NCBI RefSeq assembly: GCF_016903815.1
Contig: NZ_CP069972.1
Direction: 5' to 3' (one strand)
DNA from: Escherichia coli
Lineage (GTDB): Bacteria; Pseudomonadota; Gammaproteobacteria; Enterobacterales; Enterobacteriaceae
Length of the DNA: 64,000 nucleotides
The notes beneath the pieces were generated by a model, which was given only the letters and a program-made list of their open reading frames with translations, did not search any database and was not told the DNA's origin. Positions within the stretch are counted from its first letter, which is position 1. Every line of letters starts with the position of its first letter. The translations under genes were made by a program, and so were the position numbers. Shown here in pieces: positions 1 to 64,000 of this stretch.

Positions 1-171
1 CTGAACGATGAAAAAAGAAAATGGTTAACTGAATATACAACCAGGCAGAATACAACAATGTCTTTGCGACGCGTCACGTTGAGACCTGGCCTTGCCGAGA
101 ACCTTATTACAGGGCAAATACTACCTGTTAGCTTATTTAATACGTCTTTATTACCCTGGTAAATACCAGAT
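1..171 (+). CDS. 3' end of upstream tra gene, cut by window edge (position suggests traE)
   Basis: Frame open from base 1 for 56 codons to TAA at 169-171; no start in window; directly upstream of traF-like gene. Confidence 0.3.
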
Positions 172-247
172 AGTACCAAAGTAAAAAATTACGGCACATC
201 CGTGTCATAGCGTTGTTTTGTCTAAATTCTGATAAACAGGAAATTAA

Positions 248-1450
248 ATGATGAAGAAAAATCATATTACCCGCACCATCATTGCATCTGCTGTATTATT
301 TTCCTTTAACGCTGCAGCAGCGACGTCATATTTTGAAGCGCGTAACGATGCAATGGGTGGCACCGGGGTAGCATCTTCCCATTATGGTGTGGCACCTCTG
401 GCAAACCCGGCTTTACTGACAAAGCACAACAGCAATGATGATTTCAGCCTTCTTCTGCCGTCTGTTGGGGCACAAGTTGCTGATCCTGATGATGTATCAA
501 ATAAAGCTGATGATGTTAAAGATGACTGGGATTTGTTTGACAGTGCTGTAGATAACCAGCATGGCGTACAACAGGCAGCGGCAAATCTTAAACATCGTCT
601 GCAGGAATTCCGCAATATCAATGCAGATGCTCAGGTAGGTGTATCAGCTGTAGCAGCCATGGCAAATGACACTCTGCCGTTTGCCCTTATGGTCAAGTCT
701 TACGGAACTGTCAGCGTAAACGGAAAAGTAAACGATGCAGACCTGGATTATCTGGACAAAGTTGCCAATGGAACAATTACCGACGTCGATAAGAATGCCC
801 TGACCTCACGCGCATTCGGGCGTGCAGCTGTAATTACCGACGTCGGAATTTCATTTGCCAAAGAACTGGAAACGGCCGGACAAAAATGGTCTCTTGGCGT
901 CACACCAAAATATCAGCGTGTGGACCTGTTTAACTACAACGTAACGGTTCGTGATTACGACAAAGACGATTTTGACGGTGACAAGTACCACAACACGAAA
1001 AACGGATTCAACGCCGATATTGGTGCTTATACAGACCTGAATGACAACTGGACTGTCGGTCTTGTTGCCCAGAACATCATTCCACGCAGTATTGATACTA
1101 AAGTCGTCAATGGCTTTAAAGAAACCTTCAAAGTTCGTCCACAGGCAACCGCCGGTGTATCCTGGCATAATGACCTGTTTACCACTGCTCTTGACGTTGA
1201 TCTGACTCCTGCCAGTGGCTTCACTTCTGACAGCAAACGTCAGTTTGCAAGTGTTGGTGCTGAATTTAACGCATGGAAATGGGCGCAATTGCGTGCCGGT
1301 TATCGTCAGAACATGGCATCAAACTCCGGAAGCGCCTTCACCGCTGGCGTTGGTATCTCTCCATTTGACGTCGTACATATCGATGTTTCCGGCCTGGTAG
1401 GAACTGACCACGATTACGGTGCAATGGCACAACTTCAGTTCACTTTCTGA
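248..1450 (+). CDS. traF: TraF-like secreted/outer-membrane T4BSS protein (400 aa)
   Basis: AGGA before ATG; N-terminal signal peptide (MMKKNHITRTIIASAVLFSFNAAAA); C-terminus ...AQLQFTF ends in aromatic residue as in OM beta-barrels; symbol by position in IncI1 tra operon. Confidence 0.6.
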   Translation: MMKKNHITRTIIASAVLFSFNAAAATSYFEARNDAMGGTGVASSHYGVAPLANPALLTKHNSNDDFSLLLPSVGAQVADPDDVSNKADDVKDDWDLFDSAVDNQHGVQQAAANLKHRLQEFRNINADAQVGVSAVAAMANDTLPFALMVKSYGTVSVNGKVNDADLDYLDKVANGTITDVDKNALTSRAFGRAAVITDVGISFAKELETAGQKWSLGVTPKYQRVDLFNYNVTVRDYDKDDFDGDKYHNTKNGFNADIGAYTDLNDNWTVGLVAQNIIPRSIDTKVVNGFKETFKVRPQATAGVSWHNDLFTTALDVDLTPASGFTSDSKRQFASVGAEFNAWKWAQLRAGYRQNMASNSGSAFTAGVGISPFDVVHIDVSGLVGTDHDYGAMAQLQFTF

Positions 1451-1509
1451 TTACAGTCCCCGCCCCCGGCACTAAACCCGGGGGTATTTTTATATTCAGT
1501 TTAAATAAC

Positions 1510-2094
1510 ATGATGAAACCACGTTCTTCTTATTCAAAGACAGCATTCATTCTTTTATTTTCTGTTTTCCTGGTAGCTGCAGTGACAAAAGCAAAAAGCT
1601 CGCTTCCCGATATCACCCTGGAACAGGCAAAAGAAATTAATGCTGATAACACCGTTATTTTCCTTTTCCGCCATGGAGAACGTTGCGACCGTTCAGATAT
1701 GCCCTGCTATTCGGATAAGAGCGGAATCACTATTACCGGTACAGAGAAAGCACAGCAGGAAGGTATTAAGTTCGCAACAATCTTCAGTGAATATGATATT
1801 TACTCCAGCAATGCGGTAAGAACCATACAAACTGCAAAATTCTTCTCCGGTAAAGAACCCGTCGTTATGGACAGTTTATCAGACTGCAATAATGATCTTT
1901 ATAAGACGCTTGAATCAATCGCAAGAGAATCTCATAAAAGGAACATAGTAATAATGACACATAATCATTGTTTATCATTTCTGGCCAGAGATAGGCTCGG
2001 CAAGAAATTCAAACCGGCGTACCTTGATGCCCTGATCATGCATTACGATGGTACCCGGCTCATACTTGACGGAAAATACAACAAAGAGGCATAG
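1510..2094 (+). CDS. traG: TraG-like exported protein with histidine-phosphatase-like RHGE motif (194 aa)
   Basis: Signal-peptide-like N-terminus; FLFRHGERCDR motif; symbol by operon position. Confidence 0.5.
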   Translation: MMKPRSSYSKTAFILLFSVFLVAAVTKAKSSLPDITLEQAKEINADNTVIFLFRHGERCDRSDMPCYSDKSGITITGTEKAQQEGIKFATIFSEYDIYSSNAVRTIQTAKFFSGKEPVVMDSLSDCNNDLYKTLESIARESHKRNIVIMTHNHCLSFLARDRLGKKFKPAYLDALIMHYDGTRLILDGKYNKEA

Positions 2095-2487
2095 AGATAT
2101 TTGAATTTACATAAATTCTGATATACTCAGTAAGATACAAGAGTGTACGGGCACATGTGCCTGTCTGAATTGCAGGTTATCCGGACGAGGGCCGGGAACT
2201 GTTTCAGGGACAAGCGCCGGTACGTTCGATTCATAAATCGTCGAGTCATCCATCATGGATCGATTCGGCGCGGAGCGTTAAAGATTACGCTCACATTCAT
2301 ATTATGTCTGACGACCAATCAACCAGCCAGTATCAGGAATAATCACCTTCAGTAAACTATGAGGCTATTTACCTGGCCGCACTGGCATTTATTTCCGGTA
2401 ACGCAAGTATAGCCGGAAACAAACATCATCCTGTCTGTACCGGAGCACCGGTATATCCCATTCTGATTTAACTGCTCAGGAATTATT

Positions 2488-2946
2488 ATGAACCGTATTA
2501 TACCTGCGGGGTGTCTTGCCGCCCTTTTTCTGGCTGGCTGCAACTCCCCTTCTCAGCATACTCCTGTTCCGCGTAACTACGGTGCTGCCTCTGATGTGGC
2601 GGTTACCCGGCACACTCAGTACACATTATGGGACAAAGGTGTGTTTTCCGGCCAACTTCCGGTTTCAACGGGGTCTCATCTTCTGACAGCTAACAGCGAT
2701 CGCCTTTCCTTTGACTGGGAAGGTGATGCGATTGAATTACTGAACGAACTGGCCAGAGTCAGGGGGATGCAGTTTAACTACAATGGTGTCCGCCTGCCGT
2801 TACCAGTCAACCTTCACGTCCGGGATATGACGTTTTCCAATACGTTGAGACTTATTGAAGCCCAGACAGCCTGGAGAGCAACAATCCATCAATATCCGGG
2901 CTTGTTACAGGTCAGCTTCATGCAGCCGGAGAACCGGAAAAAATGA
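2488..2946 (+). CDS. traH: TraH-like lipoprotein (152 aa)
   Basis: Lipobox LFLAGC near N-terminus; stop overlaps next start (ATGA); operon position. Confidence 0.6.
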   Translation: MNRIIPAGCLAALFLAGCNSPSQHTPVPRNYGAASDVAVTRHTQYTLWDKGVFSGQLPVSTGSHLLTANSDRLSFDWEGDAIELLNELARVRGMQFNYNGVRLPLPVNLHVRDMTFSNTLRLIEAQTAWRATIHQYPGLLQVSFMQPENRKK

Positions 2947-3761
2947 AAGCACTCACCTCTCTCCTTTTGCCAGTAATACTGCTTACTGGTTGTTCTTCTT
3001 CCCCTACCATCTCGCCAGGTGGTGTCAATACGCCACCACCTGACATTAATGCATGGCTTAAACCACGAAGTGAAAAGCCGGATAGTCTGTCAGAAACACG
3101 CTGGAAAATGCTGACAGACGCAGGTAAAACGCTTGGATTTCGTGGTGGCAAGGCTCAGCGTTCATGGGAGCTGATTCAGGCGCTCAACGCCCGGGAAAGC
3201 ACACTTAATGCCTTATACGATTTCCGGCCACTGATTAGCCCGGAAGGCTGGCTACCACCGGTTATTGATGAAGCACAGGACGTAGCTCATATCACGCCAG
3301 ATCAAATCCGGACCTCTTCCCGGGTCTGGACCATCATTCGCCCTGAACGCTTTGTCAGCAATCCACCGGGCTGGCGTGACTGGCTTCTCCGGGGGCTTTC
3401 AACAACAGCCACTCCGGGTACAGAAGGCAGCGTCGTTCCAGAAGACAGCGTGCAACGAAAAGTGTGGGAAACCGCATTACGGCAGGGATGGCAGGAAGGA
3501 AGACAAAACGCCGACCTGACGCTTGAAGCCAACCAGAAAACCCTCACCCGTGATTACCGGGGCATGATGCTGTACTCACTTCTCTGGCGTCAGGGCATGA
3601 TCACCCGTCCGGATGTTTCTGATCAAATGCAAACCGTTACAGGTGACGGGAAAAAACTGGTCACTGGAGATCGTGTTCGTCGCCTTAAAAATCATGCGGA
3701 ATTCAATCTTCAGAAATCTCACTGGCGTCCGCTTATAGGCACTGAAGGAGGCTCCCGATGA
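2943..3761 (+). CDS. traI: TraI-like lipoprotein (272 aa), Dot/Icm-type
   Basis: Lipobox ILLTGC; translationally coupled to traH and traJ; operon position. Confidence 0.6.
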   Translation: MKALTSLLLPVILLTGCSSSPTISPGGVNTPPPDINAWLKPRSEKPDSLSETRWKMLTDAGKTLGFRGGKAQRSWELIQALNARESTLNALYDFRPLISPEGWLPPVIDEAQDVAHITPDQIRTSSRVWTIIRPERFVSNPPGWRDWLLRGLSTTATPGTEGSVVPEDSVQRKVWETALRQGWQEGRQNADLTLEANQKTLTRDYRGMMLYSLLWRQGMITRPDVSDQMQTVTGDGKKLVTGDRVRRLKNHAEFNLQKSHWRPLIGTEGGSR

Positions 3762-4906
3762 ATATTCCTGATGAGTTTGGTCTTTTTCCGTTTCAGCGTT
3801 TCACTGCAGATGAACTACGGCATTTCTTTGTCTGGTGTGCCTCACATAAAGTCAGTGATGTGGATCTGACCGGCGGGTCACCTGTATCTGTCAGTCGCTT
3901 TGGCCGACGGGTGCGTTGTTCCAGTGCAACGTTACCAACCACACTCATGTCCTCCCTGATTGATGAACTGTTCGGTCGGGAAGTCATTCCCCGCGTTCTG
4001 GCAGGCAATCCGGTTGACAGGACGATACAGATTAACGGGGATGCATCCGGGCGCTATGGTCTTAAACGCGGAGAACGCATCCGGTTACGCTCTCACCTCA
4101 TTCAGGGCACATCTGGTGCGGAGGAGAAAGCAATCTCAATAACCATGCGTGTCATCCCGACAGAAATACCGGACATTCTCTCCATGAACATTGAACCAGA
4201 CCTGCTTGAAGCAATGGTCTGCAAAAGCGGTCTGGGATTTGTATGTGGTGAAACCGGGTCAGGAAAATCAACGCTGTGTTCAGCACTGTACCGTTACATT
4301 ATGGACAATTTCCCCGACGCCAAAATCGTGACATATGAAGACCCGGTGGAATATATCCTGGGAAATGAAAACGATCTGCTCCCACCGCATCAGGCAGAAA
4401 TCGGGCGTGATGTGGTCAGTTTTGCTGCCGGACTGCGTTCTGCTGTACGACGTAATCCCGAAATTATCGGTGTTGGTGAGATCAGGGATAACGAAACCGC
4501 CGACGCAGCGGTACAGGCAGGCAACACCGGGCATTACTGCCTGAGCACCATGCATACGAAATCTCCTGGTGAAACGCTGGCACGTCTTCTTGGGCTGTTT
4601 CCCCCTGTCATCAGGGATTCGATGGCCTGGGCTGTCCTGTCACTGTTGCAGTTCATTCTGGTTCAGGTTCTGGTCAGAACAAATGACGGTGGTCGTAAAG
4701 CCGTCCGGGAATATATCGTCATTAACGATGAGCTTCGCGACAATCTTTCCGGAATGCCGCATGCAGAGTGGGGGCATCACATTGATGCCATAATCCGGCA
4801 GGAGAAGCGCCGTATCCGGGACCAGATTCTGGAAATGTATATCCGGAATGAAGTTGACCGAAGAGAAGCGATTCTTTTTATCCCGCCAGGGGAGTTACGG
4901 TCATGA
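3758..4906 (+). CDS. traJ: TraJ, VirB11/DotB/PilT-like secretion ATPase (382 aa)
   Basis: AGGAGG RBS; Walker A GETGSGKST; size and position match IncI1 TraJ as I recall it. Confidence 0.85.
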   Translation: MNIPDEFGLFPFQRFTADELRHFFVWCASHKVSDVDLTGGSPVSVSRFGRRVRCSSATLPTTLMSSLIDELFGREVIPRVLAGNPVDRTIQINGDASGRYGLKRGERIRLRSHLIQGTSGAEEKAISITMRVIPTEIPDILSMNIEPDLLEAMVCKSGLGFVCGETGSGKSTLCSALYRYIMDNFPDAKIVTYEDPVEYILGNENDLLPPHQAEIGRDVVSFAAGLRSAVRRNPEIIGVGEIRDNETADAAVQAGNTGHYCLSTMHTKSPGETLARLLGLFPPVIRDSMAWAVLSLLQFILVQVLVRTNDGGRKAVREYIVINDELRDNLSGMPHAEWGHHIDAIIRQEKRRIRDQILEMYIRNEVDRREAILFIPPGELRS

Positions 4907-5193
4907 AAAGAGAAGGTTTCTGGCGATATGCAACACCGCCAGTCAACATCCAGGGCGTACCTCTGCCGTTCACCATGATTTATCTGTTTATATGCCCCTT
5001 TCCCTCCAAAACAACCTTCTGGATTTGCACCGGCATCATTTTATTTTTCGTTATTCTCGACCGTTCAGGCTGGACTGTCAGGACTATCTGTACACGCATT
5101 TTCAGCATTCTGAGAGGGGCCATCGCCTCCGGTCGTCCATGGTGGTATCGCCACCATACGGAATCACCACGAGACTGGACTGGCCTCGATTAA
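4903..5193 (+). CDS. traK: TraK-like small membrane protein (96 aa)
   Basis: GGGAG RBS; start overlaps traJ stop; two hydrophobic segments; operon position. Confidence 0.55.
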   Translation: MKREGFWRYATPPVNIQGVPLPFTMIYLFICPFPSKTTFWICTGIILFFVILDRSGWTVRTICTRIFSILRGAIASGRPWWYRHHTESPRDWTGLD

Positions 5194-5207
5194 ATTCTGG
5201 AGTCTTT

Positions 5208-5759
5208 ATGTCAGGTAAAAAAACTATCGTTACTCTGCTCCGGGTATCGCTACTGGCATGCCCGTTACTGTTCACGACACCATCGTTTGCAATGATCGAC
5301 ACGCCATCCGTGAAGGTCGGCTTTTCTCCTGAAGGAAGCGCATCCGCTCTGGTGCTTGACACAATCAACAGTGCGGAAAGCTCCATCAGGATGATGGCAT
5401 ATTCCTTCACCGACCCGGATGTAATGCATGCGCTGGCAAAAGCGAAAAAACGCGGAGTGGACGTCCGTATTGTTGTTGATGACAAGGGGAATACGAACCG
5501 GGCAAGTCAGGAAGCGATGAAATATATCAACCTGCTGGACATTCCTCTCCGGACTGTAGATGCCTTCCCCATCCATCACGACAAAGTCATCATTGTTGAC
5601 GGAAACACGGTTGAAACTGGCTCCTATAACTTCTCTCGTGCTGCTGCACGCAAGAATTCAGAGAATGTCGTTGTGCTCAAGAATATGCCGGATGTAGCCG
5701 CACAATATCTTGAACACTGGCAGGATCGCTGGAATAAGGGTACAGACTGGAAACCCTGA
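5208..5759 (+). CDS. nuc: Phospholipase-D-family (HKD) endonuclease, Nuc-like, secreted (183 aa)
   Basis: ATG 5208 in frame with track ORF 4848..5759; signal peptide; HKD motif HHDKVIIVDGNTVETGSYNFS; resembles plasmid Nuc (pKM101-type). Confidence 0.85.
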   Translation: MSGKKTIVTLLRVSLLACPLLFTTPSFAMIDTPSVKVGFSPEGSASALVLDTINSAESSIRMMAYSFTDPDVMHALAKAKKRGVDVRIVVDDKGNTNRASQEAMKYINLLDIPLRTVDAFPIHHDKVIIVDGNTVETGSYNFSRAAARKNSENVVVLKNMPDVAAQYLEHWQDRWNKGTDWKP

Positions 5760-5789
5760 CAAACATTTCTCCCCCGATTTTCTATCCCC

Positions 5790-5822
5790 CCAGCCACCCC
5801 CGGCTTCCGGCGGTGGTTTTTT
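5790..5822 (+). terminator. Rho-independent terminator-like hairpin after nuc
   Basis: CCACCCCCGG/CCGGCGGTGG imperfect inverted repeat followed by T7 run. Confidence 0.45.
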
Positions 5823-5848
5823 TCCGTCTTTTTTCAGGAGAAGCACTC

Positions 5849-8800
5849 ATGCCGTCTGTATCCCGCTACCGCACCTGGCTTGCCGTGCCTGCAGATGAAA
5901 TAGAAGATCTCAAAAAAGCACATCCCCCGATGAACGGGCACACGCCCGTCATCTGGGACAAGGAGCACAAACTCTGGTTCGCCCGCCCGGGGGCGGACCT
6001 GTCCAGGCTGGACCGCTGGCTGCCCCGGCCACAGGACGTCTCCATGAACGGCAGTGATCCGGTCACCGAGTTTGCCCAGGTTCTGGAGAATGCCGGACTG
6101 GTTCTGAAAGAACTGCCGGTCATGGACGGGAAAATCCACCGTGTCCCGACCGCCGATGACAAAAAAGGACAAAAAAGTGGCGCATATCGCGGATTCCTGG
6201 ACGGCAGACCTGCCGGCTGGTACAGGGATTATCGCAGCGCGGATGATTCGCCGATCACCTGGACCTTCTCCGGCGGAGAACAGACAGATCCCCGCGCAAG
6301 ACTCCACCTGAAAGCGCATTCAATGCAACGCAGGGAGGACGCGGAGCGGGAACTGAAAGCACAGTACAACCGACAGGCCGCGTATGCCCGCCGCTATGTC
6401 AACAAATGGCCGCAGGCCACAGCACATGAATACCTGACCCGGAAAGGCATTCAGGCTGCACCGGGGGTGCGGGTAAACAACAAAAATGAACTGGTTATTC
6501 CCTTCAGTAACCGTAACGGCGCGATACGCTCTTACCAGCGTATTCCGGTCACCGGGGGGAAGGATGCCCGCATCCTGAAAGATTCAGAGAAAACCGGTAA
6601 CTGGTTTGCGCTGGGCACACCGCGCAACGGTCAGCCGGTACTGTTTGCCGAGGGCTATGCCACTGCGGCCTCCCTGCACGAAGCCACGGGCCTTCCGGTA
6701 CTGATGACGGTGGATGGAGGCAACATGATTGCCGTTGCCGAAAATGCCCGGCAAAAGTGGACGCAAAGCCCCTTTATCTTCTGTGCCGACAACGATCATG
6801 CAATCCGGGTTAACAAAGGTATCGTCAGTGCAACAAAAGCCGCAGAACTGACAGGAGGAACGGTCATCTTTCCTGCGTTCACCGATGCCGAAAAAGCGCA
6901 GGGGCTGACCGATTTCAATGACCTGGACGCAAGCCGGGGACGGGCCGCTTTTCAGCATGTCATCAACGCCCAGTTAGAACACATCGGGGTTTCCACCCCC
7001 AACAGTAACACCCCGGAAATCCGCGAGGCACTGGTGATCGGCAACCTCGTTTTTACACCGGTCCACACTGAGGAAAAAACCATGACTCCGACAGAATATC
7101 CTGAAACATCACCCGATACAGGGCACAGCCATGACCAGGGACCTTCTCTGCCGTCCGCCACGCAGCAGGAACAACCAGCTGCTTCCAGCAGTAACATTGC
7201 TGATGAAACACAGTCATTTACCAGTCACGCCACTGAAAATAACGGCAAAGATGAGCGGCACGCTGATAACGTTCAGGCGCAAACGGAAAGCTCTGTAGTT
7301 CAGGACTCCCCTGCAGAATCACCGGCGTCCCCGGAAAGTACAACGGCATCTGCCCCTGATGAACCCGCTCATCCGGCGGAACCTCCGGAAAAAGTTGTCT
7401 CGGTGGCCACAGATAAAGACTGGCGTGAATTTGAAGCCGAACTGTCACAACCGGAAAAAAACGAGTCACAACAGGAATCCGGCACTTCACCTGAAATACC
7501 GGCCCCTGCTGCCGCCCCCGCATCCCCTGAAGACAGTCCCTCATCTGAAACCATGAATGAATCAGCCGAGCCATCACCTTCCCCTGATGCAGTCAAAGAG
7601 GAAATGACCGTGATGACGGAGCCTGATGACAAACAAAGCACCGGAATATCCCCGGATACTCCCCGGGAAGAGGCGGTCAACCATGTAACTGAAGACATTC
7701 CCCTTCAGCCAGAGCCGTTCCTTCCTGAGTCAGATGGCCCCGAAGAATACGAAAACTACAGCGCATATCAGGAGCTGATGAACAATGAAAATCCTGAGCA
7801 TCTGCAGGAAAACAGTGATATGCCGTCGCAACCGGACACAGACCACGTTCAGGCAGATGAGTCAGAACTTCAGGCCACAACAGATACTGCAGAACCGGCT
7901 GTCCGGGATGAACCCACTCCACAGCAACCTGTTCAGAGCACATCACCTTCTGATAATACTTCATCGTTTCTCGACAAAGCGCGTGGCTTTTTTACGCGTA
8001 AAAAAACGGATTCACAGGCACATGAGAACAGTGATCCCACGCCCTCAGCGGAAACCACGACGACTCCACCGATACCTGACAGTATTGTCTACGCCCCGGA
8101 ACGTTCTGATGCACCGATATCGCTCAACATGGACGAAATTCTTAAAGAGCTTGACTGGGAAAAACGAGCAGACAGAACCGTCCTGTACAAACTGGATGGC
8201 AAACCTGCCTTCATTGACCGGGTAAACCGGCTGGAAATGGTCAACGGTGCCAGCAATGACGATCGCAGCGTTCTGGCCGCACTTGCTGTGGCCACCAAAT
8301 TTTATGGGGGCGTCATAGAGCTGACGGGCAGTGATGCCTTTAAGCAAAAAGCAATGCAGTTGATTATCGAGCACAACATCGATGTCCGGATGAAATTGCC
8401 AGATCAACGGGCTGAACTAGAAAAATTACGCAAGGAAATGGCTGTCAGTAAGGATGCAGTTGTCACCCATCAGCCAACACCGGAACTTAACCGGAATACC
8501 CCAGAACAACCGGCTGTCCCTGACCCCGTTCAGGAAAAAGAAGCCACACAATCCCCGGCGTCCCCTGTTGCCCCTGAAGCATCAACCGTCAGCACCGCCT
8601 CTGCACCATCACCGGCTGAACCAGGCAAAACGGCAGATGTGGCACCAGACGAAGAACCACCAGGAAAACTTCGCCCGGGAGAGAGCGTGACTGCCGTACT
8701 GCACAATTTTGGTCGTGCTGAATATGCACCCGGCAAAGGAGAGAGTTTCTTTGTTGAGCTTAAAAACCGCAGTGGCAGCAAACTCTACTGGGGGGAACAA

Positions 8801-9616
8801 CTGGAAAGTCTGGTCAAAAACCATCAGAAAGGTGACGTGGTGACACTGACACTTCAGAACCGCGAACAATTCATCCTCCCGGGAGAGCAAAAAGCACGTT
8901 TCCGGAATAAGTGGTCCATGGAGTCAGTTACCAACGGGATCTCGGTATCACATGATAATCCGGATAAAGGTCAGCGTATTCAGGCGATTCCGGTCGAAAC
9001 CTTTATGAAAGTGGCTGCGCAAATCAGCCAGGGGTGGCCCGAAGAGATGAAAGCGTTACGTATGCCAGAAAACGTCGGCTCACATCTGTTTATCGGTGAA
9101 GACCGACATCCGGTCTCCGCGCCACAGAACGCAAATCAGGTAACAGAAATAACCAGCGCAGCCCCTGACAAGCTGACACCTGTTCTGGGATCAGTGGATA
9201 AGGATACGCGTGAACTCAACCTGCTACTTGTCCAGAGTGCCGATGAACATCTGCAGGGTGTGGTCCGGCTGAACGGCACATTGTATCCGGCACTGGCCAC
9301 CCCATCAGCCGACAACAGTCAGCTGGTTATCAATGCGCTGACCGACAAAGGTTTACGCTTTGCAGGTTATGGTGAAGCGGTAAACCACGATGCTGACAGC
9401 ACGAATCGCCCCGCACCGGAGCTTATGCAGTTTCATCTGAAAACCCGGGAAGAACCGCTTTTTGCTGCTGTCTACACGCCGGAAAAACAACCTGATGCGT
9501 TGTACCGGAACCTGGGCTTCGAGCAGTCATGGCAGCAGTGGTCCAACAGCCAAAAGCCGGAGGACAGGCAGGAAAAAACTCTGCATCAGGATCTCTCCCA
9601 CAGCCCCGGCCGATGA
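5849..9616 (+). CDS. sogL: SogL-type conjugative DNA primase (1255 aa) with TOPRIM domain and long acidic P/E/S/T-rich linker
   Basis: AGGAG RBS before ATG 5849 (13 codons inside track ORF); TOPRIM motifs LFAEGY...CADNDH; 1255 aa equals recalled SogL length; low-complexity middle third. Confidence 0.85.
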   Translation: MPSVSRYRTWLAVPADEIEDLKKAHPPMNGHTPVIWDKEHKLWFARPGADLSRLDRWLPRPQDVSMNGSDPVTEFAQVLENAGLVLKELPVMDGKIHRVPTADDKKGQKSGAYRGFLDGRPAGWYRDYRSADDSPITWTFSGGEQTDPRARLHLKAHSMQRREDAERELKAQYNRQAAYARRYVNKWPQATAHEYLTRKGIQAAPGVRVNNKNELVIPFSNRNGAIRSYQRIPVTGGKDARILKDSEKTGNWFALGTPRNGQPVLFAEGYATAASLHEATGLPVLMTVDGGNMIAVAENARQKWTQSPFIFCADNDHAIRVNKGIVSATKAAELTGGTVIFPAFTDAEKAQGLTDFNDLDASRGRAAFQHVINAQLEHIGVSTPNSNTPEIREALVIGNLVFTPVHTEEKTMTPTEYPETSPDTGHSHDQGPSLPSATQQEQPAASSSNIADETQSFTSHATENNGKDERHADNVQAQTESSVVQDSPAESPASPESTTASAPDEPAHPAEPPEKVVSVATDKDWREFEAELSQPEKNESQQESGTSPEIPAPAAAPASPEDSPSSETMNESAEPSPSPDAVKEEMTVMTEPDDKQSTGISPDTPREEAVNHVTEDIPLQPEPFLPESDGPEEYENYSAYQELMNNENPEHLQENSDMPSQPDTDHVQADESELQATTDTAEPAVRDEPTPQQPVQSTSPSDNTSSFLDKARGFFTRKKTDSQAHENSDPTPSAETTTTPPIPDSIVYAPERSDAPISLNMDEILKELDWEKRADRTVLYKLDGKPAFIDRVNRLEMVNGASNDDRSVLAALAVATKFYGGVIELTGSDAFKQKAMQLIIEHNIDVRMKLPDQRAELEKLRKEMAVSKDAVVTHQPTPELNRNTPEQPAVPDPVQEKEATQSPASPVAPEASTVSTASAPSPAEPGKTADVAPDEEPPGKLRPGESVTAVLHNFGRAEYAPGKGESFFVELKNRSGSKLYWGEQLESLVKNHQKGDVVTLTLQNREQFILPGEQKARFRNKWSMESVTNGISVSHDNPDKGQRIQAIPVETFMKVAAQISQGWPEEMKALRMPENVGSHLFIGEDRHPVSAPQNANQVTEITSAAPDKLTPVLGSVDKDTRELNLLLVQSADEHLQGVVRLNGTLYPALATPSADNSQLVINALTDKGLRFAGYGEAVNHDADSTNRPAPELMQFHLKTREEPLFAAVYTPEKQPDALYRNLGFEQSWQQWSNSQKPEDRQEKTLHQDLSHSPGR

Positions 9617-9633
9617 GCCGGTAAGGAAGCCAT

Positions 9634-9981
9634 ATGAACATGCATAAGTCTCTGGTTGCCGTGCTCGGCCTTATCCTGATTTCATCCACGGCAAGTGCTG
9701 CAACCTGTCGTGCGGGTAGCGCGGCACAGGCCGGTAGTAATACAGGATATGAGCGAGCACGTGCAGCTGCGGATGCATGGTCACAACGTGAAAACGATGT
9801 TTCCTCATCCCTGCAGTCCTGTCTGTCACGAATCAAAAAAATCAGCATAAACCTCCCCCAGTTCCCCAGCCTTGACGACATTCTGTCGCAGCTGGAAAAC
9901 CAGGTCTGCGACGCGGTCGTGGACAAGGTGAATGAAAAGCTGCCGGGGAATATTGATCCCTGGAAGGACTACAACCTATGA
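9634..9981 (+). CDS. traL: TraL-like exported protein (115 aa)
   Basis: AGGAAG RBS; signal peptide; operon position. Confidence 0.55.
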   Translation: MNMHKSLVAVLGLILISSTASAATCRAGSAAQAGSNTGYERARAAADAWSQRENDVSSSLQSCLSRIKKISINLPQFPSLDDILSQLENQVCDAVVDKVNEKLPGNIDPWKDYNL

Positions 9982-10670
9982 CCGAAAATACCGAGCCATC
10001 CTCGCCATCACATCCGGCACCTGACCCGGAAATACTGAAGAGCACAATCAGGGCTATGAAGCAGTCAGAACAGCGGGCAAATAATGTCCCTGCGCTGATA
10101 AAAGCGCTTTTATGTACGGGCACATGTCTTCTTATCAGTATTACTGGTAACGCCATTCAGTACTGGCACTCAACGAATGTGGAGCGCGAATATTTCGCTA
10201 CAGACAATGGTCGTCTGGTCAGGCTGGCACCAACAAATCAGCCAGCATGGAGTCAGAATGACGCAATGGCCTTTGGCAGCCAGGCACTGGCGACCGCATT
10301 CAACCTGGATTTTGTGCACTATCGTTCACAGATTTCCTCTCTGTCTCCGCGTTTTTCTGACGAAGGTTTTGCCGGATATGTGAATGCATTACAGGCATCT
10401 AACATTCTGGAGACGATCAAGAAAGAGAAGATGAATCTGACCGCCACGACAGGCGCTGGCGTTCTGGTACGACAGGGACAAATGTCCGACGGCGTATGGT
10501 TCTGGACATTTCAGTATCCTGTCCGTATGCGTCTGGTCGGCCAGACAACCAGCAAGCCAGAACAGTCTTTTGTTTTCGAAATCACCATCCAGCGTGTTGA
10601 CCCCAGACTGAAACCATCCGGTATGGAAATCCGGCAGATGATCTCCCGTAACGCCGGACCGAACTCCTGA
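9978..10670 (+). CDS. traM: TraM-like T4BSS protein (230 aa)
   Basis: ATGA overlap with traL; one TM segment; operon position. Confidence 0.55.
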   Translation: MTENTEPSSPSHPAPDPEILKSTIRAMKQSEQRANNVPALIKALLCTGTCLLISITGNAIQYWHSTNVEREYFATDNGRLVRLAPTNQPAWSQNDAMAFGSQALATAFNLDFVHYRSQISSLSPRFSDEGFAGYVNALQASNILETIKKEKMNLTATTGAGVLVRQGQMSDGVWFWTFQYPVRMRLVGQTTSKPEQSFVFEITIQRVDPRLKPSGMEIRQMISRNAGPNS

Positions 10671-10680
10671 GATAAGTAAT

Positions 10681-11664
10681 ATGCAATCACGTTATTTACT
10701 GAGCACACTGCTCCTGGTGTGCAGCGCCGCCACGTCTGCAGATAACGCAGGATGGCAGAACGCACGCACACCACAAACGACAAATTCTGCCAGCGATCAC
10801 GTTCAGAACGCCTCCCAAAACACCGGAGGTGTTCCGGCAACACTGGTAAAAGGTGAGCTGCCTGCCCCCGGGCAGGCCAGCCCGCTGGTACAGGATGCGG
10901 CAAGACTTGATTCTGAGCTCTCCGCCGATGAGATTCGCTCACTACGCAGTCTCATGGCGGATAACGAGCGGGCCATCAATGCGCCCATCACCAGTGTTGT
11001 ACCCCGTATCAGCTCTCTGACAGTTAATCTGTCCCCCGGTGCCAGCCTTCCTCTTGTTCGCACAGCCATGAACAACCTGAGCGTAGTGACATTTACCGAT
11101 ATCAACGGTTCACCATGGCCACAATCCGATCCTCCTTATAACGCGGCACCAAAACTCTTTGATGTGCAGTACAACGAGAACATGGTGACAATCACACCAT
11201 TGCGGCCATGGGCATCCGGAAACATTTCTGTCTACCTGAAAGGTCTGTCGGTACCGGTCATCCTGAACGTAACCAGTGGCGAAACAGATACGCCGTCATC
11301 CAGTCAGGAAATGGACAGTCGTCTGGATCTGCGAATACCACGGCAGGGACCAACCAGCCCGGTTGTCTCCATCCCGACGGATAAAATCGCCCTGCATGAC
11401 GCAACATTACAGGCATTTCTGGATGGTATTCCTCCCCGGGACCCTTCAGTTAAGAGGCTGAAATTCACAGGTAATGTCCCGGATACAACGATCTGGCAAC
11501 ACGGCGATGACCTTCTGGTTCGTTCCCGGGCGATATTGCGCGATGAATTTGAACAGACCTTGTCCTCTGCCGACGGAACTCATCTCTGGAAGCTTCCCGT
11601 CACCCCACTACTGACTTTCTCTGTGAATGGCCAGTCCGTTCACGTGACACCAGAACTGGAGTAA
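10681..11664 (+). CDS. traN: TraN-like exported T4BSS protein (327 aa)
   Basis: Signal peptide MQSRYLLSTLLLVCSAATSA; operon position. Confidence 0.55.
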   Translation: MQSRYLLSTLLLVCSAATSADNAGWQNARTPQTTNSASDHVQNASQNTGGVPATLVKGELPAPGQASPLVQDAARLDSELSADEIRSLRSLMADNERAINAPITSVVPRISSLTVNLSPGASLPLVRTAMNNLSVVTFTDINGSPWPQSDPPYNAAPKLFDVQYNENMVTITPLRPWASGNISVYLKGLSVPVILNVTSGETDTPSSSQEMDSRLDLRIPRQGPTSPVVSIPTDKIALHDATLQAFLDGIPPRDPSVKRLKFTGNVPDTTIWQHGDDLLVRSRAILRDEFEQTLSSADGTHLWKLPVTPLLTFSVNGQSVHVTPELE

Positions 11665-11666
11665 TC

Positions 11667-12956
11667 ATGAGTGCTGAACAGGATGCCGGTAAATCCGGAA
11701 AGAAACTGGCTGCCCTGCTTGGGCTGAGCAGCATCATCTTATTTGGCGGCAGCTATATCGCGTTTTCCAAACTATCAGGGAGTAACAGCGATATGCAGTC
11801 AGCCGTGAACATAAACAGTGCTGCAAGTGGCGGTACGCGCAGCGTTACCGAAACGCCTCACTATCGTGAACTGTTAAGAGCGGATAATGAACGAGGGGCT
11901 GCGGCGGCAGCCCGCAATAATCAGACGTTCATTGCCAGTCTTCCGCAGGGGCTTGATATTCCGGACACTCCGGAAAAGCAACAACAGCCTGCAGCAAAAC
12001 CGGAAAACTATGCTTATCGCCAGGCTTCCGGCACACCAGAGGAGGATCGAGCAGCCAGTGAAAAGCGTATGGAACGGCTGCAAAAGCTGATTGTAAGAAT
12101 AAAAGATCAGCATCCTGCCGGTAGTACACCAACCATAGCAACGACTATGTGGAATAAATCTCCGGCTGAAACAACAGGGCAGAATGGTACGCAGCAATTC
12201 GCATTACAGAATGCCAGCCTGTCCACGCCTGTAGCAGAAAAAGGGATACAACTGATACCTGCCCTGACCCGTATACCGGCATATATTGATACTGCAGTGG
12301 ATTCTGATAACCCGTCATCCAAGGTTATCGCAACCATTCCCGCTGGCCCCTGGGCAGGGGCAACGCTGTTCAGTCCGGGAGTCAAACTGGTGGGTAACGG
12401 CGTGGAGATCCATTTCGACCGGATGAGCTGGAACGGCATGGACCTTAAGGTCAATGCATATGCTCAACGGGAAGACAACCTGATGTCATCCGTGGCCAGC
12501 AATGTGAATACACGCTGGTTTAAACATATCATTCTGCCGTCAGTGTTAGGAGGTGTGGGCAGTATTGGCACACTTTATAAAGATGCCAACACGCAGGTTA
12601 TTCAGGGTAACTATGGCACGGTTACCGGACGCGTGGGAATGCCCAGTGGTGAAGCTGTTGCGGGCGTTATTGCCGGTGGTATGGCGGAAAGAGGAAGTCA
12701 GATATTAACCCGCCAGGCAGAAAGTGAGCCCTATAAACAGGTAGAAGTGTATCAGCATGAAGTCGTATCAATTCTGTTTGTTGACCCGGTAATGACAAAC
12801 GACGCCAGGTCATCTTCCCTTTCCAGTGGCATTTCCCCTTCAGTTAATCGTACATCACAGGCGGAACAACGCTCGCAGGCACGAATGCAGACAGCCATGG
12901 AGCAAAGAAAAGCTGTGATGCAACGTCGGTATGATGAACAACCGGAGACACCATAA
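11667..12956 (+). CDS. traO: TraO-like T4BSS core protein (429 aa)
   Basis: GGAG RBS; N-terminal TM then Q/A-rich periplasmic region; operon position. Confidence 0.55.
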   Translation: MSAEQDAGKSGKKLAALLGLSSIILFGGSYIAFSKLSGSNSDMQSAVNINSAASGGTRSVTETPHYRELLRADNERGAAAAARNNQTFIASLPQGLDIPDTPEKQQQPAAKPENYAYRQASGTPEEDRAASEKRMERLQKLIVRIKDQHPAGSTPTIATTMWNKSPAETTGQNGTQQFALQNASLSTPVAEKGIQLIPALTRIPAYIDTAVDSDNPSSKVIATIPAGPWAGATLFSPGVKLVGNGVEIHFDRMSWNGMDLKVNAYAQREDNLMSSVASNVNTRWFKHIILPSVLGGVGSIGTLYKDANTQVIQGNYGTVTGRVGMPSGEAVAGVIAGGMAERGSQILTRQAESEPYKQVEVYQHEVVSILFVDPVMTNDARSSSLSSGISPSVNRTSQAEQRSQARMQTAMEQRKAVMQRRYDEQPETP

Positions 12957-13660
12957 TGAAACCTGAAACAGAAATAGATGAAACCGGCAGCTTCGGTGAA
13001 CCCGAAGAGAAACCCGCCCCCTTCTGGAAACGTTCCGTCTGGGGGATATCTGTAGCAACATGGGGGCTATGTGCAGTCGTGTTGCTCGCAGCCATATGGT
13101 ATCTGTTCCTGAGAGCGCCATCGGAAACAGGCATGCCTCCGTTTAATGATGCGGATGCTGGCGTACAGACCTGGCAAACCACACAAGAATCATCACCTTC
13201 TGTTCAGTCCACTGAGACTATGACTGTCCGGACAGGAGAAGATATGAGCCAGCTTGCCCGGGATGTAAAAACAGAGCTGGATAACCGCGATGAAAAAATT
13301 CAGGCAACACTGAATATGCTTCACGACAGCATTAACAAGCTGGGCGAAGCTATAAAAAAGGATGAAGAATACGCACAGGAAACGCGCCGTCAGCTGGATG
13401 ATATCCGGAGCCGCCTGAACGGAATAATGACACAGAAAAGCGTCACTGAATCCTCTTCCACACCGCATCCAGCAAAGAAAAAAACGTCGTCTGTTCTTAA
13501 CGGAATGAAAATCATGTCGATGGAAACTGGTATGGCCTGGATTCGCTGGCAGGGTAGTACCTGGGCTGTCAGAGAAGGTCAGACGCTGGGCAATGTGGTG
13601 ATCCAGCGGATTGATCCGACTACCCGGACCATCATCACCAGTGCAGGGACGTTACGCTGA
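12956..13660 (+). CDS. traP: TraP-like T4BSS protein (234 aa)
   Basis: ATGA overlap with traO; single TM, coiled-coil-like region; operon position. Confidence 0.55.
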   Translation: MKPETEIDETGSFGEPEEKPAPFWKRSVWGISVATWGLCAVVLLAAIWYLFLRAPSETGMPPFNDADAGVQTWQTTQESSPSVQSTETMTVRTGEDMSQLARDVKTELDNRDEKIQATLNMLHDSINKLGEAIKKDEEYAQETRRQLDDIRSRLNGIMTQKSVTESSSTPHPAKKKTSSVLNGMKIMSMETGMAWIRWQGSTWAVREGQTLGNVVIQRIDPTTRTIITSAGTLR

Positions 13661-14187
13661 TGAACATGGATGCCCTGACCGCCATTGAGAACTTTGCCAG
13701 CAGTATTTTCAGTGCCGGAATGGATTTCCTGTTTACCTGGGGAGAATTCATCGGGGTGATCAGCATGATTACCCTGTTTGCCCGCGCCCGTTCAGCCGGT
13801 CCGGTAAAAATGTCTCCCGGAAAATTTATTGCGGGGATGTTAACCAGCTGCATGCTCGTATCACTCCCGGCAATGATTAACGCCGGAGGCGTACAAATGG
13901 GATTCAGGGCTGACTCATTTGGCCCGATTGCATATGTACAACCTCAGACGTTTGGCGCTGCTGCTGGCGCAGCAAATGCAGTTCTGTCGCTGGCCAAGCT
14001 GGCCGGTGTGGGATTTGTCATGAACGGGATATCCATCTGGCGCAAGGCCGGACTCGATGGACATACCGCACTGAGTGCCAGTGAATCCGTCAGTAAGGGA
14101 AACGTCAAATTTATTGCCGGCGTCCTGCTGGTCTTTATCGATCGTGTCCTCAATGCCCTGCTGGCAAGCATTGGAATCGTCTTCTGA
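13660..14187 (+). CDS. traQ: TraQ-like integral membrane protein (175 aa)
   Basis: ATGA overlap; multiple hydrophobic helices; operon position. Confidence 0.55.
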   Translation: MNMDALTAIENFASSIFSAGMDFLFTWGEFIGVISMITLFARARSAGPVKMSPGKFIAGMLTSCMLVSLPAMINAGGVQMGFRADSFGPIAYVQPQTFGAAAGAANAVLSLAKLAGVGFVMNGISIWRKAGLDGHTALSASESVSKGNVKFIAGVLLVFIDRVLNALLASIGIVF

Positions 14188-14237
14188 TTTTTTTCACCTT
14201 CATATAAACCACTGATATATCCATTTAAGGAGAAACT

Positions 14238-14642
14238 ATGTCACGTATTCGTGTCGTGGCGGCCCGTCTGTACGCCGCATTTATCCATGCACAACTGTTT
14301 GTAATGTCATGCCGGAGCAAACTGACTAAGTACCTGCTGCTCATTCCCATGATGTTGCTGCCCAAAGCCGTTCTTGCCGATGGAGATCTTGCCGATATGG
14401 TTCGCAATGTTGGTGAAGGTGCTAAAACAGCACAGTCATCATCAATCACTATTGCGCAGTTCATCGGCGTAATTCTGTTTCTCGGGGGCCTGATTGGCCT
14501 GAAAAAAGTTGGGAAACAAGGGGGGATGGGACTGGCTGGTTGCATTGTATCTATCGTCATTGGGGCGGTACTTGTCGCCGGACCTGAAATGATGAGTCGC
14601 AGCCAGAAACAGTTGGGGATTTCCTCAATTTCCATTGGCTAA
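14238..14642 (+). CDS. traR: TraR-like membrane protein (134 aa)
   Basis: AAGGAG RBS; two TM segments; operon position. Confidence 0.5.
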   Translation: MSRIRVVAARLYAAFIHAQLFVMSCRSKLTKYLLLIPMMLLPKAVLADGDLADMVRNVGEGAKTAQSSSITIAQFIGVILFLGGLIGLKKVGKQGGMGLAGCIVSIVIGAVLVAGPEMMSRSQKQLGISSISIG

Positions 14643-14705
14643 TCTTGTCCAGGGCACTGGCATTTATCCGGTGCCCTTCCTATTCGGCAATACAAGGAGG
14701 CACAT

Positions 14706-14894
14706 ATGTCTGCCTGGAGCCCGGAGCACATAACGTTACGACGAACAGAAAACGGCAATGTGATTGCCCACGACAGTCGGGACGATCAGGAATTCATTTT
14801 TGCAGAATGCTGTTCCGATGAAATCGCAAACATCATTCTGGAAGCCGTGAAATGTTACACCAGTACGGAGCCTGCTCATGCAACACAGCATTAA
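14706..14894 (+). CDS. traS: TraS-like small protein (62 aa)
   Basis: AAGGAGG RBS 7 nt before ATG; operon position. Confidence 0.45.
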   Translation: MSAWSPEHITLRRTENGNVIAHDSRDDQEFIFAECCSDEIANIILEAVKCYTSTEPAHATQH

Positions 14895-15678
14895 AGACTT
14901 GTGGTTGTATCCCTTTCCAGAAATTGATGTGGTTCATACTCAGGAGGCACTGTTACCGGAACCGGAATTAACAACGCCCGGTCGATGTATCTGCTGCCGG
15001 CAAAACGTCAGGCACCGTTTCAGACTGGATGACTCATGGCCACTCAGACAGCTTACCGACACAATCAGTAACACACGAGTTCGTCTTAATAAGGCCACAG
15101 AACATCTGGTTAAGTTAATCAGGCGTGGTGAACCAGTCGCAACCGGCAAAAAGGAAAAGTACAACACGGCAGTAAAAGCCGCTGAACGGGCGCTTGAGCA
15201 TGCCCGTCTGTCTGCCAGACGTCTTTCACTCCGCCATGTACAGAAAGCTGAAATCACCAGTACAGAGCCGTTGTCAGGGAAAGAGCAGGAGCTGTTTCAT
15301 GAAGACGGCCCGCCTTACAGCTTATGTGCTTTCTGCCACGCCTGGCATTCACTGAATGGTTATGCCGCAGCACAGGGCGTTATGGTGTGGCTACCCGACC
15401 TTCATCCATCCACGGTCGTGGCCCTTAACCGTCGTTCATTACAGGAAGTTTTCAGTAATGATAAGTTCCGGGTCCGGCGAGGACGGGAAGCGCTCTCTGC
15501 ACTGATGCAAAACAGACTGGCGGTTGAGGATAAATTCCGAAGTTTCCGCCCGGCCGATTTCGCTGACGTTTTTCGTCGCTACCCACCTTCCGGTCGTTCG
15601 CCTCTGCGTGAAAAAATGAACGGTATTGCCCTGATTCTGACACCAGATTCATTCATCAAAAAAGAATACGTTGATTGA
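14878..15678 (+). CDS. traT: TraT-like protein (266 aa)
   Basis: Start overlaps traS end; stop overlaps traU ORF; operon position. Confidence 0.5.
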   Translation: MQHSIKDLWLYPFPEIDVVHTQEALLPEPELTTPGRCICCRQNVRHRFRLDDSWPLRQLTDTISNTRVRLNKATEHLVKLIRRGEPVATGKKEKYNTAVKAAERALEHARLSARRLSLRHVQKAEITSTEPLSGKEQELFHEDGPPYSLCAFCHAWHSLNGYAAAQGVMVWLPDLHPSTVVALNRRSLQEVFSNDKFRVRRGREALSALMQNRLAVEDKFRSFRPADFADVFRRYPPSGRSPLREKMNGIALILTPDSFIKKEYVD

Positions 15679-15767
15679 TTTTTCTTCATGCCACTCCAGC
15701 GCGGGGTGGCATTAAAAAAATCAAACTGCACAAACCTCCCTCCTGTAAGTCCGGAGTTCCCTCACCT

Positions 15768-18700
15768 ATGAACATAAACCGTTTAATCTTCACTATCGAA
15801 GACTGTCTGAACACGCTATCCCGTTTCTCTGTCGCAAGCAGTTTTGTTGAGTATTGCGATTTACGTACTGTAATTGGTCTGGACAGACAGGATCGTGAAC
15901 GTCGCCCATGGCTGAATTCGCCCTATATTGCAGCCACAAAGCGTGGAGAATATCTCTCTGTCTTTGAAGTCAGCGGTGCTTTCAGGGAAATGGATGAAGC
16001 ATCCGACCAGACTGGCTCAGGTTCACTGGAATCGCTGATCACCAGCATGAGTGACAGCCTGAATACGGCATATAAAAACAGCGGTCATAAAATCAGCTGC
16101 GTTTTCGAGCGTGACCCTGAAATGGGGAAAGAGGAAATCGAAGACATGGTCGCCCCACAAAAACGCTCACTGGCTAATACAGGTATCCAGTTACAGGATG
16201 TGGTCGATGAGAAAGTCACAACACTGTCCCCATGGCTGGTCCGGGAGCGTTGCTGGCTGGCGATCTGGAGTGGACCCGACCTTATCAGCAACAGCGATCG
16301 CACTGCCCATGATGAGCTTGTCAGAAGACTGGCTGAACGGGTACCGAAAGCACGCTTTGCCCAGTCCCCCTGGCAGTGGACCTTATCTGCACTGAAAATC
16401 CGCCACGAAGCTTTTCTTGATAATGTGGAACAGGCACTGAGACATTCATCTGATGGCCTGATTCTCCGGCTTCTGGATATACACGAAGTCGGGCGTGAAA
16501 TACGTCGTCAGACAGAACGGTACAGCACACCGCGTAACTGGCAACCCCACCTGCCTGAAGATGCCCAGCCAGCAGGATATCGCTGGACTGACGATGAATC
16601 CGTACTACATGCTCCTTCATTGCATTTGCAGTTATTCAACACGCAGGTGACCACACAGGGCAACCTGGTTCAGGCGGGCGGACTCTGGCACGGAATGGTA
16701 TCGATTACTTTACCTCCGCAAAATCTGCAGACGTTTAACGAACTGGTCCGTGCCGTCCCCCGCGCAGTCCCCTGGCGCATCAGAATGGATCTGATGCCCG
16801 GCGGGATGAAGGCTCTTAATCTGAAGAAAACGCTTCTGACTTACAGCAGCTTCATTTCTGCCGTTCGTCCAATGTATGAATCCGTTATGACCCTGGCGGC
16901 AACGGATGAAAAAGAACCTGTCTGCATAATGACCATCATGGCCTCCACGTGGGGAAAAACACGTGAAATATGCGCACGAAACCAGGCCATTCTGAAATCA
17001 GCCATTGAAGGCTGGGGCGTATGTGGCACCACGACAACATTTGGCGATCCCCGACGCGCCTGGGTGAATACCATTCTCGCGGCATCCGGAGGCTCCGGCC
17101 CGGTTCCCCTGTATCCCCCGTTGTCACATGCCATCTCGCTTTTCCCGCTTAACAGGGCAGGCTCTGTCTGGCGAGGCAAAGGGAATCTGATGTTACATAC
17201 AGAAGACGGTTCCGCATTTGAGGTTGGTCTGGCGTCATCCCAACAAAATAAACATACAGAACTGGCACCAGGCGATCCGGGACTGGGTAAATCAGTTCTG
17301 ATTAATACGTTGTCGGAAATACAGATATCATCTGCTCAGAAAAACCTGCCCTTCATTGCCTATATCGATAAGGGATACAGTGCTCAGGGACTGGTTCAGC
17401 TTATTCGCGACAGTCTTCCTCAGGAAAGAAAAGACGAAGCTGTCGGTATTATTCTGAGCAATGATCCGGACTACACCCGTAACCTTTTTGACGTGATGTA
17501 CGGCGCTAAAAAGCCTATTACGCCGGAAAAGAATTTCATGTCATCGGTGCTGTGTGCTCTCTGTGTCGATACCGGTACCGGTCAACCCTGTAACCCCGGA
17601 GACACCCGACAAATTATCAACCAGCTTATCGAGCTGGCTTTTAAAGAGTACGGTGAAAATAATCCGCGACTTTATCGCGCCTCAACGGAAGAACTGGTGG
17701 ATTCAGCACTGCAGGACTCGGGACTGTATGAAAAACATGATGCAGCCTGGTGGGCCAGATCAACCTGGTTTGAAGTCCGGGATATGCTCCACAATGCCGG
17801 GTATATCATGGCGGCTCAGCGGGCACATTATCAGGCAATGCCCCAGCTTCCCGAAGTGTCCTCGATGCTGGGCCATACCAGTCTCAGGGATGTTTTCGGT
17901 ACTGTTCAGCGTGATGGTTCAAACGAGCTTCTGCTGGACTACATCCGCCGCGCCCTGGAGCAGGGACATAACGACTACCCCATGATATCCGGGTATACCC
18001 GGTTTATGATCAACCCGGAAACCCGGGTTATCGCTGTCGATCTGAATAATGTTGCCGGTGACAAAACGCCTGCAGGCAGGCTTAAAACCGGCATCATGTA
18101 CCTGCTTGCAGGTCAGATCGCCGGTGGTGACTTCACCCTGCCACAATACAGGGATGAAGTGTTAAAGCAGCTTCCACGGGAATACCATGAAATCGCTCTT
18201 AAACGTATTAACCAACTTGATCAGGAGGTTAAGACAAAAGTTTATGATGAACTGCATAACGCCCGGGGCATTGACTTCATCTGGGAAAATCTGGATACCC
18301 AGGAGCGTGAGCAACGCAAGTTTGCTATCCGCACGGTTCTGAGTACGCAGTATCTGAGGGACTACCCGGAAAGCGTTCTTAAGTCAGCAAATACTCTCTG
18401 GTTACTGCGCTACAAACCCGAAGATATCCCCGTACTGAGGGATAACTTCAACGTGCCTGAATTTATGCTGAAACGCTTCCTGAAAATGCCGGAAGGCCCG
18501 GCACCAGATGGTAGTGGTGTTCCTGTTCTGGGAGTATTCAGGGTAAAAAGTGGCACGCTTGCGAGAATACTCAAATTTACCGTCGGTCCACTGGAGCTAT
18601 GGGCGCTGAACTCATCGCCAAAAGACAGTGCCCTGCGTAAAACACTGACAAATAAGTTAGGTTCAGTTCGGGCACGTAAGATTCTGGCCGAAAACTTCCC

Positions 18701-18812
18701 CAGAGGTTCTGCAACGTCATTAATTGAGCACCGGGCGGGCCAACATAACAGTGACAATGTTATTGAAGAACTGGCCTCGGAGCTCATCCGAAAACAGGGA
18801 TACAATCTCTGA
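15768..18812 (+). CDS. traU: TraU, DotO/IcmB (VirB4-like) T4BSS ATPase (1014 aa)
   Basis: ATG 15768 is in frame inside track ORF 15675..18812; Walker A GDPGLGKS; 1014 aa equals recalled R64 TraU length. Confidence 0.8.
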   Translation: MNINRLIFTIEDCLNTLSRFSVASSFVEYCDLRTVIGLDRQDRERRPWLNSPYIAATKRGEYLSVFEVSGAFREMDEASDQTGSGSLESLITSMSDSLNTAYKNSGHKISCVFERDPEMGKEEIEDMVAPQKRSLANTGIQLQDVVDEKVTTLSPWLVRERCWLAIWSGPDLISNSDRTAHDELVRRLAERVPKARFAQSPWQWTLSALKIRHEAFLDNVEQALRHSSDGLILRLLDIHEVGREIRRQTERYSTPRNWQPHLPEDAQPAGYRWTDDESVLHAPSLHLQLFNTQVTTQGNLVQAGGLWHGMVSITLPPQNLQTFNELVRAVPRAVPWRIRMDLMPGGMKALNLKKTLLTYSSFISAVRPMYESVMTLAATDEKEPVCIMTIMASTWGKTREICARNQAILKSAIEGWGVCGTTTTFGDPRRAWVNTILAASGGSGPVPLYPPLSHAISLFPLNRAGSVWRGKGNLMLHTEDGSAFEVGLASSQQNKHTELAPGDPGLGKSVLINTLSEIQISSAQKNLPFIAYIDKGYSAQGLVQLIRDSLPQERKDEAVGIILSNDPDYTRNLFDVMYGAKKPITPEKNFMSSVLCALCVDTGTGQPCNPGDTRQIINQLIELAFKEYGENNPRLYRASTEELVDSALQDSGLYEKHDAAWWARSTWFEVRDMLHNAGYIMAAQRAHYQAMPQLPEVSSMLGHTSLRDVFGTVQRDGSNELLLDYIRRALEQGHNDYPMISGYTRFMINPETRVIAVDLNNVAGDKTPAGRLKTGIMYLLAGQIAGGDFTLPQYRDEVLKQLPREYHEIALKRINQLDQEVKTKVYDELHNARGIDFIWENLDTQEREQRKFAIRTVLSTQYLRDYPESVLKSANTLWLLRYKPEDIPVLRDNFNVPEFMLKRFLKMPEGPAPDGSGVPVLGVFRVKSGTLARILKFTVGPLELWALNSSPKDSALRKTLTNKLGSVRARKILAENFPRGSATSLIEHRAGQHNSDNVIEELASELIRKQGYNL

Positions 18813-19426
18813 TGTGTACAATTCATATCACCCCACGCTGCCGGAGACCTGCCAGAGGGCAGGTATTTCTTAAAAAACTTGAGGTAAAAGGTGACAGTTT
18901 CTCATTCACTCTGCCGTCACGTGTCTTCAGGTTACATCCGGCCCCCAATCCCAGAGTGATATACGCCTCGGATGCCAGAACACAGGGAAAGGTCACAGGC
19001 ATGCGGCTGTTGTTGCCGTCCAGCACAGATGAGCTGATAACAACGGCAATATGGCAGGTTTCTGTCCCGGATGAAGCACCATTCGACGTTCAGCATGTCA
19101 TCCAGTGGATACTCCCTTCACCGCTGGCTTCGCTGATGTCCGATGATACCTGGTTATGGCCATCCGTTCCCGGAACGCCGGCACTGAGTGCCGGTGACTG
19201 GCCTGTTATGGATACTGACCCTTCCACCTTACGGCGCGTCAGACGTCGTTCTTTCAGCATCATCGATAACCGGAACAGGAAAGGTTATATCACCAGGCGA
19301 TATCAGTGTTTCCCACTGGCCCCACTACCTGAAGACAGAAAATACGACAGCCTTCCTGACCTTGTGCTCCATCCCGAGCAGGAGACAATAAAATGCAAAG
19401 AAAAACATTACTCGCAGCCCTTATAG
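18812..19426 (+). CDS. traV: TraV-like protein (204 aa)
   Basis: Start overlaps traU stop; operon position. Confidence 0.5.
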   Translation: MCTIHITPRCRRPARGQVFLKKLEVKGDSFSFTLPSRVFRLHPAPNPRVIYASDARTQGKVTGMRLLLPSSTDELITTAIWQVSVPDEAPFDVQHVIQWILPSPLASLMSDDTWLWPSVPGTPALSAGDWPVMDTDPSTLRRVRRRSFSIIDNRNRKGYITRRYQCFPLAPLPEDRKYDSLPDLVLHPEQETIKCKEKHYSQPL

Positions 19427-20595
19427 CCACCCTGAGTGGAACGGCATGCCAGGCTCATGCTTATTCAGTCACCGTCGTCGCCAGCCGGCCTGTTGAAGAG
19501 CAGGTCATCCCCAGAATGGAAGCCATCAAAGATGTCCTTGGCAACATACTGAGTACCCAGACAGCCACGGGTACCGCTATCAATCAGAACTCTGAAAAGC
19601 TGGCAAGTGTCATTGCCCAGAACGGACAGGCGACACGTCAGCAGATGATTTTCAGTAATGAAACTCAGCGCCTCGAGGAGGCTCGGAAAAGCTTCACCGT
19701 GCCGGACTCCATCTGCAGTGAATCCGCATCAGGGATTGCAACAGAAAGCAAAAGTGCCTCAGCATCCGCAGCCTCAAAACTCAGTAAAGGTGGCGGTGTG
19801 AGCAACCGTAGCCTCCGCGACCGTCTGGCCAGCGCAGCAAACTCTCCCGTGCGGGAAGCTTATGATGGCGCGGCCATACACGCCAGTTACTGTACAGAAG
19901 CAGAATATGCACGTTTTGGAGGAACCGCCGTTTGTCCTTCTGTGGGCGAAATACCAGGTGGAGACAGTCAGGTACGCTCGATTTACCACGGCGCAGGTAC
20001 AGCGGACACACCTGCGGCACTGACATGGGATCAGAAGCAAATAGATGCAGCGACTGCTTACATGAAAAACACTTCCCGCCCCTCTGCCGGTCGTGCTCTG
20101 GGTAAAGGAGAAGTGAATACCCAGAGTGGGCGAACCTACGTCGGACTCCAGAACGAATACAACGGCATCATTGATTCTGCGTCGAATCCCCAACTGACGC
20201 TGATTGCTGACAGCACGCCTAATGAAAGCACACGTAAAGCACTGGCTGAAACACTGCAGTCAGACTCAGCGGCCGCTTACTTCGACCAGGTGGCTTCACC
20301 AGAAGCAAAAGCACGGGGATATATGAGTACCCGTGAGTTTGAAGCTTTTGAGGCTGGCCGGCGCTACGCCAACACAGCATACCTGGTGGATTTACAGGAA
20401 ATGCAGGGAGATAACCTGCTCCGTGAACTGGTAAGAATCACTGCGCAAATGAACTGGCAACTGAACGACCTGAAAGAACAGATCCGCCAGGGTAATGTCA
20501 TCTCTGGACAGCAACTGGCTCTGACCGCCCGCCAGTATTATGAAAAACAACTCGGTAGCCTTGAGAAAACAATCAATCAGGCAAACGCACGTTGA
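19393..20595 (+). CDS. traW: TraW-like lipoprotein (400 aa)
   Basis: GGAGAC RBS; signal peptide with Cys (LSGTAC); operon position. Confidence 0.55.
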   Translation: MQRKTLLAALIATLSGTACQAHAYSVTVVASRPVEEQVIPRMEAIKDVLGNILSTQTATGTAINQNSEKLASVIAQNGQATRQQMIFSNETQRLEEARKSFTVPDSICSESASGIATESKSASASAASKLSKGGGVSNRSLRDRLASAANSPVREAYDGAAIHASYCTEAEYARFGGTAVCPSVGEIPGGDSQVRSIYHGAGTADTPAALTWDQKQIDAATAYMKNTSRPSAGRALGKGEVNTQSGRTYVGLQNEYNGIIDSASNPQLTLIADSTPNESTRKALAETLQSDSAAAYFDQVASPEAKARGYMSTREFEAFEAGRRYANTAYLVDLQEMQGDNLLRELVRITAQMNWQLNDLKEQIRQGNVISGQQLALTARQYYEKQLGSLEKTINQANAR

Positions 20596-20623
20596 AAGCT
20601 GACGTCAGAACAGGACTGAAAAA

Positions 20624-21208
20624 ATGAATAAGTTACCGGAAAATTCAGACCAGACGAAAAACGTCAAAAAATCACCATCCATAACCCGCATAGCCACCCG
20701 GGGGATTATTAACATTTTTGTTCCTCTGATGGAGACTCGCCTGATAACGAATTCTGTACAGCATATGCTGGAACAACAAAAACGCAGGCTGGACAGATTT
20801 CGTCAGGTAAATAATAAAAAGGCGCAACTCCACCTCACGTGGGAAGAAGCTCTGCAGGCCAGCCATATGTCAGTAGACGATCTGGATCGTCGTTTCCGCC
20901 GGCGCAGAACAGTATGGCGATTCTGTTGCTGGAGTCTGCTGGCCATCGCTTTGTTTCTCAGTGGTATGCTCTTTGCCGCCTCTTCATTACCTCTTACGAC
21001 TCTGGTACGCGCCATCAGCACTCTTGTGTTGATACTGTCAGGCGTCGCTCTTTGTGCTTCCAGAGCACTGATTGTTACATACCGCCTCTGGCAGTTGCAT
21101 GAACGAAAAGTCAGCGAACCCGAGCAGGGGACTTTCCGTGATTTTCTGAACGACCGCAATGGCTGGCGCAATGCCACATTAATTGCCGTAACCAGTAAAC
21201 AATACTGA
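20624..21208 (+). CDS. traX: TraX-like membrane protein (194 aa)
   Basis: Two TM helices in C-terminal half; operon position. Confidence 0.5.
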   Translation: MNKLPENSDQTKNVKKSPSITRIATRGIINIFVPLMETRLITNSVQHMLEQQKRRLDRFRQVNNKKAQLHLTWEEALQASHMSVDDLDRRFRRRRTVWRFCCWSLLAIALFLSGMLFAASSLPLTTLVRAISTLVLILSGVALCASRALIVTYRLWQLHERKVSEPEQGTFRDFLNDRNGWRNATLIAVTSKQY

Positions 21209-21235
21209 TCACGTCCAGATGCCAGTACCACTGGC

Positions 21236-23473
21236 ATGTCGCCATCCCCCTTAATTAAATCCTGTGTGGCCTTTGCCCATACGCAATTCTATTCCGGAGT
21301 TACTGTGAAAATTTTACTTCGCGCACTCTGTGCAGGCCTTGCTATATCCTCACTGCCGGCAATGGCTTCAGTGACCTATCAGGATATTGTGTCTGCCGCA
21401 ACCAATCCTGACGATCTGTCTCGCCAGGCGCTGGTCACGATATTCGGTGATGTAGTCACCAATCCACTGTCAACCAGCGCCCCCACTCTGATCGGAAGCA
21501 TGTTCGGGGCGTTCAACAGTATCATCGCCGTACTTGCCGTTGTCTGGTTTATGTTCATTGGTATCCGTCATGTTGTGCGTTCGGGGCATCAGGGACAGGT
21601 ATTCAGCACCGGACGCGATATCGTCGGCACACTGAGTGTCGTTGCAGGTTTTCTGATGATCGTTCCAACCGGAAATGGCTGGAGTATCGCTCAGCTCATT
21701 ATGTTATGGGGCGCATCGATAATGGGGGTTGGGTCCGCCAATGTGATGGTGCAACTTGCCGCTGATAATATCGCAAATGGTTATTCAATGACTGTACAGC
21801 CAGTTCAGGCATCCACACGAACAGCAGCGCGTGGCATTTTTGAAATGGAACTGTGTAAGTATGCGGTTAACGCAGGACTAAATGATTTTAATCAGACGGT
21901 CAAATCCTCGACTTCACTGATGACAGAATCAGCTAAAACCGCCAGTGGTAATTACACTGTCACGGTATCCAATGGCAGCGGTATCTGTGGTTCAGCCAGC
22001 CTGTCAGTAGAAGGAAACGGAACAACAGATCAATCGACGATTGGAAAATTCTTTAATCCCTTCAGTAAAAACGAATACAGCGGTGTTATCTCAGCACAAC
22101 GTGCAGCCATGGATAATATGATTAGCGACATGGACAACGCTGCCAGTGAGTTTGTGACAACATTTCTGGAAAAAAGAAATTCTGGCAACGGAACATTGCC
22201 GGATATCGAGACACGGATTCAGAGAGCAGCCGATGAGTATGAACGCGCTGTACAAAAATCGCTACCTATTGATAACGGAGAACAATCCAGGAAAGAAGCT
22301 CTCAAGTCTTATCTCACAACCTATGGATGGGTGACGCTTGGCGCGTGGTATCAGACCTTTGCCACTGCTAACCAGCGTCTGGCAGAGCTGGCTGACAGAG
22401 CTCCAGCTGTAACTTCAATGTCATCACTTGGGGAAGTTGGCGATACTGATTTATTTAGTGCTGTTATGGGGGCATACAAGACTCAATTACAGAACTCCAC
22501 ATATACTCCAACGATAGGAACGATAACAACTCAAGATGAAAGTAATGCAGCTAATAGCACAGACCCACAAAGTGTGGTCATGAAAAGTATAGCGCCAACC
22601 ATATTAAAATGGACAAACCAAGCTGCTACTGAATGGTCAGGAACAGGAACAACCAGCAACCAAGTTAACCCATTAATTAAGATGAAAAACATCGGCGATT
22701 ATACATTGGGTACAACAGAAATTCTCTGGACAGGATATACAACTGTCAGAGTTCTCGCGACAATGGGTGATAACTCTATTTTCGGAAAGGCTGTTAATTT
22801 GTTCTCTGGATTACCTAAAGGATTTGTTGCTCTGCTGGATGCTGCAGCTCCCCCAATATATTTCTTGTTGTTCCTGTTGTTTTGTGCGGGTTTTTCCTTA
22901 TCAATTTACCTACCATTTATACCATTCATTTTCTGGATGACAGGCATTGGGAACTGGATAGTAAGCGTATTAATAGGATGCACCGCCGGGCCTCTGTGGG
23001 CAGCAACACATCTAGGAACATCAGAGGACAGAGGAAGTCGAGCAGCTTACGGATATATATACTTAATTGACAGCATGATAAGACCACCTCTCATGGTATT
23101 CGGTTTCTTTTTTGCCTCTGTCGCCATCATTGCCGTCGGCACAATATTAAACTCACTGTTTGGCGCAGCACTAGTTAACGTACAGGTAAAATCATTAACA
23201 GGGATATTCAGCCTTGCCGGGTTCCTGCTAATTTACGCCCGTATGTGTACAACGTCTGTAGCTGCAATATTTGCTTTACAAGCATATCTTCCTGACCATG
23301 TTATCAATTTCTTGGGTGGTAGAGATGGTGTAAATACTCTTGGCAACCTCACCTCATCAGTAAAAGATATTTTTGCAGGTTCTAATAGAAATATTAGACA
23401 CAGCCCTGGAGTTAGAGAGGACAGACTAAAAAATGTCACAAAGGATGATAATAAAGATGGAATAAAAGGATAA
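21236..23473 (+). CDS. traY: TraY, DotA-like polytopic inner-membrane T4BSS protein (745 aa)
   Basis: Many TM helices at both ends with large soluble middle; 745 aa equals recalled R64 TraY length. Confidence 0.7.
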   Translation: MSPSPLIKSCVAFAHTQFYSGVTVKILLRALCAGLAISSLPAMASVTYQDIVSAATNPDDLSRQALVTIFGDVVTNPLSTSAPTLIGSMFGAFNSIIAVLAVVWFMFIGIRHVVRSGHQGQVFSTGRDIVGTLSVVAGFLMIVPTGNGWSIAQLIMLWGASIMGVGSANVMVQLAADNIANGYSMTVQPVQASTRTAARGIFEMELCKYAVNAGLNDFNQTVKSSTSLMTESAKTASGNYTVTVSNGSGICGSASLSVEGNGTTDQSTIGKFFNPFSKNEYSGVISAQRAAMDNMISDMDNAASEFVTTFLEKRNSGNGTLPDIETRIQRAADEYERAVQKSLPIDNGEQSRKEALKSYLTTYGWVTLGAWYQTFATANQRLAELADRAPAVTSMSSLGEVGDTDLFSAVMGAYKTQLQNSTYTPTIGTITTQDESNAANSTDPQSVVMKSIAPTILKWTNQAATEWSGTGTTSNQVNPLIKMKNIGDYTLGTTEILWTGYTTVRVLATMGDNSIFGKAVNLFSGLPKGFVALLDAAAPPIYFLLFLLFCAGFSLSIYLPFIPFIFWMTGIGNWIVSVLIGCTAGPLWAATHLGTSEDRGSRAAYGYIYLIDSMIRPPLMVFGFFFASVAIIAVGTILNSLFGAALVNVQVKSLTGIFSLAGFLLIYARMCTTSVAAIFALQAYLPDHVINFLGGRDGVNTLGNLTSSVKDIFAGSNRNIRHSPGVREDRLKNVTKDDNKDGIKG

Positions 23474-23522
23474 TTTTAATAAAACAACCTTGCCATAAAC
23501 ACTCAATCGCATTAAAATATCG

Positions 23523-24197
23523 ATGAGTGTTTATGGAGGGTTTATTATGCAAATGGTAAAAACAATCAATAGATATCCTGCTTGGTGGACATTATATTAC
23601 GCCCTTAGATTTATATATTTCATAAGCATACCAGTGTTATCCATTTTTATTCTTTTCGGCGTGCTCTCCATTACATCTTCAAGATATGTGACGCAAGAAG
23701 ATTATATTTATACTTGCGTCTGTCTGTTTTTACTAATTGCCCCTGCAATATTGATGTATTCCCGAGCAAGCTCAAGAAAAGACAAAATAAAAAAAATTGT
23801 CGCGGAGATAAAAAACACCGGTTTTTATTCACCTGACAAAGAATATGAGGGACTATCTTTTACTCAGGGCGTCTATTTTGGCGTGGATACCAAAAAAGGC
23901 ACTATGCTGTATGCTCGTGCTTACCCTGGAAATATAATGGATATTATCGGCTTTGACATTGACAACTTCACACGCACTGTGACCGACGCCAAGACACTAG
24001 AGATTTATACAAAATACATAAATATACCAATGGTCTCAATTCCGTCAGGATGCATCCATCCCAAAATGATGGCGGATACAATGCATGCAATGGCAGAAAG
24101 AGGATATGATTACCCTGTCGACTTTCCTCGCCTAATTCAGGAGAAGCGTAAGGAGTGGGAGCAGATTGCAGGCATGCCTGTAGCCGAAGTATTTTAA
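23523..24197 (+). CDS. excA: Entry-exclusion protein ExcA-like, inner membrane (224 aa; alternative start 23544)
   Basis: Immediately after traY; two N-terminal TM helices; AT-rich relative to tra genes; assigned by synteny. Confidence 0.5.
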
Positions 24198-24216
24198 GAT
24201 AAGCTCCCTCCATAAC

Positions 24217-24243
24217 AGCCGGTTCAAATGAGCCGGCTTTTGT
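24217..24243 (+). terminator. Rho-independent terminator after excA
   Basis: AGCCGG-loop-CCGGCT hairpin followed by TTTT. Confidence 0.45.
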
Positions 24244-24869
24244 TCATTACAACAGATAACTTATGCCGTTACCGATAAATTCGACCAAGTGCTTTAATCG
24301 CAGCAATTTTTATTTCCATATCATCACTTTGACTCAATCTATGTAATTCACGAGTAATGTTCTCCGCCTGACACCGGCCTTCACCTAATGCATAGATCGC
24401 AGCAAGTGTAACGTCTTTTGATTTACTCTTCATCATTTCAAACAAGAAAGTATTAGCTATCGCAGGAGGCATGCTCATAATCAATCCTCTTCATGAAATA
24501 AACAATGGCACTCACTTACAAACAGGAGTCCACTATCGCAAGCGACTCAACTTAGCAATATCTCTCAATTTGAATGAAAAAAACAGATGGCATGTGACAG
24601 GGAACCGTCCGCATGATGTCCGTGACCATTTAACCCCATAAGCTAACCTTGTCACAAACGGGCGCAGAACAGCCTGCCAGACAGACAACAAAACAAAAGT
24701 CCAAGATAAAACATGAATACCGGTATCTCAATGCGAAGAAATAATCTCCGTAGAAACCCCCATGAGAAAAATATCATATGGGAGAAAATCGCAATTATCA
24801 CAGCCAGCGCATTCATTACTTTCGCTGTGTTCTGGCATTAATTATTTTCAACACAAAAAGGAAAAAACA

Positions 24870-25046
24870 ATGAATCTGGTAGACGCCTTTGTCAAAAAAG
24901 TAATATCCGGTCCATATGAAGAATATGGAAAATGGTGGATAGATGTCGAATACATTTCATGGGGTGTTCCCGGGAAAACAAGACTGATGTTTGACTCAAA
25001 GGAGCAGGCACTGGAAGTTAAGGAAGGGTACAAATTTTTAACGTGA
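24870..25046 (+). CDS. Hypothetical small protein (58 aa)
   Basis: A-rich RBS-like stretch before ATG 24870 (inside track ORF 24762..25046); followed by hairpin 25061-25095. Confidence 0.3.
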   Translation: MNLVDAFVKKVISGPYEEYGKWWIDVEYISWGVPGKTRLMFDSKEQALEVKEGYKFLT

Positions 25047-25060
25047 GATCTCTTTTTGTT

Positions 25061-25095
25061 AAAGGGCAGGAAGCGGTAACTCCCTGCCCTTAGTT
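25061..25095 (+). terminator. Terminator-like hairpin
   Basis: AGGGCAGG ... CCTGCCCT perfect 8-bp stem. Confidence 0.4.
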
Positions 25096-25130
25096 ACGTT
25101 TCCAGGCTTATCAGTCGACAAGTTCCCGGA

Positions 25131-25205
25131 TCAGTTCCAGAACAGCAATCAGCGCGTTTGCAACGGCAACTACTGCCCTGAGAACGATGATTAACAGATT
25201 AATCA
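25131..25205 (-). CDS. Candidate type I toxin-like hydrophobic peptide (24 aa, MINLLIIVLRAVVAVANALIAVWN)
   Basis: Not in ORF track (<60 aa); GGAG 8 nt upstream of ATG; almost entirely hydrophobic; sits beside repeated sRNA-like elements. Confidence 0.35.
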
Positions 25206-25277
25206 TCCGCTTCTCCATCACTGGAGGAAATCACCGTTGCTTACTCTTACATTGCCTGTCACAACGGCACTTTCAGT

Positions 25278-25301
25278 GTTAGTTGAAAAGAGACTTCCTC
25301 C
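25278..25301 (+). repeat. Copy 1 of ~24-bp repeat GTTAGTTGAAAAGAGAYTTCCTCC
   Basis: Near-identical to 25465-25488. Confidence 0.6.
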
Positions 25302-25464
25302 TGCCAGAGCACTGAACACAGCACCACCTGTTTGTTCAGCCAGGACTTAAAATCTTGCATCCATAGTCCCGATGGATATCACGGCAGAAGTGTCGCCAGA
25401 CAGAGCTAACCTGCGGATTATAAGGATGGTTGCTATCAAATGAACAGCTCGCTATTATAAGAAC

Positions 25465-25551
25465 GTTAGTTGAAAAGAGATTTCCTCCGGTCAGGGCCAC
25501 CCACTCTGTAACGGAACAGTAAAAAAACCGACCTCACCAGTCGGTTTTTTT
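25465..25551 (+). ncRNA. Candidate ~85-nt small RNA (repeat copy 2 plus terminator)
   Basis: TATTAT -10-like box just upstream; repeat core then strong terminator 25521-25551. Confidence 0.3.
25521..25551. terminator. Bidirectional Rho-independent terminator
   Basis: A7-AACCGAC-loop-GTCGGTT-T7. Confidence 0.65.
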
Positions 25552-25704
25552 ACATCTGTTGTTTCTCAAAATCCGTCCGACATGCCCGTCACACCGGGGA
25601 AACTCATGCTCTGAATCAGAACCAACCATCTCAACTTTGCCGTCTCCTGAAAAAACTGGCACATTCAGTTCGATAACTACCCATAAATACAGAGAGAAAA
25701 TCCG

Positions 25705-25956
25705 ATGTCAGAAAAGTGGAGTAAAGAATTCGACTCTTGCTTTCAGGTGGGGAGCATAGAAGAAATTGCAGATGCTCTCGAGAAACGCAGCGGAAGCGAG
25801 GAAAATGCGTTAGCCATGCTGGCAATGACAGCCTTCACACTCATGACCCGACGTGGTATCTGCGAAATGCAGAACGTGGCCCCCGATGGCAAAGGCATTC
25901 GGCTGGAGCTAATCGGCTTCAGGGAAAATGAAACAATACCGGATACGCTTCATTGA
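25705..25956 (+). CDS. Hypothetical protein (83 aa)
   Basis: Track ORF with weak GAGAG RBS; no recognisable motif. Confidence 0.3.
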   Translation: MSEKWSKEFDSCFQVGSIEEIADALEKRSGSEENALAMLAMTAFTLMTRRGICEMQNVAPDGKGIRLELIGFRENETIPDTLH

Positions 25957-26027
25957 AGAAGAAAGGGCGCAATGAGGTCAGCCTTCGCAACAAAGCGGCG
26001 GCAGAAAACCTGCCGCCGTGTTGCCCG

Positions 26028-26180
26028 TTAACGTTTAACTTCGTAGGCTAACGTTGCCACAAGCACTGTGTTTCCCTGCTGGAGCCGGAGTCCGCAAAGC
26101 GAATCCCTCACCATCCAGACAAAACACAGAATCGTCACACAGATGACGATTAACATCATTAAAAACGTTCGCTGTGGCAT
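26028..26180 (-). CDS. pndA: Hok/Gef-family type I toxin, PndA-like (50 aa)
   Basis: Not in ORF track; translation MPQRTFLMMLIVICVTILCFVWMVRDSLCGLRLQQGNTVLVATLAYEVKR with GGAGG RBS; single TM plus conserved Cys typical of Hok family; hairpin 25996-26018 downstream. Confidence 0.8.
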   Translation of the reverse strand: MPQRTFLMMLIVICVTILCFVWMVRDSLCGLRLQQGNTVLVATLAYEVKR

Positions 26181-26212
26181 CATAGCCCCTCCATTGCCTT
26201 ACGGCGGTTATC

Positions 26213-26295
26213 GGGCTACTATAATGTTGTCTAGGCATTACAGTAGAGCCCTTGGTTGATTGATAAAAAAATCTCCAGGGGCTTTCTGCTGTATA
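26213..26295 (+). ncRNA. Candidate Sok/PndB-like antisense RNA region over the toxin leader
   Basis: TATAAT-like box at 26220-26225; lies antisense to the expected mok/pndC start upstream of pndA; exact ends not determined. Confidence 0.35.
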
Positions 26296-26510
26296 CCGTC
26301 CACAAAACGCTTTCGGCATACAGCCTCAAGCGCCCGCAGCTATTCTAACGACTTTCGTATCGGTAACAATCCTTTTAACCAGCCCCACACATCTTTCGGA
26401 CATGGTGAGTACAAAAGGCTGCGCTCTCGAACATTTGACATTGAAAATGATTCAGGTGACAGCCTGAATGTAGCAGGAGTCCCCGTCCTTCTGGCATAGA
26501 AGATGTCAAC

Positions 26511-26591
26511 GGGCTACTATAATGTCGTTCACGCATTACAGTAGAGCCCTTGGTTGATTGACAAAAATCTCCAGGGGCTTTCTGCTGTATA
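26511..26591 (+). repeat. Second copy (~85% identical) of the sok-like segment
   Basis: GGGCTACTATAATG...CATTACAGTAGAGCCCTTGGTTGATTGA...TCTCCAGGGGCTTTCTGCTGTATA shared with 26213-26295. Confidence 0.6.
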
Positions 26592-26748
26592 TGGTTTAGT
26601 TAACAAAGAGAGCCAGTGTTCCACTGAGCAAAACCAGTAGCTATTCATGCTTACAATTATCTTCTCCATATCTGAAATAACTCAAACAGCCCAATAGAAA
26701 CATATTGTTACATCTAAGATCTTGAAAAGACCTCTTTGAGAAATCAAT

Positions 26749-27735
26749 ATGAGATCACGGTATGTTGATAGGATAATATATATGAAGAAACTATTGATTC
26801 GATTAATACCTGATGCAATATATGAGGCTCTGGAAAAGACAGCTCTGCATTCTGAACGCTCCCTGGAAGCACAGGCCAGATATATCCTTAGTTGCTCCGT
26901 AGATAATGAAAAACAATTAACTGGTGGTGAACGCTATCAAAGAGAAATAACCGCGCGTCTTAATCAAGCGTTATCAGAAGCTAATGAGGTCATAACAGCC
27001 ATTAATCTTGTTCCCGCAAGAATTGCAGAACAATTAGGCCATCATGACGCCATAGAATCCGAAAATTGGTTCACCGGAAATGCTGTTCCTAGCTTTACAG
27101 AGCTTGACGAATTAAGCGATATCTTTGGATGCTCTCCAGATTGGTTAAAGTTTGGCGAAAATGTACCTTATCCAAAGAGTTCTAAAGGAAGGATAAACTG
27201 GAATCGTGGCGGAGAAAAAGATATCGATGCACTTTTAGAGCCTGACAACAAAGGTCGTAAAGTCTCATCTATTCATATTTTCAGGGTAAATGAATCTGGC
27301 AATATACTAATACTGAGAGAATTTGAAAACAGCATAACTACAGATTTTTTCTCAACAAACCTTTACTTATCAGACAAAGAAAAAATAGGACAGGGCGGAT
27401 TCCACGACCTGGTCGATTTCCTTGTAATTTTACAATCCCTTTATTTAAAATATATAAATAGCAATCTGTTAGTGAAAAGCTATAACATTAGCCAATATGT
27501 ACTGGATTCCTGTTATAAGAGCGGAGAAAAGCACCCCATAACTATATGTAGTGCAGGTGAGACAAGTACCTGGTGGGAAGACATATGGCATGAAGACATG
27601 ATAGCTCAATCGAGGAATAATGAGTCCTACTTCTGGGATGGTGACAAACCTCTTATTGATAGCCTTCATAAAGAACTTCAAAAAAATAACAGATTAAAGC
27701 CAAACAGTGAGTTAGATATGCCACTAATTGGTTAA
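26749..27735 (+). CDS. Composite DNA-binding protein: N-terminal Arc/MetJ-type RHH, central XRE-like HTH, ~170-aa C-terminal domain of unknown function (328 aa; alternative start 26782)
   Basis: RHH pattern LLIRLIPDAIYEALEKTALHSERSLEAQARYIL; HTH-like ARIAEQLG...GNAVPSFTELDELSDIFGCSPDWLKFG; AT-rich. Confidence 0.55.
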   Translation: MRSRYVDRIIYMKKLLIRLIPDAIYEALEKTALHSERSLEAQARYILSCSVDNEKQLTGGERYQREITARLNQALSEANEVITAINLVPARIAEQLGHHDAIESENWFTGNAVPSFTELDELSDIFGCSPDWLKFGENVPYPKSSKGRINWNRGGEKDIDALLEPDNKGRKVSSIHIFRVNESGNILILREFENSITTDFFSTNLYLSDKEKIGQGGFHDLVDFLVILQSLYLKYINSNLLVKSYNISQYVLDSCYKSGEKHPITICSAGETSTWWEDIWHEDMIAQSRNNESYFWDGDKPLIDSLHKELQKNNRLKPNSELDMPLIG

Positions 27736-27952
27736 ACACCAATTAAAGATTATCTAGCTAAAACAACATCGTACACGCATACTGCAAAGCCCTTGGTGAG
27801 TTAATAGAAGAATTACTAAGGGCTTATAAAAAATATATACCCCCACATTGGTGACACATTAAAATATTTTTTGTTGATGTGTTACCAGCCTGACCCAAAA
27901 ACAATTTTTAATCTTTCCGTTCGATTTAAATTCCAGAAATGGAGACTTTGTC

Positions 27953-29161
27953 ATGTCTTACAATCGACAGCCTGTCGCAGAAGATCCTATGCAGATATGG
28001 GGCGCTGTTGGTGTCCTTCTTATCCTGCTGCTATTCGTCATATGGTTATTCTTGCCGGAAGTGGTTTACACCAGCTGCCTGATTCTTCATACCTTATGGG
28101 GACTGGTCGACTGGGGACCATTTCATAACTATGCAGCACCACGATACAACCTGCTTGCCATGACCGGTAACAACGCCGCCAACATAAGCTATAGCCAGTG
28201 GGTTAACGTCATGGAACAGACCATAGGTATTCTGTGGATGTACCTCTTACCTGTGACACTCTGGTGTTTGTGGGAATGGTATCAACATCCGGGACAAAGC
28301 CGTTTCACCCGCAGACCAGTAGATATTACCCGACTGCCACACATCTTTGCTTCGTTATCCCCTGCTATCGCCCCTGTACTGGCAGATGGTGATCCGAAAA
28401 AACTCTTTCATGGTGGTAAACGACCTGAACGGCGGGTTGCTCTCACCCCGGAAGCATTTGTCGAACAGCATACTCTCATCACCAATATGCAGCTCGATGT
28501 TGCAGCTGCAAGACGATGTTTCATGGCCCAGTTGGGTAAACCTTTAACGTCCTGGAAAGACATGGCACCACATGAAAAAGCGCTCTTTGCCATATTTGGC
28601 CTTCAGTATTTCCTGGATGATCGGAAGGCAGCATTAAAGCTCATGGATACACTGAACCTCTCATGCAGAATTAAAAGCAAACGGGACAGCGGGAAATTCT
28701 GTACCCCTGTTTATTCATTGGCCAAATCAGCTTTCCAGAGCGTGATTAAAAGCAACGGAGCACAGCAATGGCTGAAACAACATCGCTACGTCCGCAGTGG
28801 GCTGGTCTGGCTGTATGCACATGACCTGCGGCTTACGCCACCCAACTGGATTTGGCTGAAAGGCGTGGACAGAACGCTGTTTTATGCATTACACCGCGCC
28901 AATACCACGAAAGGATTTATTGAAGGCGCTGGCGTGGTGGCCGTTGCACGTGCAGAGGCCGAAGCCATGCGTTTTGGTCTTCCCTGCCCTGAACCCTGTG
29001 TTGATGAAGCGGTGGAAGGCTTACGGCGGGATATGCTCAGTCTCGGTCTTATCTGGGATGAACCACAACCAGATCGCGACCGGAAACGCCGCATCCTGAC
29101 CAACTGGTCCCTCACCGACGACATCCTGCCCCGCACACCTGCTACAGACAACGAATTCTGA
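27953..29161 (+). CDS. trbA: TrbA-like inner-membrane T4BSS protein (402 aa)
   Basis: GGAG RBS; N-terminal TM helices; precedes trbB/trbC; symbol by synteny. Confidence 0.6.
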   Translation: MSYNRQPVAEDPMQIWGAVGVLLILLLFVIWLFLPEVVYTSCLILHTLWGLVDWGPFHNYAAPRYNLLAMTGNNAANISYSQWVNVMEQTIGILWMYLLPVTLWCLWEWYQHPGQSRFTRRPVDITRLPHIFASLSPAIAPVLADGDPKKLFHGGKRPERRVALTPEAFVEQHTLITNMQLDVAAARRCFMAQLGKPLTSWKDMAPHEKALFAIFGLQYFLDDRKAALKLMDTLNLSCRIKSKRDSGKFCTPVYSLAKSAFQSVIKSNGAQQWLKQHRYVRSGLVWLYAHDLRLTPPNWIWLKGVDRTLFYALHRANTTKGFIEGAGVVAVARAEAEAMRFGLPCPEPCVDEAVEGLRRDMLSLGLIWDEPQPDRDRKRRILTNWSLTDDILPRTPATDNEF

Positions 29162-29179
29162 TTATCCGGAGAACTGAAA

Positions 29180-30250
29180 ATGACAATCGAGTACTTTGCA
29201 ACACGCATTGCAAAACATATTTCCGTGCAGGCAATCTGGCCGGATGGCAGGACAGAAATTATTGCCGTCCTTCCACGGGATGCCCTGTCAGGGCTGGTAA
29301 CACGAAATAATCAACTGATTCATATAGCCTTTGACGCCATGGGCACCCGTAACAGAGAAACCGTCCTGATTGATAAACAGGAGCATAACGCTGACCAGAT
29401 ACTTACAGCTATTGATTCCTGCCTGCGCCTTGAATATCTGATGGAACGCCGCTTCAGCAGAACACCTTTGTTCCGTGGCATAATCGCCAGCGTTGTGCTG
29501 TTCGTAATGGCAACGATTGGCTTCTCTCTGTTCCGCTATGTTGATCGTGTATTCTGGGATGATACAACGCCTGAAGCAGTACAGACAGCAGGTGAGCCAC
29601 GACTGCTACCCCCTCACCTGAATCACACTGTGCCATTAAATGAAGGCATTCAACTCCCGGTTCCCCCGAAAAAAGACGTCCAGGTCCCGGAGAAAACAAT
29701 CACAAGCAAAAATCCGGAAGCCGCAGCTGCGCGACATAATCTGGCTACTGTTCTGAAGCGGAACGCCGATCGGGGCATGTTTACCATCAACCTGTCATCC
29801 GGTCATGAACGAACCCTGTTCGCATTTCTCGATCCTGCCTGTCCTAACTGCAGACTTCTGGAGCCGGCCTTAAAACGCCTGGCCAGCGACTTCAATGTCG
29901 TTATCTACCCGGTTTCAGTTATTGGTGGAGAGGAATCCACCGACCGTGTGGCACCACTGCTGTGTGAAAAAGATGCTCAGAAACGTGCTGCCGGCTGGCA
30001 CCGACTGTATTCCGCAGATAACGGAATGATGACGCCATCAGAAGAAACAACGCCTGCAGATGAAACATGCCTGAAAGCAGCCAGAGCTGCGATTGATGTT
30101 AACAATGTCGCCTTCCGTAAGTTCGGATTTGCCGGTACCCCATGGGTGCTGTCCGACACCGGCTGGCATCTGCCTACAGGAATTCTGCAGGAAACTGGCA
30201 CGCTTAATTTATTCCTGAAAACCACCGACAGCGAGTCTGGCCATGAGTGA
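29180..30250 (+). CDS. trbB: TrbB, thioredoxin-fold DsbC-like disulfide isomerase (356 aa)
   Basis: CPNC active-site motif (FLDPACPNCRLLEPAL); N-terminal TM. Confidence 0.7.
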   Translation: MTIEYFATRIAKHISVQAIWPDGRTEIIAVLPRDALSGLVTRNNQLIHIAFDAMGTRNRETVLIDKQEHNADQILTAIDSCLRLEYLMERRFSRTPLFRGIIASVVLFVMATIGFSLFRYVDRVFWDDTTPEAVQTAGEPRLLPPHLNHTVPLNEGIQLPVPPKKDVQVPEKTITSKNPEAAAARHNLATVLKRNADRGMFTINLSSGHERTLFAFLDPACPNCRLLEPALKRLASDFNVVIYPVSVIGGEESTDRVAPLLCEKDAQKRAAGWHRLYSADNGMMTPSEETTPADETCLKAARAAIDVNNVAFRKFGFAGTPWVLSDTGWHLPTGILQETGTLNLFLKTTDSESGHE

Positions 30251-32534
30251 ACATCGCGTTAACCCCGAGCTTTTACACCGTACAGCCTGGGGAAATCCTG
30301 TCTGGAATGCACTCCAGAGTCTCAATATCTATGGCTTTTGCCTGGTGGCAAGTCTTGTGGCCAGTTTTATCTGGCCACTTGCATTACCGGCATGTCTGTT
30401 GTTCACACTGATAACAATGCTGGTATTTAGTCTGCAGCGATGGCGCTGCCCTCTTCGTATGCCCATGACGCTGGAATGTGCTGACCCGTCACAGGACAGA
30501 ATGATTAAAAGAAGTCTTTTCAGCTTCTGGCCAACCCTGTTCCAGTATGAGGTCATTCTGGAATCACCGGCCAGCGGCATATTCTATGTTGGTTATCAAC
30601 GCGTCAGGGATATTGGCAGGGAGTTATGGCTGAGTATGGACGATCTGACCCGCCATATAATGTTTTTCGCCACCACCGGTGGCGGTAAAACGGAAACCAT
30701 CTTTGCCTGGGCGATTAACCCACTTTGCTGGGCAAGAGGATTCACCCTTGTCGATGGCAAGGCACAGAATGATACGGCAAGAACGATCTGGTATCTGGCC
30801 AGACGCTTTGGACGTGAAGACGATGTGGAAGTCATTAACTTCATGAACGGAGGAAAATCCCGCAGTGAAATCATTCTGAGTGGTGAAAAAACGCGTCCTC
30901 AGTCAAATACCTGGAATCCCTTCTGTTACAGCACTGAGGCATTCACAGCGGAGACAATGCAGTCAATGCTGCCCCAGAACGTCCAGGGGGGCGAGTGGCA
31001 GTCCCGGGCCATTGCCATGAATAAGGCACTGGTATTTGGTACTAAATTCTGGTGTGTGCGCGAAGGCAAAACAATGTCGCTGCAGATGCTCCGTGAACAT
31101 ATGACTCTCGAAGGGATGGCCAAACTTTACTGTCGTGGCCTCGATGATCAGTGGCCGGAAGAAGCTATCGCACCGTTACGTAACTACCTTCAGGACGTTC
31201 CCGGTTTCGACCTGTCGCTGGTCAGGACACCATCAGCCTGGACGGAAGAACCCAGAAAACAACATGCTTATCTCTCCGGGCAGTTTTCTGAAACTTTCAG
31301 CACATTCACGGAAGCATTCGGGGATATTTTTGCTGAAGATTCCGGTGATATCGATATCCGTGACAGCATTCACAGCGACAGGATTCTGATGGTAATGATC
31401 CCCGCTCTGGATACATCAGCGCATACAACGTCTGCTCTTGGACGAATGTTTATCACCCAGAAAAGTATGATTCTCGCCCGTGATTTGGGCTACCGCCTCG
31501 AAGGAACTGATTCCGATGCACTGGAAGTCAAAAAATATAAGGGGCGTTTCCCTTATCTGTGTTTCCTTGATGAAGTGGGGGCATACTATACGGACCGTAT
31601 TGCTGTGGAAGCCACTCAGGTGCGTTCACTGGATTTTGCTCTGATTTTGATGGCACAGGACCAGGAACGTATAGAAGGACAGACAACAGCCACGAATACT
31701 GCAACACTGATGCAGAACACGGGGACAAAATTTGCCGGCAGGATTGTCAGCGAGGGTAGTACGGCCAGAACGCTGAAAAGCGCCGCCGGTGAAGAAGCCA
31801 GGGCGAGGATGAACAACCTGCAGCGTCAGGACGGCATATTTGGTGAATCATGGATTGACAGCCCACAAATCAGCATCCTGATGGAAAGCAAGATAAATGT
31901 TCAGGAGTTGATTGAACTTCATCCTGGCGAGTTCTTTTCTATTTTCCGGGGAGAAACCGTACCATCAGCATCATTCTTCATCCCTGACGATGAGAAAAGC
32001 TGCAGCAGCGATCCCGTTGTTATAAACAGGTATATCAGCGTGGATGCGCCACGCCTGGACCGTCTCCGCCGTCTTGTTCCCCGTACAGCTCAACGTCGAA
32101 TCCCGTCACCGGAAAATGTCAGTGCCATCATTGGCGTCCTGACTGCGAAACCCTCCAGAAAAAGACGAAAAATTCGCACGGAGCCGCACACGATCGTGGA
32201 TACATTCCAGCAACGCATTGCAGGACGTCAGGCGGCTATGGCAATGCTGGAAGAGTACGACACGGATATCAACGCACGTGAAAGTGCCTTGTGGGAAACA
32301 GCGGTGAATACGCTTAAAACGACCACACGGGAAGAGCGACGAATTCGCTATATCACGCTGAACAGGCCAGAACTACCTGAAACAAAAGAGGAAAATCAGA
32401 TATCAGTGAGAGCAGAAAGAGCAGGTATAAACCTGTTAACGCTTCCACAGGACAATAACCACCCGACAGGGCGTCCTGTAAACGGGTTTCATCATAAAAA
32501 AACCAACCGTCCGGACTGGGACGGAATGTACTGA
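30243..32534 (+). CDS. trbC: TrbC, type IV coupling protein (DotL/TraD-like ATPase, 763 aa)
   Basis: N-terminal TM helices; Walker A FFATTGGGKTETIF; 763 aa. Confidence 0.8.
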   Translation: MSEHRVNPELLHRTAWGNPVWNALQSLNIYGFCLVASLVASFIWPLALPACLLFTLITMLVFSLQRWRCPLRMPMTLECADPSQDRMIKRSLFSFWPTLFQYEVILESPASGIFYVGYQRVRDIGRELWLSMDDLTRHIMFFATTGGGKTETIFAWAINPLCWARGFTLVDGKAQNDTARTIWYLARRFGREDDVEVINFMNGGKSRSEIILSGEKTRPQSNTWNPFCYSTEAFTAETMQSMLPQNVQGGEWQSRAIAMNKALVFGTKFWCVREGKTMSLQMLREHMTLEGMAKLYCRGLDDQWPEEAIAPLRNYLQDVPGFDLSLVRTPSAWTEEPRKQHAYLSGQFSETFSTFTEAFGDIFAEDSGDIDIRDSIHSDRILMVMIPALDTSAHTTSALGRMFITQKSMILARDLGYRLEGTDSDALEVKKYKGRFPYLCFLDEVGAYYTDRIAVEATQVRSLDFALILMAQDQERIEGQTTATNTATLMQNTGTKFAGRIVSEGSTARTLKSAAGEEARARMNNLQRQDGIFGESWIDSPQISILMESKINVQELIELHPGEFFSIFRGETVPSASFFIPDDEKSCSSDPVVINRYISVDAPRLDRLRRLVPRTAQRRIPSPENVSAIIGVLTAKPSRKRRKIRTEPHTIVDTFQQRIAGRQAAMAMLEEYDTDINARESALWETAVNTLKTTTREERRIRYITLNRPELPETKEENQISVRAERAGINLLTLPQDNNHPTGRPVNGFHHKKTNRPDWDGMY

Positions 32535-32539
32535 ACAGT

Positions 32540-32572
32540 GGCCGCGCCGGATTCTGGCGCGGCCTTTTTTTT
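32540..32572. terminator. Bidirectional terminator between convergent trbC and nikB
   Basis: GGCCGCGCC-loop-GGCGCGGCC then T8. Confidence 0.65.
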
Positions 32573-35270
32573 AACCTGGAGAAGGCGGTTCCCAGCGTTT
32601 ATCCTGCTCCGGCGGAGGCAGTGATGCGTCATCGTTGCTGTTCGCCGCGATATAATCGCGGTAGTAGCGTTCACTTCCTTCACGGTGATGATCCACGTCC
32701 GGTCGCGTAATCCTGTAGTCTTCGTGACCGGTACGGCCTGTCACATTATGCCAGGCAACCATTTCAGCAAAGACCTGGTTAAATTGTTTGTCGTTTCCTT
32801 CTGGTTCAAAACCCATGCGTGGATCACGCCCGAATAATACCGGTGCAATCAAATCCAGTTTATCTGCCAGCGCATTGCGGTCATGGTGATTACGGAAAAC
32901 AACCCTGTCACCATAATCCGTACAGACAAACTCTCCCGTCCGACGATCACGGAAACGAACACTCCCGTTCTTCTGCAAACGGGCCTCGAGATCACCGGTA
33001 TTACCGTATACCGGCGTTCCGCCCGGTTCACAAAGCACGACACAGCGGTCTGTTGTCGTTGTGCGTGACTTATCTTTACGGCGATCGCGATAATCCCAGC
33101 CTCTCAGCTGCGATACAGCAGCCCTGTCTCCCTGAGCAGCCTGAATTTCGACCCACTGACGGTAAGAGGGTGGATACCACTTCCCGTCAGCAATAAGTTT
33201 CTGCCGCTCATTCCTGATGTCTTCTTTCAGCCTGATCAATGCCTGCATTCGCTGAACTTCTGCAATGTGATAATGCAGCTTACGTAATGCCGGATCATCG
33301 TACTGCGCACGAATGTGTGACTTCCGCAGACGGCATGCCTGATGAATTTCCCGACAACGTTCCCCATAACGCAGATCTGGTTTACGCCATTGTTCACGCC
33401 ATGCCAGATAGCGGGCACGCAGGTCAGCACGGGCCTCAGCTCTGGCTTCACGTCGCTGCCGGCGCAGCATTGGGTCACGTTTACTGCTGACCCCGTACCT
33501 GTCACTGACAGCCAGCTCCGGGTTATAGCGACTTTCAGGTTGCACCCTGTCAAACAAATCTGCTGGGGCACTCACAAAAGGTCCGGCCTGTGGCTCTGCA
33601 CGCCCCAGAGTCAGATCAGGATGAATGCTGCTGGCCTTCACCGGCGTTTGCTCATGATTAAAGGCATCAACGACAACAAGCCCGTGATGTTGTTTCTGTA
33701 GCATCAGTCCCTGTTGTGCAAACAACTCATGACAACGCTGCCAGGTAAACTCACCCTGTGTGATCATTTCTTCAATCTGAGGGCTACAATGGCTGATGCT
33801 GTATCCCCACAGACTTTCTTTGTCAGAAAACAGTTCGCGTTTGATAGCCCCCTGCGGCCCCGTACCTGTACGCATACGGTGCCATTCTTTATCGGTCGCA
33901 GGACAGCTCTCCATACGACGACCACGGAAGCGTTCTGTTGGCGTAACCTGGAGGAAAATATCTGTTGGTACAGGCTGCCAGCCACCATCGAGTTGATTCA
34001 CATTGTCGAGCGTCAGCAGTGACCATACGCTGTCAGCACGAACGGGAGTCTGGTTATGATCATAACCGTCACAGATAACCAGGTGACCATGCTGAACACG
34101 CATCCATAATCCCGCTTCAGCCAGTGTGCGGTGAATAGCCTGGCAGTTTTCCAGCCGTCCTTCCCGTGCCATTTCCGGCAGACGTTCTCCAAGATGACGA
34201 CAGGCATACTGCTGCAGACTTTCTGTTTCAGCGATTTTTTCCGGGCGAACATCAGCTGCAATGAAGTCCGGATTATAGCGTCCTGGTGCTTCCACCTGGC
34301 TGAAAATGTCTTTTGGTACTGGCGTGTAGTCACCCATTTTTTTCATGAGTTTTTCTGCACACCAGGAGGGACCAAACGAGTCAAGCTGTACACCTTCCCT
34401 GTTGCGATCCCAGCCATCCATCACCAGAAATTTTCCGTCCATCTGAGACAGGTACAGACCATCTTCCGCAAGACGACGATGCAGGGATAACCAGTCATTT
34501 ACAGGTTCACTGCGTAAACCAGCGACCGCTGTCTGCGCGACATACTCGCGAAAAGTTTGTTTTTTTCCGCGTGTCCAAGCGTTCTGGCGATCACGTTCAA
34601 CGGCAGTTTTGCGAACGATACGATTTCCCGGCGCATGGACCCAGCAACCGTTATCCGGAGCAAAACCATGCTTCAGTTCAAGCTCACGGCAGGCACGACT
34701 GAGTTTTTCCTGACTCCATGATAATCGGTTCAGATAACCCGTTTCAGGGTGTACCCGGTTAACAGCCACATGGACGTGCAGATTATCTGTATCAGTATGC
34801 ACGGCAGAGACATACTGATGGTCGGCAAGGCCGAGTGATTTCAGCGTATGACGTACACTGTCATAAATCTGTTCCGGACGCGGGCTTTCATGTGACTGCC
34901 AGGAAAGGATGTAGTGAAAAACAGGATCAGTGTCATCTTTTGCATAGTGTGCCTGCCGGGCAATGTACTCCATATCTGCAGCGGCAGTTTCAAGAGAAGT
35001 ACAGTTATGAAAGCAGGTGACACCATAAAAGTTGACCCATTCGCAGCCGTCCTTCATGACATCAACCAGCGCCACGAATGACTCATTTCGAAGACGTGTC
35101 GCATAATCAACAAGGCGACTGAAACGGCTTCGGTGCGGTTGTTCAGCCTGCGAAGAAGAAGATAAATCCAGTTCCTCATCGGTCATGTCATCCCGGACAG
35201 AGACGTAGGATACCAGGTCTTCGAACGAAGACTTGCCGTCCCTTCTCTTTTTCGGAATGACTGCATTCAC
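32571..35270 (-). CDS. nikB: NikB, MobP-type relaxase (899 aa)
   Basis: Histidine triad ...NLHVHVAVNRVHPETGY; 899 aa; immediately downstream of nikA/oriT. Confidence 0.9.
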   Translation of the reverse strand: MNAVIPKKRRDGKSSFEDLVSYVSVRDDMTDEELDLSSSSQAEQPHRSRFSRLVDYATRLRNESFVALVDVMKDGCEWVNFYGVTCFHNCTSLETAAADMEYIARQAHYAKDDTDPVFHYILSWQSHESPRPEQIYDSVRHTLKSLGLADHQYVSAVHTDTDNLHVHVAVNRVHPETGYLNRLSWSQEKLSRACRELELKHGFAPDNGCWVHAPGNRIVRKTAVERDRQNAWTRGKKQTFREYVAQTAVAGLRSEPVNDWLSLHRRLAEDGLYLSQMDGKFLVMDGWDRNREGVQLDSFGPSWCAEKLMKKMGDYTPVPKDIFSQVEAPGRYNPDFIAADVRPEKIAETESLQQYACRHLGERLPEMAREGRLENCQAIHRTLAEAGLWMRVQHGHLVICDGYDHNQTPVRADSVWSLLTLDNVNQLDGGWQPVPTDIFLQVTPTERFRGRRMESCPATDKEWHRMRTGTGPQGAIKRELFSDKESLWGYSISHCSPQIEEMITQGEFTWQRCHELFAQQGLMLQKQHHGLVVVDAFNHEQTPVKASSIHPDLTLGRAEPQAGPFVSAPADLFDRVQPESRYNPELAVSDRYGVSSKRDPMLRRQRREARAEARADLRARYLAWREQWRKPDLRYGERCREIHQACRLRKSHIRAQYDDPALRKLHYHIAEVQRMQALIRLKEDIRNERQKLIADGKWYPPSYRQWVEIQAAQGDRAAVSQLRGWDYRDRRKDKSRTTTTDRCVVLCEPGGTPVYGNTGDLEARLQKNGSVRFRDRRTGEFVCTDYGDRVVFRNHHDRNALADKLDLIAPVLFGRDPRMGFEPEGNDKQFNQVFAEMVAWHNVTGRTGHEDYRITRPDVDHHREGSERYYRDYIAANSNDDASLPPPEQDKRWEPPSPG

Positions 35271-35280
35271 CGGAGAATCC

Positions 35281-35613
35281 TCAACCTTCCATTAACTGTT
35301 TACGCAATGTATTTGTAAGTTCGGTTATGGCAACAAGCACTTCTGCGTATTCCTTGTCACCGGTTCTTTTTCCCTGAACAAACAGATGCTTCTGCATCCT
35401 TCCCAGTCTCATTAACTCCTTCAGAAAAGCATCATCTGTCCGGGAGTTAATTCGCTTATTCAGTGCTGCATTTCGGATGTAAGCAGATACAGTAAGTCCG
35501 GAATCTTCAGCATTCTTACAGATAGTTTCATCCTCATCCGGTGAGAACCGGACCGCTCTCAGGATCGTCTTTTGCCGTCTTTCACTACCACTTCTTTGAC
35601 GTTTATCACTCAC
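35281..35613 (-). CDS. nikA: NikA, RHH relaxosome accessory protein (110 aa, GTG start)
   Basis: AAGGAG 7 nt upstream of GTG 35613; protein VSDKRQRSGSERRQKTILRAVRFSPDEDE...; track ORF extends 29 codons further without RBS. Confidence 0.85.
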   Translation of the reverse strand: MSDKRQRSGSERRQKTILRAVRFSPDEDETICKNAEDSGLTVSAYIRNAALNKRINSRTDDAFLKELMRLGRMQKHLFVQGKRTGDKEYAEVLVAITELTNTLRKQLMEG

Positions 35614-35619
35614 GGTCAG

Positions 35620-35720
35620 CTCCTTACTGGGGTGTCGGGGCGAAGCCCTGACCAGGAGGCAATTGTATAATCGCGCGTGCGCGGTTATACAATTGCACAT
35701 CCTGTCCCGTTTTTCAGTCC
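35620..35720 (+). other. oriT: oriT: 10-bp inverted repeats flanking a GC core (35661-35694) and IncP-like nick motif ATCCTG|T (predicted nic 35704/35705, + strand)
   Basis: AATTGTATAA-N14-TTATACAATT followed by GCACATCCTGTCCCG directly upstream of nikA. Confidence 0.65.
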
Positions 35721-35845
35721 ATTATAGCCTGTTATTTTTGTGCATCATAGTCTTATGCAGACGGCAGAGGCAGGGCGCAGCCCTGCCAGGAGTCAGTTTT
35801 TGATGATAAAATCAGGCTTCAACATTAAACGGAGAGAAAGTGCCA

Positions 35846-36181
35846 ATGGCGTCTAAAAAATTTTACTCAGATGATGACATCCAGCTGGCAAAAGCTGCTT
35901 TATCGGAATTGCCAGACCTCACCGCTCAACGGAAAACATTGCGTGATTTTCTTGATGCCATTCGTGATGACATCATTATCCTGGTAAGGACAAAGGGTTA
36001 TACACTGACAGATGTTCGTGACACGCTCAAAAATGCAGGATATGAAGTAGGAGAGAAAGCACTTCGTGACATTATTCGGGAAGCAGAATCGAAAAAACCA
36101 TCCCGCCGTTCTTCCTCTAAAACAGCACCTAAAAAGACAGACTCAGGCAGGAAAGATGGCATCGATATGAACAACAATTGA
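35846..36181 (+). CDS. Hypothetical protein with K/R/S-rich basic tail (112 aa)
   Basis: GGAGAGAAAG RBS before ATG 35846; C-terminal KKPSRRSSSKTAPKKTDSGRK. Confidence 0.4.
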   Translation: MASKKFYSDDDIQLAKAALSELPDLTAQRKTLRDFLDAIRDDIIILVRTKGYTLTDVRDTLKNAGYEVGEKALRDIIREAESKKPSRRSSSKTAPKKTDSGRKDGIDMNNN

Positions 36182-36266
36182 TGTGACAATGTCACATTGT
36201 GTTCTGAGATTATGATGATTACAGAAAAAAAAGCCCCGGCATAAATACCTGGGCTTTTCTGTTTAA

Positions 36267-37118
36267 TCAGACTCGTGGCGGCAATGCACCAGGATAATGC
36301 CGTGCAATAATATCATTCAGTTTTTCAACAAGGTCAGAACGCTTAAAGACAATGTGTACGGTCCCTTTCTGGTAGCCACGCACCGTAAAATATTCCCCTT
36401 CTAACAGCTTACCGACATTGTCACCGTTCCCGAGAAATTCACCATACTGCGCCCCGATGCTGTTCCTGAAGTCAGGAACGTTGCGCCCCTCCAGCAGATA
36501 AAACGGACGTACCAGGTCATCCAGTGCCTCCCGTCCGCTGCAGTCCAGCGTCACACGCCCGTTACTCCAGCGGTACAGTAGGTTTTCAATAATTATTTTC
36601 TTACCCAGACGGCAGGGATTATTGGTTCTGTAATCCCATGACAATTTCCGGTAGACATCAATCAGCCCCTGTTCAAACGTCTGCATCTTGCTGGCATTAA
36701 GATGGCGGAATGTTGCCAGTACATTGTCCAGGGTGATTTCAGGACAGGTGTCGCTCATCAGCTGGCTGTTCCACTCATCACGCTGGCATGAACTCATGAA
36801 GGTGTACATGCCCGTATCTGTCATCAGGCGGTCCCAGATTTTCCGGTCGGCAAGACGGGTGATATTCCTTTTCGCTTCTTCCGTCTTATCCATGCGACGA
36901 ACGGAATCAGTCACGCAGTCTTCAAACCCGTAAAGAAAAATATCACCTGACGCATCGAGCAGAATCTTGCGCGCTGTCGCCAGGCATTCCATCGCCTGCA
37001 TGAACAGTGCAATACCTTCGTTACGCTGCGCGATGATGCGGTCGATAGCTACAGACGGAATAACATCTGTCGTGCCGGCAGTATTCAGGTCAGCAGTGGG
37101 TAAAGTCTGATTCATCAC
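36267..37118 (-). CDS. Leading-region protein of unknown function (283 aa)
   Basis: Long ORF directly downstream (on - strand) of repeat A1; no motif recognised. Confidence 0.55.
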   Translation of the reverse strand: MMNQTLPTADLNTAGTTDVIPSVAIDRIIAQRNEGIALFMQAMECLATARKILLDASGDIFLYGFEDCVTDSVRRMDKTEEAKRNITRLADRKIWDRLMTDTGMYTFMSSCQRDEWNSQLMSDTCPEITLDNVLATFRHLNASKMQTFEQGLIDVYRKLSWDYRTNNPCRLGKKIIIENLLYRWSNGRVTLDCSGREALDDLVRPFYLLEGRNVPDFRNSIGAQYGEFLGNGDNVGKLLEGEYFTVRGYQKGTVHIVFKRSDLVEKLNDIIARHYPGALPPRV

Positions 37119-37159
37119 ATTGTCTCCTCATCGTCACGACTGCCGGGTCAGCCAGGTCA

Positions 37160-37495
37160 TTTCCCGGAGGAGCGAAGCTCCTTCTGCCGTCCGGGTCTTC
37201 GGGGATTTCCCCGCAGTGGACCTTTCCGACGGGGGACGCTCACCACGTCACGGGGCAGTTGTCCGGGGGCAGACGCAAAAGTTTTTGACGCCTGCGGCAA
37301 AAAGTTTTGTGGCTGGTACATCTCTCCCCTGGACGACTGAAACGGGATGTGGTCATGTATGTACCCCCGGAAAGTCCGTCTGCGGAGAACAGGCCGCAGT
37401 GCGGCGGCAGACAGGCAGAGACAGCTGCGCCATCAGGCGCAGTGGCCTTACACACCGTAAGGTGTGCAGGGAGCGCCGCATACGGCGCGACTGAA
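37160..37495 (-). repeat. Family-A GC-rich structured repeat, copy 1 (Frpo/ssi-like single-strand promoter candidate)
   Basis: ~335 bp highly similar to 40553-41055 and 46898-47400; many internal inverted repeats. Confidence 0.6.
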
Positions 37496-37592
37496 GAAAA
37501 ACGACGGCACAACAATGGCATGTGGTGGTCACTGGCACACCACTCCCGCACAGGTGAAAACAGAGAAAACCGCACGACATTTACAACCAAAA

Positions 37593-37680
37593 AAAGTGAA
37601 ATTTCTTCACTTTTTCACGCTTATTTTTCGCGTTGATTTGGTGATTATGATGATAAAATAAAGTGAAATTTTTTCACTTT
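37593..37680 (+). promoter_or_regulatory. Two AAAGTGAAA/TTTCACTTT palindromic operator-like sites bracketing a promoter-like TTGATT..TAAAAT
   Basis: Inverted repeat 37593-37616 and perfect 21-bp palindrome 37659-37679, directly upstream of HTH gene. Confidence 0.45.
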
Positions 37681-37694
37681 TTCAAAGGTGTTTT

Positions 37695-37946
37695 ATGACC
37701 GGCTGGGAACTGCGAATCTGGCGAAAAAGCATGCTCTGGTCACGCGAAAAAGCGGCCAGAGAATTTGGCGTGACGCAGAGAACATGGCACGCCTGGGAAA
37801 ATGCGGAACAGGTGGACGTCACCGTCTGGAGGACCACCCAGGCACTTTCAGTCCGTGACCTGCTGCCTCACATGCAGGGGATGCGTAAGGCAGATATCAT
37901 CAGGCGACTGGAAAATGAACTGGGGGAAACGGCAGGGAATGTGTGA
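37695..37946 (+). CDS. Small HTH DNA-binding protein (83 aa)
   Basis: HTH-like WSREKAAREFGVTQRTWHAWE; preceded by palindromic operators. Confidence 0.5.
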   Translation: MTGWELRIWRKSMLWSREKAAREFGVTQRTWHAWENAEQVDVTVWRTTQALSVRDLLPHMQGMRKADIIRRLENELGETAGNV

Positions 37947-37976
37947 GCGTGATTCACAGCCTGGCTGAATGCCAGG

Positions 37977-38159
37977 CTACTGCTCATCAGGAAACAGCTT
38001 TTTCAGTTCTTCACCGGAAAGTCCCGTGACCTCCTGAATCCGTTCCAGCGGCCAGCCTATATCCCGAAGCCGGCAGGCTATTTCCCGCGCCACTTCAAGA
38101 GCCCCTTGTTTAAAACCCTCGTCGAAACCTTTCTGTATAAGACGTTCTGCAATCGTCAT
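37977..38159 (-). CDS. Free-standing Rpn tail-domain ORF (RpnS-like, 60 aa)
   Basis: MTIAERLIQKG...TGLSGEELKKLFPDEQ parallels the C-terminal tail of the adjacent Rpn protein; lies after the rpn terminator; SD weak and distant. Confidence 0.45.
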   Translation of the reverse strand: MTIAERLIQKGFDEGFKQGALEVAREIACRLRDIGWPLERIQEVTGLSGEELKKLFPDEQ

Positions 38160-38181
38160 GCTGTTTGCTCTGCTCCTGCTG

Positions 38182-38208
38182 ACAAAAAAGCCCGGCATTT
38201 TGCCGGGC
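38182..38208 (-). terminator. Rho-independent terminator after rpn
   Basis: GCCCGGCA-loop-TGCCGGGC; on - strand followed by T6. Confidence 0.55.
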
Positions 38209-38221
38209 TTTGTGGTTCTCA

Positions 38222-39148
38222 TCAGTGAGTGATTTTCTTCAGTTCGTCATCGGAAAGTCCGGTAGCCTGCTTAATCTGCTCCGGCGTCATCCCCATTTTC
38301 TGAAGCTGGCACGCAATAGCCAGGGCTTTTTCAAGCGCTCCTTCCATGCGTCCTTCCATGCGTCCTTCCATCCTGCCTTCCTGGCGACCTTTTTGCTCAA
38401 GACGTTCTGCGATAGTCATCAGTTTATCCTCATGCTGCGGCAGACGCTCAGCCAGCGCCCGCATAAATTCCGGTGATACAGAGTCCCCTGCGTTAACGAT
38501 GTAATGAATCAGAACACGCACCTGCTCGTCTGAAATTTCCACCATGACCTGCGGGAGTTTGTCCAGCAGCTCCATCATGTCACGATGGCGGATATGCTTC
38601 ATCAGCAGCGTCAGTGCGGCCATCCGGCGATGGTTCATGATTTCATTGTCATCAACGACAGTGATATCAACCAGCGGAAACGGCTTTGTGTATATTTTAG
38701 CCGCAAGTGCCGGATTCTCAAAACAGTCCAGCCAGTTCATGCTGTACGGGTACGGGCTGCGCTCACCGTGATAGAACAGCACCGGAATCACCAGTGGCAA
38801 CGTTTTGTGCTGCTCCAGATGTCTCTGCATCGCCGCCACACTGTAGCGTAACATGCGAAAAGGCATGTACAGATTTTCTGTGCTCTGGTGCTCGATGAGC
38901 GTATAAACATAACCATCTTCACCCCCGGTGGTTTTCACGCTCCAGAGGATATCGCTGGCGTACTGATGCAGGTCCGGCTCAACAAAGGTGGCGGGTTCCA
39001 GCTTCAGCGTGGACAGGTCGCACAACTGCCGGTACTCCGCAGGAAGATGCAGTTCCAGAAAATCCCTGGCAACGTCGGGATTCGCCAGGAACGACCGGAA
39101 CGCGGCATCATGCGGCGTGGGCGTTGTGGTGTTTTTCTTCTTACTCAC
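38222..39148 (-). CDS. Rpn-family (YhgA-like) recombination-promoting nuclease (308 aa, GTG start)
   Basis: GGAGG before GTG; N-terminal domain with ...YVYTLIEHQSTEN... motif; C-terminal tail with (EGRM)3 repeat; internal in-frame ATG 38419 with GAGGA SD. Confidence 0.75.
   Translation of the reverse strand: MSKKKNTTTPTPHDAAFRSFLANPDVARDFLELHLPAEYRQLCDLSTLKLEPATFVEPDLHQYASDILWSVKTTGGEDGYVYTLIEHQSTENLYMPFRMLRYSVAAMQRHLEQHKTLPLVIPVLFYHGERSPYPYSMNWLDCFENPALAAKIYTKPFPLVDITVVDDNEIMNHRRMAALTLLMKHIRHRDMMELLDKLPQVMVEISDEQVRVLIHYIVNAGDSVSPEFMRALAERLPQHEDKLMTIAERLEQKGRQEGRMEGRMEGRMEGALEKALAIACQLQKMGMTPEQIKQATGLSDDELKKITH
38340..38387 (-). repeat. Tandem 12-bp coding repeat (CCTTCCATGCGT x3-4) encoding EGRMEGRMEGRMEG
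   Basis: Direct tandem copies inside the rpn tail. Confidence 0.8.
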
Positions 39149-39534
39149 GGTTCCTCCATCAAATCAGCAGCATCGCAGCAATCATCGCCCAAATCCCCAC
39201 AACCGAGAGGACAGCAATTGCGTTCAAAGCCATGACAACAATAGCCGCGTTCTGAGTCACGGCGTATTTCTTCAGCAATCTCTTCTGCGGAAAGGTAATC
39301 AAACTCCTCACGGGCCAGTTCCAGGACCAGTAGATGTTGTTCTGTCGGCAATGTGGCCACAAAATTATCAATAGCAGCACTCAAACGTCGCTGATATAGC
39401 TCATAAACAAGACCACAACGGGGCATTAGTTCTTCGGATAATAGTTCCAGTTTTGAGCGAATTCTGTCAGCGTTGAAAGTGACTTCATCAAAAGACATAT
39501 GAAAAGCTTTGTCAGTATCAAAACAAGACTTCAT
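39145..39534 (-). CDS. Hypothetical protein with Cys-rich C-terminus, translationally coupled to rpn (129 aa)
   Basis: GGAG before ATG 39534; stop overlaps rpn start (4-nt overlap); CCHGFERNCCPLGCGDLGDDCC tail. Confidence 0.4.
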   Translation of the reverse strand: MKSCFDTDKAFHMSFDEVTFNADRIRSKLELLSEELMPRCGLVYELYQRRLSAAIDNFVATLPTEQHLLVLELAREEFDYLSAEEIAEEIRRDSERGYCCHGFERNCCPLGCGDLGDDCCDAADLMEEP

Positions 39535-39710
39535 TGTTATCTCCAGCCCTCCCGGGCCCTGAATGAAAGAGAATCTGTTTCCCTTTTCTGTTTTTTGTGG
39601 AGACACCATGCAACACAGACGTCGTGATGTTTTTCATCTTGCTCACGGTTCCTCCTGGTAAAGTACCTGAACACATCCTGCCACCTGCACAGGCAGACGG
39701 CAGGGGTTAA

Positions 39711-39977
39711 TCAGTGACAGACCCGTTCAATTTCAAGCGCGCGGAGCAGGTGGCCCCATTCGCTGACTTTCATGGCGGGGATACGTACCCGCTTCTGCTC
39801 ACTGCAGCGTCTGGCGATATGACCGCCCATCGCCAGGACGTCCGGGTTAATCTCATCCGGTGCCAGTTCCTGGCGTCTGAAGCGGGTATGGCGGTGCAGG
39901 GGTTTGTTCTCCCGCAGGCACTCTTCACGCAGACGCTTTACATACTCGGCGGTTGCGAAGATAATTGATGGTCTCAT
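39711..39977 (-). CDS. Hypothetical protein (88 aa)
   Basis: GGAG 9 nt upstream of ATG 39977 (internal to track ORF 39711..40073). Confidence 0.4.
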   Translation of the reverse strand: MRPSIIFATAEYVKRLREECLRENKPLHRHTRFRRQELAPDEINPDVLAMGGHIARRCSEQKRVRIPAMKVSEWGHLLRALEIERVCH

Positions 39978-40069
39978 GGCATAATCTCCATAGTTAGTGA
40001 ATGAGATGCCGGACTTCCGTACGGGGAAGCGCCAGCGGAGAAAGGCAGGGTTTATCGCCCTGCTTTTTT

Positions 40070-40504
40070 TCATTCCGGACAGCGACGCAGTGCCAGCGCG
40101 AGCGCTTTCATCTTCCAGCCTTCCGGCGTGCGGTACATCACCTTCCAGTAGCCGTCGATGAACACATAATGGAAGCGCACCTCTTCAGTGCTTTCCGTGG
40201 CGATGGCCTCCCTGAAAGAACGGTACTCACGCGCCTCACTGTCCATCCGGAAACCACTGTCACGTCCGTAATAAGCCGTCACACCGTCCACCGGGTTCTG
40301 AAGCGTATGCCCGGCGGGTTTGTCGCAACGGGGACCGAGGCAACGGATATCACCGTGTTCAACCAGGGCTTCGGCCTGCTGACCGGTGGCATAGTGGGTA
40401 TGCAGGATGCGACCGTTCCAGGTCGGCTCACCGTGCAGGTGGCAGTAAACGGTACGGAACACCCCGTCGCGGCAAAAAACGGAAATCGTGCTGCTGACTG
40501 TCAT
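40070..40504 (-). CDS. Hypothetical protein (144 aa)
   Basis: AGGAG before ATG 40504; first gene downstream of repeat A2; His/Cys-containing, no motif recognised. Confidence 0.5.
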   Translation of the reverse strand: MTVSSTISVFCRDGVFRTVYCHLHGEPTWNGRILHTHYATGQQAEALVEHGDIRCLGPRCDKPAGHTLQNPVDGVTAYYGRDSGFRMDSEAREYRSFREAIATESTEEVRFHYVFIDGYWKVMYRTPEGWKMKALALALRRCPE

Positions 40505-40552
40505 GAAAACGTCTCCTTCTGCTGAATCAGGTCGCCGGGCCGACCGGTTGCT

Positions 40553-41055
40553 CCCCCGGAGGGGCGAAAGCCCCTTCTGCCGTCCACTTCTTCGGGGTTT
40601 CTCCCCGCAGTGGACCTTTCCGATGGGGCAGCGACTGCCACGGCACGGGGCAGTTGTCCGGGGGCAGACGCAAAAGTTTTTGACGCTTGCGGCAAAAAGT
40701 TTTGTGGCTGGTACATCTCTCCCCTGGACGGCTGAAACGTGTTGTGGCCGCTTCAGCCCCCGGAAAGTCCACAGCGGGGAAACAGGCCGCAGGGGGGGCG
40801 GCGGAAGGGCAGACAACTGCGCCATCAGGCGCAGTTTCCTTACACACCGTCAGGTGTGCAGGGAGCGCAGGTCACGGCGCGACAGAGGCGGCGCGACCGG
40901 AACGGTCGCTGCAAGCCTGGTTTTTCAGACATCGGACCGTAGCGGCAGCCCGAAACCGCGCCAGCGGGTTCGGCGGAGACTGGCGGGTGCGCCAGCAGCT
41001 GCCTGTCGGAGTCGGGCCTGACGACCGGATGCCGCCAGGCAGCCGGGAGCCGAAG
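40553..41055 (-). repeat. Family-A repeat, copy 2 (Frpo/ssi-like)
   Basis: ~500 bp; near-identical blocks shared with copies 1 and 3. Confidence 0.6.
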
Positions 41056-41236
41056 GGTGTCCCCGCCCCCGGGAGTCAGAACAACAGAAACGACAAAACA
41101 GAAAAATGCCTCACACTATGACAGGCAGGAAGGGTAGCGCCGCAGGCGCGGCCCTCCTGTATTTCAGGCAGGCGTAAGCCTGCCAGGGTTTTCCGGGGGC
41201 CTGGCAGGCCATCCCCCCGCCGGAGCGGGGAGTAAA

Positions 41237-41737
41237 TCACCGACGGAACACATGACCGTCAATAAAGGTGAAGGAGTCCAGGAATAAATCCCGCGCATAC
41301 GCCTCATAGTCAAAATAGAGCGCCACCGTCTCCGGCACGTCAGCCAGCAGGCCGGTATCACTGACGAACTCAACCGCAAAAGCCTCCTCACTGTCAGCCT
41401 CGCCCCACCAGGCATCGCGGAAGCTGTCAAAATCCGTCTCACCGGTATCATCCACCCAGAGACGATAAGCCTCTTCGCAGCCTTCATCCCGCGCCTGGCG
41501 GAAGCCTTCAACCCAGGCCCAGTTGATATGGCATTCAGAGGCCATATTCCCCGGGAATCCCTCATAATCCTGAAACATCAGTTCCGGGTCGGTTTCATCC
41601 TGGTGAAGGGCACGGCAGGCGGCGAAAAAGTCGCGTTCATCATCAAACGTTGTCAGGTCAAACCAGCGGCCAGCGATGCTTCCACAGTTGTATTTGTGCC
41701 AGGTTCCAACGTATACAGCAGGTGCAACAACAGACAT
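41237..41737 (-). CDS. ardA: ArdA antirestriction protein (166 aa)
   Basis: MSVVAPAVYVGTWHKYNCGSIAGRWFDLTTFDDERDFF..., acidic; matches ArdA as I recall it; ATG 41737 internal to track ORF. Confidence 0.9.
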   Translation of the reverse strand: MSVVAPAVYVGTWHKYNCGSIAGRWFDLTTFDDERDFFAACRALHQDETDPELMFQDYEGFPGNMASECHINWAWVEGFRQARDEGCEEAYRLWVDDTGETDFDSFRDAWWGEADSEEAFAVEFVSDTGLLADVPETVALYFDYEAYARDLFLDSFTFIDGHVFRR

Positions 41738-41761
41738 TCCCGAATCCTCCATAGTCACATG

Positions 41762-42095
41762 TTCTGCGACACCGGGCGGTGCCGTGCCTCCATCTTTGCC
41801 GGGCCTGCAGGGATGCAAGGGCGCAAGGGAAGCCGCAGCCCGACGCACACGGCTGGCGGGAGTTGGAGGGTGAGACCGCGAAATCTGAGCGGGTGAACGA
41901 CCGGAAAATCACGGCAGACGGGAAGGAGGGACCGGGTGACCGCAGCGGTTCATCTTACCTTGCATCCCGCCCGCAGAAGCCCGGCTACGATGGAGGCACG
42001 GCACAGCCCGCACACGACACGGCGGCCACATAACTGAAAACCCACAAGGCCATGCCCCGCATGGCCGGGTAAAAGCGGAGCCGGCGGCGACGTCC
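41762..42095 (-). repeat. Family-B GC-rich structured repeat, copy 1 (Frpo/ssi-like), upstream of ardA
   Basis: ~335 bp near-identical to 51055-51387. Confidence 0.55.
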
Positions 42096-42198
42096 TTATT
42101 CCGGCGAGAGCAGGGAGCACACCGCATGATCTCCAGACCACCCCTGGAACGAAACGATCATGACCGGCATGTCCCTGCGTAAAATATACATGCCTGGT

Positions 42199-42795
42199 TC
42201 ACCGGAGAATATCTGTGATATCCACAAGTTTTCTGTCGCGCAGCCAGTCCTGCGCTTCACGCACCACACAACTGTCCGGTTTCACCGCTTTCAGCGATGA
42301 TGCCAGTCGCTTGATCAACATCACCAGTTCCCGTGTCTGTATGTCCGGCATTGTCTCCGGCGGAGCAGGGGGACTCTCATTTCCGACGCTCATCCCATGC
42401 GCTTCCAGTGTGGCACGGACAAACCAGGCGGCATCGACCAGTTGCTGTCCAATCCAGGCCAGATCGGCATTTCTGTCACGGGCTGCCATTCGCTCGCCCG
42501 ACAGCGCCTTGCTGATATGGCTGCGCACCAGATTATCCAGGAGTGCCTGCGCTTCTTCCGGTGAAAAGCCACCTGGTATCTCTGTGCGCAACAGCCCTTT
42601 CCTGTACAGAAGCTGCAGCAGATCAACCTGCGACCGCACAGCAACTATCAGTACATAACGGACAACATTCGCACTGGCAGTGGTTTCTGTATCATTCAGC
42701 AGTTCTTCCGGATCGTTCCCCCCGGTGTTGCAGAGCAACGGCAACAGAGGTCGCATCCACGCGGGAACCTGGTATTTTTCGTCTGATTTCATCAT
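42199..42795 (-). CDS. Hypothetical protein downstream of psiA (~198 aa)
   Basis: Start adjacent to psiA stop (operon-like); no motif recognised. Confidence 0.45.
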   Translation of the reverse strand: MMKSDEKYQVPAWMRPLLPLLCNTGGNDPEELLNDTETTASANVVRYVLIVAVRSQVDLLQLLYRKGLLRTEIPGGFSPEEAQALLDNLVRSHISKALSGERMAARDRNADLAWIGQQLVDAAWFVRATLEAHGMSVGNESPPAPPETMPDIQTRELVMLIKRLASSLKAVKPDSCVVREAQDWLRDRKLVDITDILR

Positions 42796-43511
42796 ATTAC
42801 GTTCTCCAGCTTGTTCGGGATCATCCACTGCTCAAGTGCACGTACCTGTACCGGTGCACCACGACCGGCCTCACCGGCTTCAAAAATCAGCCGCCAGAGT
42901 GGTTCCTCCTGCCAGAAAAACCGGTCAAATGATGACAGTGATGGAAAACGCCCGCACCACCCCCAGAAAATCGTTTCCAGATCATGCTCCTCAACAACAC
43001 CAGACCAGCGGGACAACCAGCTTCCGACCGTGGCGGGAGTATGAAACGCAAGGTCAATCTGCGCCTGAGCAAAACATGTCTGGTATTCCAGTTCCCGTCG
43101 TTCTGCCTCACGTTCCCGCTGGCGGCTGTATTTCTGCTCTGTCAGCGTGGTTTTCTGACGACGACGCTCACCTTCACGAAAAGGCACGGACGGGAACAGA
43201 CGGTGCCCCGCATCGGATGGCAGGGGAAGAACACAGACTTCCCCAAAACTTTCAATCAGTTTATCCACGGCAGCCAGCCACAGGAGACGGTTGCCATGAA
43301 ATTCCTCCTTCGTCAGCGCAGGGGCAAAAAAGCGGAGATCGGTCAGCGAAATCCGGCGACTGCCATTCAGGCAGCGAAAGAAAGCGGTGGCATAAGGCCA
43401 TGCTGAAAGTGTGCGTCCCTGACGACGACGTTGTTCTGTGACAGCCACCGCCTGCATGGCGGCCTGTTGTTCTGCGCTGAGGGGGATCAGTGCCCGTGAA
43501 CGTGCGCTCAT
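42792..43511 (-). CDS. psiA: PsiA (239 aa)
   Basis: [22 protein letters not shown]...; overlaps psiB stop; psiB-psiA order as in F/ColIb. Confidence 0.85.
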
Positions 43512-43945
43512 GCCTGACCTCCTTCTGCCATCAGGATATGGATGATGTCGTTAACACTGTATCCCTGCGCATCCAGTGTCGCGGCAAGCGCCAGCGTGTG
43601 ACTGATCGCGACAGGCGTGAAGATATGTTGCACCTGAACGACGGCGAAAGGCTGTCCACCACCATTCACCAGAACCAGCATCCAGAGCTGAGAGACGTCT
43701 CCCGGCGAACATAATGCCAGGTGGAAACGTTCGTGGGCTGGCGTGAAACGAACCTGGACGGGGAAAAAGCCCCCGAACTCACTGCCATACTCTCCGTTCA
43801 TCACCCAGTTAGCCGGTGCGTCCACTTCACGCATCACCTCGTGAGTGAGATTACGGCGCATATCGCTTCCCGCAGCACGGATATCTTCATATTCCTGTGC
43901 GTTCATGGACTGCAGGGCATTCAGGGTCAGTTCAGTTTTCATCAC
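43508..43945 (-). CDS. psiB: PsiB, plasmid SOS-inhibition protein (145 aa)
   Basis: [28 protein letters not shown]... closely matches PsiB as I recall it. Confidence 0.9.
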
Positions 43946-43996
43946 GGTATCTCCCTTGCTGCCGCCCCGTCTCCGGCGGGGCGGTGTGGTTGTTCA

Positions 43997-45961
43997 TCAG
44001 GCGGCATCAGCCAGGTTAGCGGTGTGTTCAGTGGCATCCGTCTGTGGACGTGGTGCACACATCCAGCCAGGCACCCAGCGGTTGTCTTTCATATGGAACT
44101 CTGCATGTTCAGCCGCATCGCCTTTCTTCATTTTCTCCGCGTCCCGTGCGGCACCGGACAGTCCGGCCTCATTCAGGGCTGCGATAATCTGCGGCTTTTT
44201 CAGGTGTCCGAAGAAGTTTGCTTTTGTCGGCTGCCACCAGTCGCGCATGTGAAAGCCGATGGCGGTTTCCAGCGAGTCCAGCGGACTGCGTGACGTGTGA
44301 CCACACTCGCGGGTCTGGACACCGTTAAGACTGCACGCGGTACAGAAACTGAGCAGGGATAACAGCACCTCCTGGCTAAGTGACAGGAACGTCGTCATAT
44401 CCCGTTCCCATCCTTCCGGCAGCAGGGCAGCAAAACGAGAGTGTTCTGCCATCAGCGCCATGAATGCGGCACCTTCCTTCCCTGACGGTGCATCGCTGGT
44501 CAGCGCATAATGCTCACATTCCAGGCGAATTCTGGCGGGACTACTATGCGCTTTGCTGTCAAACACATTCAGGCAGAGCGTCCATGCCAGCAGTGCCAGG
44601 GATTTGTCCGGTTGCTGCATCAGTGCTGCCTGGACTGCCAGCGTGCGCTCTGAGGTCAATTTAGTCAGCAACGGCAGACTAATTTCCTCCACTGACGCGC
44701 TCTCCAGCCCCTGTTCCGTGCGGTCAGCGTCGTCAGCCACATCATCCTCACTGCGCAACTGCACACCACGCTGGATACACACATTACCGTAACGCCAGGA
44801 CACCACCACGCCACTTCCGGCACGCATCTCCGGCGTCCACGCCCTGACCTTCGCCATGCAGTCAATCAGCTTCATTTCTGCTGCCAGCAGGTCAGATTCC
44901 TCACACTGGTTTTCCAGCGAGTCGTAACGAGCCATCAGTTCGTTCAGACGTTCGTCTTCCGCCTCCGTCAGCACCGCTTCCGGCTCCGGCAGGTTGCGGT
45001 ATGCCCGGGCATCTTCACGGCACTCACCGACAGGCTCCATGCGTCCGGCGCACCATTCCCAGCCTTCGGCTTCCCGAAGGAACTCTGCGACAGCCTGGAG
45101 TTTTTCCAGCAGGGCGGCATCGAGCGCCACGCGGTCGACATAACCGTCCCCGTCATCGCTGAACAAATCGGTGCGCAGTTCGTCTGGCGAGAAGGCATCA
45201 GCCCCCACGAAGCGGAATTTACTGTTCCCCGCCACCGCCACTTCACTTTCGGTCACCAGACGACGAATGGTCTGTACTTCCGGTTTACCGCCCCATCCCG
45301 ACTGGCAGGCGGCTTCAAACACCTGCACCTGACGCGCGGTGTCGTTCTCCAGCGCCAGCGCCTGACAGTGCTCTGTGGTGATGCGGTCTTCTGCCAGCGC
45401 ATCGAGGATAACCGGAGCAAGGTCTGCCAGTTTCAGCATTCGCTGAACGTGGCGGGGTGAATAGCCCAGCAAATCACCGATTTGTGCAGGCGTTTTGCCT
45501 TCCTGCGCCATTGCGCGGAATCCGGCAATCTGTTCGGCAGGGTGCATATCCCGACGCTGACCGTTCTCGGTCATCGATGCGGCAGTCGCCAGCTCCTGCG
45601 GAATGACCTTCACGCGTACAGGCCAGTCAGCCGGAAGGATGTTGCGCTCTGCCAGCATGTTGAGTGCTGCCAGTCGGCGACCGCCTGCGGCGACAGCGTA
45701 ACGGTCACCAGGCAGGGTATGCACGACCAGATTCTGCAGCAGTCCGACGCCCTTAATGGACTCCGCCAGTTCGCTGACGGACTCCGCAGAATACGGCACC
45801 GTGCGCACATTCAGCGGTGATTTAATCAGCGAGGCCAGCGGCACGCTCACTTCCTCCGTCTGCGCCAGCAGGGCAGACAGGACAGTTTCCTGCGTTTTTA
45901 CAGATTTACGGCTTGCTTTGCGGGTGGTTTCTGGTTCACACTTCGTTACAGGCATAATCAT
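43997..45961 (-). CDS. ParB/Srx-like nuclease-domain protein of leading regions (654 aa)
   Basis: N-terminal ParB-like domain (GLLQNLVVH...AGGRRLAA); long acidic C-terminal region; between psiB and ssb. Confidence 0.75.
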   Translation of the reverse strand: MIMPVTKCEPETTRKASRKSVKTQETVLSALLAQTEEVSVPLASLIKSPLNVRTVPYSAESVSELAESIKGVGLLQNLVVHTLPGDRYAVAAGGRRLAALNMLAERNILPADWPVRVKVIPQELATAASMTENGQRRDMHPAEQIAGFRAMAQEGKTPAQIGDLLGYSPRHVQRMLKLADLAPVILDALAEDRITTEHCQALALENDTARQVQVFEAACQSGWGGKPEVQTIRRLVTESEVAVAGNSKFRFVGADAFSPDELRTDLFSDDGDGYVDRVALDAALLEKLQAVAEFLREAEGWEWCAGRMEPVGECREDARAYRNLPEPEAVLTEAEDERLNELMARYDSLENQCEESDLLAAEMKLIDCMAKVRAWTPEMRAGSGVVVSWRYGNVCIQRGVQLRSEDDVADDADRTEQGLESASVEEISLPLLTKLTSERTLAVQAALMQQPDKSLALLAWTLCLNVFDSKAHSSPARIRLECEHYALTSDAPSGKEGAAFMALMAEHSRFAALLPEGWERDMTTFLSLSQEVLLSLLSFCTACSLNGVQTRECGHTSRSPLDSLETAIGFHMRDWWQPTKANFFGHLKKPQIIAALNEAGLSGAARDAEKMKKGDAAEHAEFHMKDNRWVPGWMCAPRPQTDATEHTANLADAA

Positions 45962-46013
45962 CCCCTTATAATTGCTTATGTCCTGCCGGACGTTCGCGCG
46001 TCCGGCACCTCTC

Positions 46014-46247
46014 TTACTTAAGAATCCCGAAATCCCTGATGTACTGGTTCATCCAGTACCCGGCACAGTCCTCAAAATTCCAGGAGCGCCAGATCAACGT
46101 GCCATCCTGACGGACAACCAGGCGAAAATGCGTTCCCTGATCATCCTCGATAAAGACGTTCCGGTACTGTGCGGCAACGGCTTCCGCCTGTTCGCGGGTA
46201 AAGGAGCCGTCCGGCAGTCCCTGAAGTATTCTGAAATATTCGCTCAT
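46014..46247 (-). CDS. Hypothetical small protein (77 aa)
   Basis: GGAG 8 nt before ATG 46247; between ParB-like gene and ssb. Confidence 0.4.
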
Positions 46248-46304
46248 CCTCATATCTCCGGTGATGCCCCGCACAGGGCGGGGCGGTTGTCACAGTCAGC
46301 CCGA

Positions 46305-46832
46305 TCAGAACGGGATGTCGTCTGAAAACCCGTAATCCTCCCCCTCCGGCGGTTGCGGCTGAGGCTCTGGCTGCGCGGCCTTACGTCCACGGCCTTTCGT
46401 TTTCGCGCCACCTTTTTTCGTCGCGTCAGCACTCTGTGGCTGCCCATTCTGCTGAGGCTTCGGTTGCGCCTGAGCGTTCTGCTGTGGTGCACGTCCCAGC
46501 ATCTGCACGGTGCCCGTGGTCTTAACAAGAATTTCAGTGACGTAACGGGTGATACCGTTATCTTCCCAGCTACGGGTGCGAAGCTGACCTTCGATGTAGA
46601 CCTGCGCACCCTTGCGCAGATATTCACCTGCCACTTCCGCGAGCTTGCCGAACAGCACCACGCGGTGCCATTCCGTCTGCTCCCGCATCTCCCCCGTCTG
46701 TTTGTCACGCCAGCTTTCTGATGTGGCCACCTGCAGGTTTGCCACTGCGCCCCCGTTGGGGATGTAACGGACTTCCGGATCATTGCCCAGACGCCCGACG
46801 AGGATGACCTTGTTGATACCACGTGCACTCAT
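46305..46832 (-). CDS. ssb: Plasmid single-stranded DNA-binding protein (175 aa)
   Basis: OB-fold N-terminus [18 protein letters not shown]; Q/P-rich linker; acidic C-terminal DDIPF tail. Confidence 0.9.
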
Positions 46833-46897
46833 AAGAACCTCCTGACTGAAAGATGTGAGATAAACCGGATACCGGCGACGGGACGTTCATGTGCCCC

Positions 46898-47400
46898 TTC
46901 AGAGGAGCGAAAGCTCCTCCTGCCGTCCACTTCACAGGGGTTTCTCCCCGCAGTGGACCTTTCCGATGGGGGCCCGTTTACCGCCTCACGGGGCAGCTGT
47001 CCGGGGGCGGACGCAAAATTTTTTGCCGGGTTCATGGCTAAAAATTTTGTGGCCGGTGCATCTCACCCTGGACAGATGGAACGGGAGGGGGTTACGTCTG
47101 CCCCCCGGAAAGTCCACAGCGGGGAAACAGGCCGCAGGGGGGGCGGCAGGAGGGAGGACTGCTGCGCCATCAGGCGCAGTTTCCTCACACACCGTCAGGT
47201 GTGCAGGGAGCGCAGGTCACGGCGCGACAGGGGCGGCGCGACCGGAACGGTCGCTGCAAGCCCGGGTTTTCACGCATCGGACCGTAGCGGCAGCCCGAAA
47301 CCGCGCCAGCGGGTTCGGCGGAGACTGGCGGGTGCGCCAGCAGCTGCCCGTCGGAGTCGGGCCTGACGACCGGATGCCGCCAGGCAGCCGGGAGCCGAAG
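46898..47400 (-). repeat. Family-A repeat, copy 3 (Frpo/ssi-like), upstream of ssb
   Basis: ~500 bp near-identical to copy 2; right edge is where the intron begins. Confidence 0.6.
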
Positions 47401-47406
47401 TGGGCG

Positions 47407-49747
47407 GTGCGACAGGAAGTCGCTTAACGTATTGTTTTACATTGATAAAACCAGCTATCCCATTAGCTGTAGCCTACCGGGACAGGCGTTGCCGGCAACG
47501 GCGGGGTCTGAAGCTCCCGGGACAACGAGAGCCGGGCGTCAGCCCGGGTAATGCCCCGTGAGGGGCTTTACCTTGCTGCAAGCATCATGCGGCAGGAGAG
47601 CAAGGCTGGTCAGAAGGGTTAACACATGTGAACTGTTGATAAACACCGTTATCGGCAACAGGCCAAAGATGCTGACAGGCCTGAACCAAAAGGTACGGGG
47701 TCCGGTTGCTACCTCGCGCACAGGGAGCACATGGGCGCAGAGACCCCCGGTGAAGAGACAGAACCCGCCCTGACCCTCTGTATGTTAAGCGGAACCTGGT
47801 AAACCCGTATCGCTGCCTCACAGGCAGGTGAACCGCAAGGAACACTGTTAGCGGTGCGGGCATAGGAGGACGGAAAAAGCGAATGCCCGGCTGTAATAAC
47901 CGGGATACGGGGCAGGTTCCCCGACGCGAAAGCGGGCAGACTTCCGTCTGGTCTTTAATTGCATGAAAAGCTGTAAAGCAGTCAAAAGGATATCAGCGAG
48001 ATGAATACACACATCAGTGTGTCCACGATACCCCACCCGACAGGCTGGCACACCATAAACTGGAAAGCATGCCATGCCCGGGTGCGAAAGCTACAGTTAC
48101 GGATTGCAAAGGCAACCCGACAGCAACAATGGCGGCAGGTCAGAGAACTACAGCGCATCCTCACCCGCTCATTCTCCGGCAAAGCCGTGGCTGTCAGGCG
48201 TGTAACTGAAAATACCGGTAAAAGGACACCCGGTATTGACGGAAAAATATGGCACACACCGAAGGAGAAATGGGAAGGAATATGCAGCCTGAATCTGTGT
48301 GGTTACAGGCCACAGCCACTACGGCGAATACATATCCCAAAATCAAACGGCAAAACGCGACCGCTGGGCATACCCACAATGAGGGACCGGGCCATGCAGG
48401 CACTGTGGCTGCTGGCTCTGGAACCCGTATCCGAGACCACTGCTGACCATAACAGCTATGGTTTCAGACCAATGCGCAGCACGCATGACGCCATTGAGTC
48501 CATTTTTCTGCGGATGAGCCAGAAAGTATCGCCCAAATGGATACTGGAGGGCGATATTAAAGGGTGCTTCGATAACATCAGCCATGACTGGCTGCTTTCC
48601 CATATTCCGATGGACAGGAGACTGCTTAAAAAATGGTTGAAAGCAGGTTACATGGAAAGAGGCGTGTTTAACCATACGAACAGCGGGACACCGCAGGGAG
48701 GCATCATATCCCCTGTTCTCGCCAACATGGCTCTGGACGGACTGGAGAAGGAACTGATGCAAACGTTCAGGAAAAGTGGTTATCACAGTGCAAAGCACCA
48801 GGTGAATTATGTGAGATATGCTGATGATTTCATCTGTTCAGGCAGCTCCCGTGAATTGCTGGAAAATGAGGTCAGACCACTGATTGCAGCTTTCATGCGC
48901 GAACGAGGGCTGGAACTGTCGGAAGAAAAAACAGCGATCACACATATAGATAAAGGCTTCGACTTTTTAGGGCAGAACGTCAGGAAGTACAACGGTAAAA
49001 TGCTGATTAAACCGTCGAAGAAAAACCTGAAGAACTTCCTCTGTAAAGTCAGAGAAATAATTAAACGCAATCCGACGCTCCCGGCATGGAAACTGATAGG
49101 CCAGCTAAACCCGGTGATCCGGGGATGGGCTACCTATCACCGACACGTCGTGGCGAAAGAAACATTTAATTATGTCGACACCCAAATCTGGCGAGCTATA
49201 TGGCGATGGTGTGTAAGACGGCATCCCCGGAAAGGATTGCGGTGGATCGCCGGACGATACTTCTCCTTTGAAGGCAGGCGCTGGATCTTTAAAGCCATAA
49301 CCCCGGAAGGGAAAATTCTGACACTCTTCCGGGCAATGGAAACACCGATAAAGCGCCATATAAAAATCAAAGGCGAAGCAACACCATACACCCCCGGAAT
49401 GGAAATCTACTTTGAACGTCGTCTGGATCTAATCTGGAAAGGCAAATCAAAGAAGATGAAGACAGTAGTTCAACTCTGGAAGAGGCAGGGGAAACACTGT
49501 CCGCAGTGCGGACAACTCATAACCAACCAGACCGGATGGAATATACATCACCGGATCAGGAAAGTTATGGGCGGCAGTGACGAACTGACCAATCTCGAGT
49601 TGTTACATCCGAACTGCCACCGACAGTTACACAGCAGGGAAGCCGGTGCTCACCGAAAGCACTTATAAAGGCTTGAGCGGAGTGCGGGGAAACTCGCACG
49701 CTCCGTTCTTAGGGGGCGGCGGCGCAGCAATGTGCCGCTGCTACCCG
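47407..49747 (+). mobile_element. Group II intron (boundaries approximate)
   Basis: 5' GTGCG at 47407; ORF in domain IV; domain V-like 34-nt hairpin 49675-49708; domain VI-like stem to ~49747. Confidence 0.8.
48001..49668 (+). CDS. Group II intron-encoded reverse transcriptase/maturase with HNH endonuclease (555 aa)
   Basis: RT motifs incl. YADD; maturase X region; C-terminal HNH (HCPQCG...HHRIRKVMGG...HPNCHRQLH). Confidence 0.9.
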   Translation: MNTHISVSTIPHPTGWHTINWKACHARVRKLQLRIAKATRQQQWRQVRELQRILTRSFSGKAVAVRRVTENTGKRTPGIDGKIWHTPKEKWEGICSLNLCGYRPQPLRRIHIPKSNGKTRPLGIPTMRDRAMQALWLLALEPVSETTADHNSYGFRPMRSTHDAIESIFLRMSQKVSPKWILEGDIKGCFDNISHDWLLSHIPMDRRLLKKWLKAGYMERGVFNHTNSGTPQGGIISPVLANMALDGLEKELMQTFRKSGYHSAKHQVNYVRYADDFICSGSSRELLENEVRPLIAAFMRERGLELSEEKTAITHIDKGFDFLGQNVRKYNGKMLIKPSKKNLKNFLCKVREIIKRNPTLPAWKLIGQLNPVIRGWATYHRHVVAKETFNYVDTQIWRAIWRWCVRRHPRKGLRWIAGRYFSFEGRRWIFKAITPEGKILTLFRAMETPIKRHIKIKGEATPYTPGMEIYFERRLDLIWKGKSKKMKTVVQLWKRQGKHCPQCGQLITNQTGWNIHHRIRKVMGGSDELTNLELLHPNCHRQLHSREAGAHRKHL

Positions 49748-49946
49748 ACCAATAAAAGACAGCCAGAAACGGTGACAGTGTCACGGAATATCACACCTGT
49801 TCCCTGCATACAGCCATACACTACCTTCTGACCGGAAAGCCGGGCCGGCAGCGCCGCAGGCGCTGCACCCCGCGTTTCCGGCAGGCGTCAGCCTGCCAGG
49901 GGTTTTCGCGCGGGCTGACAGGCGGCCTCCACCGCCTGCCCCTGTA

Positions 49947-50138
49947 TCACCTGTTTCTGCTGCCCTGAAGGATGTAGTGACCGCCCAGGAAAACCGCCTG
50001 CTGATTCGCCACAAAATCGCAGATTTCATCAACAATCTGCGCGGTGGTGAGCGGTTTCTGCCCCATTTCACGACGCCGCGCATTAATCACGGCCCTGTAA
50101 TTACGCAGAATTTCGCGGGTTTCTGTGCTGATATTCAT
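49947..50138 (-). CDS. Hypothetical small protein (63 aa)
   Basis: Start overlaps stop of upstream ORF (coupling); 3' end runs into the repeat flank, so it may be truncated. Confidence 0.3.
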   Translation of the reverse strand: MNISTETREILRNYRAVINARRREMGQKPLTTAQIVDEICDFVANQQAVFLGGHYILQGSRNR

Positions 50139-50557
50139 GACATCGTCTCCCCGTCCAGCGCCTGCAACACAACGTCCATTGCTTCGAGTTCCTCCCTGAC
50201 GAATGCGTCACCGTCGCCCCCGTTCTCACTCCCGACGGCATACAGGCGCTTCATTTCACTACCTGCCAGCGCCATCACTTTTTCCAGCATCACCGCCGGG
50301 ACTGTCACATGACGGCTGGCGCGCTTTTCTTCCATCAGTTCATTGACAATATCGGAAACAACTCTGTCACATGCGCCATATACAAAAGCATCGTCCAGCC
50401 GCTGCATGACGGTTTCCAGCTCATCGTCTGACAGGTTCCAGTCCTGGGCTATGTGACGCACATCCCCACGGGTCAGCACCACGGCAAAAACGCATTCACT
50501 GTCCGGCACGTCTGTATCCAGTACATCGCGGATGATTTCTTTAACAGTACAGTACAT
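50135..50557 (-). CDS. Hypothetical leading-region protein (140 aa), paralogue of 52260..52694
   Basis: Shared blocks with the 144-aa ORF (LSD[DH]E.[IE]TV...RL[DE]D; VTVPA); downstream of klcA-like gene. Confidence 0.5.
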   Translation of the reverse strand: MYCTVKEIIRDVLDTDVPDSECVFAVVLTRGDVRHIAQDWNLSDDELETVMQRLDDAFVYGACDRVVSDIVNELMEEKRASRHVTVPAVMLEKVMALAGSEMKRLYAVGSENGGDGDAFVREELEAMDVVLQALDGETMS

Positions 50558-50603
50558 GTTCTCGTCTCCTTTACAGGGGCGGCATTGCCGCCCCGTCCGT
50601 TAA

Positions 50604-51029
50604 TCAGTCAAGTGCCGCGTAAATCGCGTTGCATTCGGGGTGAAATTCGATGTGGCTCCACAACTGCGCATCACGCATCCTGTACAGGTGTGTCAACCCT
50701 GCATCCCCGCTGTCGTGGTACAGCCACAACTGGCGGTTAATCACAAGGGAGGTAAGGATGATGCCTGCGGCATCAGCGCTCACGGTACGGTCAAACCAGT
50801 TTGCACCGTTCACCATGTGGAAACGGTCGCCATCCGGCATCATGTAACCGCCACCGTCCGGCAGGCGGATGAAGTGCCAGAATCCGCCTTCATATTCCGG
50901 CATCATTTTTTTCGCCAGCGCGTATACAGACGCTTCGGCATACAGAAAATCCAGGCCAAACAGGTAAGGCAGAAAAGACAGACGGTCGCACTCTTCAACG
51001 TTCAGAGTGACAGGTTTCGCATATTGCAT
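50604..51029 (-). CDS. klcA: KlcA/ArdB-family antirestriction protein (141 aa)
   Basis: Conserved blocks [44 protein letters not shown] as in KlcA/ArdB. Confidence 0.75.
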
Positions 51030-51054
51030 GATGTTTTCCTCCGTTGTTCACATA

Positions 51055-51387
51055 TTCCGCGACACCGGGCGGTGCCGTGCCTCCATCTTTGCCGGGCCTG
51101 CAGGGTTGCAAGGGCGCAAGGGAAGCCGCAGCCTGACGCGCACGGCTGACGGGAGTTGAAGGGTGAGACCGCGAAATCTGAGCGGGTGAACGACCGGAAA
51201 ATCACGGCAGACGGGAAGGAGGGACCGGGTGACCGCAGCGGTTCACCTTACCTTGCAACCCGCCCGCAGAAGCCCGGCTACGATGGAGGCACGGCACAGC
51301 CCGCACACGGCGCTGAGGCCACATAACTGAAAACCCACAAGGCCATGCCCCGCATGGCCGGGTAAAGCGGAGCCTGCGGCGACATCC
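51055..51387 (-). repeat. Family-B repeat, copy 2 (Frpo/ssi-like), upstream of klcA-like gene
   Basis: Near-identical to 41762-42095. Confidence 0.55.
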
Positions 51388-51444
51388 TTTTGCTCTTTCC
51401 GGGGACCGGCTGGAAAAGGCGGAGATTTTTCCCCGCCAGCGTCA

Positions 51445-52215
51445 TCATTTCCGGATTTTCGCCAGTGCATCCGCCATGCTGCGGATTTCAGTCCGGGCTT
51501 CCAGGACCACCTCCCGCAGAATATCCCGGTCAAACCAGCGACGGGACGGTTCATCCGGTATACGCAGCACATCGCAGGCCAGCCCACTGGACAGGATATG
51601 CTCCACACACTCACTGACCAGATACATTTCCACCGACGAAAAACGAGCGCCCCGGTTCAGGATGGCATCGAGCACCACGGGCAGGTTTTCGTCGTCTTCA
51701 TCGAGCCAGCAGGGGTGATCGCTTTCCTTCACAACCAGGCGAAAGCGGCGCGTCTGGCGGGTCAGCAACGTCTGACCGGTTGTGGTCAGCGCCGCCCTGA
51801 TACGCCGCGCATCTTCTGCCACCCGGCAACTGACACTGCGTACCGCATCGTGCACCGCATCAAGAACTGCCCTGATTTCGTCTTCGGTCAGCCATTCTCC
51901 GGCATACGGGAAAGACACCTGCGTTCCGTCTGCCGGAAGTACCGGCAGCGACTGCCACTGACTGCCGGACAGAACAAGTTCCGCCCCGGTTCCGGTCAGT
52001 TTCTGAATGGCAGAGGCCAGGAGCGGCGGCAGTACGCCGCCGTGACGGTTGATAAGTAACGTCGCCAGCCGGGGCGCATCCAGCAGAACATAAATGCTGA
52101 TCCAGCCCGGATACTTCGGGTTACGCTGGTCAACATCCGTCTCTTCCGGCCAGCCCTGCGCCAGCAGCAGGTTACGGGCGTGGCGACAAATCAGTGCATT
52201 CAGCGTTTCGTTCAT
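51445..52215 (-). CDS. Hypothetical leading-region protein (256 aa)
   Basis: Long ORF, no motif recognised. Confidence 0.5.
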
Positions 52216-52259
52216 GATTCATGGTCTCCCTGAATCGCCGCCCGCAGGCGGCGATAACA

Positions 52260-52694
52260 TCAGTCGTTTTCGCGTGTGTTGTTTTTCAGCAGGGCGCGGG
52301 CCTGATTAACCACCGCCTGTCGGCGGGTGACGCATTCCGGGACGGCGAGGCCGTTATCACGGGCGGCCCACTCACGTTTCCACAGTGCCTGTTCGGCGGT
52401 CTGAATCAGGGACGCCAGCAGTTCAGCAGGGACGGTCACCTGGCGGTTTTCTCTCACGTTATTGATGATCTCCATCGCCGCACCGGAAGAAATACCGGAT
52501 TCAGTCCGCTGGTCTTCCGGGATGTCCTCCAGGCGCGCCAGGACAGTCCTGATTTCATGATCGGACAGGGAAATATCCATTCCGTCAGCGAGGGCCTGAA
52601 TTTCTTCCGGGGACCAGATAACCAGCATCAGCGGCGTATCTCCCGGATACTTTGCTGCCAGCGCCCGGCAGAGCGTTTCGCATGTTCCGTACAT
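52260..52694 (-). CDS. Hypothetical leading-region protein (144 aa), paralogue of 50135..50557
   Basis: See paralogue. Confidence 0.5.
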   Translation of the reverse strand: MYGTCETLCRALAAKYPGDTPLMLVIWSPEEIQALADGMDISLSDHEIRTVLARLEDIPEDQRTESGISSGAAMEIINNVRENRQVTVPAELLASLIQTAEQALWKREWAARDNGLAVPECVTRRQAVVNQARALLKNNTREND

Positions 52695-52707
52695 TCTCGT
52701 CTCCTTC

Positions 52708-52929
52708 TCAATCTTTGAAGCAGGAATCCAGTTCCAGAATTTCGGTATACGCTTCCATGAACAGGCGATTGGCGCGATACAGCGTCTGGCGTGTCAGGCG
52801 TTCAACAAGCACATCGGAATCAAAGCGACAGCGATGCTCCATATCGTTCAGCCTGGCCCGAAGGTCACACATGGTGTTGGCCACCTCCGCCACGTCGGCG
52901 CGAAGTTTTTCGTGTCCGGCATAGTTCAT
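52708..52929 (-). CDS. Hypothetical small protein (73 aa)
   Basis: Stop abuts MTase start (52930); operon-like. Confidence 0.4.
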   Translation of the reverse strand: MNYAGHEKLRADVAEVANTMCDLRARLNDMEHRCRFDSDVLVERLTRQTLYRANRLFMEAYTEILELDSCFKD

Positions 52930-53613
52930 TTACGCAGCCTCCGGTTCAAACCAGTTATCATTCGCGGCCCCCTGCTGCATGGCCCGTTGCACGGCGGTCA
53001 GTCGTTGCTGTCCGGCACGGTGATACTGTTCAAGCAGCTCGATACCGATATACCGGCGTCCGGACTGAAGAGCGGCCACGCAGGTTGATCCGCTGCCTGC
53101 AAACGGGTCCAGCACAATCGCGTTCGGATGTGTGAAGCTCTCAATCAGTGGTTGCAGGCTGGTAACGGGCTTTTCCGTCGGGTGATGGCGATTGCCCGAA
53201 TATTTCCAGCCCAGCACGTCCGGCAGCGGGTTTTGTGGCAGACGTGGACGGCCTTTTGCCAGGATGTAGGCACATTCGTGGCGATAGCCCACATATGCGG
53301 CCTTCGATGTGTAGTTTTTGGTGAAGACCAGGTGACCAACAACGCTGAATCCCGCATTTTTCCAGGCAGACATAAAACGATCGACGCGATTCCAGCCATA
53401 GAAGCTCACCATTAACGCGTCTTTTTTGAGTACGCGGTACATCTCATTACAGGCCGGTTGCAGCCATTCATCGGTTTTATCGCCGGCAATGGTACGCCCC
53501 TGACGGTCACGAAAACCGACGAGGTACGGCGGGTCGGTGAGGATGAAATCAATGGCGTTATCAGGGATACGGGCCATAACATCGATGCAGTTACCGAGGA
53601 CAAAACGGGACAT
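52930..53613 (-). CDS. Orphan DNA methyltransferase, N6-adenine/N4-cytosine type (227 aa)
   Basis: Motif IV ILTDPPY near N-terminus; motif I-like DPFAGSGST near C-terminus; no restriction gene adjacent. Confidence 0.85.
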   Translation of the reverse strand: MSRFVLGNCIDVMARIPDNAIDFILTDPPYLVGFRDRQGRTIAGDKTDEWLQPACNEMYRVLKKDALMVSFYGWNRVDRFMSAWKNAGFSVVGHLVFTKNYTSKAAYVGYRHECAYILAKGRPRLPQNPLPDVLGWKYSGNRHHPTEKPVTSLQPLIESFTHPNAIVLDPFAGSGSTCVAALQSGRRYIGIELLEQYHRAGQQRLTAVQRAMQQGAANDNWFEPEAA

Positions 53614-53996
53614 ACCAAACTCCTTCTCTTACAGAGGGCACCGGGAGGGCACCCCTGTGGTGCCCGTTCCCCGCTGCCTGTGGGCTGTTCACCGCGTCCG
53701 GTAACGGGTCAGGCCGACCGTGGAATACCGCAGCCGTCGTCTTTTTGACGGCAAGGCTATGCCGCGAAAGCGGCTTGAAGGGCGTTCATCAGAAAAGGGC
53801 GACGGGCTGGCGTACACTGTCACCGACGCCAGCCGGGAGCGGTAAAAGCGCCCGTCCCGTGCCCGGCCGGACGCGGACACTGACCACAGGCAGCGTTTAT
53901 GCCGCGCCGCGTCAGCCGGCGCAGTAAAAAGAGGAGCACGGCGACATCCTTTACCGGAAAAGAAACGGGCGGTTGCCCGCCCGTCTCCGTCATACT

Positions 53997-54923
53997 TCAT
54001 CCGCCATAATGCGCCACATTGTCGATTATCCACGCAGGTCCGGTGACTTCCGGCAGCTCATCATCATCTGTCGGGGAAGACCATTCCAGTTCCCCCCACA
54101 GCACATCAACGAGCTCTCCGCGCTCATACAACTGCCAGCCACAGAAATTGCAGCCCTGTTCGGCGTACCAGTGCTCCAGCGTGCAGCCGAAACGGCGGCT
54201 TAATTCTGCAACAACGTCGCTTTCCGGCTGACACCACGGCGTGTCGAAATCTACCTGAATGAAGTTTTCCCCCTGACTGCTGATATTCAGGTCATACCCA
54301 CAAGGCCACTTCACGCCATACCGTTCTGTATACCAGTGATATGCAGAAGGAACACCGTTCAGAACACCGCCGTTAAAGCCATTCACTTCAATATCCAGGC
54401 GGGTCGGCAAAACCGTCAGCAGGTCAAACGGCATGGTTTTTTCCGGCAGTACGTTGTCACACAGACGGTTCCACCACACCGATACATCCTCGTTACCCCA
54501 GATGTCACACCAGTCACCTCTTTTTGCGGTGAAATGCACAGTGATAGTTTCCCTGACATCATCCGGTAACTCTTCCCAGCGACGCTGTCCAGTACCGCTC
54601 TGCAGCCAGAGTTCATGCAGCATCAGGCAGTTTTGCTCATCCAGCAGTACACCGTTCTGCAGGTGTGTCAGCCAGCGGGTGAACGCGATATTTTCCGGTG
54701 ATACAGCACCACGTCCGGCAGCCGTCACTCCGGGGCACTGCTCAGAGCGGATATTTTCAGTGATCTGCAGAAGTCCGGCACTTCCGGCCAGAAACAGCTG
54801 AATACCTTCATTTGTGGCGCGGCGATAAAGCGGTGTAACTGCACCGCTGGCCAGTCGTTTAATCTCAGCGATCTGTGCCGGTTCACCAGAAAAATACATA
54901 CGATTCGAGCACCAGTTTGGCAT
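53997..54923 (-). CDS. Hypothetical leading-region protein (308 aa)
   Basis: GAGGAG before ATG 54923 (inside track ORF); W/C-rich; no motif recognised. Confidence 0.5.
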   Translation of the reverse strand: MPNWCSNRMYFSGEPAQIAEIKRLASGAVTPLYRRATNEGIQLFLAGSAGLLQITENIRSEQCPGVTAAGRGAVSPENIAFTRWLTHLQNGVLLDEQNCLMLHELWLQSGTGQRRWEELPDDVRETITVHFTAKRGDWCDIWGNEDVSVWWNRLCDNVLPEKTMPFDLLTVLPTRLDIEVNGFNGGVLNGVPSAYHWYTERYGVKWPCGYDLNISSQGENFIQVDFDTPWCQPESDVVAELSRRFGCTLEHWYAEQGCNFCGWQLYERGELVDVLWGELEWSSPTDDDELPEVTGPAWIIDNVAHYGG

Positions 54924-55275
54924 GGGAATTCTCCTCTCACATGCGGCCTCCATCAGGCCGTGCCGCACCTGTTACCGGGCGACCGCATACGAATGCAGGT
55001 GCGGCCCCGAAGCCGCAGCGCGTGGAGGAGGAACGACGAAACGTGACCGGGTGAGGAGGCCGGCGACAGCGACACACTTGCATCGGATGCAGCCCGGTTA
55101 ACGTGCCGGCACGGCCTGGGTAACCAGGTATTTTGTCCACAGAACCGTGCACAAAATGCTGTGGATAAGCTGGACACAGCAGCCCACAGCAGGCATACAG
55201 CCACACACTCAGAGAATTGAGCGTTTTTTAGTCACAACAATGACATTTGACTGTGTGCGGATTCAGTTATTAGAA

Positions 55276-55295
55276 TACTGTATAAACATACAGCA
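55276..55295 (+). promoter_or_regulatory. LexA (SOS) box upstream of impC
   Basis: TACTGTATAAACATACAGCA fits CTGT-N8-ACAG; 22 nt upstream of impC. Confidence 0.75.
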
Positions 55296-55317
55296 TAAAG
55301 AAAAGGGAGATGAGAAC

Positions 55318-55566
55318 ATGATCCGCATTGAAATTCTTTTCGACCGCCAGAGCACAAAAAACCTCAAATCAGGCACACTTCAGGCGCTACAGAATGAAAT
55401 CGAACAACGTCTGAAACCACACTACCCGGAAATCTGGCTGCGTATAGACCAGGGCAGCGCCCCGTCTGTATCTGTCACAGGAGCCCGCAACGACAAGGAT
55501 AAAGAACGTATCCTGTCTCTGCTGGAAGAAATCTGGCAGGACGACAGCTGGCTGCCTGCAGCATGA
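55318..55566 (+). CDS. impC: ImpC, DinI-like regulator (82 aa)
   Basis: GGGAG RBS; ATG 55318 internal to track ORF; first gene of SOS-boxed operon. Confidence 0.75.
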   Translation: MIRIEILFDRQSTKNLKSGTLQALQNEIEQRLKPHYPEIWLRIDQGSAPSVSVTGARNDKDKERILSLLEEIWQDDSWLPAA

Positions 55567-56000
55567 GTACCGTTTATCACCGTCCGGCTGACCCTTCAGG
55601 CGATGACAGTTACGTGCGACCGTTGTTTGCCGATCGTTGCCAGGCCGGTTTTCCTTCGCCTGCCACTGATTATGCTGAGCAGGAACTGGATCTGAACAGC
55701 TATTGCATCAGCAGACCTGCAGCCACCTTCTTTCTGCGCGCCAGCGGTGAATCGATGAACCAGGCTGGCGTGCAGAATGGTGATCTGCTGGTAGTGGACA
55801 GGGCCGAAAAACCACAACACGGGGACATCGTTATCGCTGAGATCGACGGTGAGTTCACCGTCAAACGACTGCTGTTGCGCCCACGCCCGGCACTGGAGCC
55901 GGTTTCAGACAGCCCGGAGTTCCGCACACTGTATCCGGAAAACATCTGTATTTTTGGTGTTGTCACTCACGTGATACACAGGACGCGGGAGTTACGCTGA
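55563..56000 (+). CDS. impA: ImpA, UmuD/MucA-like S24 peptidase (145 aa)
   Basis: LexA/UmuD-type fold with RASGESM and lysine dyad; ATGA overlap with impC. Confidence 0.85.
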   Translation: MSTVYHRPADPSGDDSYVRPLFADRCQAGFPSPATDYAEQELDLNSYCISRPAATFFLRASGESMNQAGVQNGDLLVVDRAEKPQHGDIVIAEIDGEFTVKRLLLRPRPALEPVSDSPEFRTLYPENICIFGVVTHVIHRTRELR

Positions 56001-57271
56001 TGTTTGCACTGGCTGATATCAACAGTTTCTACGCCTCATGTGAAAAAGTTTTCCGCCCGGACCTTCGCAACGAACCGGTCATCGTACTCAGCAATAACGA
56101 TGGCTGTGTGATCGCGCGCAGCCCGGAGGCAAAAGCCCTTGGCATCAGAATGGGGCAGCCCTGGTTTCAGGTGAGACAAATGCGCCTGGAGAAGAAAATA
56201 CATGTATTTTCCAGCAATTATGCGCTGTACCACAGCATGAGCCAACGGGTTATGGCTGTTCTGGAGTCGCTTTCTCCCGCAGTTGAGCCCTACTCAATTG
56301 ATGAAATGTTCATTGATTTGCGGGGGATAAATCATTGCATCTCTCCGGAGATTTTTGGTCATCAGCTCAGGGAACAGGTAAAGAGCTGGACAGGACTCAC
56401 CATGGGGGTGGGCATTGCGCCTACAAAAACGCTGGCTAAAAGTGCCCAGTGGGCAACAAAGCAATGGCCACAGTTTTCCGGTGTGGTCGCGCTGACGGCA
56501 GAAAACCGTAATCGGATCTTGAAGCTACTGGGGTTGCAGCCAGTTGGTGAGGTCTGGGGAGTAGGACGCAGACTGACGGAAAAGCTGAATGCGCTGGGTA
56601 TTAACACAGCACTGCAGCTGGCGCAGGCTAACACGGCATTCATCCGGAAAAACTTCAGCGTCATTCTTGAGCGTACGGTACGCGAACTCAACGGCGAGTC
56701 CTGCATATCTCTGGAAGAAGCACCGCCGGCAAAACAGCAGATTGTCTGTAGTCGCAGTTTTGGTGAACGAATCACAGACAAAGATGCCATGCACCAGGCT
56801 GTTGTTCAGTATGCAGAGCGGGCCGCAGAGAAACTACGTGGGGAGCGTCAGTATTGCCGGCAGGTGACGACATTTGTACGGACATCCCCCTTTGCAGTAA
56901 AAGAACCCTGTTACAGCAATGCCGCTGTGGAAAAGCTTCCATTGCCCACACAGGACAGCCGGGACATTATTGCCGCAGCATGCAGAGCGTTAAACCATGT
57001 CTGGCGTGAAGGGTACCGCTATATGAAGGCAGGTGTCATGCTGGCTGATTTCACACCATCGGGTATAGCGCAGCCGGGATTATTTGATGAAATCCAGCCC
57101 CGTAAAAACAGTGAAAAGTTAATGAAAACACTCGATGAACTGAACCAGTCGGGAAAAGGGAAAGTGTGGTTTGCGGGGCGAGGAACCGCCCCTGAATGGC
57201 AAATGAAACGGGAAATGCTTTCTCCTGCGTATACCACCAGATGGACAGATTTGCCAGTAGCCCAGTTATGA
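56000..57271 (+). CDS. impB: ImpB, UmuC/MucB-like Y-family polymerase subunit (423 aa)
   Basis: MFALADINSFYASCEKVFRPDLRNEPVIVLSNNDGCVIARS... Y-family N-terminus. Confidence 0.9.
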   Translation: MFALADINSFYASCEKVFRPDLRNEPVIVLSNNDGCVIARSPEAKALGIRMGQPWFQVRQMRLEKKIHVFSSNYALYHSMSQRVMAVLESLSPAVEPYSIDEMFIDLRGINHCISPEIFGHQLREQVKSWTGLTMGVGIAPTKTLAKSAQWATKQWPQFSGVVALTAENRNRILKLLGLQPVGEVWGVGRRLTEKLNALGINTALQLAQANTAFIRKNFSVILERTVRELNGESCISLEEAPPAKQQIVCSRSFGERITDKDAMHQAVVQYAERAAEKLRGERQYCRQVTTFVRTSPFAVKEPCYSNAAVEKLPLPTQDSRDIIAAACRALNHVWREGYRYMKAGVMLADFTPSGIAQPGLFDEIQPRKNSEKLMKTLDELNQSGKGKVWFAGRGTAPEWQMKREMLSPAYTTRWTDLPVAQL

Positions 57272-57292
57272 ATATGTAATCCACCCATAATA

Positions 57293-57366
57293 TTGTTATC
57301 CTGTTATCCTGCTATCTTGTTATCTTGTTATCTTGTTATCTTGTTATCTTGTTATCTTGTTATCTT
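57293..57366. repeat. Upstream array of ~9 direct 8-bp repeats (TTGTTATC): centromere-like iterons
   Basis: Tandem unit read directly. Confidence 0.8.
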
Positions 57367-57379
57367 AATTAATCTATAA

Positions 57380-57490
57380 ATCAAATACTTAACAACTTGC
57401 TAAGTTGTTAACATAACAAAAATAATTGCATGGTTCGCGTTCAGATGGCAATATTAAGTTGTTAACTTAACAGCTTAATATGAGGCTATA
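57380..57490 (+). promoter_or_regulatory. par promoter/operator region with palindromes
   Basis: TTAACAACTTGCTAAGTTGTTAA and TTAAGTTGTTAACTTAA upstream of parA-like start. Confidence 0.4.
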
Positions 57491-58117
57491 ATGATAATAG
57501 TATTAGGTAGTCAAAAGGGTGGGGTAGGTAAAAGTACACTGGCGGTATCTATAGCTGCGTATCTGATGTCACTAGGCAATAGAGTGATTATTGTCGACGC
57601 AGATGACCAGAAATCAGTATTAACCTGGTACAACAATCGCCCTGAAGATCTCCCTCATATTCCGGTTACAGGCGCGACAGGTAACATCAAAGCCATGTTA
57701 AAGGAACACGAAAAATCCTATGATTTTGTTATTGCAGACTGTGCTGGCCGTGATAGCGCAGAAATGCGTAGTGGATTGATGGCCGCAGATGTATTCATTT
57801 CTCCTTTGCGCCCATCTCAGATGGACCTGGATGTTGTGCCTCATACATGCTCCGTTTTTACAGCAGCAAAAGATTTTAATGAGGATGTTCGGGGATATCT
57901 CGTTTTAAACATGACGCCCACAAATATGTTTGTTAATGAAGCCAATGAGGCAGCTGAAGTACTTAAGGATTACCCTGAAATGCATCTGGCAAACTCCCGG
58001 GTATGTGATCGTAAAGCACATCGAGATGCTTGGGCCGAATCAATGACAATTTTTGAAACGCAAAATGATAAAGCCCAGCAAGAAATCGAAGCGTTAGTGA
58101 AAGAGGTTATTCTGTGA
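57491..58117 (+). CDS. parA: ParA/ParF-like small Walker-type partition ATPase (208 aa)
   Basis: Deviant Walker A GSQKGGVGKST. Confidence 0.85.
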   Translation: MIIVLGSQKGGVGKSTLAVSIAAYLMSLGNRVIIVDADDQKSVLTWYNNRPEDLPHIPVTGATGNIKAMLKEHEKSYDFVIADCAGRDSAEMRSGLMAADVFISPLRPSQMDLDVVPHTCSVFTAAKDFNEDVRGYLVLNMTPTNMFVNEANEAAEVLKDYPEMHLANSRVCDRKAHRDAWAESMTIFETQNDKAQQEIEALVKEVIL

Positions 58118-58416
58118 GAAATAGAGCAAACACTTCACCTCGTGACGAGGCAGCATTTATTAACGGTGGCACGGCTGGCCTTGATAATACCAAAAAGTCA
58201 TCAGATAAATCATCGGTTGTAAGCAAAGCAAAACCAGTGAGTATTTCTTTTTTTGAAGAAAACCTAAAAGACATTGATGCCCTTATAACGGCTGAGATGG
58301 TTTCAGGTAAAGGCAGAGTGAATCGTTCTGATGTTGTCAGGGCGGCGGTAGAAGCACTTAAAACACTATCAAAAACAGAGGTATCACGATTGATAGCAGA
58401 AGTAAAACAAAGATAA
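58114..58416 (+). CDS. ParG-like centromere-binding protein with C-terminal RHH (100 aa)
   Basis: Translationally coupled to parA; C-terminal GRVNRSDVVRAAVEALK RHH-like. Confidence 0.6.
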   Translation: MRNRANTSPRDEAAFINGGTAGLDNTKKSSDKSSVVSKAKPVSISFFEENLKDIDALITAEMVSGKGRVNRSDVVRAAVEALKTLSKTEVSRLIAEVKQR

Positions 58417-58420
58417 CACC

Positions 58421-58486
58421 TTGTTATCTTGTTATCTTGTTATCTTGTTATCTTGTTATCTTGTTATCTTGTTATCTTGTTATCTT
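58421..58486. repeat. Downstream array of ~8 direct 8-bp repeats (TTGTTATC)
   Basis: Same unit as upstream array. Confidence 0.8.
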
Positions 58487-58541
58487 CAATGTATTTTAGG
58501 ATGACCTATGTTGAATAGAACCTAAAACAAAACAAATATTA

Positions 58542-58833
58542 ATAGGGGTCCGCTTGGAAAAGGGAAATTTTCCCACGCTAAGAGAATTGAGTTGAACGAG
58601 TGGTTACATCCAGGCCAGCTAACTCACTGAACGTAAAGGCTGTACGAAATGTTCCGGCCGTCCGATAACCGTTTGGCTTACTTCCGTACATTCCCTTGCG
58701 TAGATGTACAGAATTGTACGATTTCGGACACCAAAACCGCTGTTGTCCCGCCATTCTGGCGATTCCTGAAAGTCCTTTGACTAAAAAATAGTCTTAACGT
58801 GGTTTATTTTCCGAATTCCAAGCGGACCCCTAT
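58542..58833. mobile_element. 292-bp element bounded by 18-bp perfect terminal inverted repeats (MITE/IS-remnant-like)
   Basis: ATAGGGGTCCGCTTGGAA at 58542-58559, reverse complement at 58816-58833; no ORF inside. Confidence 0.4.
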
Positions 58834-59035
58834 CAGGCCTGCCGTGGGGATTTTGTGGTGCGTCTCGACGGCAGCACCTGTCTGCAGTTATGGAATAAAG
58901 AAGGCAGGGTGGTACGCCGGGAGGGCGATCCGCTGGAAGTGGCGCAGTGGCTGCTGGCCTGTCATGACGCAGGAATAGAAGTTCGCGTACAGATAAATGA
59001 AAGTGCCGCTCCGTAAGAACACGCCTGTGCACGGT

Positions 59036-59383
59036 TTACACATCATCCCATGGTGGCAGCCGGTTAACTTTCCTGCGCCACCAGTGGAAAGAGGCCATGC
59101 ACAGTCCGAACAAAAAACCCCCCGTGATACTTATAATAATGGCCTCACCTGCCACCATTCCTGACGGCCCCCAGTAGATAAACCACATTGCACATCCCCA
59201 GGAAATGCCCCATAAGCCCCCCGTCAGCACCGTGACCTGCCAGAACGGCATAAAGGGTAATGGCGGAAGCCGGATACCCAGCCGCCATAGAATACGCAGA
59301 AGAGGAGGGGCATAATTGCTCCGCCACATCTTTTTGCTGTCCATCAGGGCAATGGCCCGGGCTTTTTTCTGCTCAAAGGTCAC
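59036..59383 (-). CDS. Hypothetical Trp-rich membrane protein (115 aa, GTG start)
   Basis: GGAGG 7 nt before GTG; 2-3 TM helices; adjacent to immunity gene. Confidence 0.45.
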   Translation of the reverse strand: MTFEQKKARAIALMDSKKMWRSNYAPPLLRILWRLGIRLPPLPFMPFWQVTVLTGGLWGISWGCAMWFIYWGPSGMVAGEAIIISITGGFLFGLCMASFHWWRRKVNRLPPWDDV

Positions 59384-59511
59384 AGGAGCACCTCCGTTCC
59401 ATGATGTAAACGTGACACAGCTTATTGTTATTGATTATTATTATCATGCTGTGGTTATGTTGTCATGCATCAGTACACTGACAAAAGTGCAAAAGAAAGG
59501 AAAACAGGCAG

Positions 59512-59847
59512 ATGAACAGAAAATATTATTTTAATAATATGTGGTGGGGATGGGTGACGGGGGGATATATGCTGTATATGTCATGGGATTATGATTTTAA
59601 ATACAGATTACTGTTCTGGTGTATTTCTCTCTGCGGAATGGTTTTGTATCCAGTTGCAAAATGGTATATTGAGGATACAGCTCTGAAATTTACCCGGCCT
59701 GATTTCTGGAACAGCGGTTTTTTTGCTGATACACCTGGAAAAATGGGATTGCTTGCTGTTTATACGGGTACTGTTTTCATATTATCTCTTCCGTTAAGTA
59801 TGATATATACTCTTTCTGTTATTATAAAAAGGCTGTCTGTAAGATAG
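59512..59847 (+). CDS. iia: Colicin Ia-type immunity protein (111 aa)
   Basis: MNRKYYFNNMWWGWVTGGYMLYMSW...; 3 TM helices; opposite strand to colicin gene as in pore-former colicins; Ia versus Ib rests on recalled 111-aa length. Confidence 0.8.
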   Translation: MNRKYYFNNMWWGWVTGGYMLYMSWDYDFKYRLLFWCISLCGMVLYPVAKWYIEDTALKFTRPDFWNSGFFADTPGKMGLLAVYTGTVFILSLPLSMIYTLSVIIKRLSVR

Positions 59848-59866
59848 ACAGCCTGTCTTATATTTT
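59821..59866. terminator. Bidirectional terminator shared by convergent colicin and immunity genes
   Basis: GGCTGTCT-loop-AGACAGCC with T/A-rich flanks. Confidence 0.55.
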
Positions 59867-59868
59867 AT

Positions 59869-61749
59869 TTAAATACCCCAGAACTTATTCGCTTTTTCCA
59901 CAAGCGATTCATCAATCAGCGCACCGGTGACAGCCATCAGTAAACCATACCCGATAATGCCTAAAGCGCTTCCGGTAAGAATACTGAAGACCAGTGCAAC
60001 AAGAGCCGTTGCGGCATTGCCTGCTATAATGGCTTCTGTTTTAACAAAAAGAGGACGCCAGTTCTCTGTCCGGACAGCCTTACCAAACTCAGTGATCCAG
60101 TCAGCAAGACTTGTAAATTTTCCTGCATATCCCAGTCCCCGACTGAATCTGTTCAGATTAGACGATATATCAGACAGCTTCACAGACTCAAGGGCTGCGG
60201 CAATCGCTGCACGATCTTTTGCATTAATTTTTTTGTTAATGTCAGCCCGGTACTTTTCATACGTTTTTAATGCCTCTTCAACATTACGTATTTTCTTCCC
60301 TTTAGCCTGCCCGGCCATCTCTCTGGCTAACTGCTCAGCTTTTGCACCATATTTTTCTGAAACTGATTTCAGGAACTCTGTTGTGAAATTAATTGCGTCT
60401 TTCGTTTCCTTCAGTTCATCCTGTTTTCTTTTCTCTTCCGCTATCTTCTGATTGATGCCGGCAAGCTGGTTACGGATATTCTCTTTTTCCTTCAACAGGG
60501 CATTAAGAGCGTCATTTGCATGCTTTTGCTCATTTGTTCTGGCACTGAGGTTATTTCTCGCCGAATTTACCGCAGATTCAGCAGAGGTGATTTTATTTCT
60601 GGCATCAAGCAATCTTTGCCGTAACTTATCCCATTCAGCAACTTCAGCATTATAAATTTTCTTGTCACCTTCCACATCCTCTGTCACCACCGGATTCCGG
60701 TCATTCAGAATATTGCGTTTATAGTCCAGACCGGAATGGGTCAGAAGATAATTCAGGTTTGCACGGTTATCGATGACTGCGCTGGTTGTGATTTTTATCG
60801 TACCGGCAAATCTCGGATCACCGCTCACAACAATAGAATGATTTGTTGATGAACGCCCCGGGAATTTTTCAGGGGAAACTATCGTTTTGCCGTCAGGCGT
60901 GTTTTTCTGTTGCGTCAGCTGTTGTTCAGCTCTGGTTAATGCATTACGGGCCGTGTTAAGCGATTCCGTCACTGAACTGAGTTTATTCCGGGCCTCTGAA
61001 ATGGCCCTGTCATTCCGTGTCTGCTGCCCGAGCAGACGGGCCTGTTGTGCATCAAGAACGGCAAGGGCTGCCCCGCCATTTTTTTCCAGCTCTGACAACC
61101 GCGTGTCCAGAATACCTTTTCTGCGCTCGTATTCAGCAAGCATATCAGCGGCCTTCTTGTCTGCGTTCTGCGCATCCTTCTGCCGTTTTTCAGCCTGTTC
61201 GATTAACGACCTGGCCTCCCGGGGAGATATACGAAGAGAATCAGCATCAGCAAAGAGCATCCGGCTCTCTGTATGCAGCCGGAGGGCATCATATCCGGCG
61301 ATTTCAGTACGGAATCCGTATTCTCTCAGCTCTGCCTGCAGGAGTCTGAACTCCTGTCGTGTAATATCAGCGGCATCTGCGTTTCCGGCACGGAGTGTTT
61401 TCAGTGTGTTTTCATCTTTTTCCCTTGCAGCAATCGCCGCAGAGAGGCGTTTTCCGGCTTCAGTACGCTTATTCTCATTCTCTTTCTGCTGCGCGCTGAG
61501 CGTGTTTTTGTACGCTGTGATTTCCTTGTCCCTTTTTTCGATATCACTTCGGGTTGGGGAATCATCAACCCACTCGTTTCCGCCCCAGATGGTTTTGTTC
61601 CCGAAGGAACTCCATGCAGGCGGGGTACCATGAAAGACATCGACACGTGGAGGGTTTACATAAATATCAACGGCCATAATTTCATGGCCATCTGAATCAT
61701 ACCCCAGCGATTCTGCACCGGGATTTGTAATACGTACAGGGTCAGACAT
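59869..61749 (-). CDS. cia: Colicin Ia/Ib-family pore-forming colicin (626 aa)
   Basis: MSDPVRITNPGAESLGYDSDGHEIMAVDIYVNPPRVD...; long coiled-coil; C-terminal hydrophobic hairpin; 626 aa. Confidence 0.9.
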   Translation of the reverse strand: MSDPVRITNPGAESLGYDSDGHEIMAVDIYVNPPRVDVFHGTPPAWSSFGNKTIWGGNEWVDDSPTRSDIEKRDKEITAYKNTLSAQQKENENKRTEAGKRLSAAIAAREKDENTLKTLRAGNADAADITRQEFRLLQAELREYGFRTEIAGYDALRLHTESRMLFADADSLRISPREARSLIEQAEKRQKDAQNADKKAADMLAEYERRKGILDTRLSELEKNGGAALAVLDAQQARLLGQQTRNDRAISEARNKLSSVTESLNTARNALTRAEQQLTQQKNTPDGKTIVSPEKFPGRSSTNHSIVVSGDPRFAGTIKITTSAVIDNRANLNYLLTHSGLDYKRNILNDRNPVVTEDVEGDKKIYNAEVAEWDKLRQRLLDARNKITSAESAVNSARNNLSARTNEQKHANDALNALLKEKENIRNQLAGINQKIAEEKRKQDELKETKDAINFTTEFLKSVSEKYGAKAEQLAREMAGQAKGKKIRNVEEALKTYEKYRADINKKINAKDRAAIAAALESVKLSDISSNLNRFSRGLGYAGKFTSLADWITEFGKAVRTENWRPLFVKTEAIIAGNAATALVALVFSILTGSALGIIGYGLLMAVTGALIDESLVEKANKFWGI

Positions 61750-61790
61750 TCGGTATCTCCTTCATCCTCTGAGGAAAACAAATGAATTAA

Positions 61791-61820
61791 CTGCTTACGC
61801 ATATGGATACATATACAGTA
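61791..61820 (-). promoter_or_regulatory. Overlapping double LexA box in the colicin promoter
   Basis: Coding-strand TACTGTATATGTATCCATATGCGTAAGCAG, ~40 nt upstream of the start. Confidence 0.55.
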
Positions 61821-62027
61821 TTAATTTATTAAGGAGAAAATGGCATGTCAAGATTTGATGATAGTGATTATCATTAACATGAAGTGATGTTACACCGTTC
61901 AGAAAGCCTGCTGACGCTGTGGCAGCATCACAGTCTGGGTATTCTCTGGTGCAATACAAAAACCGGACTTTCCCGTAACAACAGACAATGTTACGGGAAA
62001 AGTTACAGAACTGAGCCACAAAATATC

Positions 62028-63374
62028 TCAGTACCTGAGATGCATAAAAACACCGTACATATGTTTCTTAAAAGGGGGATGCTCGTTATCCAGCCATTTC
62101 GGTGGATCGGTATGCAGAACACCAATCTGCTTCATGCCGGTATGCTGCCTGGATTTTCTCGCGCAGTAATCACTGTCTTCATATCCCATCGTTTCGATGA
62201 CCACTCTGGCCGTCTTTCCGTCAGGAGCCCTTGCTGTGACAATGAAATCCGGCAGTACATATTTCTTTTCACCATTAACATAAACTTCTGTATCAAACAG
62301 GGGCCTTTCCAGACTTAATTCCGGCGTACCTGGCTTTCTTTTAAGCCAGCTGGCCACATTCAGAAGAGCAGTGAGCGTGTTTCGTTCCAGTTTGCTGTCC
62401 ACAGGCACCGGACATGTCAGTTGATAAAGAGCATGAGCATACCCTTCACTGCAGATGATTCTGCCATCGGCACTCCGGCAAAAAGCAAGAATAACCCAGT
62501 AAGGGGGACGTATTCCGCCCTGCGCTTCACCATTAATACTGATCCCCCGCACAGGTCTGATGACCTGAATATTACCGTTCGCCCAGTGAATTTCCACAGC
62601 ATCACGACAGATGTGCTGCGCCATAAAAATCTGAAAGAACATATGCTTTCTTCTGGCAGGCCAGTGTCGTTCTGAATTCTCCAGCGTTTCCATTAACCGC
62701 TCCTGAGACCTTTCAGACATTCCTGGCCGGAAATGGATAATTTCAGATAAGGCTCTTCCCCGAATATACTCCTGCTGTAGTGTAACCTGCCGTATGGCAT
62801 CAAGACACTCACGATAATTAGTCCGGATACGGGGATTAGCCAGGGAATCCAGTTTATTCAGCCCTGCATCTTCAATAAGCGACAGGAGTAAACGGCCAAG
62901 GCGCGGACGTTTCTTGCGAACGGAGGAGCGCTCACCATTATGGTAAGCAGAGCGGGCCTGCAGTCTGATAACAGAATTACTGTCATCAGGTGGTAAAAAG
63001 TTTCTGTAATTTATACGGGTGCTAACGGGATGCCGGCTTGCTCCGAAGGATGTTTCCTCTTCATTTCCGGATAACTGACGATACATGGGGCATTCAGGTG
63101 CATGCTCATGATTAAAACTGGACAGATAAAGAGTACCCGTATTGTTTTTAAGAGCAGCAAAATTCATGGCCGGCGAATCTCCCGGAATACAGTCACACTG
63201 TAACCATGCATCATACTCACGCATTTCCCGGAGAAGATCATTGGCCAGGTTATGTTGTGCCATGGTTGCTGGCCTTTTCAGTCCACAGACCGTCTTTACT
63301 GCAGTCTCTTCCTCACTGCTAAGCTCCCGAATCACTTTGCCCCGGGGATTCTTCTTTACAAGTATCATTGGCAT
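62028..63374 (-). CDS. Hypothetical protein (448 aa)
   Basis: AAGGAG before ATG 63374 (M24 of track ORF); no motif recognised with confidence. Confidence 0.5.
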   Translation of the reverse strand: MPMILVKKNPRGKVIRELSSEEETAVKTVCGLKRPATMAQHNLANDLLREMREYDAWLQCDCIPGDSPAMNFAALKNNTGTLYLSSFNHEHAPECPMYRQLSGNEEETSFGASRHPVSTRINYRNFLPPDDSNSVIRLQARSAYHNGERSSVRKKRPRLGRLLLSLIEDAGLNKLDSLANPRIRTNYRECLDAIRQVTLQQEYIRGRALSEIIHFRPGMSERSQERLMETLENSERHWPARRKHMFFQIFMAQHICRDAVEIHWANGNIQVIRPVRGISINGEAQGGIRPPYWVILAFCRSADGRIICSEGYAHALYQLTCPVPVDSKLERNTLTALLNVASWLKRKPGTPELSLERPLFDTEVYVNGEKKYVLPDFIVTARAPDGKTARVVIETMGYEDSDYCARKSRQHTGMKQIGVLHTDPPKWLDNEHPPFKKHMYGVFMHLRY

Positions 63375-63727
63375 AATGAAAGCACTCCTTATGTACATGC
63401 TTAAACAGTAAGTAAAATATACAAAGAACCCCCCATGAAACAAAGGCAGAGATGAACTGTGCGCCCCGATATCTTCTTCTGATATCCTTTCAAATGAATT
63501 GTTTTTATTTATATCATGACAACATTAAAGTGAGAGAATATATCAACCATGTTTCTGTCAGGGTTCAGTAGAATATCAATTCGACTGTCACGCCATAACT
63601 GTAACTACCTCGAGTATAAATATTCAGAGAATGGACTTATTAGCCATGAAAAATCACCTGATGGGAAATTTACTAATTTATGGATTGTGATATTATTAAA
63701 GAGTAAAACCAGCCAGCCGAGGTATTT

Positions 63728-64000
63728 ATGGGAAAAAATCAGGAAGAAAGGAAAACTCCCGTCATTGTGGTGAAAAAACGTCGTACTTTTTCGCCACCGT
63801 CCTTATCCGAAAAAACAGATATTATCGCACCTGTATTTACTGAACAGACGGCAGAATCAGCCCCCGCCGGAATAAATTCATCTGCCGTCGAAACACATAT
63901 CCCCGAAGCGCCAGCCAGGAAGAAGAAAAAGAAAAAACGCCGTTTCCCACGTCCCTCCCACTGGACCCGTGAGTATACTCACGAGTGCGTGGAAAAAATA
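63728..64000 (+). CDS. Window-truncated ORF (>=91 codons), basic K-rich N-terminal region
   Basis: ATG 63728 open to window end; not in track because no stop. Confidence 0.3.
   Translation, partial: MGKNQEERKTPVIVVKKRRTFSPPSLSEKTDIIAPVFTEQTAESAPAGINSSAVETHIPEAPARKKKKKKRRFPRPSHWTREYTHECVEKI

Follow-up and report, generated by a model that had tools for sequence, protein, structure and literature searches.

The segment at 53614-53964 of the window (the 64,000-nucleotide stretch of Escherichia coli DNA that was analysed) is, judging from sequence comparison, very probably the class 3 single-stranded DNA (ssDNA) promoter, or ssp3, of the leading region of an IncI1 plasmid, with an ortholog of M.EcoGIX as the gene behind it. 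The identity of this element as an ssDNA promoter was already described in 2025 and is not a new discovery. The residual novelty lies in a structural model of the element, a Y-shaped fold built around a three-way junction, and in the wide distribution of the core of one of its arms, termed arm A.

Comparison with known plasmids identifies the window as the leading region of an IncI1 plasmid. In a search of plasmid records, positions 52900-54050 were 100% identical to the IncI1 plasmid pHUSEC41-1. This 1151-bp query, which includes the methyltransferase gene, was found at 90-99% identity in at least 5000 enterobacterial plasmids (90-95% in most), and the noncoding upstream element alone was 95-100% identical across at least 5000 plasmids. 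Annotation transfer placed nikA and oriT at ~35.3-35.8 kb of the window, with oriT at ~35.6-35.8 kb, and from oriT the order of genes is ardA, psiA, psiB, a parB-like gene, ssb, klcA/ardB, and the methyltransferase gene, all of which are on the minus strand and transcribed toward oriT. Since the leading genes are all on the minus strand and oriT is at lower coordinates, the plus strand is both the transferred strand and the template strand for these genes. The region contains three class 1 copies (37175-37494, 40533-41055, and 46876-47400), which are the three Frpo/ssi copies of ColIb-P9, and two class 2 copies (41755-42097 and 51048-51389) positioned upstream of ardA and klcA; a previous annotation of the window made without database searches (hereafter the sequence-only reading) had grouped these copies as its families A and B, respectively.

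The gene at 52930-53613 on the minus strand is predicted from its open reading frame, domain matches, and identity to M.EcoGIX to encode an orphan beta-class N6-adenine DNA methyltransferase of 227 residues. The protein has the beta-class order of motifs, with DPPY at residues 27-30 preceding the FxGxG motif FAGSGST at residues 171-177, and it matches Pfam PF01555 (N6_N4_Mtase, E = 3.4e-39), NCBIfam NF010253 (500 bits against a cut-off of 244), and the PADLOC type II methyltransferase model MTase_II. It is 93% identical to M.EcoGIX of pESBL (212 of 227 residues, with 15 amino-acid differences), which together with the PF01555 and NF010253 matches places it in the M.EcoGIX family as a protein with a beta-class N6/N4 domain. 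A Shine-Dalgarno sequence, AAGGAG, is apparent at 53620-53625 on the minus strand, 6 nt ahead of the ATG, and reads CTCCTT on the transferred strand. The four neighbouring proteins, whose RefSeq names are hypothetical, DUF1380, and DUF1281, had no NCBIfam or PADLOC match, and an endonuclease was absent from the feature names among the listed matches to the at least 5000 plasmid records, where the same names recurred throughout. The arrangement of a type II restriction-modification system, in which an endonuclease gene adjoins that of the methyltransferase, was therefore not found. The gene order places three ORFs downstream on the minus strand at 51445-52929, encoding proteins of 73 aa, 144 aa (DUF1380), and 256 aa, and these are probably co-transcribed with the methyltransferase gene as far as the class 2 promoter that comes next, at 51048-51389, as suggested by the description of six operons in Wen et al. 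(PMC12672017).

The intergenic gap upstream of the methyltransferase gene spans 383 nt, from 53614 to 53996, and has a G+C content of 64.5% (66.1% in 53640-53990), compared with 51% across the whole window and 56% in the leading region. When folded as ssDNA, the plus strand of the upstream region has a predicted free energy of -109.3 kcal/mol, against -81.1 +/- 4.0 kcal/mol for shuffled sequences (z = -7.1), and none of 100 shuffles equalled it; the minus strand folds at z = -5.4. On the minus strand at 53965-53984, the sequence and a predicted helix, GGGCGGGCAACCGCCCG followed by TTTCTTTT, indicate an intrinsic terminator of the upstream DUF1281 gene (53997-54899). As read from the sequence, this terminator insulates the methyltransferase operon from transcription upstream, and the methyltransferase gene thus requires its own promoter. 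The terminator was missing from the output of the promoter/terminator scanner. RefSeq annotates a 'hypothetical protein' ORF that spans the upstream region and overlaps the stop codon of the DUF1281 gene and its terminator. Two smaller parts flank the main structure on the plus strand. A small hairpin at 53647-53665, GGGCACC/GGTGCCC in the predicted fold, sits between the ribosome-binding site and the main structure within the template of the predicted 5' UTR, and it covaries across genera (GGACGTC/GACGTCC and GGGAGCC/GGCTCCC) and in F (GGGCGCC/GGCGCCC). The flank motif GAGGAGCACGGCGACATCCTT at 53931-53951, on the promoter-distal side, is common to both class 2 copies and is found more loosely in class 1.

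These results bear out much of what the sequence-only reading had noticed, namely a 227-aa methyltransferase with DPPY and FAGSGST motifs (the ORF at 52930-53613 on the minus strand, with the motifs at 27-30 and 171-177 and a PF01555 match) that has no linked endonuclease, none being present among the four neighbours or in the feature names of the listed plasmid matches. Its description of a GC-rich hairpin-forming region at 53640-53990 held for composition and fold (66.1% G+C; z = -7.1 on the plus strand) but not for extent, since the true gap is 53614-53996 and the minus-strand sequence at 53965-53984 is the DUF1281 terminator and not part of a promoter. The secondary-structure prediction for the plus strand that it had proposed as a check gave the strong fold reported above for 53614-53996 (-109.3 kcal/mol, z = -7.1).

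Homology, position, and fold all point to class 3. The 383-nt upstream region is 98% identical to its counterpart in pESBL (NC_018659.1), from which it differs by a few substitutions and one-base indels, and 97% identical to that in plasmid F (NC_002483.1), which identifies it with the element 5' of M.EcoGIX in both plasmids. It is directly upstream of the gene it would drive, in the leading region, and the transferred strand is the template. The transferred strand folds at -109.3 kcal/mol, below the threshold of < -75 kcal/mol published for large stem-loops (Wen et al., NAR 2025, PMC12672017). The authors removed donors after mating, sequenced RNA from the transconjugants, and described six operons of the leading region that were strongly induced and that each followed an intergenic segment able to form a hairpin. 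The promoters were divided into three classes, with ssi1-3 and Frpo in class 1 and the promoters of ardA and klcA in class 2; the hairpin 5' of M.EcoGIX was the sole class 3 promoter and was unlike all other hairpins identified there. In the same study, the class 3 operon was strongly induced at 15 min in new transconjugants, 5' RACE on transconjugant RNA mapped all six start sites (class 3 included), induction was longer in uvrD recipients, and classes 2 and 3 were conserved in F. A preprint from January 2026 (10.64898/2026.01.09.698686) renamed the classes ssp1-3 and treated ssp3 as portable, substituting it for ssp2 in F with equal promoter strength and without roadblock activity. As for the enzyme, Fomenkov et al. 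(NAR 2020, PMC7736820) studied M.EcoGIX from pESBL, an IncI1 plasmid, and reported that it modifies adenine in SAY sites exclusively when the DNA is single-stranded, that it co-purifies with PolI, that donor cells lack the modification, and that it guards the plasmid against restriction in recipient cells only if oriT has its native orientation; an Frpo-like promoter was assumed upstream of its gene.

The three remaining suggestions of the sequence-only reading can be set against this literature and against profile searches. It had proposed that a leading-region orphan methyltransferase protects incoming DNA, which matches the published experiments with the 93% identical M.EcoGIX (PMC7736820), and that a third type of single-strand promoter may drive the gene, which coincides with class 3 of PMC12672017 and agrees with the 98% identity to the pESBL region. 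It had also judged the element to be unlike families A and B. A class 1 profile built from the three window copies had no match in 53614-53996, so that homology to class 1 was not detected there, and a class 2 profile gave only E = 0.096 on the class 3 region, in a match limited to the flank motif at 53898-53953 that does not establish homology to class 2. The same class 2 profile finds a short class 2 relative at 54975-55115 with E = 1.7e-7. The two profile results indicate that the class 3 element is a separate kind at the sequence level. Methylome sequencing of plasmid-bearing cells, which had been suggested as a way to find the target motif, would probably show nothing because donors lack the modification (PMC7736820).

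Relatives of the element made it possible to examine how the fold is conserved. A scan of one genome per species yielded 80 loci with homologous methyltransferases, and sequence searches with class 3 located relatives immediately ahead of the methyltransferase gene in Raoultella, Citrobacter, Entomohabitans, Erwinia, and Edwardsiella, as well as in Klebsiella grimontii, Buttiauxella, Cedecea, and Hafnia. Second copies were found in front of other small ORFs. In a covariation alignment of 24 distinct homologs from ~15 genera, 96.5% of the cells in the consensus structure were paired, compared with 36-46% when the partners were slid by 1-3 columns. Among these 24 sequences, 21 pairs had changed on both sides, a number reached by none of 500 shuffles, and such compensatory changes in sequence support the fold. 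The inner core is nearly invariant in Enterobacterales, and covariation there cannot settle the inner fold. The stems of the main element also carry information on the strand in which the structure forms. On the plus strand they contain 107 G.T cells and 10 A.C cells, where the consensus structure was made by a program that counts G.U as a pair and ~83 against 10 remain without one invariant G.T column. A G.T pair on the plus strand corresponds to a C.A mismatch on the mRNA strand, which argues that selection for the fold has acted on the transferred strand of DNA rather than on the transcript.

The consensus fold on the plus strand is Y-shaped, with a basal stem, arm A, and arm B meeting at a three-way junction. 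The 5' strand of the basal stem (53672-53708), which is the proposed template strand of the promoter, forms helices that are 95-100% paired and include 10 pairs changed on both sides, and its 3' strand in the consensus fold (53856-53895) is the proposed non-template strand. Arm A (53709-53778), delineated by the consensus fold and profile searches, consists of helix 7 (53709-53716 with 53771-53778), helix 8, which is invariant (CGTGGAATA with TATGCCGCG), and an apical hairpin that varies (53733-53752). Distant relatives have a variable or reduced arm B (53780-53853), which in the consensus carries an apical hairpin formed by 53808-53813 and 53826-53831. In the MFE fold of the window sequence, the inner helices (53734-53750 with 53783-53805) were rejected, as they are 73-86% paired in relatives compared with 92-100% for the consensus; with DNA parameters, the consensus inner fold is ~13 kcal/mol costlier than the MFE fold in the window sequence (-85.2 versus -98.2 kcal/mol).

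Across 40 distinct sequences, arm A has 22 invariant columns, and its core, CGTGGAATA...TATGCCGCGAAAG, is invariant from the Enterobacterales to Achromobacter and Bordetella. Helix 7 exists in at least eight compensatory variants, yet TTGA is kept at its junction end (TTGC in some second copies). An arm A profile has matches in Aeromonas, Serratia, Arsenophonus, Xenophilus, Achromobacter, Bordetella, and Pusillimonas, which are located 80-150 nt upstream of a methyltransferase homolog and always in the template-strand orientation, and the upstream regions from Achromobacter and Bordetella fold at z = -5.1 and -5.8, respectively. We tentatively propose, with somewhat less than even confidence, a three-way-junction promoter in which the stacking of arm A on the basal stem would assemble a -35 element, TTGA|CC, and in which A(-11) and T(-7) would be unpaired beforehand. 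In this model the core of arm A, CGTGGAATA...TATGCCGCGAAAG including its fixed T.G wobble and A.G mismatch, would be a portable recognition module of ancient origin, found alongside the methyltransferase family from the Enterobacterales to the Burkholderiales.

The proposed promoter boxes follow from the geometry of the fold. RNA polymerase must copy the plus strand toward lower coordinates, and the non-template strand of the hairpin promoter would therefore be its 3' arm, read toward the base. TTGA at 53775-53778 on the plus strand, invariant in 24 of 24 sequences, would supply the first four bases of a composite -35 element, TTGACC, that is completed by CC at 53856-53857. With arm A stacked on the basal stem, ACGGGTCA(A/G) at 53704-53711 would face CTTGA (53774-53778) together with CCCGT (53856-53860), and arm B would leave at the nick; the template side of the proposed -35, GGTCA(A/G), is continuous at 53706-53711. 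The composite TTGACC matches the -35 consensus at five of six positions and is unchanged in all 24 sequences. The spacer to the proposed -10 would be 18-19 paired positions rather than 17. The candidate -10-like hexamer, GACACT at 53876-53881 on the plus strand ((G/C)ACACT in relatives), sits in a conserved bubble and matches the consensus at three of six positions only. Its second position is A (A53877, -11) and its sixth is T (T53881, -7) in 24/24 sequences, and both bases are mismatched, T being opposite T or C and A being opposite C or G. The -11 A and the -7 T are the two bases that sigma-70 flips from the helix.

The position of the -10 element predicts a transcription start at 53679 on the minus strand (non-template position 53888, template T53679), where the RNA would begin with A. 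This start, which equals ~54715 in pESBL NC_018659.1, implies a 5' UTR of 66 nt. We infer the -35 and -10 assignments and the start from conservation, and the boxes assigned by the authors of the published study may differ. Achromobacter fits the scheme, with TTGA plus CC, 17 nt, and GACTGT with the A bulged out. A plain consensus scan of the plus strand found no convincing promoter, the best site having 7 of 12 matches. Two other candidate boxes were rejected. TTGACG at 53745 as a -35 is not conserved and falls in the apical loop of arm A, which is itself variable, and TACACT/TAAAAT in the loop of arm B (53813-53818) as a -10 is absent in distant relatives and would be a hexamer within the 5' side of a hairpin loop, where it has no downstream template.

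Taken through conjugation, the element would act as follows. The plus strand, which is the template strand of the gene, would enter the recipient first with its 5' end leading from oriT, and while it is single-stranded the ~225-nt core at 53672-53895 would fold into a long stem ending in the three-way junction. Host RNA polymerase would initiate on the folded DNA and transcribe toward the methyltransferase gene, whose product would modify adenines in SAY sites on ssDNA and so spare the new duplex from restriction. Synthesis of the complementary strand would abolish the fold and switch the promoter off. The general steps of entry, folding, initiation, methylation, and switch-off have been established by published work on pESBL and F.

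An alternative explanation is that the intergenic region holds an ordinary double-stranded sigma-70 promoter and that the hairpins are incidental to a G+C-rich sequence. The terminator at 53965-53984 does mean that the operon needs its own promoter, and a -35-like CTGACC is present on the coding strand; this explanation is nevertheless extremely unlikely. A consensus scan of the minus strand from 53400 to 55300 revealed no sigma-70-like promoter site, and the same site read as duplex consists of CTGACC and TGAACA separated by 15 nt and lacks a usable -10, which would also explain the switch-off upon second-strand synthesis. Moreover, the stems stay paired through compensatory changes, the burst of expression in new transconjugants is transient (PMC12672017), and protection is lost when oriT is inverted (PMC7736820). 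A function of the conserved structure at the RNA level, whether as a small RNA or as a regulator within the 5' UTR of the mRNA, is very unlikely as well. Watson-Crick compensatory changes would suit either strand, the small hairpin at 53647-53665 would sit in the predicted 5' UTR, and Rfam gives a weak match to the Erse sRNA (19.3 bits against a gathering score of 138). The excess of G.T over A.C cells on the plus strand (107 versus 10) argues against such a role, however, since G.T pairs become C.A mismatches on the mRNA, and most of the structure lies upstream of the start in the proposed model. The plus strand, which carries the Erse match, is antisense to the gene, and relatives show no such match; a literature search on the Erse sRNA gave nothing relevant. 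Hardly credible, too, is that the region encodes the RefSeq 'hypothetical protein' at 53689-54000 on the minus strand. This ORF of 103-114 aa is present and annotated in many records, but one-base indels fall inside it around 53866-53875 among the window, pESBL, and L006, its substitutions track base-pairing and not codon structure, and it overlaps the stop codon and terminator of the upstream gene; the ORF is probably spurious.

The other two alternatives deserve more weight. Class 3 could be a strongly diverged copy of the class 2 promoters of ardA and klcA and not a separate kind. MAFFT aligns several blocks of the two in the same order and they have the flank motif GGAGC..GGCGACATCCTT in common, yet the class 2 profile scores E = 0.096 on the flank motif only, against 1.7e-7 for the genuine relative at 54975-55115, and the invariant arm A core has no class 2 counterpart, which makes such descent unlikely. 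A modest possibility is that the element serves mainly or additionally as a single-strand initiation site that primes the complementary strand, through transcripts made by RNA polymerase or through primase acting on arm A. Arm A contains an invariant GCGAAAGC, and conservation of the core far exceeds what a weak promoter would appear to need. The sequence d(GCGAAAGC) forms a very stable DNA mini-hairpin. The covariation of helix 7, however, favours long-range pairing over a local mini-hairpin. Priming of DNA synthesis by transcripts has been reported in vitro for Frpo and in vivo for ssp1 (PMC7736820; preprint 10.64898/2026.01.09.698686), whereas no replication roadblock was reported at ssp3 (preprint 10.64898/2026.01.09.698686). 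A role in priming would in any case supplement the promoter function and not replace it, and an ssDNA promoter of class 3 is the reading we retain.

As such a promoter, the element is the same as class 3/ssp3 of pESBL-EA11 and F and has the same position and orientation before an M.EcoGIX ortholog in a leading-region context; the window plasmid differs from pESBL and F in having a group II intron at another place in its leading region, 47406-49750. Transcription that starts on a DNA hairpin existing only while the strands are separated is also a feature of phage N4, whose early promoters are ssDNA hairpins recognised by the virion RNA polymerase with host SSB. N4 relies on its own polymerase and on hairpins of 5-7 bp, whereas the window element would be a ~225-nt structure presumably used by the host sigma-70 polymerase. 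In the class 1 promoters Frpo and ssi1-3, which lie upstream of leading genes, a long hairpin formed by the transferred strand likewise restores promoter boxes that host RNA polymerase can use, and it works only in single-stranded form, but the class 3 consensus is a three-way junction and not a simple hairpin, and it lacks an A/T-rich apical stem resembling an UP element. The class 1 ssDNA promoters were reportedly described by Masai and Arai in 1997, Bates in 1999, and Nasim in 2004. Class 2 (ssp2, upstream of ardA and klcA/ardB) has the same role, strand, and distal flank motif, GGAGC-N-GGCGAC(A/G)TCCTT, as class 3, although their cores are unrelated at the profile level, and ssp2 blocks complementary-strand synthesis whereas ssp3 does not (preprint 10.64898/2026.01.09.698686). 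The single-strand-specific methyltransferases M.EcoGIX and M.BceJIII (PMC7736820) share with the M.EcoGIX ortholog of the window their beta-class order of motifs and their genomic setting.

Single-strand promoters allow anti-defence genes to be expressed in the first minutes after entry, before the second strand is made. The element described here controls a broad-specificity protective methyltransferase and is present in at least 5000 sequenced plasmids of E. coli, Klebsiella, Salmonella, and Shigella, many of which spread resistance genes. To the published account of this promoter our analysis makes modest additions, namely independent evolutionary proof that the folding occurs on the transferred strand, a map of promoter boxes that can be tested, and a core that reaches beyond the plasmids studied so far. 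If the three-way-junction model is true and the published figure differs from it, for instance in showing a simple stem-loop or other boxes, the model and its phylogenetic reach would provide new detail on how host RNA polymerase reads folded ssDNA.

A common motif, GGAGC-N(3-11)-GGCG(C)GAC, terminates the promoter-distal side of all six single-strand promoter elements in the window (6/6; pattern matches on the + strand at 37470, 40862, 42077, 47207, 51369 and 53933), and a longer form, GGCGAC(A/G)TCCTT, occurs in classes 2 and 3 of the ssDNA promoters. The window holds 10 matches to the flank pattern vs an expected 1.95 +/- 1.4, and 6 of the 10 fall at the six promoter elements. A further + strand match, at 47391, marks the distal edge of the class 1 copy at ssb. 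The GGAG of the motif is able to pair with CTCC, which is complementary to the ribosome-binding site. At 47406-49750, a group II intron carrying its ltrA reverse transcriptase is inserted directly past the class 1 copy that drives ssb, on the distal side of that copy; the intron is absent from pHUSEC41-1 and pESBL and present in some IncI1 plasmids.

Six ssDNA promoters only are described in the text of Wen et al. (PMC12672017). A candidate seventh would be a short class 2-related element that lies upstream of the gene for a DUF1281 protein, which occupies 53997-54899 on the - strand. This element, at 54975-55115 on the + strand, was recovered with a profile E of 1.7e-7, contains the CTTGCA...CCCGGTTAACGT block, folds only modestly (z = -2.0), and is similar to Frpo*1/Frpo*3, which Samuel et al. 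2024 gave as candidates of low certainty. Further along the + strand, an ordinary sigma-70 promoter (TTGACT-18 nt-TAGAAT, 55247-55290) lies in front of the impC-impA-impB operon, which encodes DinI-like, UmuD and UmuC proteins and is directed away from the leading genes. The sigma-70 promoter overlaps the LexA-box-like CTGTATAAACATACAG.

The non-coding class 3 promoter (53614-53965) is 95-100% identical among plasmids (at least 5000 records), and is better conserved than a query that also takes in the methyltransferase gene under its control (52930-53613), for which identities are mostly 90-95%. RefSeq annotates a hypothetical protein, WP_031935767.1 (WP_001310011.1 in pESBL), at 53689-54000 on the - strand, wholly inside the promoter structure and the adjoining terminator. 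Since close relatives differ by one-base indels in this ORF, we argue that it is probably a spurious gene call that has been repeated in many plasmid records. Rfam RF02757, the Erse small RNA, weakly matches the + strand at 53654-53849 (19.3 bits, E = 0.0034, against a gathering score of 138), with the similarity centred on the invariant core of arm A of the class 3 fold (UAUG..GC.GAAGC...UGAAG). The match may be due to chance; another possibility is that RF02757 could be a distant single-strand promoter relative that has been classified as an sRNA.

A second class 3 element was found in several plasmids from Citrobacter, Buttiauxella and Klebsiella grimontii. Among the loci with homologous methyltransferases, second copies lie at 976-1325 in L011, 458-809 in L017, 453-813 in L024, 1188-1528 in L040 and 1772-2117 in L041, and at about 420-530 in L064, L067-L069 and L071. 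Achromobacter and Bordetella loci carry second copies as well, with TTGC replacing the TTGA at the junction end of arm A. The ORFs downstream of a second copy were listed for one locus, L011 (Citrobacter amalonaticus), where the copy precedes two small unannotated ORFs of 155 and 111 aa immediately upstream of the methyltransferase module. The class 3 promoter is therefore not exclusive to the methyltransferase.

What the first reader, a model, noticed from the sequence alone, without database searches (positions are those of the whole stretch)
55276..61820. Two SOS-boxed modules (impCAB and colicin) on the same replicon as the SOS inhibitor psiB
Seen: a consensus-like LexA box before impC and an overlapping double box before the colicin gene. 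Established: both operon types are LexA-repressed, and PsiB limits SOS induction during conjugation.
Basis: partly seen in the sequence, partly recalled or inferred. Interest (0 to 1): 0.3.

Follow-up and report, generated by a model that had tools for sequence, protein, structure and literature searches.

The report
Known SOS-controlled modules on IncI1 plasmid
This is the ordinary, already described backbone of a ColIb-P9-type (IncI1) conjugative plasmid: a damage-inducible mutagenic polymerase operon (impCAB) and a colicin Ia gene, each behind a LexA operator, sharing the plasmid with the conjugation-time SOS inhibitor psiB.

Summary
The window is an IncI1/I-gamma conjugative plasmid. impC (DinI-like), impA (UmuD-like) and impB (UmuC-like) lie at 55318-57271. 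A near-consensus LexA box, TACTGTATAAACATACAGCA (55276-55295), abuts the -10 of the best promoter match. No random sequence of this size gave a box this good.

The colicin is colicin Ia (59869-61749, minus strand), with a convergent Ia immunity gene. Its promoter carries one usable LexA box, TACTGTATATGTATCCATAT (61801-61820). The "second overlapping box" scores far outside the binding range and is in the wrong register. Published work on the identical colicin Ib promoter also describes a single LexA site.

psiB (43508-43945, minus strand) is present in the leading region, beside psiA, ssb and ardA.

The reference plasmid ColIb-P9 has the same trio. Near-identical promoters have been shown to respond to LexA loss (imp, on pTF2) and to mitomycin C and iron chelation (cib, in Salmonella SL1344).

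A third LexA-boxed module, the DinQ-like toxin dqlB, lies at about 25.1-25.35 kb.

Verdict: real, correctly interpreted in outline, one detail wrong, nothing new. Low interest.

The parts
55247..55276 (+). imp promoter: -35 TTGACT (55247-55252), 18-nt spacer, -10 TAGAAT (55271-55276)
   Evidence: Best sigma-70-like match in 55000-62100, 10 of 12 positions. Invariant in ColIb-P9 and pSA53.
55276..55295 (.). Main LexA operator of impCAB: TACTGTATAAACATACAGCA
   Evidence: HI' 1.7. None of 200 simulated sequences had a site below 3. It differs by one base from the pTF2 box TACTGTATATACATACAGCA, published HI 1.60.
55249..55268 (.). Weak second LexA-like box over the -35 and spacer of the imp promoter (reverse complement AACTGAATCCGCACACAGTC)
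   Evidence: HI' 13.5. It differs by one base from the second imp box listed for pTF2, published HI 13.49. Borderline; function not shown.
55318..55566 (+). impC, DinI-like protein (82 aa)
   Evidence: Pfam DinI 8.2e-18. Matches PDB 1ghh DinI at 6.8e-06. 82/82 identical to ColIb-P9 ImpC. Below the NCBIfam DinI equivalog cut-off (41 vs 111 bits).
55563..56000 (+). impA, UmuD-like self-cleaving subunit (145 aa)
   Evidence: Pfam Peptidase_S24 3.3e-24. NCBIfam UmuD subfamily 143 bits against a cut-off of 110. Aligns to UmuD 8gmt/1umu. Ala28-Gly29 cleavage site, Ser64 and Lys101 are present. 145/145 identical to ColIb-P9.
56000..57271 (+). impB, UmuC-like Y-family polymerase (423 aa)
   Evidence: Pfam IMS, IMS_C and DUF4113. 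NCBIfam UmuC subfamily 797 bits against a cut-off of 431. Asp6 and the SIDE motif (Asp101-Glu102) are present.
59512..59847 (+). Colicin Ia immunity gene (111 aa), convergent with cia
   Evidence: 110/111 identical to the protein annotated 'colicin 1A immunity protein' in NZ_CP076281. Only 26/109 identical to the Ib immunity protein of ColIb-P9.
59830..59854 (.). Bidirectional terminator hairpin between the immunity gene and cia
   Evidence: Terminator-like site found on both strands.
59869..61749 (-). cia, colicin Ia (626 aa)
   Evidence: PDB 1cii colicin Ia, 1278 bits over residues 23-624. Pfam Colicin_Ia and the colicin pore domain. The C-terminal 200 aa are only 88/200 identical to colicin Ib.
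61801..61820 (-). Single LexA operator of cia: TACTGTATATGTATCCATAT, read on the minus strand
   Evidence: HI' 9.2-10.2. Identical in ColIb-P9 and in the SL1344 cib promoter. That promoter is reported to have one LexA site and to be induced by mitomycin C.
61789..61808 (-). Degenerate 'second box' ATCCATATGCGTAAGCAGTT. Only the CAG half-site is intact. Probably non-functional or a relic.
   Evidence: HI' 21-22, offset 12 nt from box 1. Position 61800 varies (G or A) between plasmids.
61823..61851 (-). cia promoter: -35 TTGACA (61851-61846), 17-nt spacer, -10 TAAATT (61828-61823)
   Evidence: 10 of 12 positions match. Invariant in three plasmids.
61860..61878 (-). Fur box GTTAATGATAATCACTATC, 17 of 19 positions matching the consensus, just upstream of the cia -35
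   Evidence: At up to 3 mismatches the window holds 2 sites (3 strand matches) against 0.01 expected; this is the better site, with 2 mismatches. Identical in the SL1344 cib promoter, for which Fur/iron control is published.
43508..43945 (-). psiB, conjugation-time SOS inhibitor. The annotated homologue starts one codon inside this ORF.
   Evidence: Pfam PsiB 9.5e-57. NCBIfam equivalog 266 bits against a cut-off of 100. 142/144 identical to ColIb-P9 PsiB.
42792..43511 (-). psiA
   Evidence: NCBIfam PsiA 376 bits against a cut-off of 243.
46305..46832 (-). Plasmid ssb, head of the ssb...psiB gene string. A structured repeat element lies upstream at 46876-47400.
   Evidence: 175-aa ORF with an SSB-type sequence ending DDIPF. 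Its homologue is annotated as ssb in L001 and L002. The repeat family has three copies. Folded as ssDNA it gives z = -4.4.

Best explanation
The window is a ColIb-P9-type IncI1/I-gamma conjugative plasmid, and the finding describes part of its normal interface with the host SOS system.

(1) imp operon. In an established host, chromosomal LexA binds the near-consensus operator at 55276-55295, which abuts the -10 and covers the expected start of the imp promoter, and keeps impCAB off. After heavy DNA damage, RecA filaments trigger LexA self-cleavage and the operon is derepressed. ImpA then cuts itself at Ala28-Gly29 using Ser64 and Lys101. ImpA' with ImpB forms a Pol V-like translesion polymerase. 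DinI-like ImpC tempers RecA co-protease activity.

(2) cia promoter. It is double-locked. Fur-Fe(II) sits at 61860-61878 just upstream of the -35. One LexA dimer sits at 61801-61820 just downstream of the -10. Full colicin Ia synthesis needs both iron limitation and SOS. The immunity gene is transcribed convergently from its own promoter. There is no lysis gene.

(3) psiB. It lies about 8 kb from oriT in the leading region and has the same orientation as ssb and ardA. It is expressed transiently from the incoming single strand in a new recipient. It binds free RecA, so the incoming ssDNA does not trigger LexA cleavage.

PsiB and the LexA-controlled modules therefore act at different times: PsiB at entry, the modules in established cells.

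What is shown here: the sequence features, the gene identities and their identity to characterised plasmids. What is shown in the literature for near-identical sequences: LexA-dependent ImpCAB levels, induction of cib by mitomycin C and an iron chelator (DTPA), and IncI1 PsiB blocking SOS in E. coli. What is inferred: late induction of imp because of the tight operator, the biochemical roles of ImpA, ImpB and ImpC, and the temporal separation.
For: - The LexA box statistics and the positions of the boxes relative to the promoters support real operators.
- The protein family assignments and catalytic residues hold.
- ColIb-P9 (NC_002122) carries cib and its immunity gene, impCAB, ssb, psiB, psiA and ardA in the same order and orientations.
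- pTF2 carries the identical PsiB protein plus impCAB. ImpC, ImpA and ImpB rise 21-, 9- and 2-fold without functional LexA.
- pCol1B9_SL1344 carries the identical PsiB protein, and its cib promoter is identical to the window over all operator elements. cib is still induced by mitomycin C and DTPA there, and a native single-copy reporter was among those used. A resident psiB therefore does not block SOS induction in established cells.
- umuDC-like operons commonly bound the leading-region anti-defence island, and about 90% are oriented against T-strand transcription. The window fits this: imp is on the + strand, while ardA, psiB and ssb are on the - strand.
Against: - No experiment was done on this exact sequence.
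- The imp box has a T-to-A change at position 10 relative to pTF2 and ColIb-P9.
- The cia box has a non-canonical CAT half-site and only a moderate score. About 0.1-2 sites of that quality are expected by chance per window, so its reality rests on position, conservation and published reporter data rather than on score alone.
- The pTF2 result used a lexA mutant, which bypasses RecA and says nothing about PsiB.
- My HI' matrix was rebuilt from recalled sites, not from the original Lewis table.
Confidence: 0.9

Rival explanations
1. The colicin operator is a true overlapping double LexA box. Two LexA dimers would bind co-operatively, as in ColE1 and most group A colicins.
For: Most colicin promoters have two overlapping boxes. 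A perfect CAG half-site lies at 61793-61791, downstream of box 1. With a 3-nt gap the sequence can be aligned to the second ColE1 box.
Against: The second 20-mer has HI' 21-22, against 4.7 and 8.2 for the two ColE1 boxes. It is offset by 12 nt rather than 15, so its left half-site would be CCAT. PMC4675545 states that the colicin Ib promoter has one LexA binding site and that Fur provides the second lock. One position inside it varies between plasmids.
Confidence: 0.08
2. Functional coupling. PsiB on IncI1 plasmids is kept chiefly to stop the plasmid's own LexA-controlled cargo from firing in a naive recipient when ssDNA enters. That cargo is the Pol V-like polymerase, the colicin and the DinQ-like toxin. 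On this reading the co-residence is an adaptive circuit rather than shared ancestry.
For: Three LexA-boxed modules (imp, cia, dqlB) and two RecA modulators (PsiB, DinI-like ImpC) sit on one replicon. imp and cia lie within about 26 kb of oriT on the leading side. The trio recurs in ColIb-P9.
Against: psiB is also found in IncF and IncN plasmids; whether those carry such modules was not examined here. pCol1B9_SL1344 keeps psiB without the imp genes, and pTF2's Table 1 lists no colicin among its LexA-box genes and its text never mentions one. LexA is pre-existing in the recipient and binds as soon as the DNA is double-stranded. imp is oriented against T-strand transcription. No paper found in the searches proposes this link.
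Confidence: 0.12
3. The boxes are chance matches to a short AT-rich palindrome and have no regulatory role.
For: The cia box score (HI' about 9-10) falls in a range where 0.1-2 hits per 64 kb arise by chance. Several similar-scoring hits lie inside coding regions, for example 56592-56611 inside impB.
Against: The imp box is far beyond any simulated site. Both boxes sit directly at the -10 of the two best promoter matches in the region. Near-identical promoters respond to LexA loss or mitomycin C.
Confidence: 0.01

Closest known systems
ColIb-P9 (NC_002122), reference IncI1 plasmid of Shigella sonnei
   Same: Same backbone order: yagA, colicin with a convergent immunity gene, impCAB, DUF1281, methylase, ssb, parB-like, psiB, psiA, ardA, oriT, nikAB. 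ImpC and ImpA are 100% identical, ImpB 98%, PsiB 142/144. The colicin promoter is 155/161 identical with the same LexA box. The imp promoter has both boxes.
   Different: ColIb-P9 makes colicin Ib. The C-terminal 200 aa are 44% identical and the immunity protein 24% identical. About 10 kb of other genes separate the colicin from imp, against about 2.6 kb here. ColIb-P9 has a TnpB gene near psiA and no group II intron. Its imp box has T where the window has A at position 10.
pTF2 (NC_032100), IncI1 blaCTX-M-1 plasmid studied in PMC12211044
   Same: Same PsiB protein accession as in ColIb-P9. impCAB has two LexA boxes, published HI 1.60 and 13.49. The dqlB LexA box is identical to window 25326-25345. 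ImpCAB is experimentally LexA-controlled.
   Different: Each imp box differs from the window by one base. No colicin is listed among pTF2's LexA-box genes in Table 1, and the paper's text never mentions one; only the first 50 kb of the 93-kb record were inspected.
pCol1B9_SL1344 (NC_017718) colicin Ib promoter
   Same: The Fur box, -35, -10 and LexA box are identical to the window, with 4 differences in 161 nt, none in these elements. Regulation by mitomycin C and iron chelation has been shown. It carries the ColIb-P9 PsiB protein.
   Different: It encodes colicin Ib, not Ia. The imp genes are absent, but a near-perfect orphan LexA box remains at their former position (L003 17123-17142).
Chromosomal umuDC operon of E. 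coli (Pol V)
   Same: A LexA-repressed operon with a very strong operator. A self-cleaving S24 subunit is paired with a Y-family polymerase. ImpA aligns to UmuD across the cleavage site and the Ser/Lys dyad. ImpB scores 797 bits on the UmuC model.
   Different: imp has a third, leading gene (DinI-like impC) in the same operon. The cleavage site is Ala-Gly rather than Cys-Gly. It is plasmid-borne, at the edge of the leading region.
ColE1-type colicin promoters with overlapping double SOS boxes
   Same: The LexA operator lies immediately downstream of the -10 of a strong promoter. Box 1 begins with the same CTGTATAT.
   Different: ColE1 has two good boxes sharing one base (HI' 4.7 and 8.2). cia has one moderate box and a decayed second one (HI' about 21), and adds a Fur box. 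cia has no lysis gene.

Membership tests
LexA (SOS) operator, E. coli type | 16-bp palindromic core CTG-N10-CAG within TACTG(TA)5CAGTA, with a heterology index below about 12.6-15 | tested here: met
   The imp box is CTGTATAAACATACAG, HI' 1.7. The cia box 1 is CTGTATATGTATCCAT, HI' 9.2-10.2, with one half-site CAT. The HI' scale was checked against 10 published HI values, r = 0.97.
LexA (SOS) operator, E. coli type | The operator overlaps or abuts the -35/-10/+1 of the regulated promoter | tested here: met
   The imp box starts at the last base of the -10. The cia box starts 3 nt after the -10.
LexA (SOS) operator, E. coli type | LexA binding and DNA-damage or lexA-dependent expression | not testable with these tools
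   Shown in the literature for near-identical promoters: pTF2 ImpCAB and SL1344 cib.
Colicin-type overlapping double SOS box | Two LexA boxes, each of binding quality, sharing 1-2 bp of their 16-bp cores (15-nt offset) | tested here: not met
   The second candidate has HI' 21-22 and a 12-nt offset. The ColE1 control has HI' 4.7 and 8.2 with a 15-nt offset. The literature reports one LexA site in the colicin Ib promoter.
Fur box | 19-bp GATAATGATAATCATTATC-like site at an iron-regulated promoter | tested here: met
   17 of 19 positions match at 61860-61878, 8 nt upstream of the -35. Expected matches at up to 3 mismatches: 0.01 per window. Iron regulation is shown for the identical cib promoter.
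UmuD/MucA/ImpA (S24 self-cleaving subunit) | S24 fold with a Ser/Lys dyad and an Ala-Gly or Cys-Gly cleavage site before the GFPSPA motif | tested here: met
   Ala28-Gly29, Ser64 and Lys101 align with UmuD Cys24-Gly25, Ser60 and Lys97 (residue numbers recalled from memory). NCBIfam subfamily score is above the cut-off.
UmuC/MucB/ImpB (Y-family polymerase) | IMS catalytic core with the N-terminal Asp and the SIDE acidic motif, a little-finger domain and the UmuC-type C-terminus | tested here: met
   Pfam IMS, IMS_C, IMS_HHH and DUF4113. Asp6 and Asp101-Glu102 are present. NCBIfam UmuC scores 797 bits against a cut-off of 431.
DinI | An approximately 80-aa DinI fold. Orthology requires passing the NCBIfam equivalog cut-off. 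| tested here: inconclusive
   Pfam DinI scores 65 bits against a cut-off of 24, and PDB 1ghh matches at 6.8e-06. The NCBIfam DinI equivalog gives 41 bits against a cut-off of 111. ImpC is therefore DinI-like but not a DinI orthologue. RecA modulation was not tested.
Colicin Ia (versus Ib) | 626-aa colicin with the Ia/Ib receptor-binding domain, an Ia-type pore domain and a cognate 111-aa Ia immunity protein | tested here: met
   PDB 1cii at 1278 bits. 623/626 identical to the homologue in pSA53 (NZ_CP076281), whose adjacent immunity gene is annotated colicin 1A. Immunity protein 110/111 identical to that Ia immunity protein and 26/109 to the Ib one.
PsiB | PsiB family protein encoded in the leading region next to psiA and ssb | tested here: met
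   NCBIfam equivalog 266 bits against a cut-off of 100. psiA overlaps its end. ssb lies 2.4 kb upstream in the same orientation.
PsiB | Transient early expression in recipients and inhibition of RecA filament formation | not testable with these tools
   Published for ColIb-P9, R64 and F (cited). A structured repeat upstream of ssb is consistent with this but does not prove it.

The most novel reading that the evidence does not exclude
The plasmid carries a small self-contained 'SOS interface'. It has three LexA-boxed modules (impCAB, cia, and the DinQ-like toxin dqlB with its AgrB-like antisense RNA) and two RecA modulators (PsiB and DinI-like ImpC). On the novel reading, PsiB is selected mainly to keep the plasmid's own mutagenic and toxic LexA-controlled cargo silent during ssDNA entry into a naive recipient. 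The usual view is that it protects the host's general SOS state.
Probability: 0.12. Interest if true: 0.35.

Novelty: already known. Interest (0 to 1): 0.08.

Why it matters
It matters little as a discovery. The same arrangement is present in the reference plasmid ColIb-P9, and the imp and colicin promoter regions each occur in more than a thousand sequenced plasmids. The regulation of each part has been published.

The value of the check lies in correct annotation:
- colicin Ia expression here should be read as Fur plus LexA double-locked, not as a double LexA box;
- impCAB marks the far edge of the leading-region anti-defence island;
- the plasmid has a third LexA-boxed module (dqlB).

The only open question it touches is whether PsiB's benefit to the plasmid partly comes from silencing the plasmid's own SOS cargo at entry. 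That question is testable but speculative.

Tried and rejected
- My first pattern search, CTGT-N8-CAG, was one base too short (15 nt) and was discarded in favour of CTG-N10-CAG.
- The original papers could not be read because they are not held in the library: Gillor 2008 on bacteriocin SOS boxes, Mankovich 1986 on colicins Ia/Ib, Runyen-Janecky 1999 on Shigella impCAB, and the Cascales 2007 colicin review. Their content is used only as cited by papers I could read.
- The Lewis 1994 heterology matrix was not available. I rebuilt an equivalent from 28 recalled E. coli sites and validated it against 10 published values.
- I scored every register of a second LexA box in the cia promoter. None scored below 21, so the double-box reading was rejected.
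- I looked for LexA boxes near psiB and ssb. None was convincing. The best nearby hit, 47631-47650, lies inside the group II intron.
- Supplementary Figure S2 of PMC3879352, the annotated cib/imm promoter, is an image and could not be read.
- NAR 2026 PMC12826799 has no mention of umuDC, LexA or colicin.
- An ORF at 46250-46828 that I first took for ssb had no family hits. The true ssb is in another frame at 46305-46832.
- Accession HE654725 was not in the collections; NC_017718 was used instead.

Full report
**What the window is**

The 7.1-kb stretch 55000-62100 matches thousands of enterobacterial plasmids. It is colinear at 98-99% identity with IncI1/I-gamma conjugative plasmids such as NZ_CP076281. 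The rest of the window holds IncI1 tra/trb genes, the NikB relaxase (32571-35270, minus strand) and a leading region with ardA, psiA, psiB, a ParB-like gene and ssb, all on the minus strand. The finding therefore lies on a ColIb-P9-type plasmid backbone.

**The impC box**

The sequence TACTGTATAAACATACAGCA lies at 55276-55295. I scored it with a Lewis-style heterology index, HI', built from 28 E. coli LexA sites recalled from memory. On the ten boxes whose HI is published for the IncI1 plasmid pTF2, HI' correlates at r = 0.97 with the published values.

The imp box scores 1.7, the best site in the window. In 200 first-order Markov simulations of the window, no site scored below 3 and the lowest was 5.9. 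The box starts at the last base of the -10 of the best sigma-70-like match in the region, TTGACT-18-TAGAAT at 55247-55276. It ends 22 nt before the impC ATG.

A second, borderline box lies at 55249-55268 over the -35 (HI' 13.5). It corresponds, with one base changed, to the second imp box listed for pTF2.

**The colicin box**

On the minus strand the promoter reads, in order:
- TTGACA (61851-61846);
- a 17-nt spacer;
- TAAATT (61828-61823);
- AA;
- TACTGTATATGTATCCATAT (61820-61801);
- GCGTAAGCAGTTAA.

The first 20-mer scores HI' 9.2-10.2. Its right half-site is CAT instead of CAG.

The only register that uses the downstream CAG is ATCCATATGCGTAAGCAGTT (61808-61789). It scores 21-22 and is offset 12 nt from box 1. 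The authentic ColE1 double box, read from NC_001371 (TGCTGTATATAAAACCAGTGGTTATATGTACAGTA), scores 4.7 and 8.2 with a 15-nt offset. The "overlapping double box" is therefore not supported.

This agrees with PMC4675545, which states that the colicin Ib promoter has one LexA site and that a Fur site upstream of the -35 provides the second lock. The Fur box is present here: GTTAATGATAATCACTATC at 61878-61860 matches 17 of 19 consensus positions, against 0.01 matches expected per window at up to 3 mismatches.

**Gene identities**

- ImpC is DinI-like. Pfam gives 8.2e-18 and PDB 1ghh gives 6.8e-06, but it falls below the NCBIfam DinI equivalog cut-off.
- ImpA is UmuD-like. It has the Ala28-Gly29 cleavage site, Ser64 and Lys101.
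- ImpB is UmuC-like. It scores 797 bits against a cut-off of 431 and has Asp6 and the SIDE motif.
- The colicin is Ia, not Ib. PDB 1cii gives 1278 bits. The first 225 residues are identical to ColIb-P9 colicin Ib, but only 88 of the last 200 are. The convergent 111-aa immunity protein is 110/111 identical to an annotated Ia immunity protein and 26/109 to the Ib one.
- A bidirectional terminator (59830-59854) separates the two genes, and there is no lysis gene.
- PsiB (43508-43945, minus strand) scores 266 bits against the NCBIfam equivalog cut-off of 100. It is 142/144 identical to the ColIb-P9 PsiB protein.

**Comparison with characterised plasmids**

ColIb-P9 (NC_002122) carries the same trio in the same order and orientations: the colicin with its immunity gene, impCAB, and ssb-psiB-psiA-ardA next to oriT and nikAB. 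Its colicin promoter is 155/161 identical to the window, with the same LexA box. Its imp promoter has both boxes.

pCol1B9_SL1344 (NC_017718) has a cib promoter identical to the window over the Fur box, -35, -10 and LexA box. It carries the ColIb-P9 PsiB protein. On that plasmid cib is induced by mitomycin C, by the iron chelator DTPA, and maximally by both; a native single-copy reporter was among those used. A resident psiB therefore does not prevent SOS induction in established cells.

pTF2 (NC_032100) carries that same PsiB protein together with impCAB. In a LexA-defective host, ImpC rose 21-fold, ImpA 9-fold and ImpB 2-fold.

A survey of leading regions reports that umuDC-like operons commonly form the far boundary of the anti-defence island. 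About 90% of them are oriented against T-strand transcription. The window fits exactly: ardA, psiB and ssb are on the minus strand, pointing toward oriT at about 35.7 kb, and impCAB is on the plus strand about 19.5 kb from oriT.

In the plasmid collection of 72,556 records, the imp promoter region occurs in 2,491 records and the cia/cib promoter in 1,266.

**Mechanism**

The best reading is temporal separation.
- At entry, PsiB is made from the incoming strand. Structured repeat elements lie upstream of ssb and other leading genes. PsiB blocks RecA filament formation, so LexA stays intact.
- Once the plasmid is established, psiB is quiet and host LexA governs the plasmid promoters.
- The imp promoter has a very tight operator, so it is expected to open only under strong or prolonged damage.
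- The cia promoter has a moderate operator backed by Fur, so it opens fully only under combined iron limitation and SOS.

The biochemical roles of ImpA', ImpB and ImpC are inferred from homology.

**Rivals**

- A true double LexA box at cia is unlikely (0.08).
- A chance origin of the boxes is excluded for imp and very unlikely for cia, given its position, its conservation and the published reporter data.
- Adaptive coupling is not excluded but has no direct support (0.12). On that idea PsiB is retained to silence the plasmid's own SOS cargo at entry. psiB persists on pCol1B9_SL1344, which has lost the imp genes, and psiB is also found in IncF and IncN plasmids.

**Verdict**

Everything is already known, so novelty is nil and interest is low.

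Noticed in passing
window 25111-25553: A third LexA-boxed module. The box ACCTGTTTGTTCAGCCAGGA (25326-25345, HI' 10.6) is identical to the pTF2 dqlB box (published HI 11.64). It lies about 120 nt upstream, on the minus strand, of a DinQ-like 31-36-aa hydrophobic ORF (25111-25221, minus strand). An Rfam AgrB antisense RNA hit lies at 25466-25553 (55 bits against a gathering score of 40).
   Followed up: partly
window 59427-59445: A second Fur-like box, GATAATAATAATCAATAAC, matching 16 of 19 consensus positions. It lies in the intergenic region between the DUF6404 gene and the colicin Ia immunity gene and overlaps the predicted -10 hexamers of both divergent promoters. It is identical in ColIb-P9 upstream of the Ib immunity gene, within a block conserved up to about 25 nt before the start codon. 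It may mean the immunity gene or DUF6404 is iron-regulated. I found no statement on this in the papers read.
   Followed up: partly
window 47451-49749: A complete group II intron on the + strand. Rfam group-II-D1D4-7 matches at 47451-47600 and domain V/VI at 49673-49749. The RT-maturase-HNH ORF lies at 48001-49668. The intron is inserted in the leading region about 50 nt from the structured repeat upstream of ssb. It is absent from ColIb-P9 at this position. Its sense strand is the inferred transferred strand.
   Followed up: no
window 37243-37494, 40533-41055, 46876-47400; also 41755-42054 and 51048-51347: Repeat families in the leading region. One has three copies at 80-96% identity. The copy upstream of ssb folds as ssDNA with z = -4.4. 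These are likely ssi/Frpo-type single-strand promoter elements. A separate 300-nt repeat (96% identical) precedes ardA and a second antirestriction-like gene.
   Followed up: partly
window 27-46: A LexA-like box, AACTGAATATACAACCAGGC, with HI' 7.4, the second-best site in the window. About 0.1 sites below 9 are expected by chance. It lies inside the 3' end of traE, about 200 nt upstream of traF. That is just outside the -200 limit used in the pTF2 box survey. Its function is unknown.
   Followed up: partly
L003 (NC_017718) 17123-17142: pCol1B9_SL1344 has no annotated imp genes but keeps a near-perfect orphan LexA box, TGCTGTATATATATACAGTA (HI' 0.3), at the position where the imp promoter would be, next to the DUF1281 gene. 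This suggests the operon was deleted and its operator left behind.
   Followed up: no
window 24762-25046: A 94-aa ORF convergent with dqlB. It corresponds by gene order to pTF2 HTE32_RS00140, the hypothetical protein '140'. That protein was reported 2-fold up in the LexA-defective strain with no predicted SOS box. My scan also found no LexA-like site with HI' below 15 upstream of it.
   Followed up: no
window 26028-26335: A pnd/hok-sok type I toxin-antitoxin. A Hok-family ORF lies at 26028-26183 (minus strand) and an Rfam sok RNA hit at 26178-26335 (134 bits).
   Followed up: no
window 56526-56545 and 56592-56611: Two LexA-like sites (HI' 11.3 and 10.4) inside the impB coding region. The second is conserved in ColIb-P9. 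They are probably chance matches. Overall the window has more sites with HI' below 12 than the simulations (18 strand-hits against a mean of 2.2), perhaps because of compositional patchiness.
   Followed up: no

Follow-up and report, generated by a model that had tools for sequence, protein, structure and literature searches.

What is the role of two arrays of the same octamer that bracket a pair of small genes in the window (that is, the whole 64-kb stretch of DNA that was analyzed)? The initial annotation read this segment as a partition cassette. Its array coordinates and copy numbers (about 9 upstream and about 8 downstream) are reproduced by Tandem Repeats Finder and by direct reading, and the open reading frames confirm its gene order, with an ATPase followed by the gene for a small DNA-binding protein between the arrays. 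We ask what these genes are, whether the system is already known, and what the arrays do.

The cassette and the pESBL partition locus

The cassette consists of these features:

57293..57366, plus strand: array A, the upstream parS array, with 9 direct 8-bp units and a partial TT
57491..58117, plus strand: parA, which encodes a type Ib Walker ATPase of 208 aa
58114..58416, plus strand: parB, which encodes 100 aa and begins with a GTG that shares bases with the parA stop (GTGA)
58412..58419, minus strand: a single inverted imperfect box, GATAACAC, which abuts array B on its 5' side
58421..58486, plus strand: array B, the downstream parS array, with 8 perfect direct TTGTTATC units and a partial TT

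Tandem Repeats Finder gives array A (57293-57366) a period of 8, 9.2 copies, and 93% matches, and gives array B (58420-58486) a period of 8, 8.4 copies, and 100% matches. Read directly, the units of array A are, in order, TTGTTATC, CTGTTATC, CTGCTATC, and six perfect copies of TTGTTATC (57293-57364), and then the partial TT. The perfect units of array B span 58421-58484, and the first of them lies 4 nt past the parB stop. The inverted box includes the parB stop codon TAA (58414-58416), and the box and the first unit of array B make up GATAACA-cct-TGTTATC. Array units were also scanned as exact and 1-mismatch matches. The exact octamer occurs 19 times in the window, with 15 of the 19 copies inside the two arrays, while dinucleotide-preserving shuffles of the window contain 1.9 copies on average and 6 at most. 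The only Rfam match in 57000-59200 was to CrcZ at 14.5 bits, which is at chance level, so the arrays contain no RNA element.

The parA and parB reading frames share 4 nt (GTGA), an overlap suggestive of translational coupling, and a terminator scan found no intrinsic terminator after parB. A Shine-Dalgarno sequence (GAGG, 57482-57485) lies 5 nt before the parA start. ParA has the features of a type Ib ATPase: it is small, it has a deviant Walker A motif (KGGVGKST, residues 9-16), and it has no N-terminal DNA-binding domain. It matches the generic ParA/MinD-type Pfam families MipZ, AAA_31, and CbiA, and it matches NCBIfam ParA_partition over its full length (1e-45), with a score of 155.8 bits that is below the 180-bit equivalog cut-off. 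In a PDB search, the best solved relative was ParF of TP228 (4dzz; E 2.3e-14, 26% identity over 195 positions), with residues 6-207 of ParA aligned to 7-202 of ParF. On sequence grounds, ParA is a homolog of ParF, yet not a close family member.

These genes have been studied before. Daniel et al. (2020) examined the IncI plasmid pESBL of E. coli O104:H4, whose ParA reading frame had previously been annotated too short, without its Walker A motif (PMC7602700). They found that the adjacent hypothetical protein Hp7 (ParB, 100 aa) forms GFP foci that depend on pESBL and that the cloned par locus stabilizes an unstable mini-F (PMC7602700). In gel shift assays (EMSA), Hp7/ParB binds octamer repeats with the consensus GATAACAA, in direct or inverted arrangement, and the number of shifted complexes equals the number of repeats (seven or eight on seven- or eight-repeat probes); the pESBL equivalent of array B is a "7-DR"-type probe that ParB binds (PMC7602700). 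The system was classed as type Ib, with parS arrays on both sides, and was compared with pB171 and pSM19035 (PMC7602700). A par-deleted pESBL plasmid was mislocalized to the poles, but its retention was not reduced, because conjugative re-transfer and the killing of plasmid-free cells compensate (PMC7602700).

The proteins of the window are 100% identical to those of pESBL-EA11 (NC_018659.1): ParA, with the N-terminal Walker A extension included, to WP_000587689.1 and ParB to Hp7 (WP_001245884.1). Over the stretch of leader that was aligned, a single base differs, and GATAACAA is the reverse complement of TTGTTATC. Given the identical proteins, the near-identical leader, and the matching octamer, the window locus is almost certainly the published pESBL-type type Ib partition cassette. 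The reading as a partition cassette is thus supported by work on the same proteins and octamer: the locus was already known and was validated experimentally for identical proteins in 2020. For that reason, its presence here is not unexpected.

pESBL-EA11 also resembles the window in gene order and in the position of the cassette directly after umuC/impB, and the only difference is in the repeat layout. Upstream, there are 9 units in the window and 7 in pESBL; downstream, the window has 1 inverted and 8 direct units, whereas pESBL has 4-5 inverted and about 10 direct ones, with TTGTCATC variants. In other words, pESBL has four more inverted boxes than the window at the position of GATAACAC. We also observed that the downstream array of pESBL-EA11 continues straight into a terminal inverted repeat of Tn3 (GGGGTCTGACGCTCAGTGGAACGAAAAC...), next to TEM-1, so the plasmid that was used in the published experiments seems to have a transposon inserted at or in its centromere array.

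ParB and the leader of the operon

ParB has no meaningful match in Pfam, NCBIfam, or PDB as a single sequence, or in PDB as a profile, and the ParG family is absent among the Pfam families listed. This agrees with the statement that no DNA-binding motif was predicted in it (PMC7602700). There are 164 detectable homologs of ParB (55-100% identity), and all of the organism-named ones are from Enterobacterales. In an alignment of 49 of the 164, the N-terminal tail (residues 1-22) is conserved, with the segment MRNR..(R/K)DE..FI.GG; the linker (residues 23-37) is variable; and the segment KAKPVS is invariant, as is the NRSD helix cap. The conserved tail is rich in arginine and has a short predicted helix at residues 12-16.

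An AlphaFold model built on the same alignment has a mean pLDDT of 78, with values of 88-97 across residues 41-100. The model has a disordered tail, an extended segment (41-47), and three helices (48-64, 71-82, and 87-98). Two further attempts were uninformative about the fold: a Foldseek comparison of the monomer model with PDB gave no match at E below 1, and a head-to-tail self-fusion, modeled as a pseudo-dimer with a matching alignment, reached a pLDDT of 50.6 with no ribbon assigned. On a set of weak, concordant signals, ParB probably has a ribbon-helix-helix (RHH) fold. The fold is a point that the 2020 study left open (PMC7602700); we found nothing beyond that paper in later literature on the RHH fold of pESBL ParB or on the octamer. 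The initial annotation had called ParB "ParG-like," which holds for its architecture, as a fold-level resemblance, and fails for its sequence family, as there is no PDB or Pfam match. The tail of ParG docks on ParF and stimulates its ATPase (PMC7308502), and by analogy the tail of ParB may dock on ParA and stimulate its ATPase.

The window also encodes a large protein of the ParB/RepB/Spo0J family (44000-45955, minus strand) in the leading region, where it adjoins ssb. It is unrelated to the small ParB. Its counterpart in the reference plasmid has 652 aa and is 93% identical, and the gene extends past the start of the queried stretch.

The leader, from array A to the start codon of parA, is 124 bp long, and a repeat search found two strong palindromes inside it. 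The features of the leader are:

57389..57419, no strand: operator-like site O1, a palindrome with a 15-bp head-to-head box pair; putative function
57426..57455, plus strand: candidate par promoter, with -35 TTGCAT (57426-57431), an 18-nt spacer, and -10 AATATT (57450-57455)
57451..57481, no strand: operator-like site O2, the palindrome ATATTAAGTTGTTAA-c-TTAACAGCTTAATAT; putative function

The palindrome of O1 (TTAACAACTT-gct-AAGTTGTTAA, 57389-57411) has 10-nt arms that are 100% complementary, and its 15-bp box pair, TTGTTAACATAACAA, is at 57405-57419. The arms of O2 are 15 nt long and 93% complementary, and its box pair, TTGTTAACTTAACAG (57459-57473), lies inside the palindrome. O2 overlaps the -10 hexamer and the expected transcription start, ends just 5' of the GAGG, and is the best-conserved non-coding block in the alignment of the close clade. 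The pattern TTGTTAACWTAACAR has two matches in the window, which are the two leader box pairs, and none would be expected by chance. The box pairs are 54 bp apart and flank the candidate promoter.

In the alignment of homologous leaders, the hexamers TTGCAT and AATATT are kept while the spacer varies. This site scores below the threshold of a consensus promoter scan. The best site in that scan, TTGCTA-N18-AATAAT (57397-57426), is not conserved in the homologs, so we prefer TTGCAT-N18-AATATT as the likely par promoter. The two palindromic box pairs suggest a separate operator, and, as in related systems, parAB may be autoregulated by the binding of ParB to the leader palindromes.

Spread of the cassette and drift of its arrays

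A megablast search with 57200-58600 matched 2,518 plasmid records, and 1,261 of these contain at least 80% of the query. They are mostly from Escherichia, Klebsiella, Salmonella, and Shigella. The cassette is a widespread inheritance module, with at least 1,261 sequenced plasmids that carry it, many of them ESBL or other resistance plasmids, and it is a possible target for plasmid curing or incompatibility. In the window, it is flanked on one side by a dinI-like gene, umuD, and umuC/impB genes and on the other side by a DUF6404 gene, a colicin immunity gene, and a gene for a 626-aa colicin of the Ia/Ib type; by their content, these genes identify an IncI-type backbone. Elsewhere the neighborhoods differ (RepB, umuC, ParM, and endonuclease-like genes). 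For modules from Klebsiella, with 87.6% DNA identity, the alignment (query 91-1287) begins precisely where array A begins and stops where array B stops, so the arrays mark the edges of a mobile module.

Two observations concern the surroundings of the cassette. First, the interval that separates array B from the DUF6404 gene (58487-59035, about 550 bp) is a mosaic, as noted at 58544-58750. Its sub-segments (query 58-264/343 and 345-549) have thousands of matches each, 4,879 plasmid records from Enterobacterales in all, most of them without the par cassette; the first segment is nowhere annotated, the whole stretch is present in 84 records only, and it contains no Rfam RNA family. Second, a chromosome-sized contig (5.17 Mb) of Pantoea sp. 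BAV 3049 has a complete cassette with arrays on both sides (93-1219), whose ParA and ParB are 98% and 94% identical to those of the window. Integration of a plasmid could explain this, and so could a join made in assembly.

The number of repeats varies across near-identical plasmids, from 3 to 11 upstream and from 4 to 15 downstream:

Two IncI-gamma/K1 plasmids: 5 units upstream, 7 downstream
E. coli O91:H21 plasmid: 5 units upstream, 15 downstream
IncF/IncI hybrid plasmid: 3 units upstream, 4 downstream
K. pneumoniae IncFII plasmid: 11 units upstream (five of them TTGCTATC), 9 downstream

Among ParB homologs at 58-77% identity, the 8-bp period and the position of an array right after the parB stop are kept, while the sequence and the orientation of the unit differ (TTAGTATC, TTAATAAG, and TTACTATC):

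Salmonella (L020), ParB 77% identical: TTAGTATC x10 upstream and TTGTTATC x4 downstream
Pantoea (L006): TTAATAAG x7
Pantoea (L010): TTAGTATC x4 plus inverted copies
Atlantibacter (L012): two arrays in inverted orientation, ATAACAAC x10 and GATAGTAA x8
Enterobacter hormaechei (L019): GATGTTAA x4
Metagenome contig (L021): ATAACAAG x5
Metagenome scaffold (L008), whose ParB is named by NCBI from Citrobacter farmeri, 58% identical: TTGTTATC x8

In L012, a JGI metagenome contig, the two arrays are consecutive and lie past parB (2301-2485), inverted relative to the window. L020 (ABLHVZ010000019.1) has two distinct octamers, in arrays at 1170-1265 and 2307-2340: either its ParB tolerates both octamers or a recombinant cassette has formed.

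Do both arrays serve as the centromere? One alternative is a division of labor, in which only array B is the working centromere and array A, with the leader palindromes, is mainly an operator or affinity sink for autoregulation, as has been proposed for parC1 of pB171. The 2020 study left the role of the upstream array unsettled and states that parC1 of pB171 regulates transcription (PMC7602700), and the distant homologs L006, L008, and L012 have a homogeneous downstream array and a degenerate upstream one. However, 60 bp separate the end of array A from the candidate -35, with no overlap, and in the window's own clade arrays A and B are equally perfect. Also, centromere activity in TP228 belongs to the distal parH array as well as to the operator OF (PMC3130281). 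We consider such a division of labor unlikely.

A second alternative is that the arrays are neutral microsatellites, prone to slippage, with the leader box pairs as the true binding sites of ParB. The high variability of array copy number among near-identical plasmids would fit this, and so would the occurrence of the repeat by itself, which we examined by searching one genome per species, from about 100,000 species, for the exact (TTGTTATC)x4. This yielded 17 stretches. ParA/ParB homologs are present at seven of them (on six contigs, all from Enterobacterales). Another is an orphan array in K. pneumoniae ATCC 13883, with 11 GATAACAA units that are flanked by an integrase-like ORF and an IS-type transposase ORF (scaffold3, 9268-9355); the fetched locus has neither parA nor parB, and the array is probably a remnant after the loss of the par genes. 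The other nine come from unrelated organisms, including Shewanella, Arthrobacter, Psychrobacter, Pseudoalteromonas, and MAGs from Bacillota, Yanofskybacteria, and Methanosarcinales, and have no ParA in their vicinity. These arrays are intergenic, with 4-9 copies, and they appear to be independent microsatellites. As TTGTTATC arrays can arise without par genes, the repeat alone is not diagnostic; the diagnostic signature is two arrays that flank parAB. Three findings speak against the microsatellite reading: 8-bp arrays are found at both positions down to 58% ParB identity despite the changed unit, which is not expected of neutral repeats; the Klebsiella and IncI modules resemble each other right up to the outer ends of the arrays and no further; and ParB binds the arrays in vitro with stoichiometric laddering (PMC7602700). 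This reading is highly improbable.

Finally, the initial annotation used the word "iteron," and in two homologous loci the cassette is preceded, at a distance of a few hundred bp, by a Rep gene (RepB in L003 and Rep3 in L021), but it is even less probable that the arrays are replication-origin iterons or another Rep-binding element, as no rep gene adjoins them in the window (the neighbors are umuC/impB and colicin genes), they accompany parAB on different replicon types and in contexts without rep (umuC, ParM, and endonuclease-like genes), and their units are 8 bp long and are bound directly by ParB (PMC7602700). Both the replication-iteron and the neutral-microsatellite readings are effectively excluded.

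With the arrays read as ParB-binding centromere sites, the homologs also say something about recognition. The units mostly fit TTnnTAnn, and the putative DNA-reading strand, KAKPVS, is invariant, from which we infer that ParB may combine a loose direct readout with cooperativity that depends on spacing. A tentative view of the family, which has perhaps somewhat less than an even chance of being right, is that an RHH ParB with a fixed KAKPVS strand reads a loose TTnnTAnn core at strict 8-bp spacing, that the units, their orientation, and their copy number drift quickly by slippage (L020, with its two octamers, would be an example), and that the 15-bp box pairs, rather than the arrays, set the autoregulation. 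If true, this would show how type Ib centromeres diversify with a fixed protein reading head. This family-level picture is absent from published work. Overall, what we add to the published system is incremental and consists of a probable RHH fold, candidate operators, and a family-wide 8-bp period with drifting units and copy number.

Proposed mechanism and comparison with other partition systems

The mechanism with the best support is the usual type Ib scheme, in which ParB dimers bind the TTGTTATC units cooperatively, with one complex per 8-bp unit, and would cover the two arrays and so build partition complexes. With a step of 8 bp, each dimer would be rotated by roughly 274 degrees round B-DNA relative to the one before it, and the dimers would wind round the duplex. 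This winding is suggested by geometry and by analogy to ParG on parH. The conserved disordered tail of ParB would then engage nucleoid-associated ParA-ATP and stimulate its ATPase, and the sister plasmids would be separated and given their places over the nucleoid ahead of division. The two palindromic box pairs around the promoter are probably ParB sites as well, and ParB bound there would repress parAB.

The same backbone position can hold a different par set. In an R64-like IncI1 plasmid (NZ_LS992187.1, IncI1/B/O), the slot after umuC and before the colicin genes, which corresponds to 57272-58500 of the window, is occupied (13276-17077) by ParM and its partner, a 214-aa ParA, a 102-aa protein, and a site-specific integrase (resD). 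This set combines ParM/ParR with a ParA that is from a different family and is only 24% identical to the ParA of the window, and the 102-aa protein has no significant similarity to the window's ParB. Conversely, the ParM system and the alternative ParA are absent from the window. Thus, the partition module at this position is exchangeable.

Among type Ib-like repeats, those of pB171 par2 are 6 bp long and the omega heptads of pSM19035 are 7 bp long, and both differ from the window's octamer in length and in sequence.

A further parallel is with TP228. Its ParF is a full-length homolog of the window's ParA. ParG and ParB are both small, with a disordered N-terminal tail and a C-terminal domain that is of the RHH type in ParG and probably so in ParB, while searches of PDB by single sequence and by profile and of Pfam, among the families listed, found no sequence homology between them. 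The centromere of TP228 consists of 4-bp ACTC boxes with 4-bp AT-rich spacers and binds one ParG dimer per box, and it has a distal array of mostly direct boxes followed by the operator OF, of mixed orientation (PMC3130281). Both systems have an 8-bp period, but the unit in the window is TTGTTATC instead of ACTC boxes. The order of the elements is also the same: parH, OF, and parFG in TP228 correspond to the distal direct array, the promoter-proximal inverted boxes, and the genes in the window.

Follow-up and report, generated by a model that had tools for sequence, protein, structure and literature searches.

The window analysed here, a 64-kb stretch of Escherichia coli DNA (64,000 nucleotides) with an IncI-complex plasmid backbone, contains behind its partition genes a short segment that is bounded by inverted repeats and directly followed by a small GTG-start ORF. 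This raises the question of what the segment is, how it came to lie at this place and what happened to the gene on its right side. Positions 58545-58830 are in our judgement quite probably a miniature derivative of a Tn3-family transposon (TIME, Tn3-derived inverted-repeat miniature element) that has kept the transposon ends and a res region, and whose right tip has anchored an adjacent deletion.

The surroundings of the left end are those of a partition module. Downstream of parA/parB-like genes (57491-58416) an array of 8-bp CTTGTTAT repeats is located at 58412-58491 on the plus strand, in agreement with the neighbouring partition repeats reported in the earlier note, and the left junction of the element follows 53 bp further on. 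The number of 8-bp repeats differs between plasmids, with about 9 copies in the window, 5 in pTMSA1088 (L129, 1612-1676) and 6 in p510016_84 (L130, 2612-2664); in pTMSA1088 an extra inverted block GATAACAAGATAACA is additionally found by the repeats of the parB-like gene.

The perfect 18-nt terminal inverted repeat ATAGGGGTCCGCTTGGAA described earlier is real and occupies 58542-58559 and 58816-58833. Its 15-mer core GGGGTCCGCTTGGAA occurs at only two places in the 64-kb window, one in each arm, and a perfect pair of this kind within 300 bp is expected by chance at ~3e-4 (64,000 x 300 / 4^18, own arithmetic). The arms reach 47 nt inward at 79% complementarity. The length of 292 bp given in the earlier note is correct for the span of the repeat pair and too long for the element proper: the bases beyond the left GGGG and the right CCCC vary between copies and homology to the copies of other plasmids stops exactly there. 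Therefore, the outer ATA/TAT were assigned to the flanks, and the complete non-autonomous derivative (TIME/MITE) comprises the 286 bp from 58545 to 58830. The left terminal inverted repeat of 38 bp, GGGGTCCGCTTGGAAAAGGGAAATTTTCCCACGCTAAG (58545-58582, plus strand), shows the layout GGGG...ACGCTAAG of Tn3-family ends, and 30 of its 38 positions are identical to the right terminal inverted repeat of 38 bp (58793-58830, minus strand, reverse complement GGGGTCCGCTTGGAATTCGGAAAATAAACCACGTTAAG). The ends had been described as unlike those of common IS, which was borne out, since the element derives from a Tn3-family transposon.

With 286 bp the element lies within the size range of such derivatives (about 50-500 bp) and carries no transposase gene. 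The claim that it holds no ORF stands in practice: the internal ORFs are at most 58 aa long and unconserved, single-base indels of diverged copies fall inside them, and no ORF between the repeats encodes a transposase of its own, as would be found in an autonomous IS. Searches of the whole 64-kb window with tblastn gave neither tnpA nor tnpR, and no serine recombinase is encoded there. No known RNA was detected over 58350-59100 with Rfam at a permissive threshold; the predicted fold of the element is strong (z = -6.3), as is the case for any element with terminal inverted repeats.

The element is widespread on plasmids. Matches were obtained in 2,187 PLSDB plasmids, and in 568 of these they cover at least 80% of the element; it is present in full or as a fragment in 1,368 of 5,426 complete E. 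coli genomes (about a quarter), with at least 80% of it found in 539 (9.9%). The E. coli locations were 1,768 on plasmids versus 34 on chromosomes, and 56 metagenome contigs carried the element as well. In nearly every match listed for PLSDB and E. coli an annotated feature under the element is missing. At least 25 distinct flank pairs were distinguished, and homology ends at the repeat tips in unrelated contexts that comprise IncI, IncK, IncF, ColV and ColE2-type plasmids, a chromosome and metagenome contigs. The element follows the parAB repeats in IncI/K/Z plasmids (window, L001, L130, L131), lies between two colicin operons of a small ColE2-type plasmid (L004), between cvi and cbi in ColV plasmids (L007) and at the same genes in a chromosome (L132), and is found next to pemIK or a relE pair in IncF plasmids (L006, L133, L135).

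Flanking 5-mers were compared for about 27 flank pairs and were identical in only one of these, TATAA in the IncF plasmid L006. No empty site for this copy was found in PLSDB, and its two flanks derive from different modules. Four unrelated contexts have TATAA ahead of the left repeat, and the match is therefore possibly a coincidence driven by target preference. In a sub-lineage with the left repeat GGGGTCAGCCTGG, the left flank of L142 and the right flank of L185 share the 7 nt TATATCA, which are out of register for a 5-bp duplication. Incomplete and diverged copies were also observed. In an IncFII blaCTX-M-55 plasmid (L005, 3985-4207) a copy is truncated after nt 206 and directly preceded by a 13-nt stub of another left repeat, GGGGTCCGCTTGA; the 206-nt truncated copy recurs with 96.6% identity among the matches from E. 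coli, Klebsiella, Salmonella and Shigella plasmids, its context having been read in L005 only. A much more diverged relative of the right half, ending in CTCCAAACTGACCCC, the terminus of MITESen1, is located at about 1000-1089 of the IncF plasmid L006, whose full copy is 3 kb away.

A scan of one genome per bacterial species with the 15-mer gave many chance matches. The full 38-bp repeat is kept at 33-37 of 38 positions in a coherent set of loci from Enterobacterales and Shewanella, namely in Photorhabdus, Pantoea, Erwinia, Cedecea, Rahnella, Serratia, Pectobacterium, Tatumella, Xenorhabdus, Budvicia and Shewanella. At several of these loci the repeat directly adjoins an ORF of ~1,000 aa, and with the NCBIfam model for Tn3-family transposases NF033527 (cut-off 500 bits) the products of L054 and L116 scored 1,213 and 1,177 bits. 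The repeats beside the intact tnpA genes of L054, L116 and L137 match the ends of the element at 35-36 of 38 positions, which gives the ~38-bp Tn3-family ends (GGGG...ACGYTAAG) a counterpart in autonomous transposons; the left repeat is identical at 36 of 38 positions to the tnpA-flanking repeats of L054 and L137, and the right repeat aligns with the tnpA-proximal repeat of these relatives. One of them, L137, is carried by the E. coli plasmid pUTAK-8-1, whose TnpA WP_021242989.1 is taken as cognate to the element; the cognate TnpR is WP_044067600.1. The autonomous relatives have tnpR and tnpA in divergent orientation and separated by about 160 bp, a gap that is the usual location of res in Tn3/gamma-delta-type transposons. 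Among solved structures the parental TnpR is closest to the gamma-delta and Tn3 resolvases (1GDT, E = 4e-26).

Cognate transposons were found in 76 of the 5,426 complete E. coli genomes (about 1.4%) and are thus about seven times rarer in this species than the element; their DNA identity to the L116 reference is only ~81%. A Tn3-family transposon that adjoins a copy in E. albertii pEA24_2 was considered as helper and rejected as unrelated, its TnpA being 28% identical and its ends being different. Two further loci with these ends were recorded. In Photorhabdus cinerea DSM 19724 (L012-L021) at least 10 contigs have the 38-bp repeat at a distance of 113-127 nt from their ends, and in L013 and L014 it occurs twice in tandem orientation, which suggests that a high-copy element with these ends broke the assembly. 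In Budvicia aquatica (L071, 3651-7040) the repeat occurs twice in inverted orientation with 3.4 kb between the copies. The interval holds a transposase gene of the IS110 family and lacks tnpA; the whole may be a non-autonomous unit with Tn3 ends that carries a further IS.

The interior of the element resembles the intergenic region of these transposons. From position 81 to 215 of the element (window 58625-58759) the sequence can be aligned, nearly gap-free and in a single orientation, to the ~160 bp between tnpR and tnpA of L116, L054 and L137. The scores of 80, 74 and 83, respectively (z 4.7-5.9), were reached by none of 300 dinucleotide shuffles (about 50 +/- 5.5, maximum 71), the local alignment by itself being only marginal and the likeness lying in a profile of short half-sites. 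The 12-bp half-sites TGTmCGnAA are located at element positions 97+, 115+, 146-, 161+ and 186- and at positions 26+, 44+, 75-, 90+ and 115- of the L116 res, with identical spacing of 18, 31, 15 and 25 nt. They form three sub-sites in the order III-II-I, with site I toward the former tnpA and the third site on the tnpR side. The sub-site III-like sequence, TGAACGTAAAGG and TGTACGAAATGT (58628-58652, plus strand), aligns with the tnpR-proximal part of the parental res. The sub-site II-like sequence of 32 bp (58659-58690) has the inverted half-sites CGTCCGATAACC ... TACTTCCGTACA and corresponds in length and position to TGTACGATAG...CTTTCGGACA of the L116 res. The sub-site I-like sequence of 26 bp, TGTACAGAATTG-TA-CGATTTCGGACA (58705-58730), contains the putative crossover and has the length and the position nearest the tnpA side of the parental TGTACGAAACCGACCAGTTTCGGTCA. 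At the level of sequence, a three-sub-site res as in TIMEs of the IS101/TIME244 type is present.

The conservation of diverged copies agrees with this assignment. The half-site cores are conserved at 87% in a 75%-identical copy (L115) and at 78% in a Xenorhabdus copy (L110), compared with 64% and 55% for the rest of the interior and 87-88% for the terminal repeats; the difference between half-site cores and remaining interior gave Fisher p = 0.002 (L115) and 0.004 (L110), with half-site positions that had partly been picked by eye beforehand. Directly inside the right repeat ~18 bp (CTTTGACTAAAAAATAGT, 58775-58792, plus strand) align with CTTTGTACAAAAAACAGT, the last codons of tnpA in L137 and L054 (...L-Y-K-K-Q-S-stop), and were recognised as a tnpA relic. 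For the 45 bp inside the left repeat no match was seen beside the repeat of any parent examined. Overall, the element is collinear with its parents in the order repeat, res, tnpA tail and repeat, with the genes removed.

Polymorphisms shared between the copies are mosaic over the full length of the element (four-gamete test, Rm >= 14), which shows exchange or recurrent mutation, and not exchange specifically at res. Several copies share one flank only; L190, for example, combines a ColV-type left flank with an L192-type right flank. A crossover at sub-site I was considered for such hybrid copies and discarded: L190 is ColV-type throughout and the incompatible site pairs are spread over the whole element, and therefore there is no evidence for res-specific exchange.

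The right side of the window copy explains the small ORF. Directly after the element, 58831-59016 on the plus strand comprise codons 136-196 and the stop codon of a 196-aa gene of the IncI-complex backbone, 59 of 61 aa being identical to residues 136-196 of WP_000194576.1, the product of the intact gene in pUTAK-4-1 (L003). Since the right tip abuts codon 136 of this gene, the GTG ORF is its 3′ remnant; the 5′ part is absent from the window and not displaced. The ORF had been given as 54 codons from GTG 58855 to 59018 with a frame running back into the right repeat. Its start and the open frame were confirmed, the frame being open back to 58798 without a start codon before 58855; its end is at 59016, stop included, and it has 53 codons. 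Both the GTG and the preceding GGGGA are ordinary codons of the intact gene, and GGGGA, which had been proposed as SD, is part of its R-G-D coding sequence. Of the two effects suggested for the downstream gene, truncation holds, as a gene that other IncI-complex plasmids carry in full is reduced to its 61 final codons exactly at the tip, and a new promoter is not supported, no sigma-70-like site having been found in or near the element. The reading as a MITE-like insertion is likewise right for the type of element, which is MITE-like and non-autonomous, with the refinement that this copy is not a simple insertion: the flanking 5-mers TAATA and TATCA show no 5-bp target duplication, and the 5′ part of the gene is missing. 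No family match was found in NCBIfam for the 196-aa protein, the remnant or the 85-aa protein of the gene that precedes the 196-aa gene in this DNA.

The junctions of related plasmids share the left side of the window copy and differ on the right. The left junction ...ATATTAATA/GGGG is common to L001, L002 and L130, and L131 has ...ATATTAAT/GGGG, which is one A shorter. Element-free alleles were not found for the left junction of the window and do exist for the right flank. In L131 and about 35 similar plasmids of 94-173 kb (mostly ~160 kb), the 196-aa gene is intact and the right tip abuts codon ~11 of the 85-aa gene, so that the right junction lies 631 bp upstream of that of the window in the same DNA. 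None of the 12 best PLSDB matches listed joins the left repeat to the 5′ half of the 196-aa gene. In L131 (1762-2013) RefSeq annotates an 83-aa CDS (WP_031322317.1) that starts at an ATT in the right repeat and runs into the truncated 85-aa gene, which is probably an annotation artefact of the junction.

Other rearrangements were seen at the same spot. A second Tn3-like terminus, GGGG(G)T(T)CTACGCCGGAACCGCCGAAATTTCCG, occurs in L129 (1729-1765) and in L130 (2979-3010). In pTMSA1088 (L129) it stands at the position of the left junction and replaces the element, and in p510016_84 (L130) it lies within the right repeat, which it interrupts after ...AACGTG; transposon ends seem to have struck the site repeatedly. 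In L002 (2231-2321, corresponding to window 58542-58632) only the first 88 nt of the element are left and are fused to codon ~7 of the colicin Ia gene, the deletion having taken away the remnant ORF together with the genes for the DUF6404 protein, immunity and the colicin. Its breakpoint coincides with the edge of the res-like region and is next to a CCGTACA motif in cia. The 88-nt fragment occurs in many IncI/K plasmids, the junction itself having been read in L002 only.

A route by which the window copy may have arisen can be proposed from these junctions. The Tn3-family TnpA would recognise the two 38-bp terminal repeats, a serine resolvase (TnpR) of the gamma-delta type would resolve cointegrates at the three-sub-site res, and mobility of the element would require both proteins to be provided by autonomous relatives. 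The window copy is probably inactive, because the window holds neither tnpA nor tnpR, and it is most likely an inert passenger. The element occupies a fixed spot just past the parAB repeat array of the IncI-complex backbone, where its right tip would have anchored deletions that ran into the adjoining DNA, reaching the 85-aa gene in L131 and the 196-aa gene in the window. One left junction with two right junctions, and no precursor among the matches listed, is the pattern that one-ended adjacent deletions would leave, and suggests deletions anchored at the end of the element. One-ended adjacent deletion is a known outcome of the intramolecular transposition of Tn3-family elements. Intramolecular replicative transposition of this kind ('adjacent deletion'), driven by a past TnpA in trans, is the most likely route and is ranked above recombination between two copies, although the remaining sequence alone would look the same after either event.

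Recombination between two copies is a possible, if doubtful, origin of the same structure. Two former copies, one after the parAB repeats and one in the 196-aa gene, would have recombined, either homologously or through TnpR at res, and left one hybrid. Most copies of the element have no target duplication, several share one flank only (such as L190), the Rm value points to extensive exchange or recurrent mutation among copies, and a res-like site is at hand, all of which agrees with such an event. However, the required precursor is absent among the top PLSDB matches listed, and the incompatibilities are spread across the element instead of being concentrated at sub-site I. Moreover, target immunity of the Tn3 family normally disfavours a second copy in the same replicon, and would do so here.

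The segment is very unlikely to be a conserved multimer-resolution site of the plasmid itself that is flanked by inverted repeats and not mobile. The earlier note had named such a conserved site without empty-site alleles as the finding that would speak against a mobile element, and a part of this was encountered: the interior resembles res, the left junction is constant in IncI, IncK and IncZ plasmids without an element-free allele, and a partition module adjoins the element. However, the right flank is known without the element, and the identical 286-bp unit with the same tips is found in at least 25 contexts, including ColE2-type, ColV and IncF plasmids, a chromosome and metagenome contigs. 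Its ends are Tn3-family repeats common to autonomous transposons, and a serine recombinase is not encoded in the 64-kb window.

Decay in place, with insertion of a complete Tn3-family transposon at this site and later loss of its genes through internal deletions within the plasmid lineage, is likewise very improbable, since despite the collinearity with the parent (repeat, res, tnpA 3′ end, repeat) the deletion endpoints are the same in every copy of unrelated replicons and even in the 75%-identical copies of other genera (L115, L110), and miniaturisation therefore took place once, long ago, with the small unit spreading afterwards.

The element thus described accounts for several breakpoints, namely that of the truncated 196-aa gene in the window, those at which plasmids like L002 lost the colicin Ia gene and kept the first 88 nt, and that of the 206-nt stub seen in IncFII CTX-M plasmids like L005. 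Plasmids of the IncI-complex, ColV, IncF and small colicin types have it at junctions of rearrangements, and it is almost never flagged by annotation pipelines; the small GTG ORF of the window is a remnant and should not be annotated as a gene. More speculatively, the element could be by far the commonest Tn3-derived MITE of E. coli plasmids and at the same time a portable recombination site that marks the seams between modules and acts as a hidden driver of plasmid mosaicism, a proposal that we put forward tentatively. If it is true, the seams would be the joins of colicin, toxin-antitoxin, partition and virulence modules, the near-universal loss of the target duplication would result from recurrent deletions or inversions driven by TnpA and from exchange between copies driven by TnpR or RecA, and the element would not be an inert scar.

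A description of the element was not found in the full-text literature searched with the repeat sequence and for MITE or TIME together with IncI1, colicin or 286 bp, a search that covered neither ISfinder and TnCentral nor subscription journals, and the element is provisionally left unnamed. The same applies to the autonomous transposons with GGGGTCCGCTTGGAAAACGG... ends (L054/L055 of Pantoea sp. IMH, about 15 kb, L116 and L137), for which no published name was found. They share with the element the ends (35-36/38), a collinear res and the last codons of tnpA, and differ from it in encoding TnpA (about 1,000 aa), TnpR (192-197 aa) and cargo, whereas the element encodes nothing. Among Tn3-derived miniature elements of Enterobacteriaceae it would be the fifth and by far the most frequent, and the third with a recognisable res after IS101 and TIME244. 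The repeats of Tn21, Tn3 and Tn1721 were also included in the end comparison, and the argument does not depend on them. In Tn21 and Tn1721, tnpR and tnpA point the same way.

The sequences of IS101, TIME244, IMU and MITESen1 were taken from Table S2 of PMC13367494, and at the level of at least 95% identity and coverage used there none of them is the same as the element over its whole length, the repeats alone being alignable. IMU (288 bp, pCHE-A) and MITESen1 (256 bp) are similar to it in size, in their Tn3-family repeats and in having many copies without direct repeats; the left repeat of IMU matches the right repeat of the element at 31 of 38 positions and MITESen1 shares GGGGTC.G.TTGGA, but their interiors are unrelated and similarity to res is reported for neither. 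IS101 of pSC101 is, according to PMC4133298 and PMC13367494, the classic gene-less Tn3-family derivative, an element of 209 bp with ends and a functional res that is mobilised in trans by gamma-delta/Tn3 functions. Its repeats are only 18-21/38 identical to those of the element, its interior has no similarity, and its function is experimentally proven, whereas the element is known from sequence alone. TIME244, a 244-bp Tn3-derived miniature element of Enterobacteriaceae plasmids (Gomi and Yano 2026, PMC13367494), is like the element in being non-coding and almost confined to plasmids, in its 38-bp Tn21-subgroup-like repeats (24-30/38 versus the element) and in an interior that was interpreted as res by its similarity to the parental res. 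The two interiors are unrelated, a forced global alignment giving about 50% identity, the level of noise. The res of TIME244 resembles that of Tn21/Tn1721, while that of the element matches the res of transposons in which tnpR and tnpA diverge and the resolvase is gamma-delta-like. TIME244 was found in 0.94% of Enterobacteriaceae genomes (PMC13367494) and the full-length element in 9.9% of E. coli genomes, the datasets being different, and TIME244 is known from antibiotic-resistance composites, whereas the element is seen as single copies at the junctions of plasmid modules.
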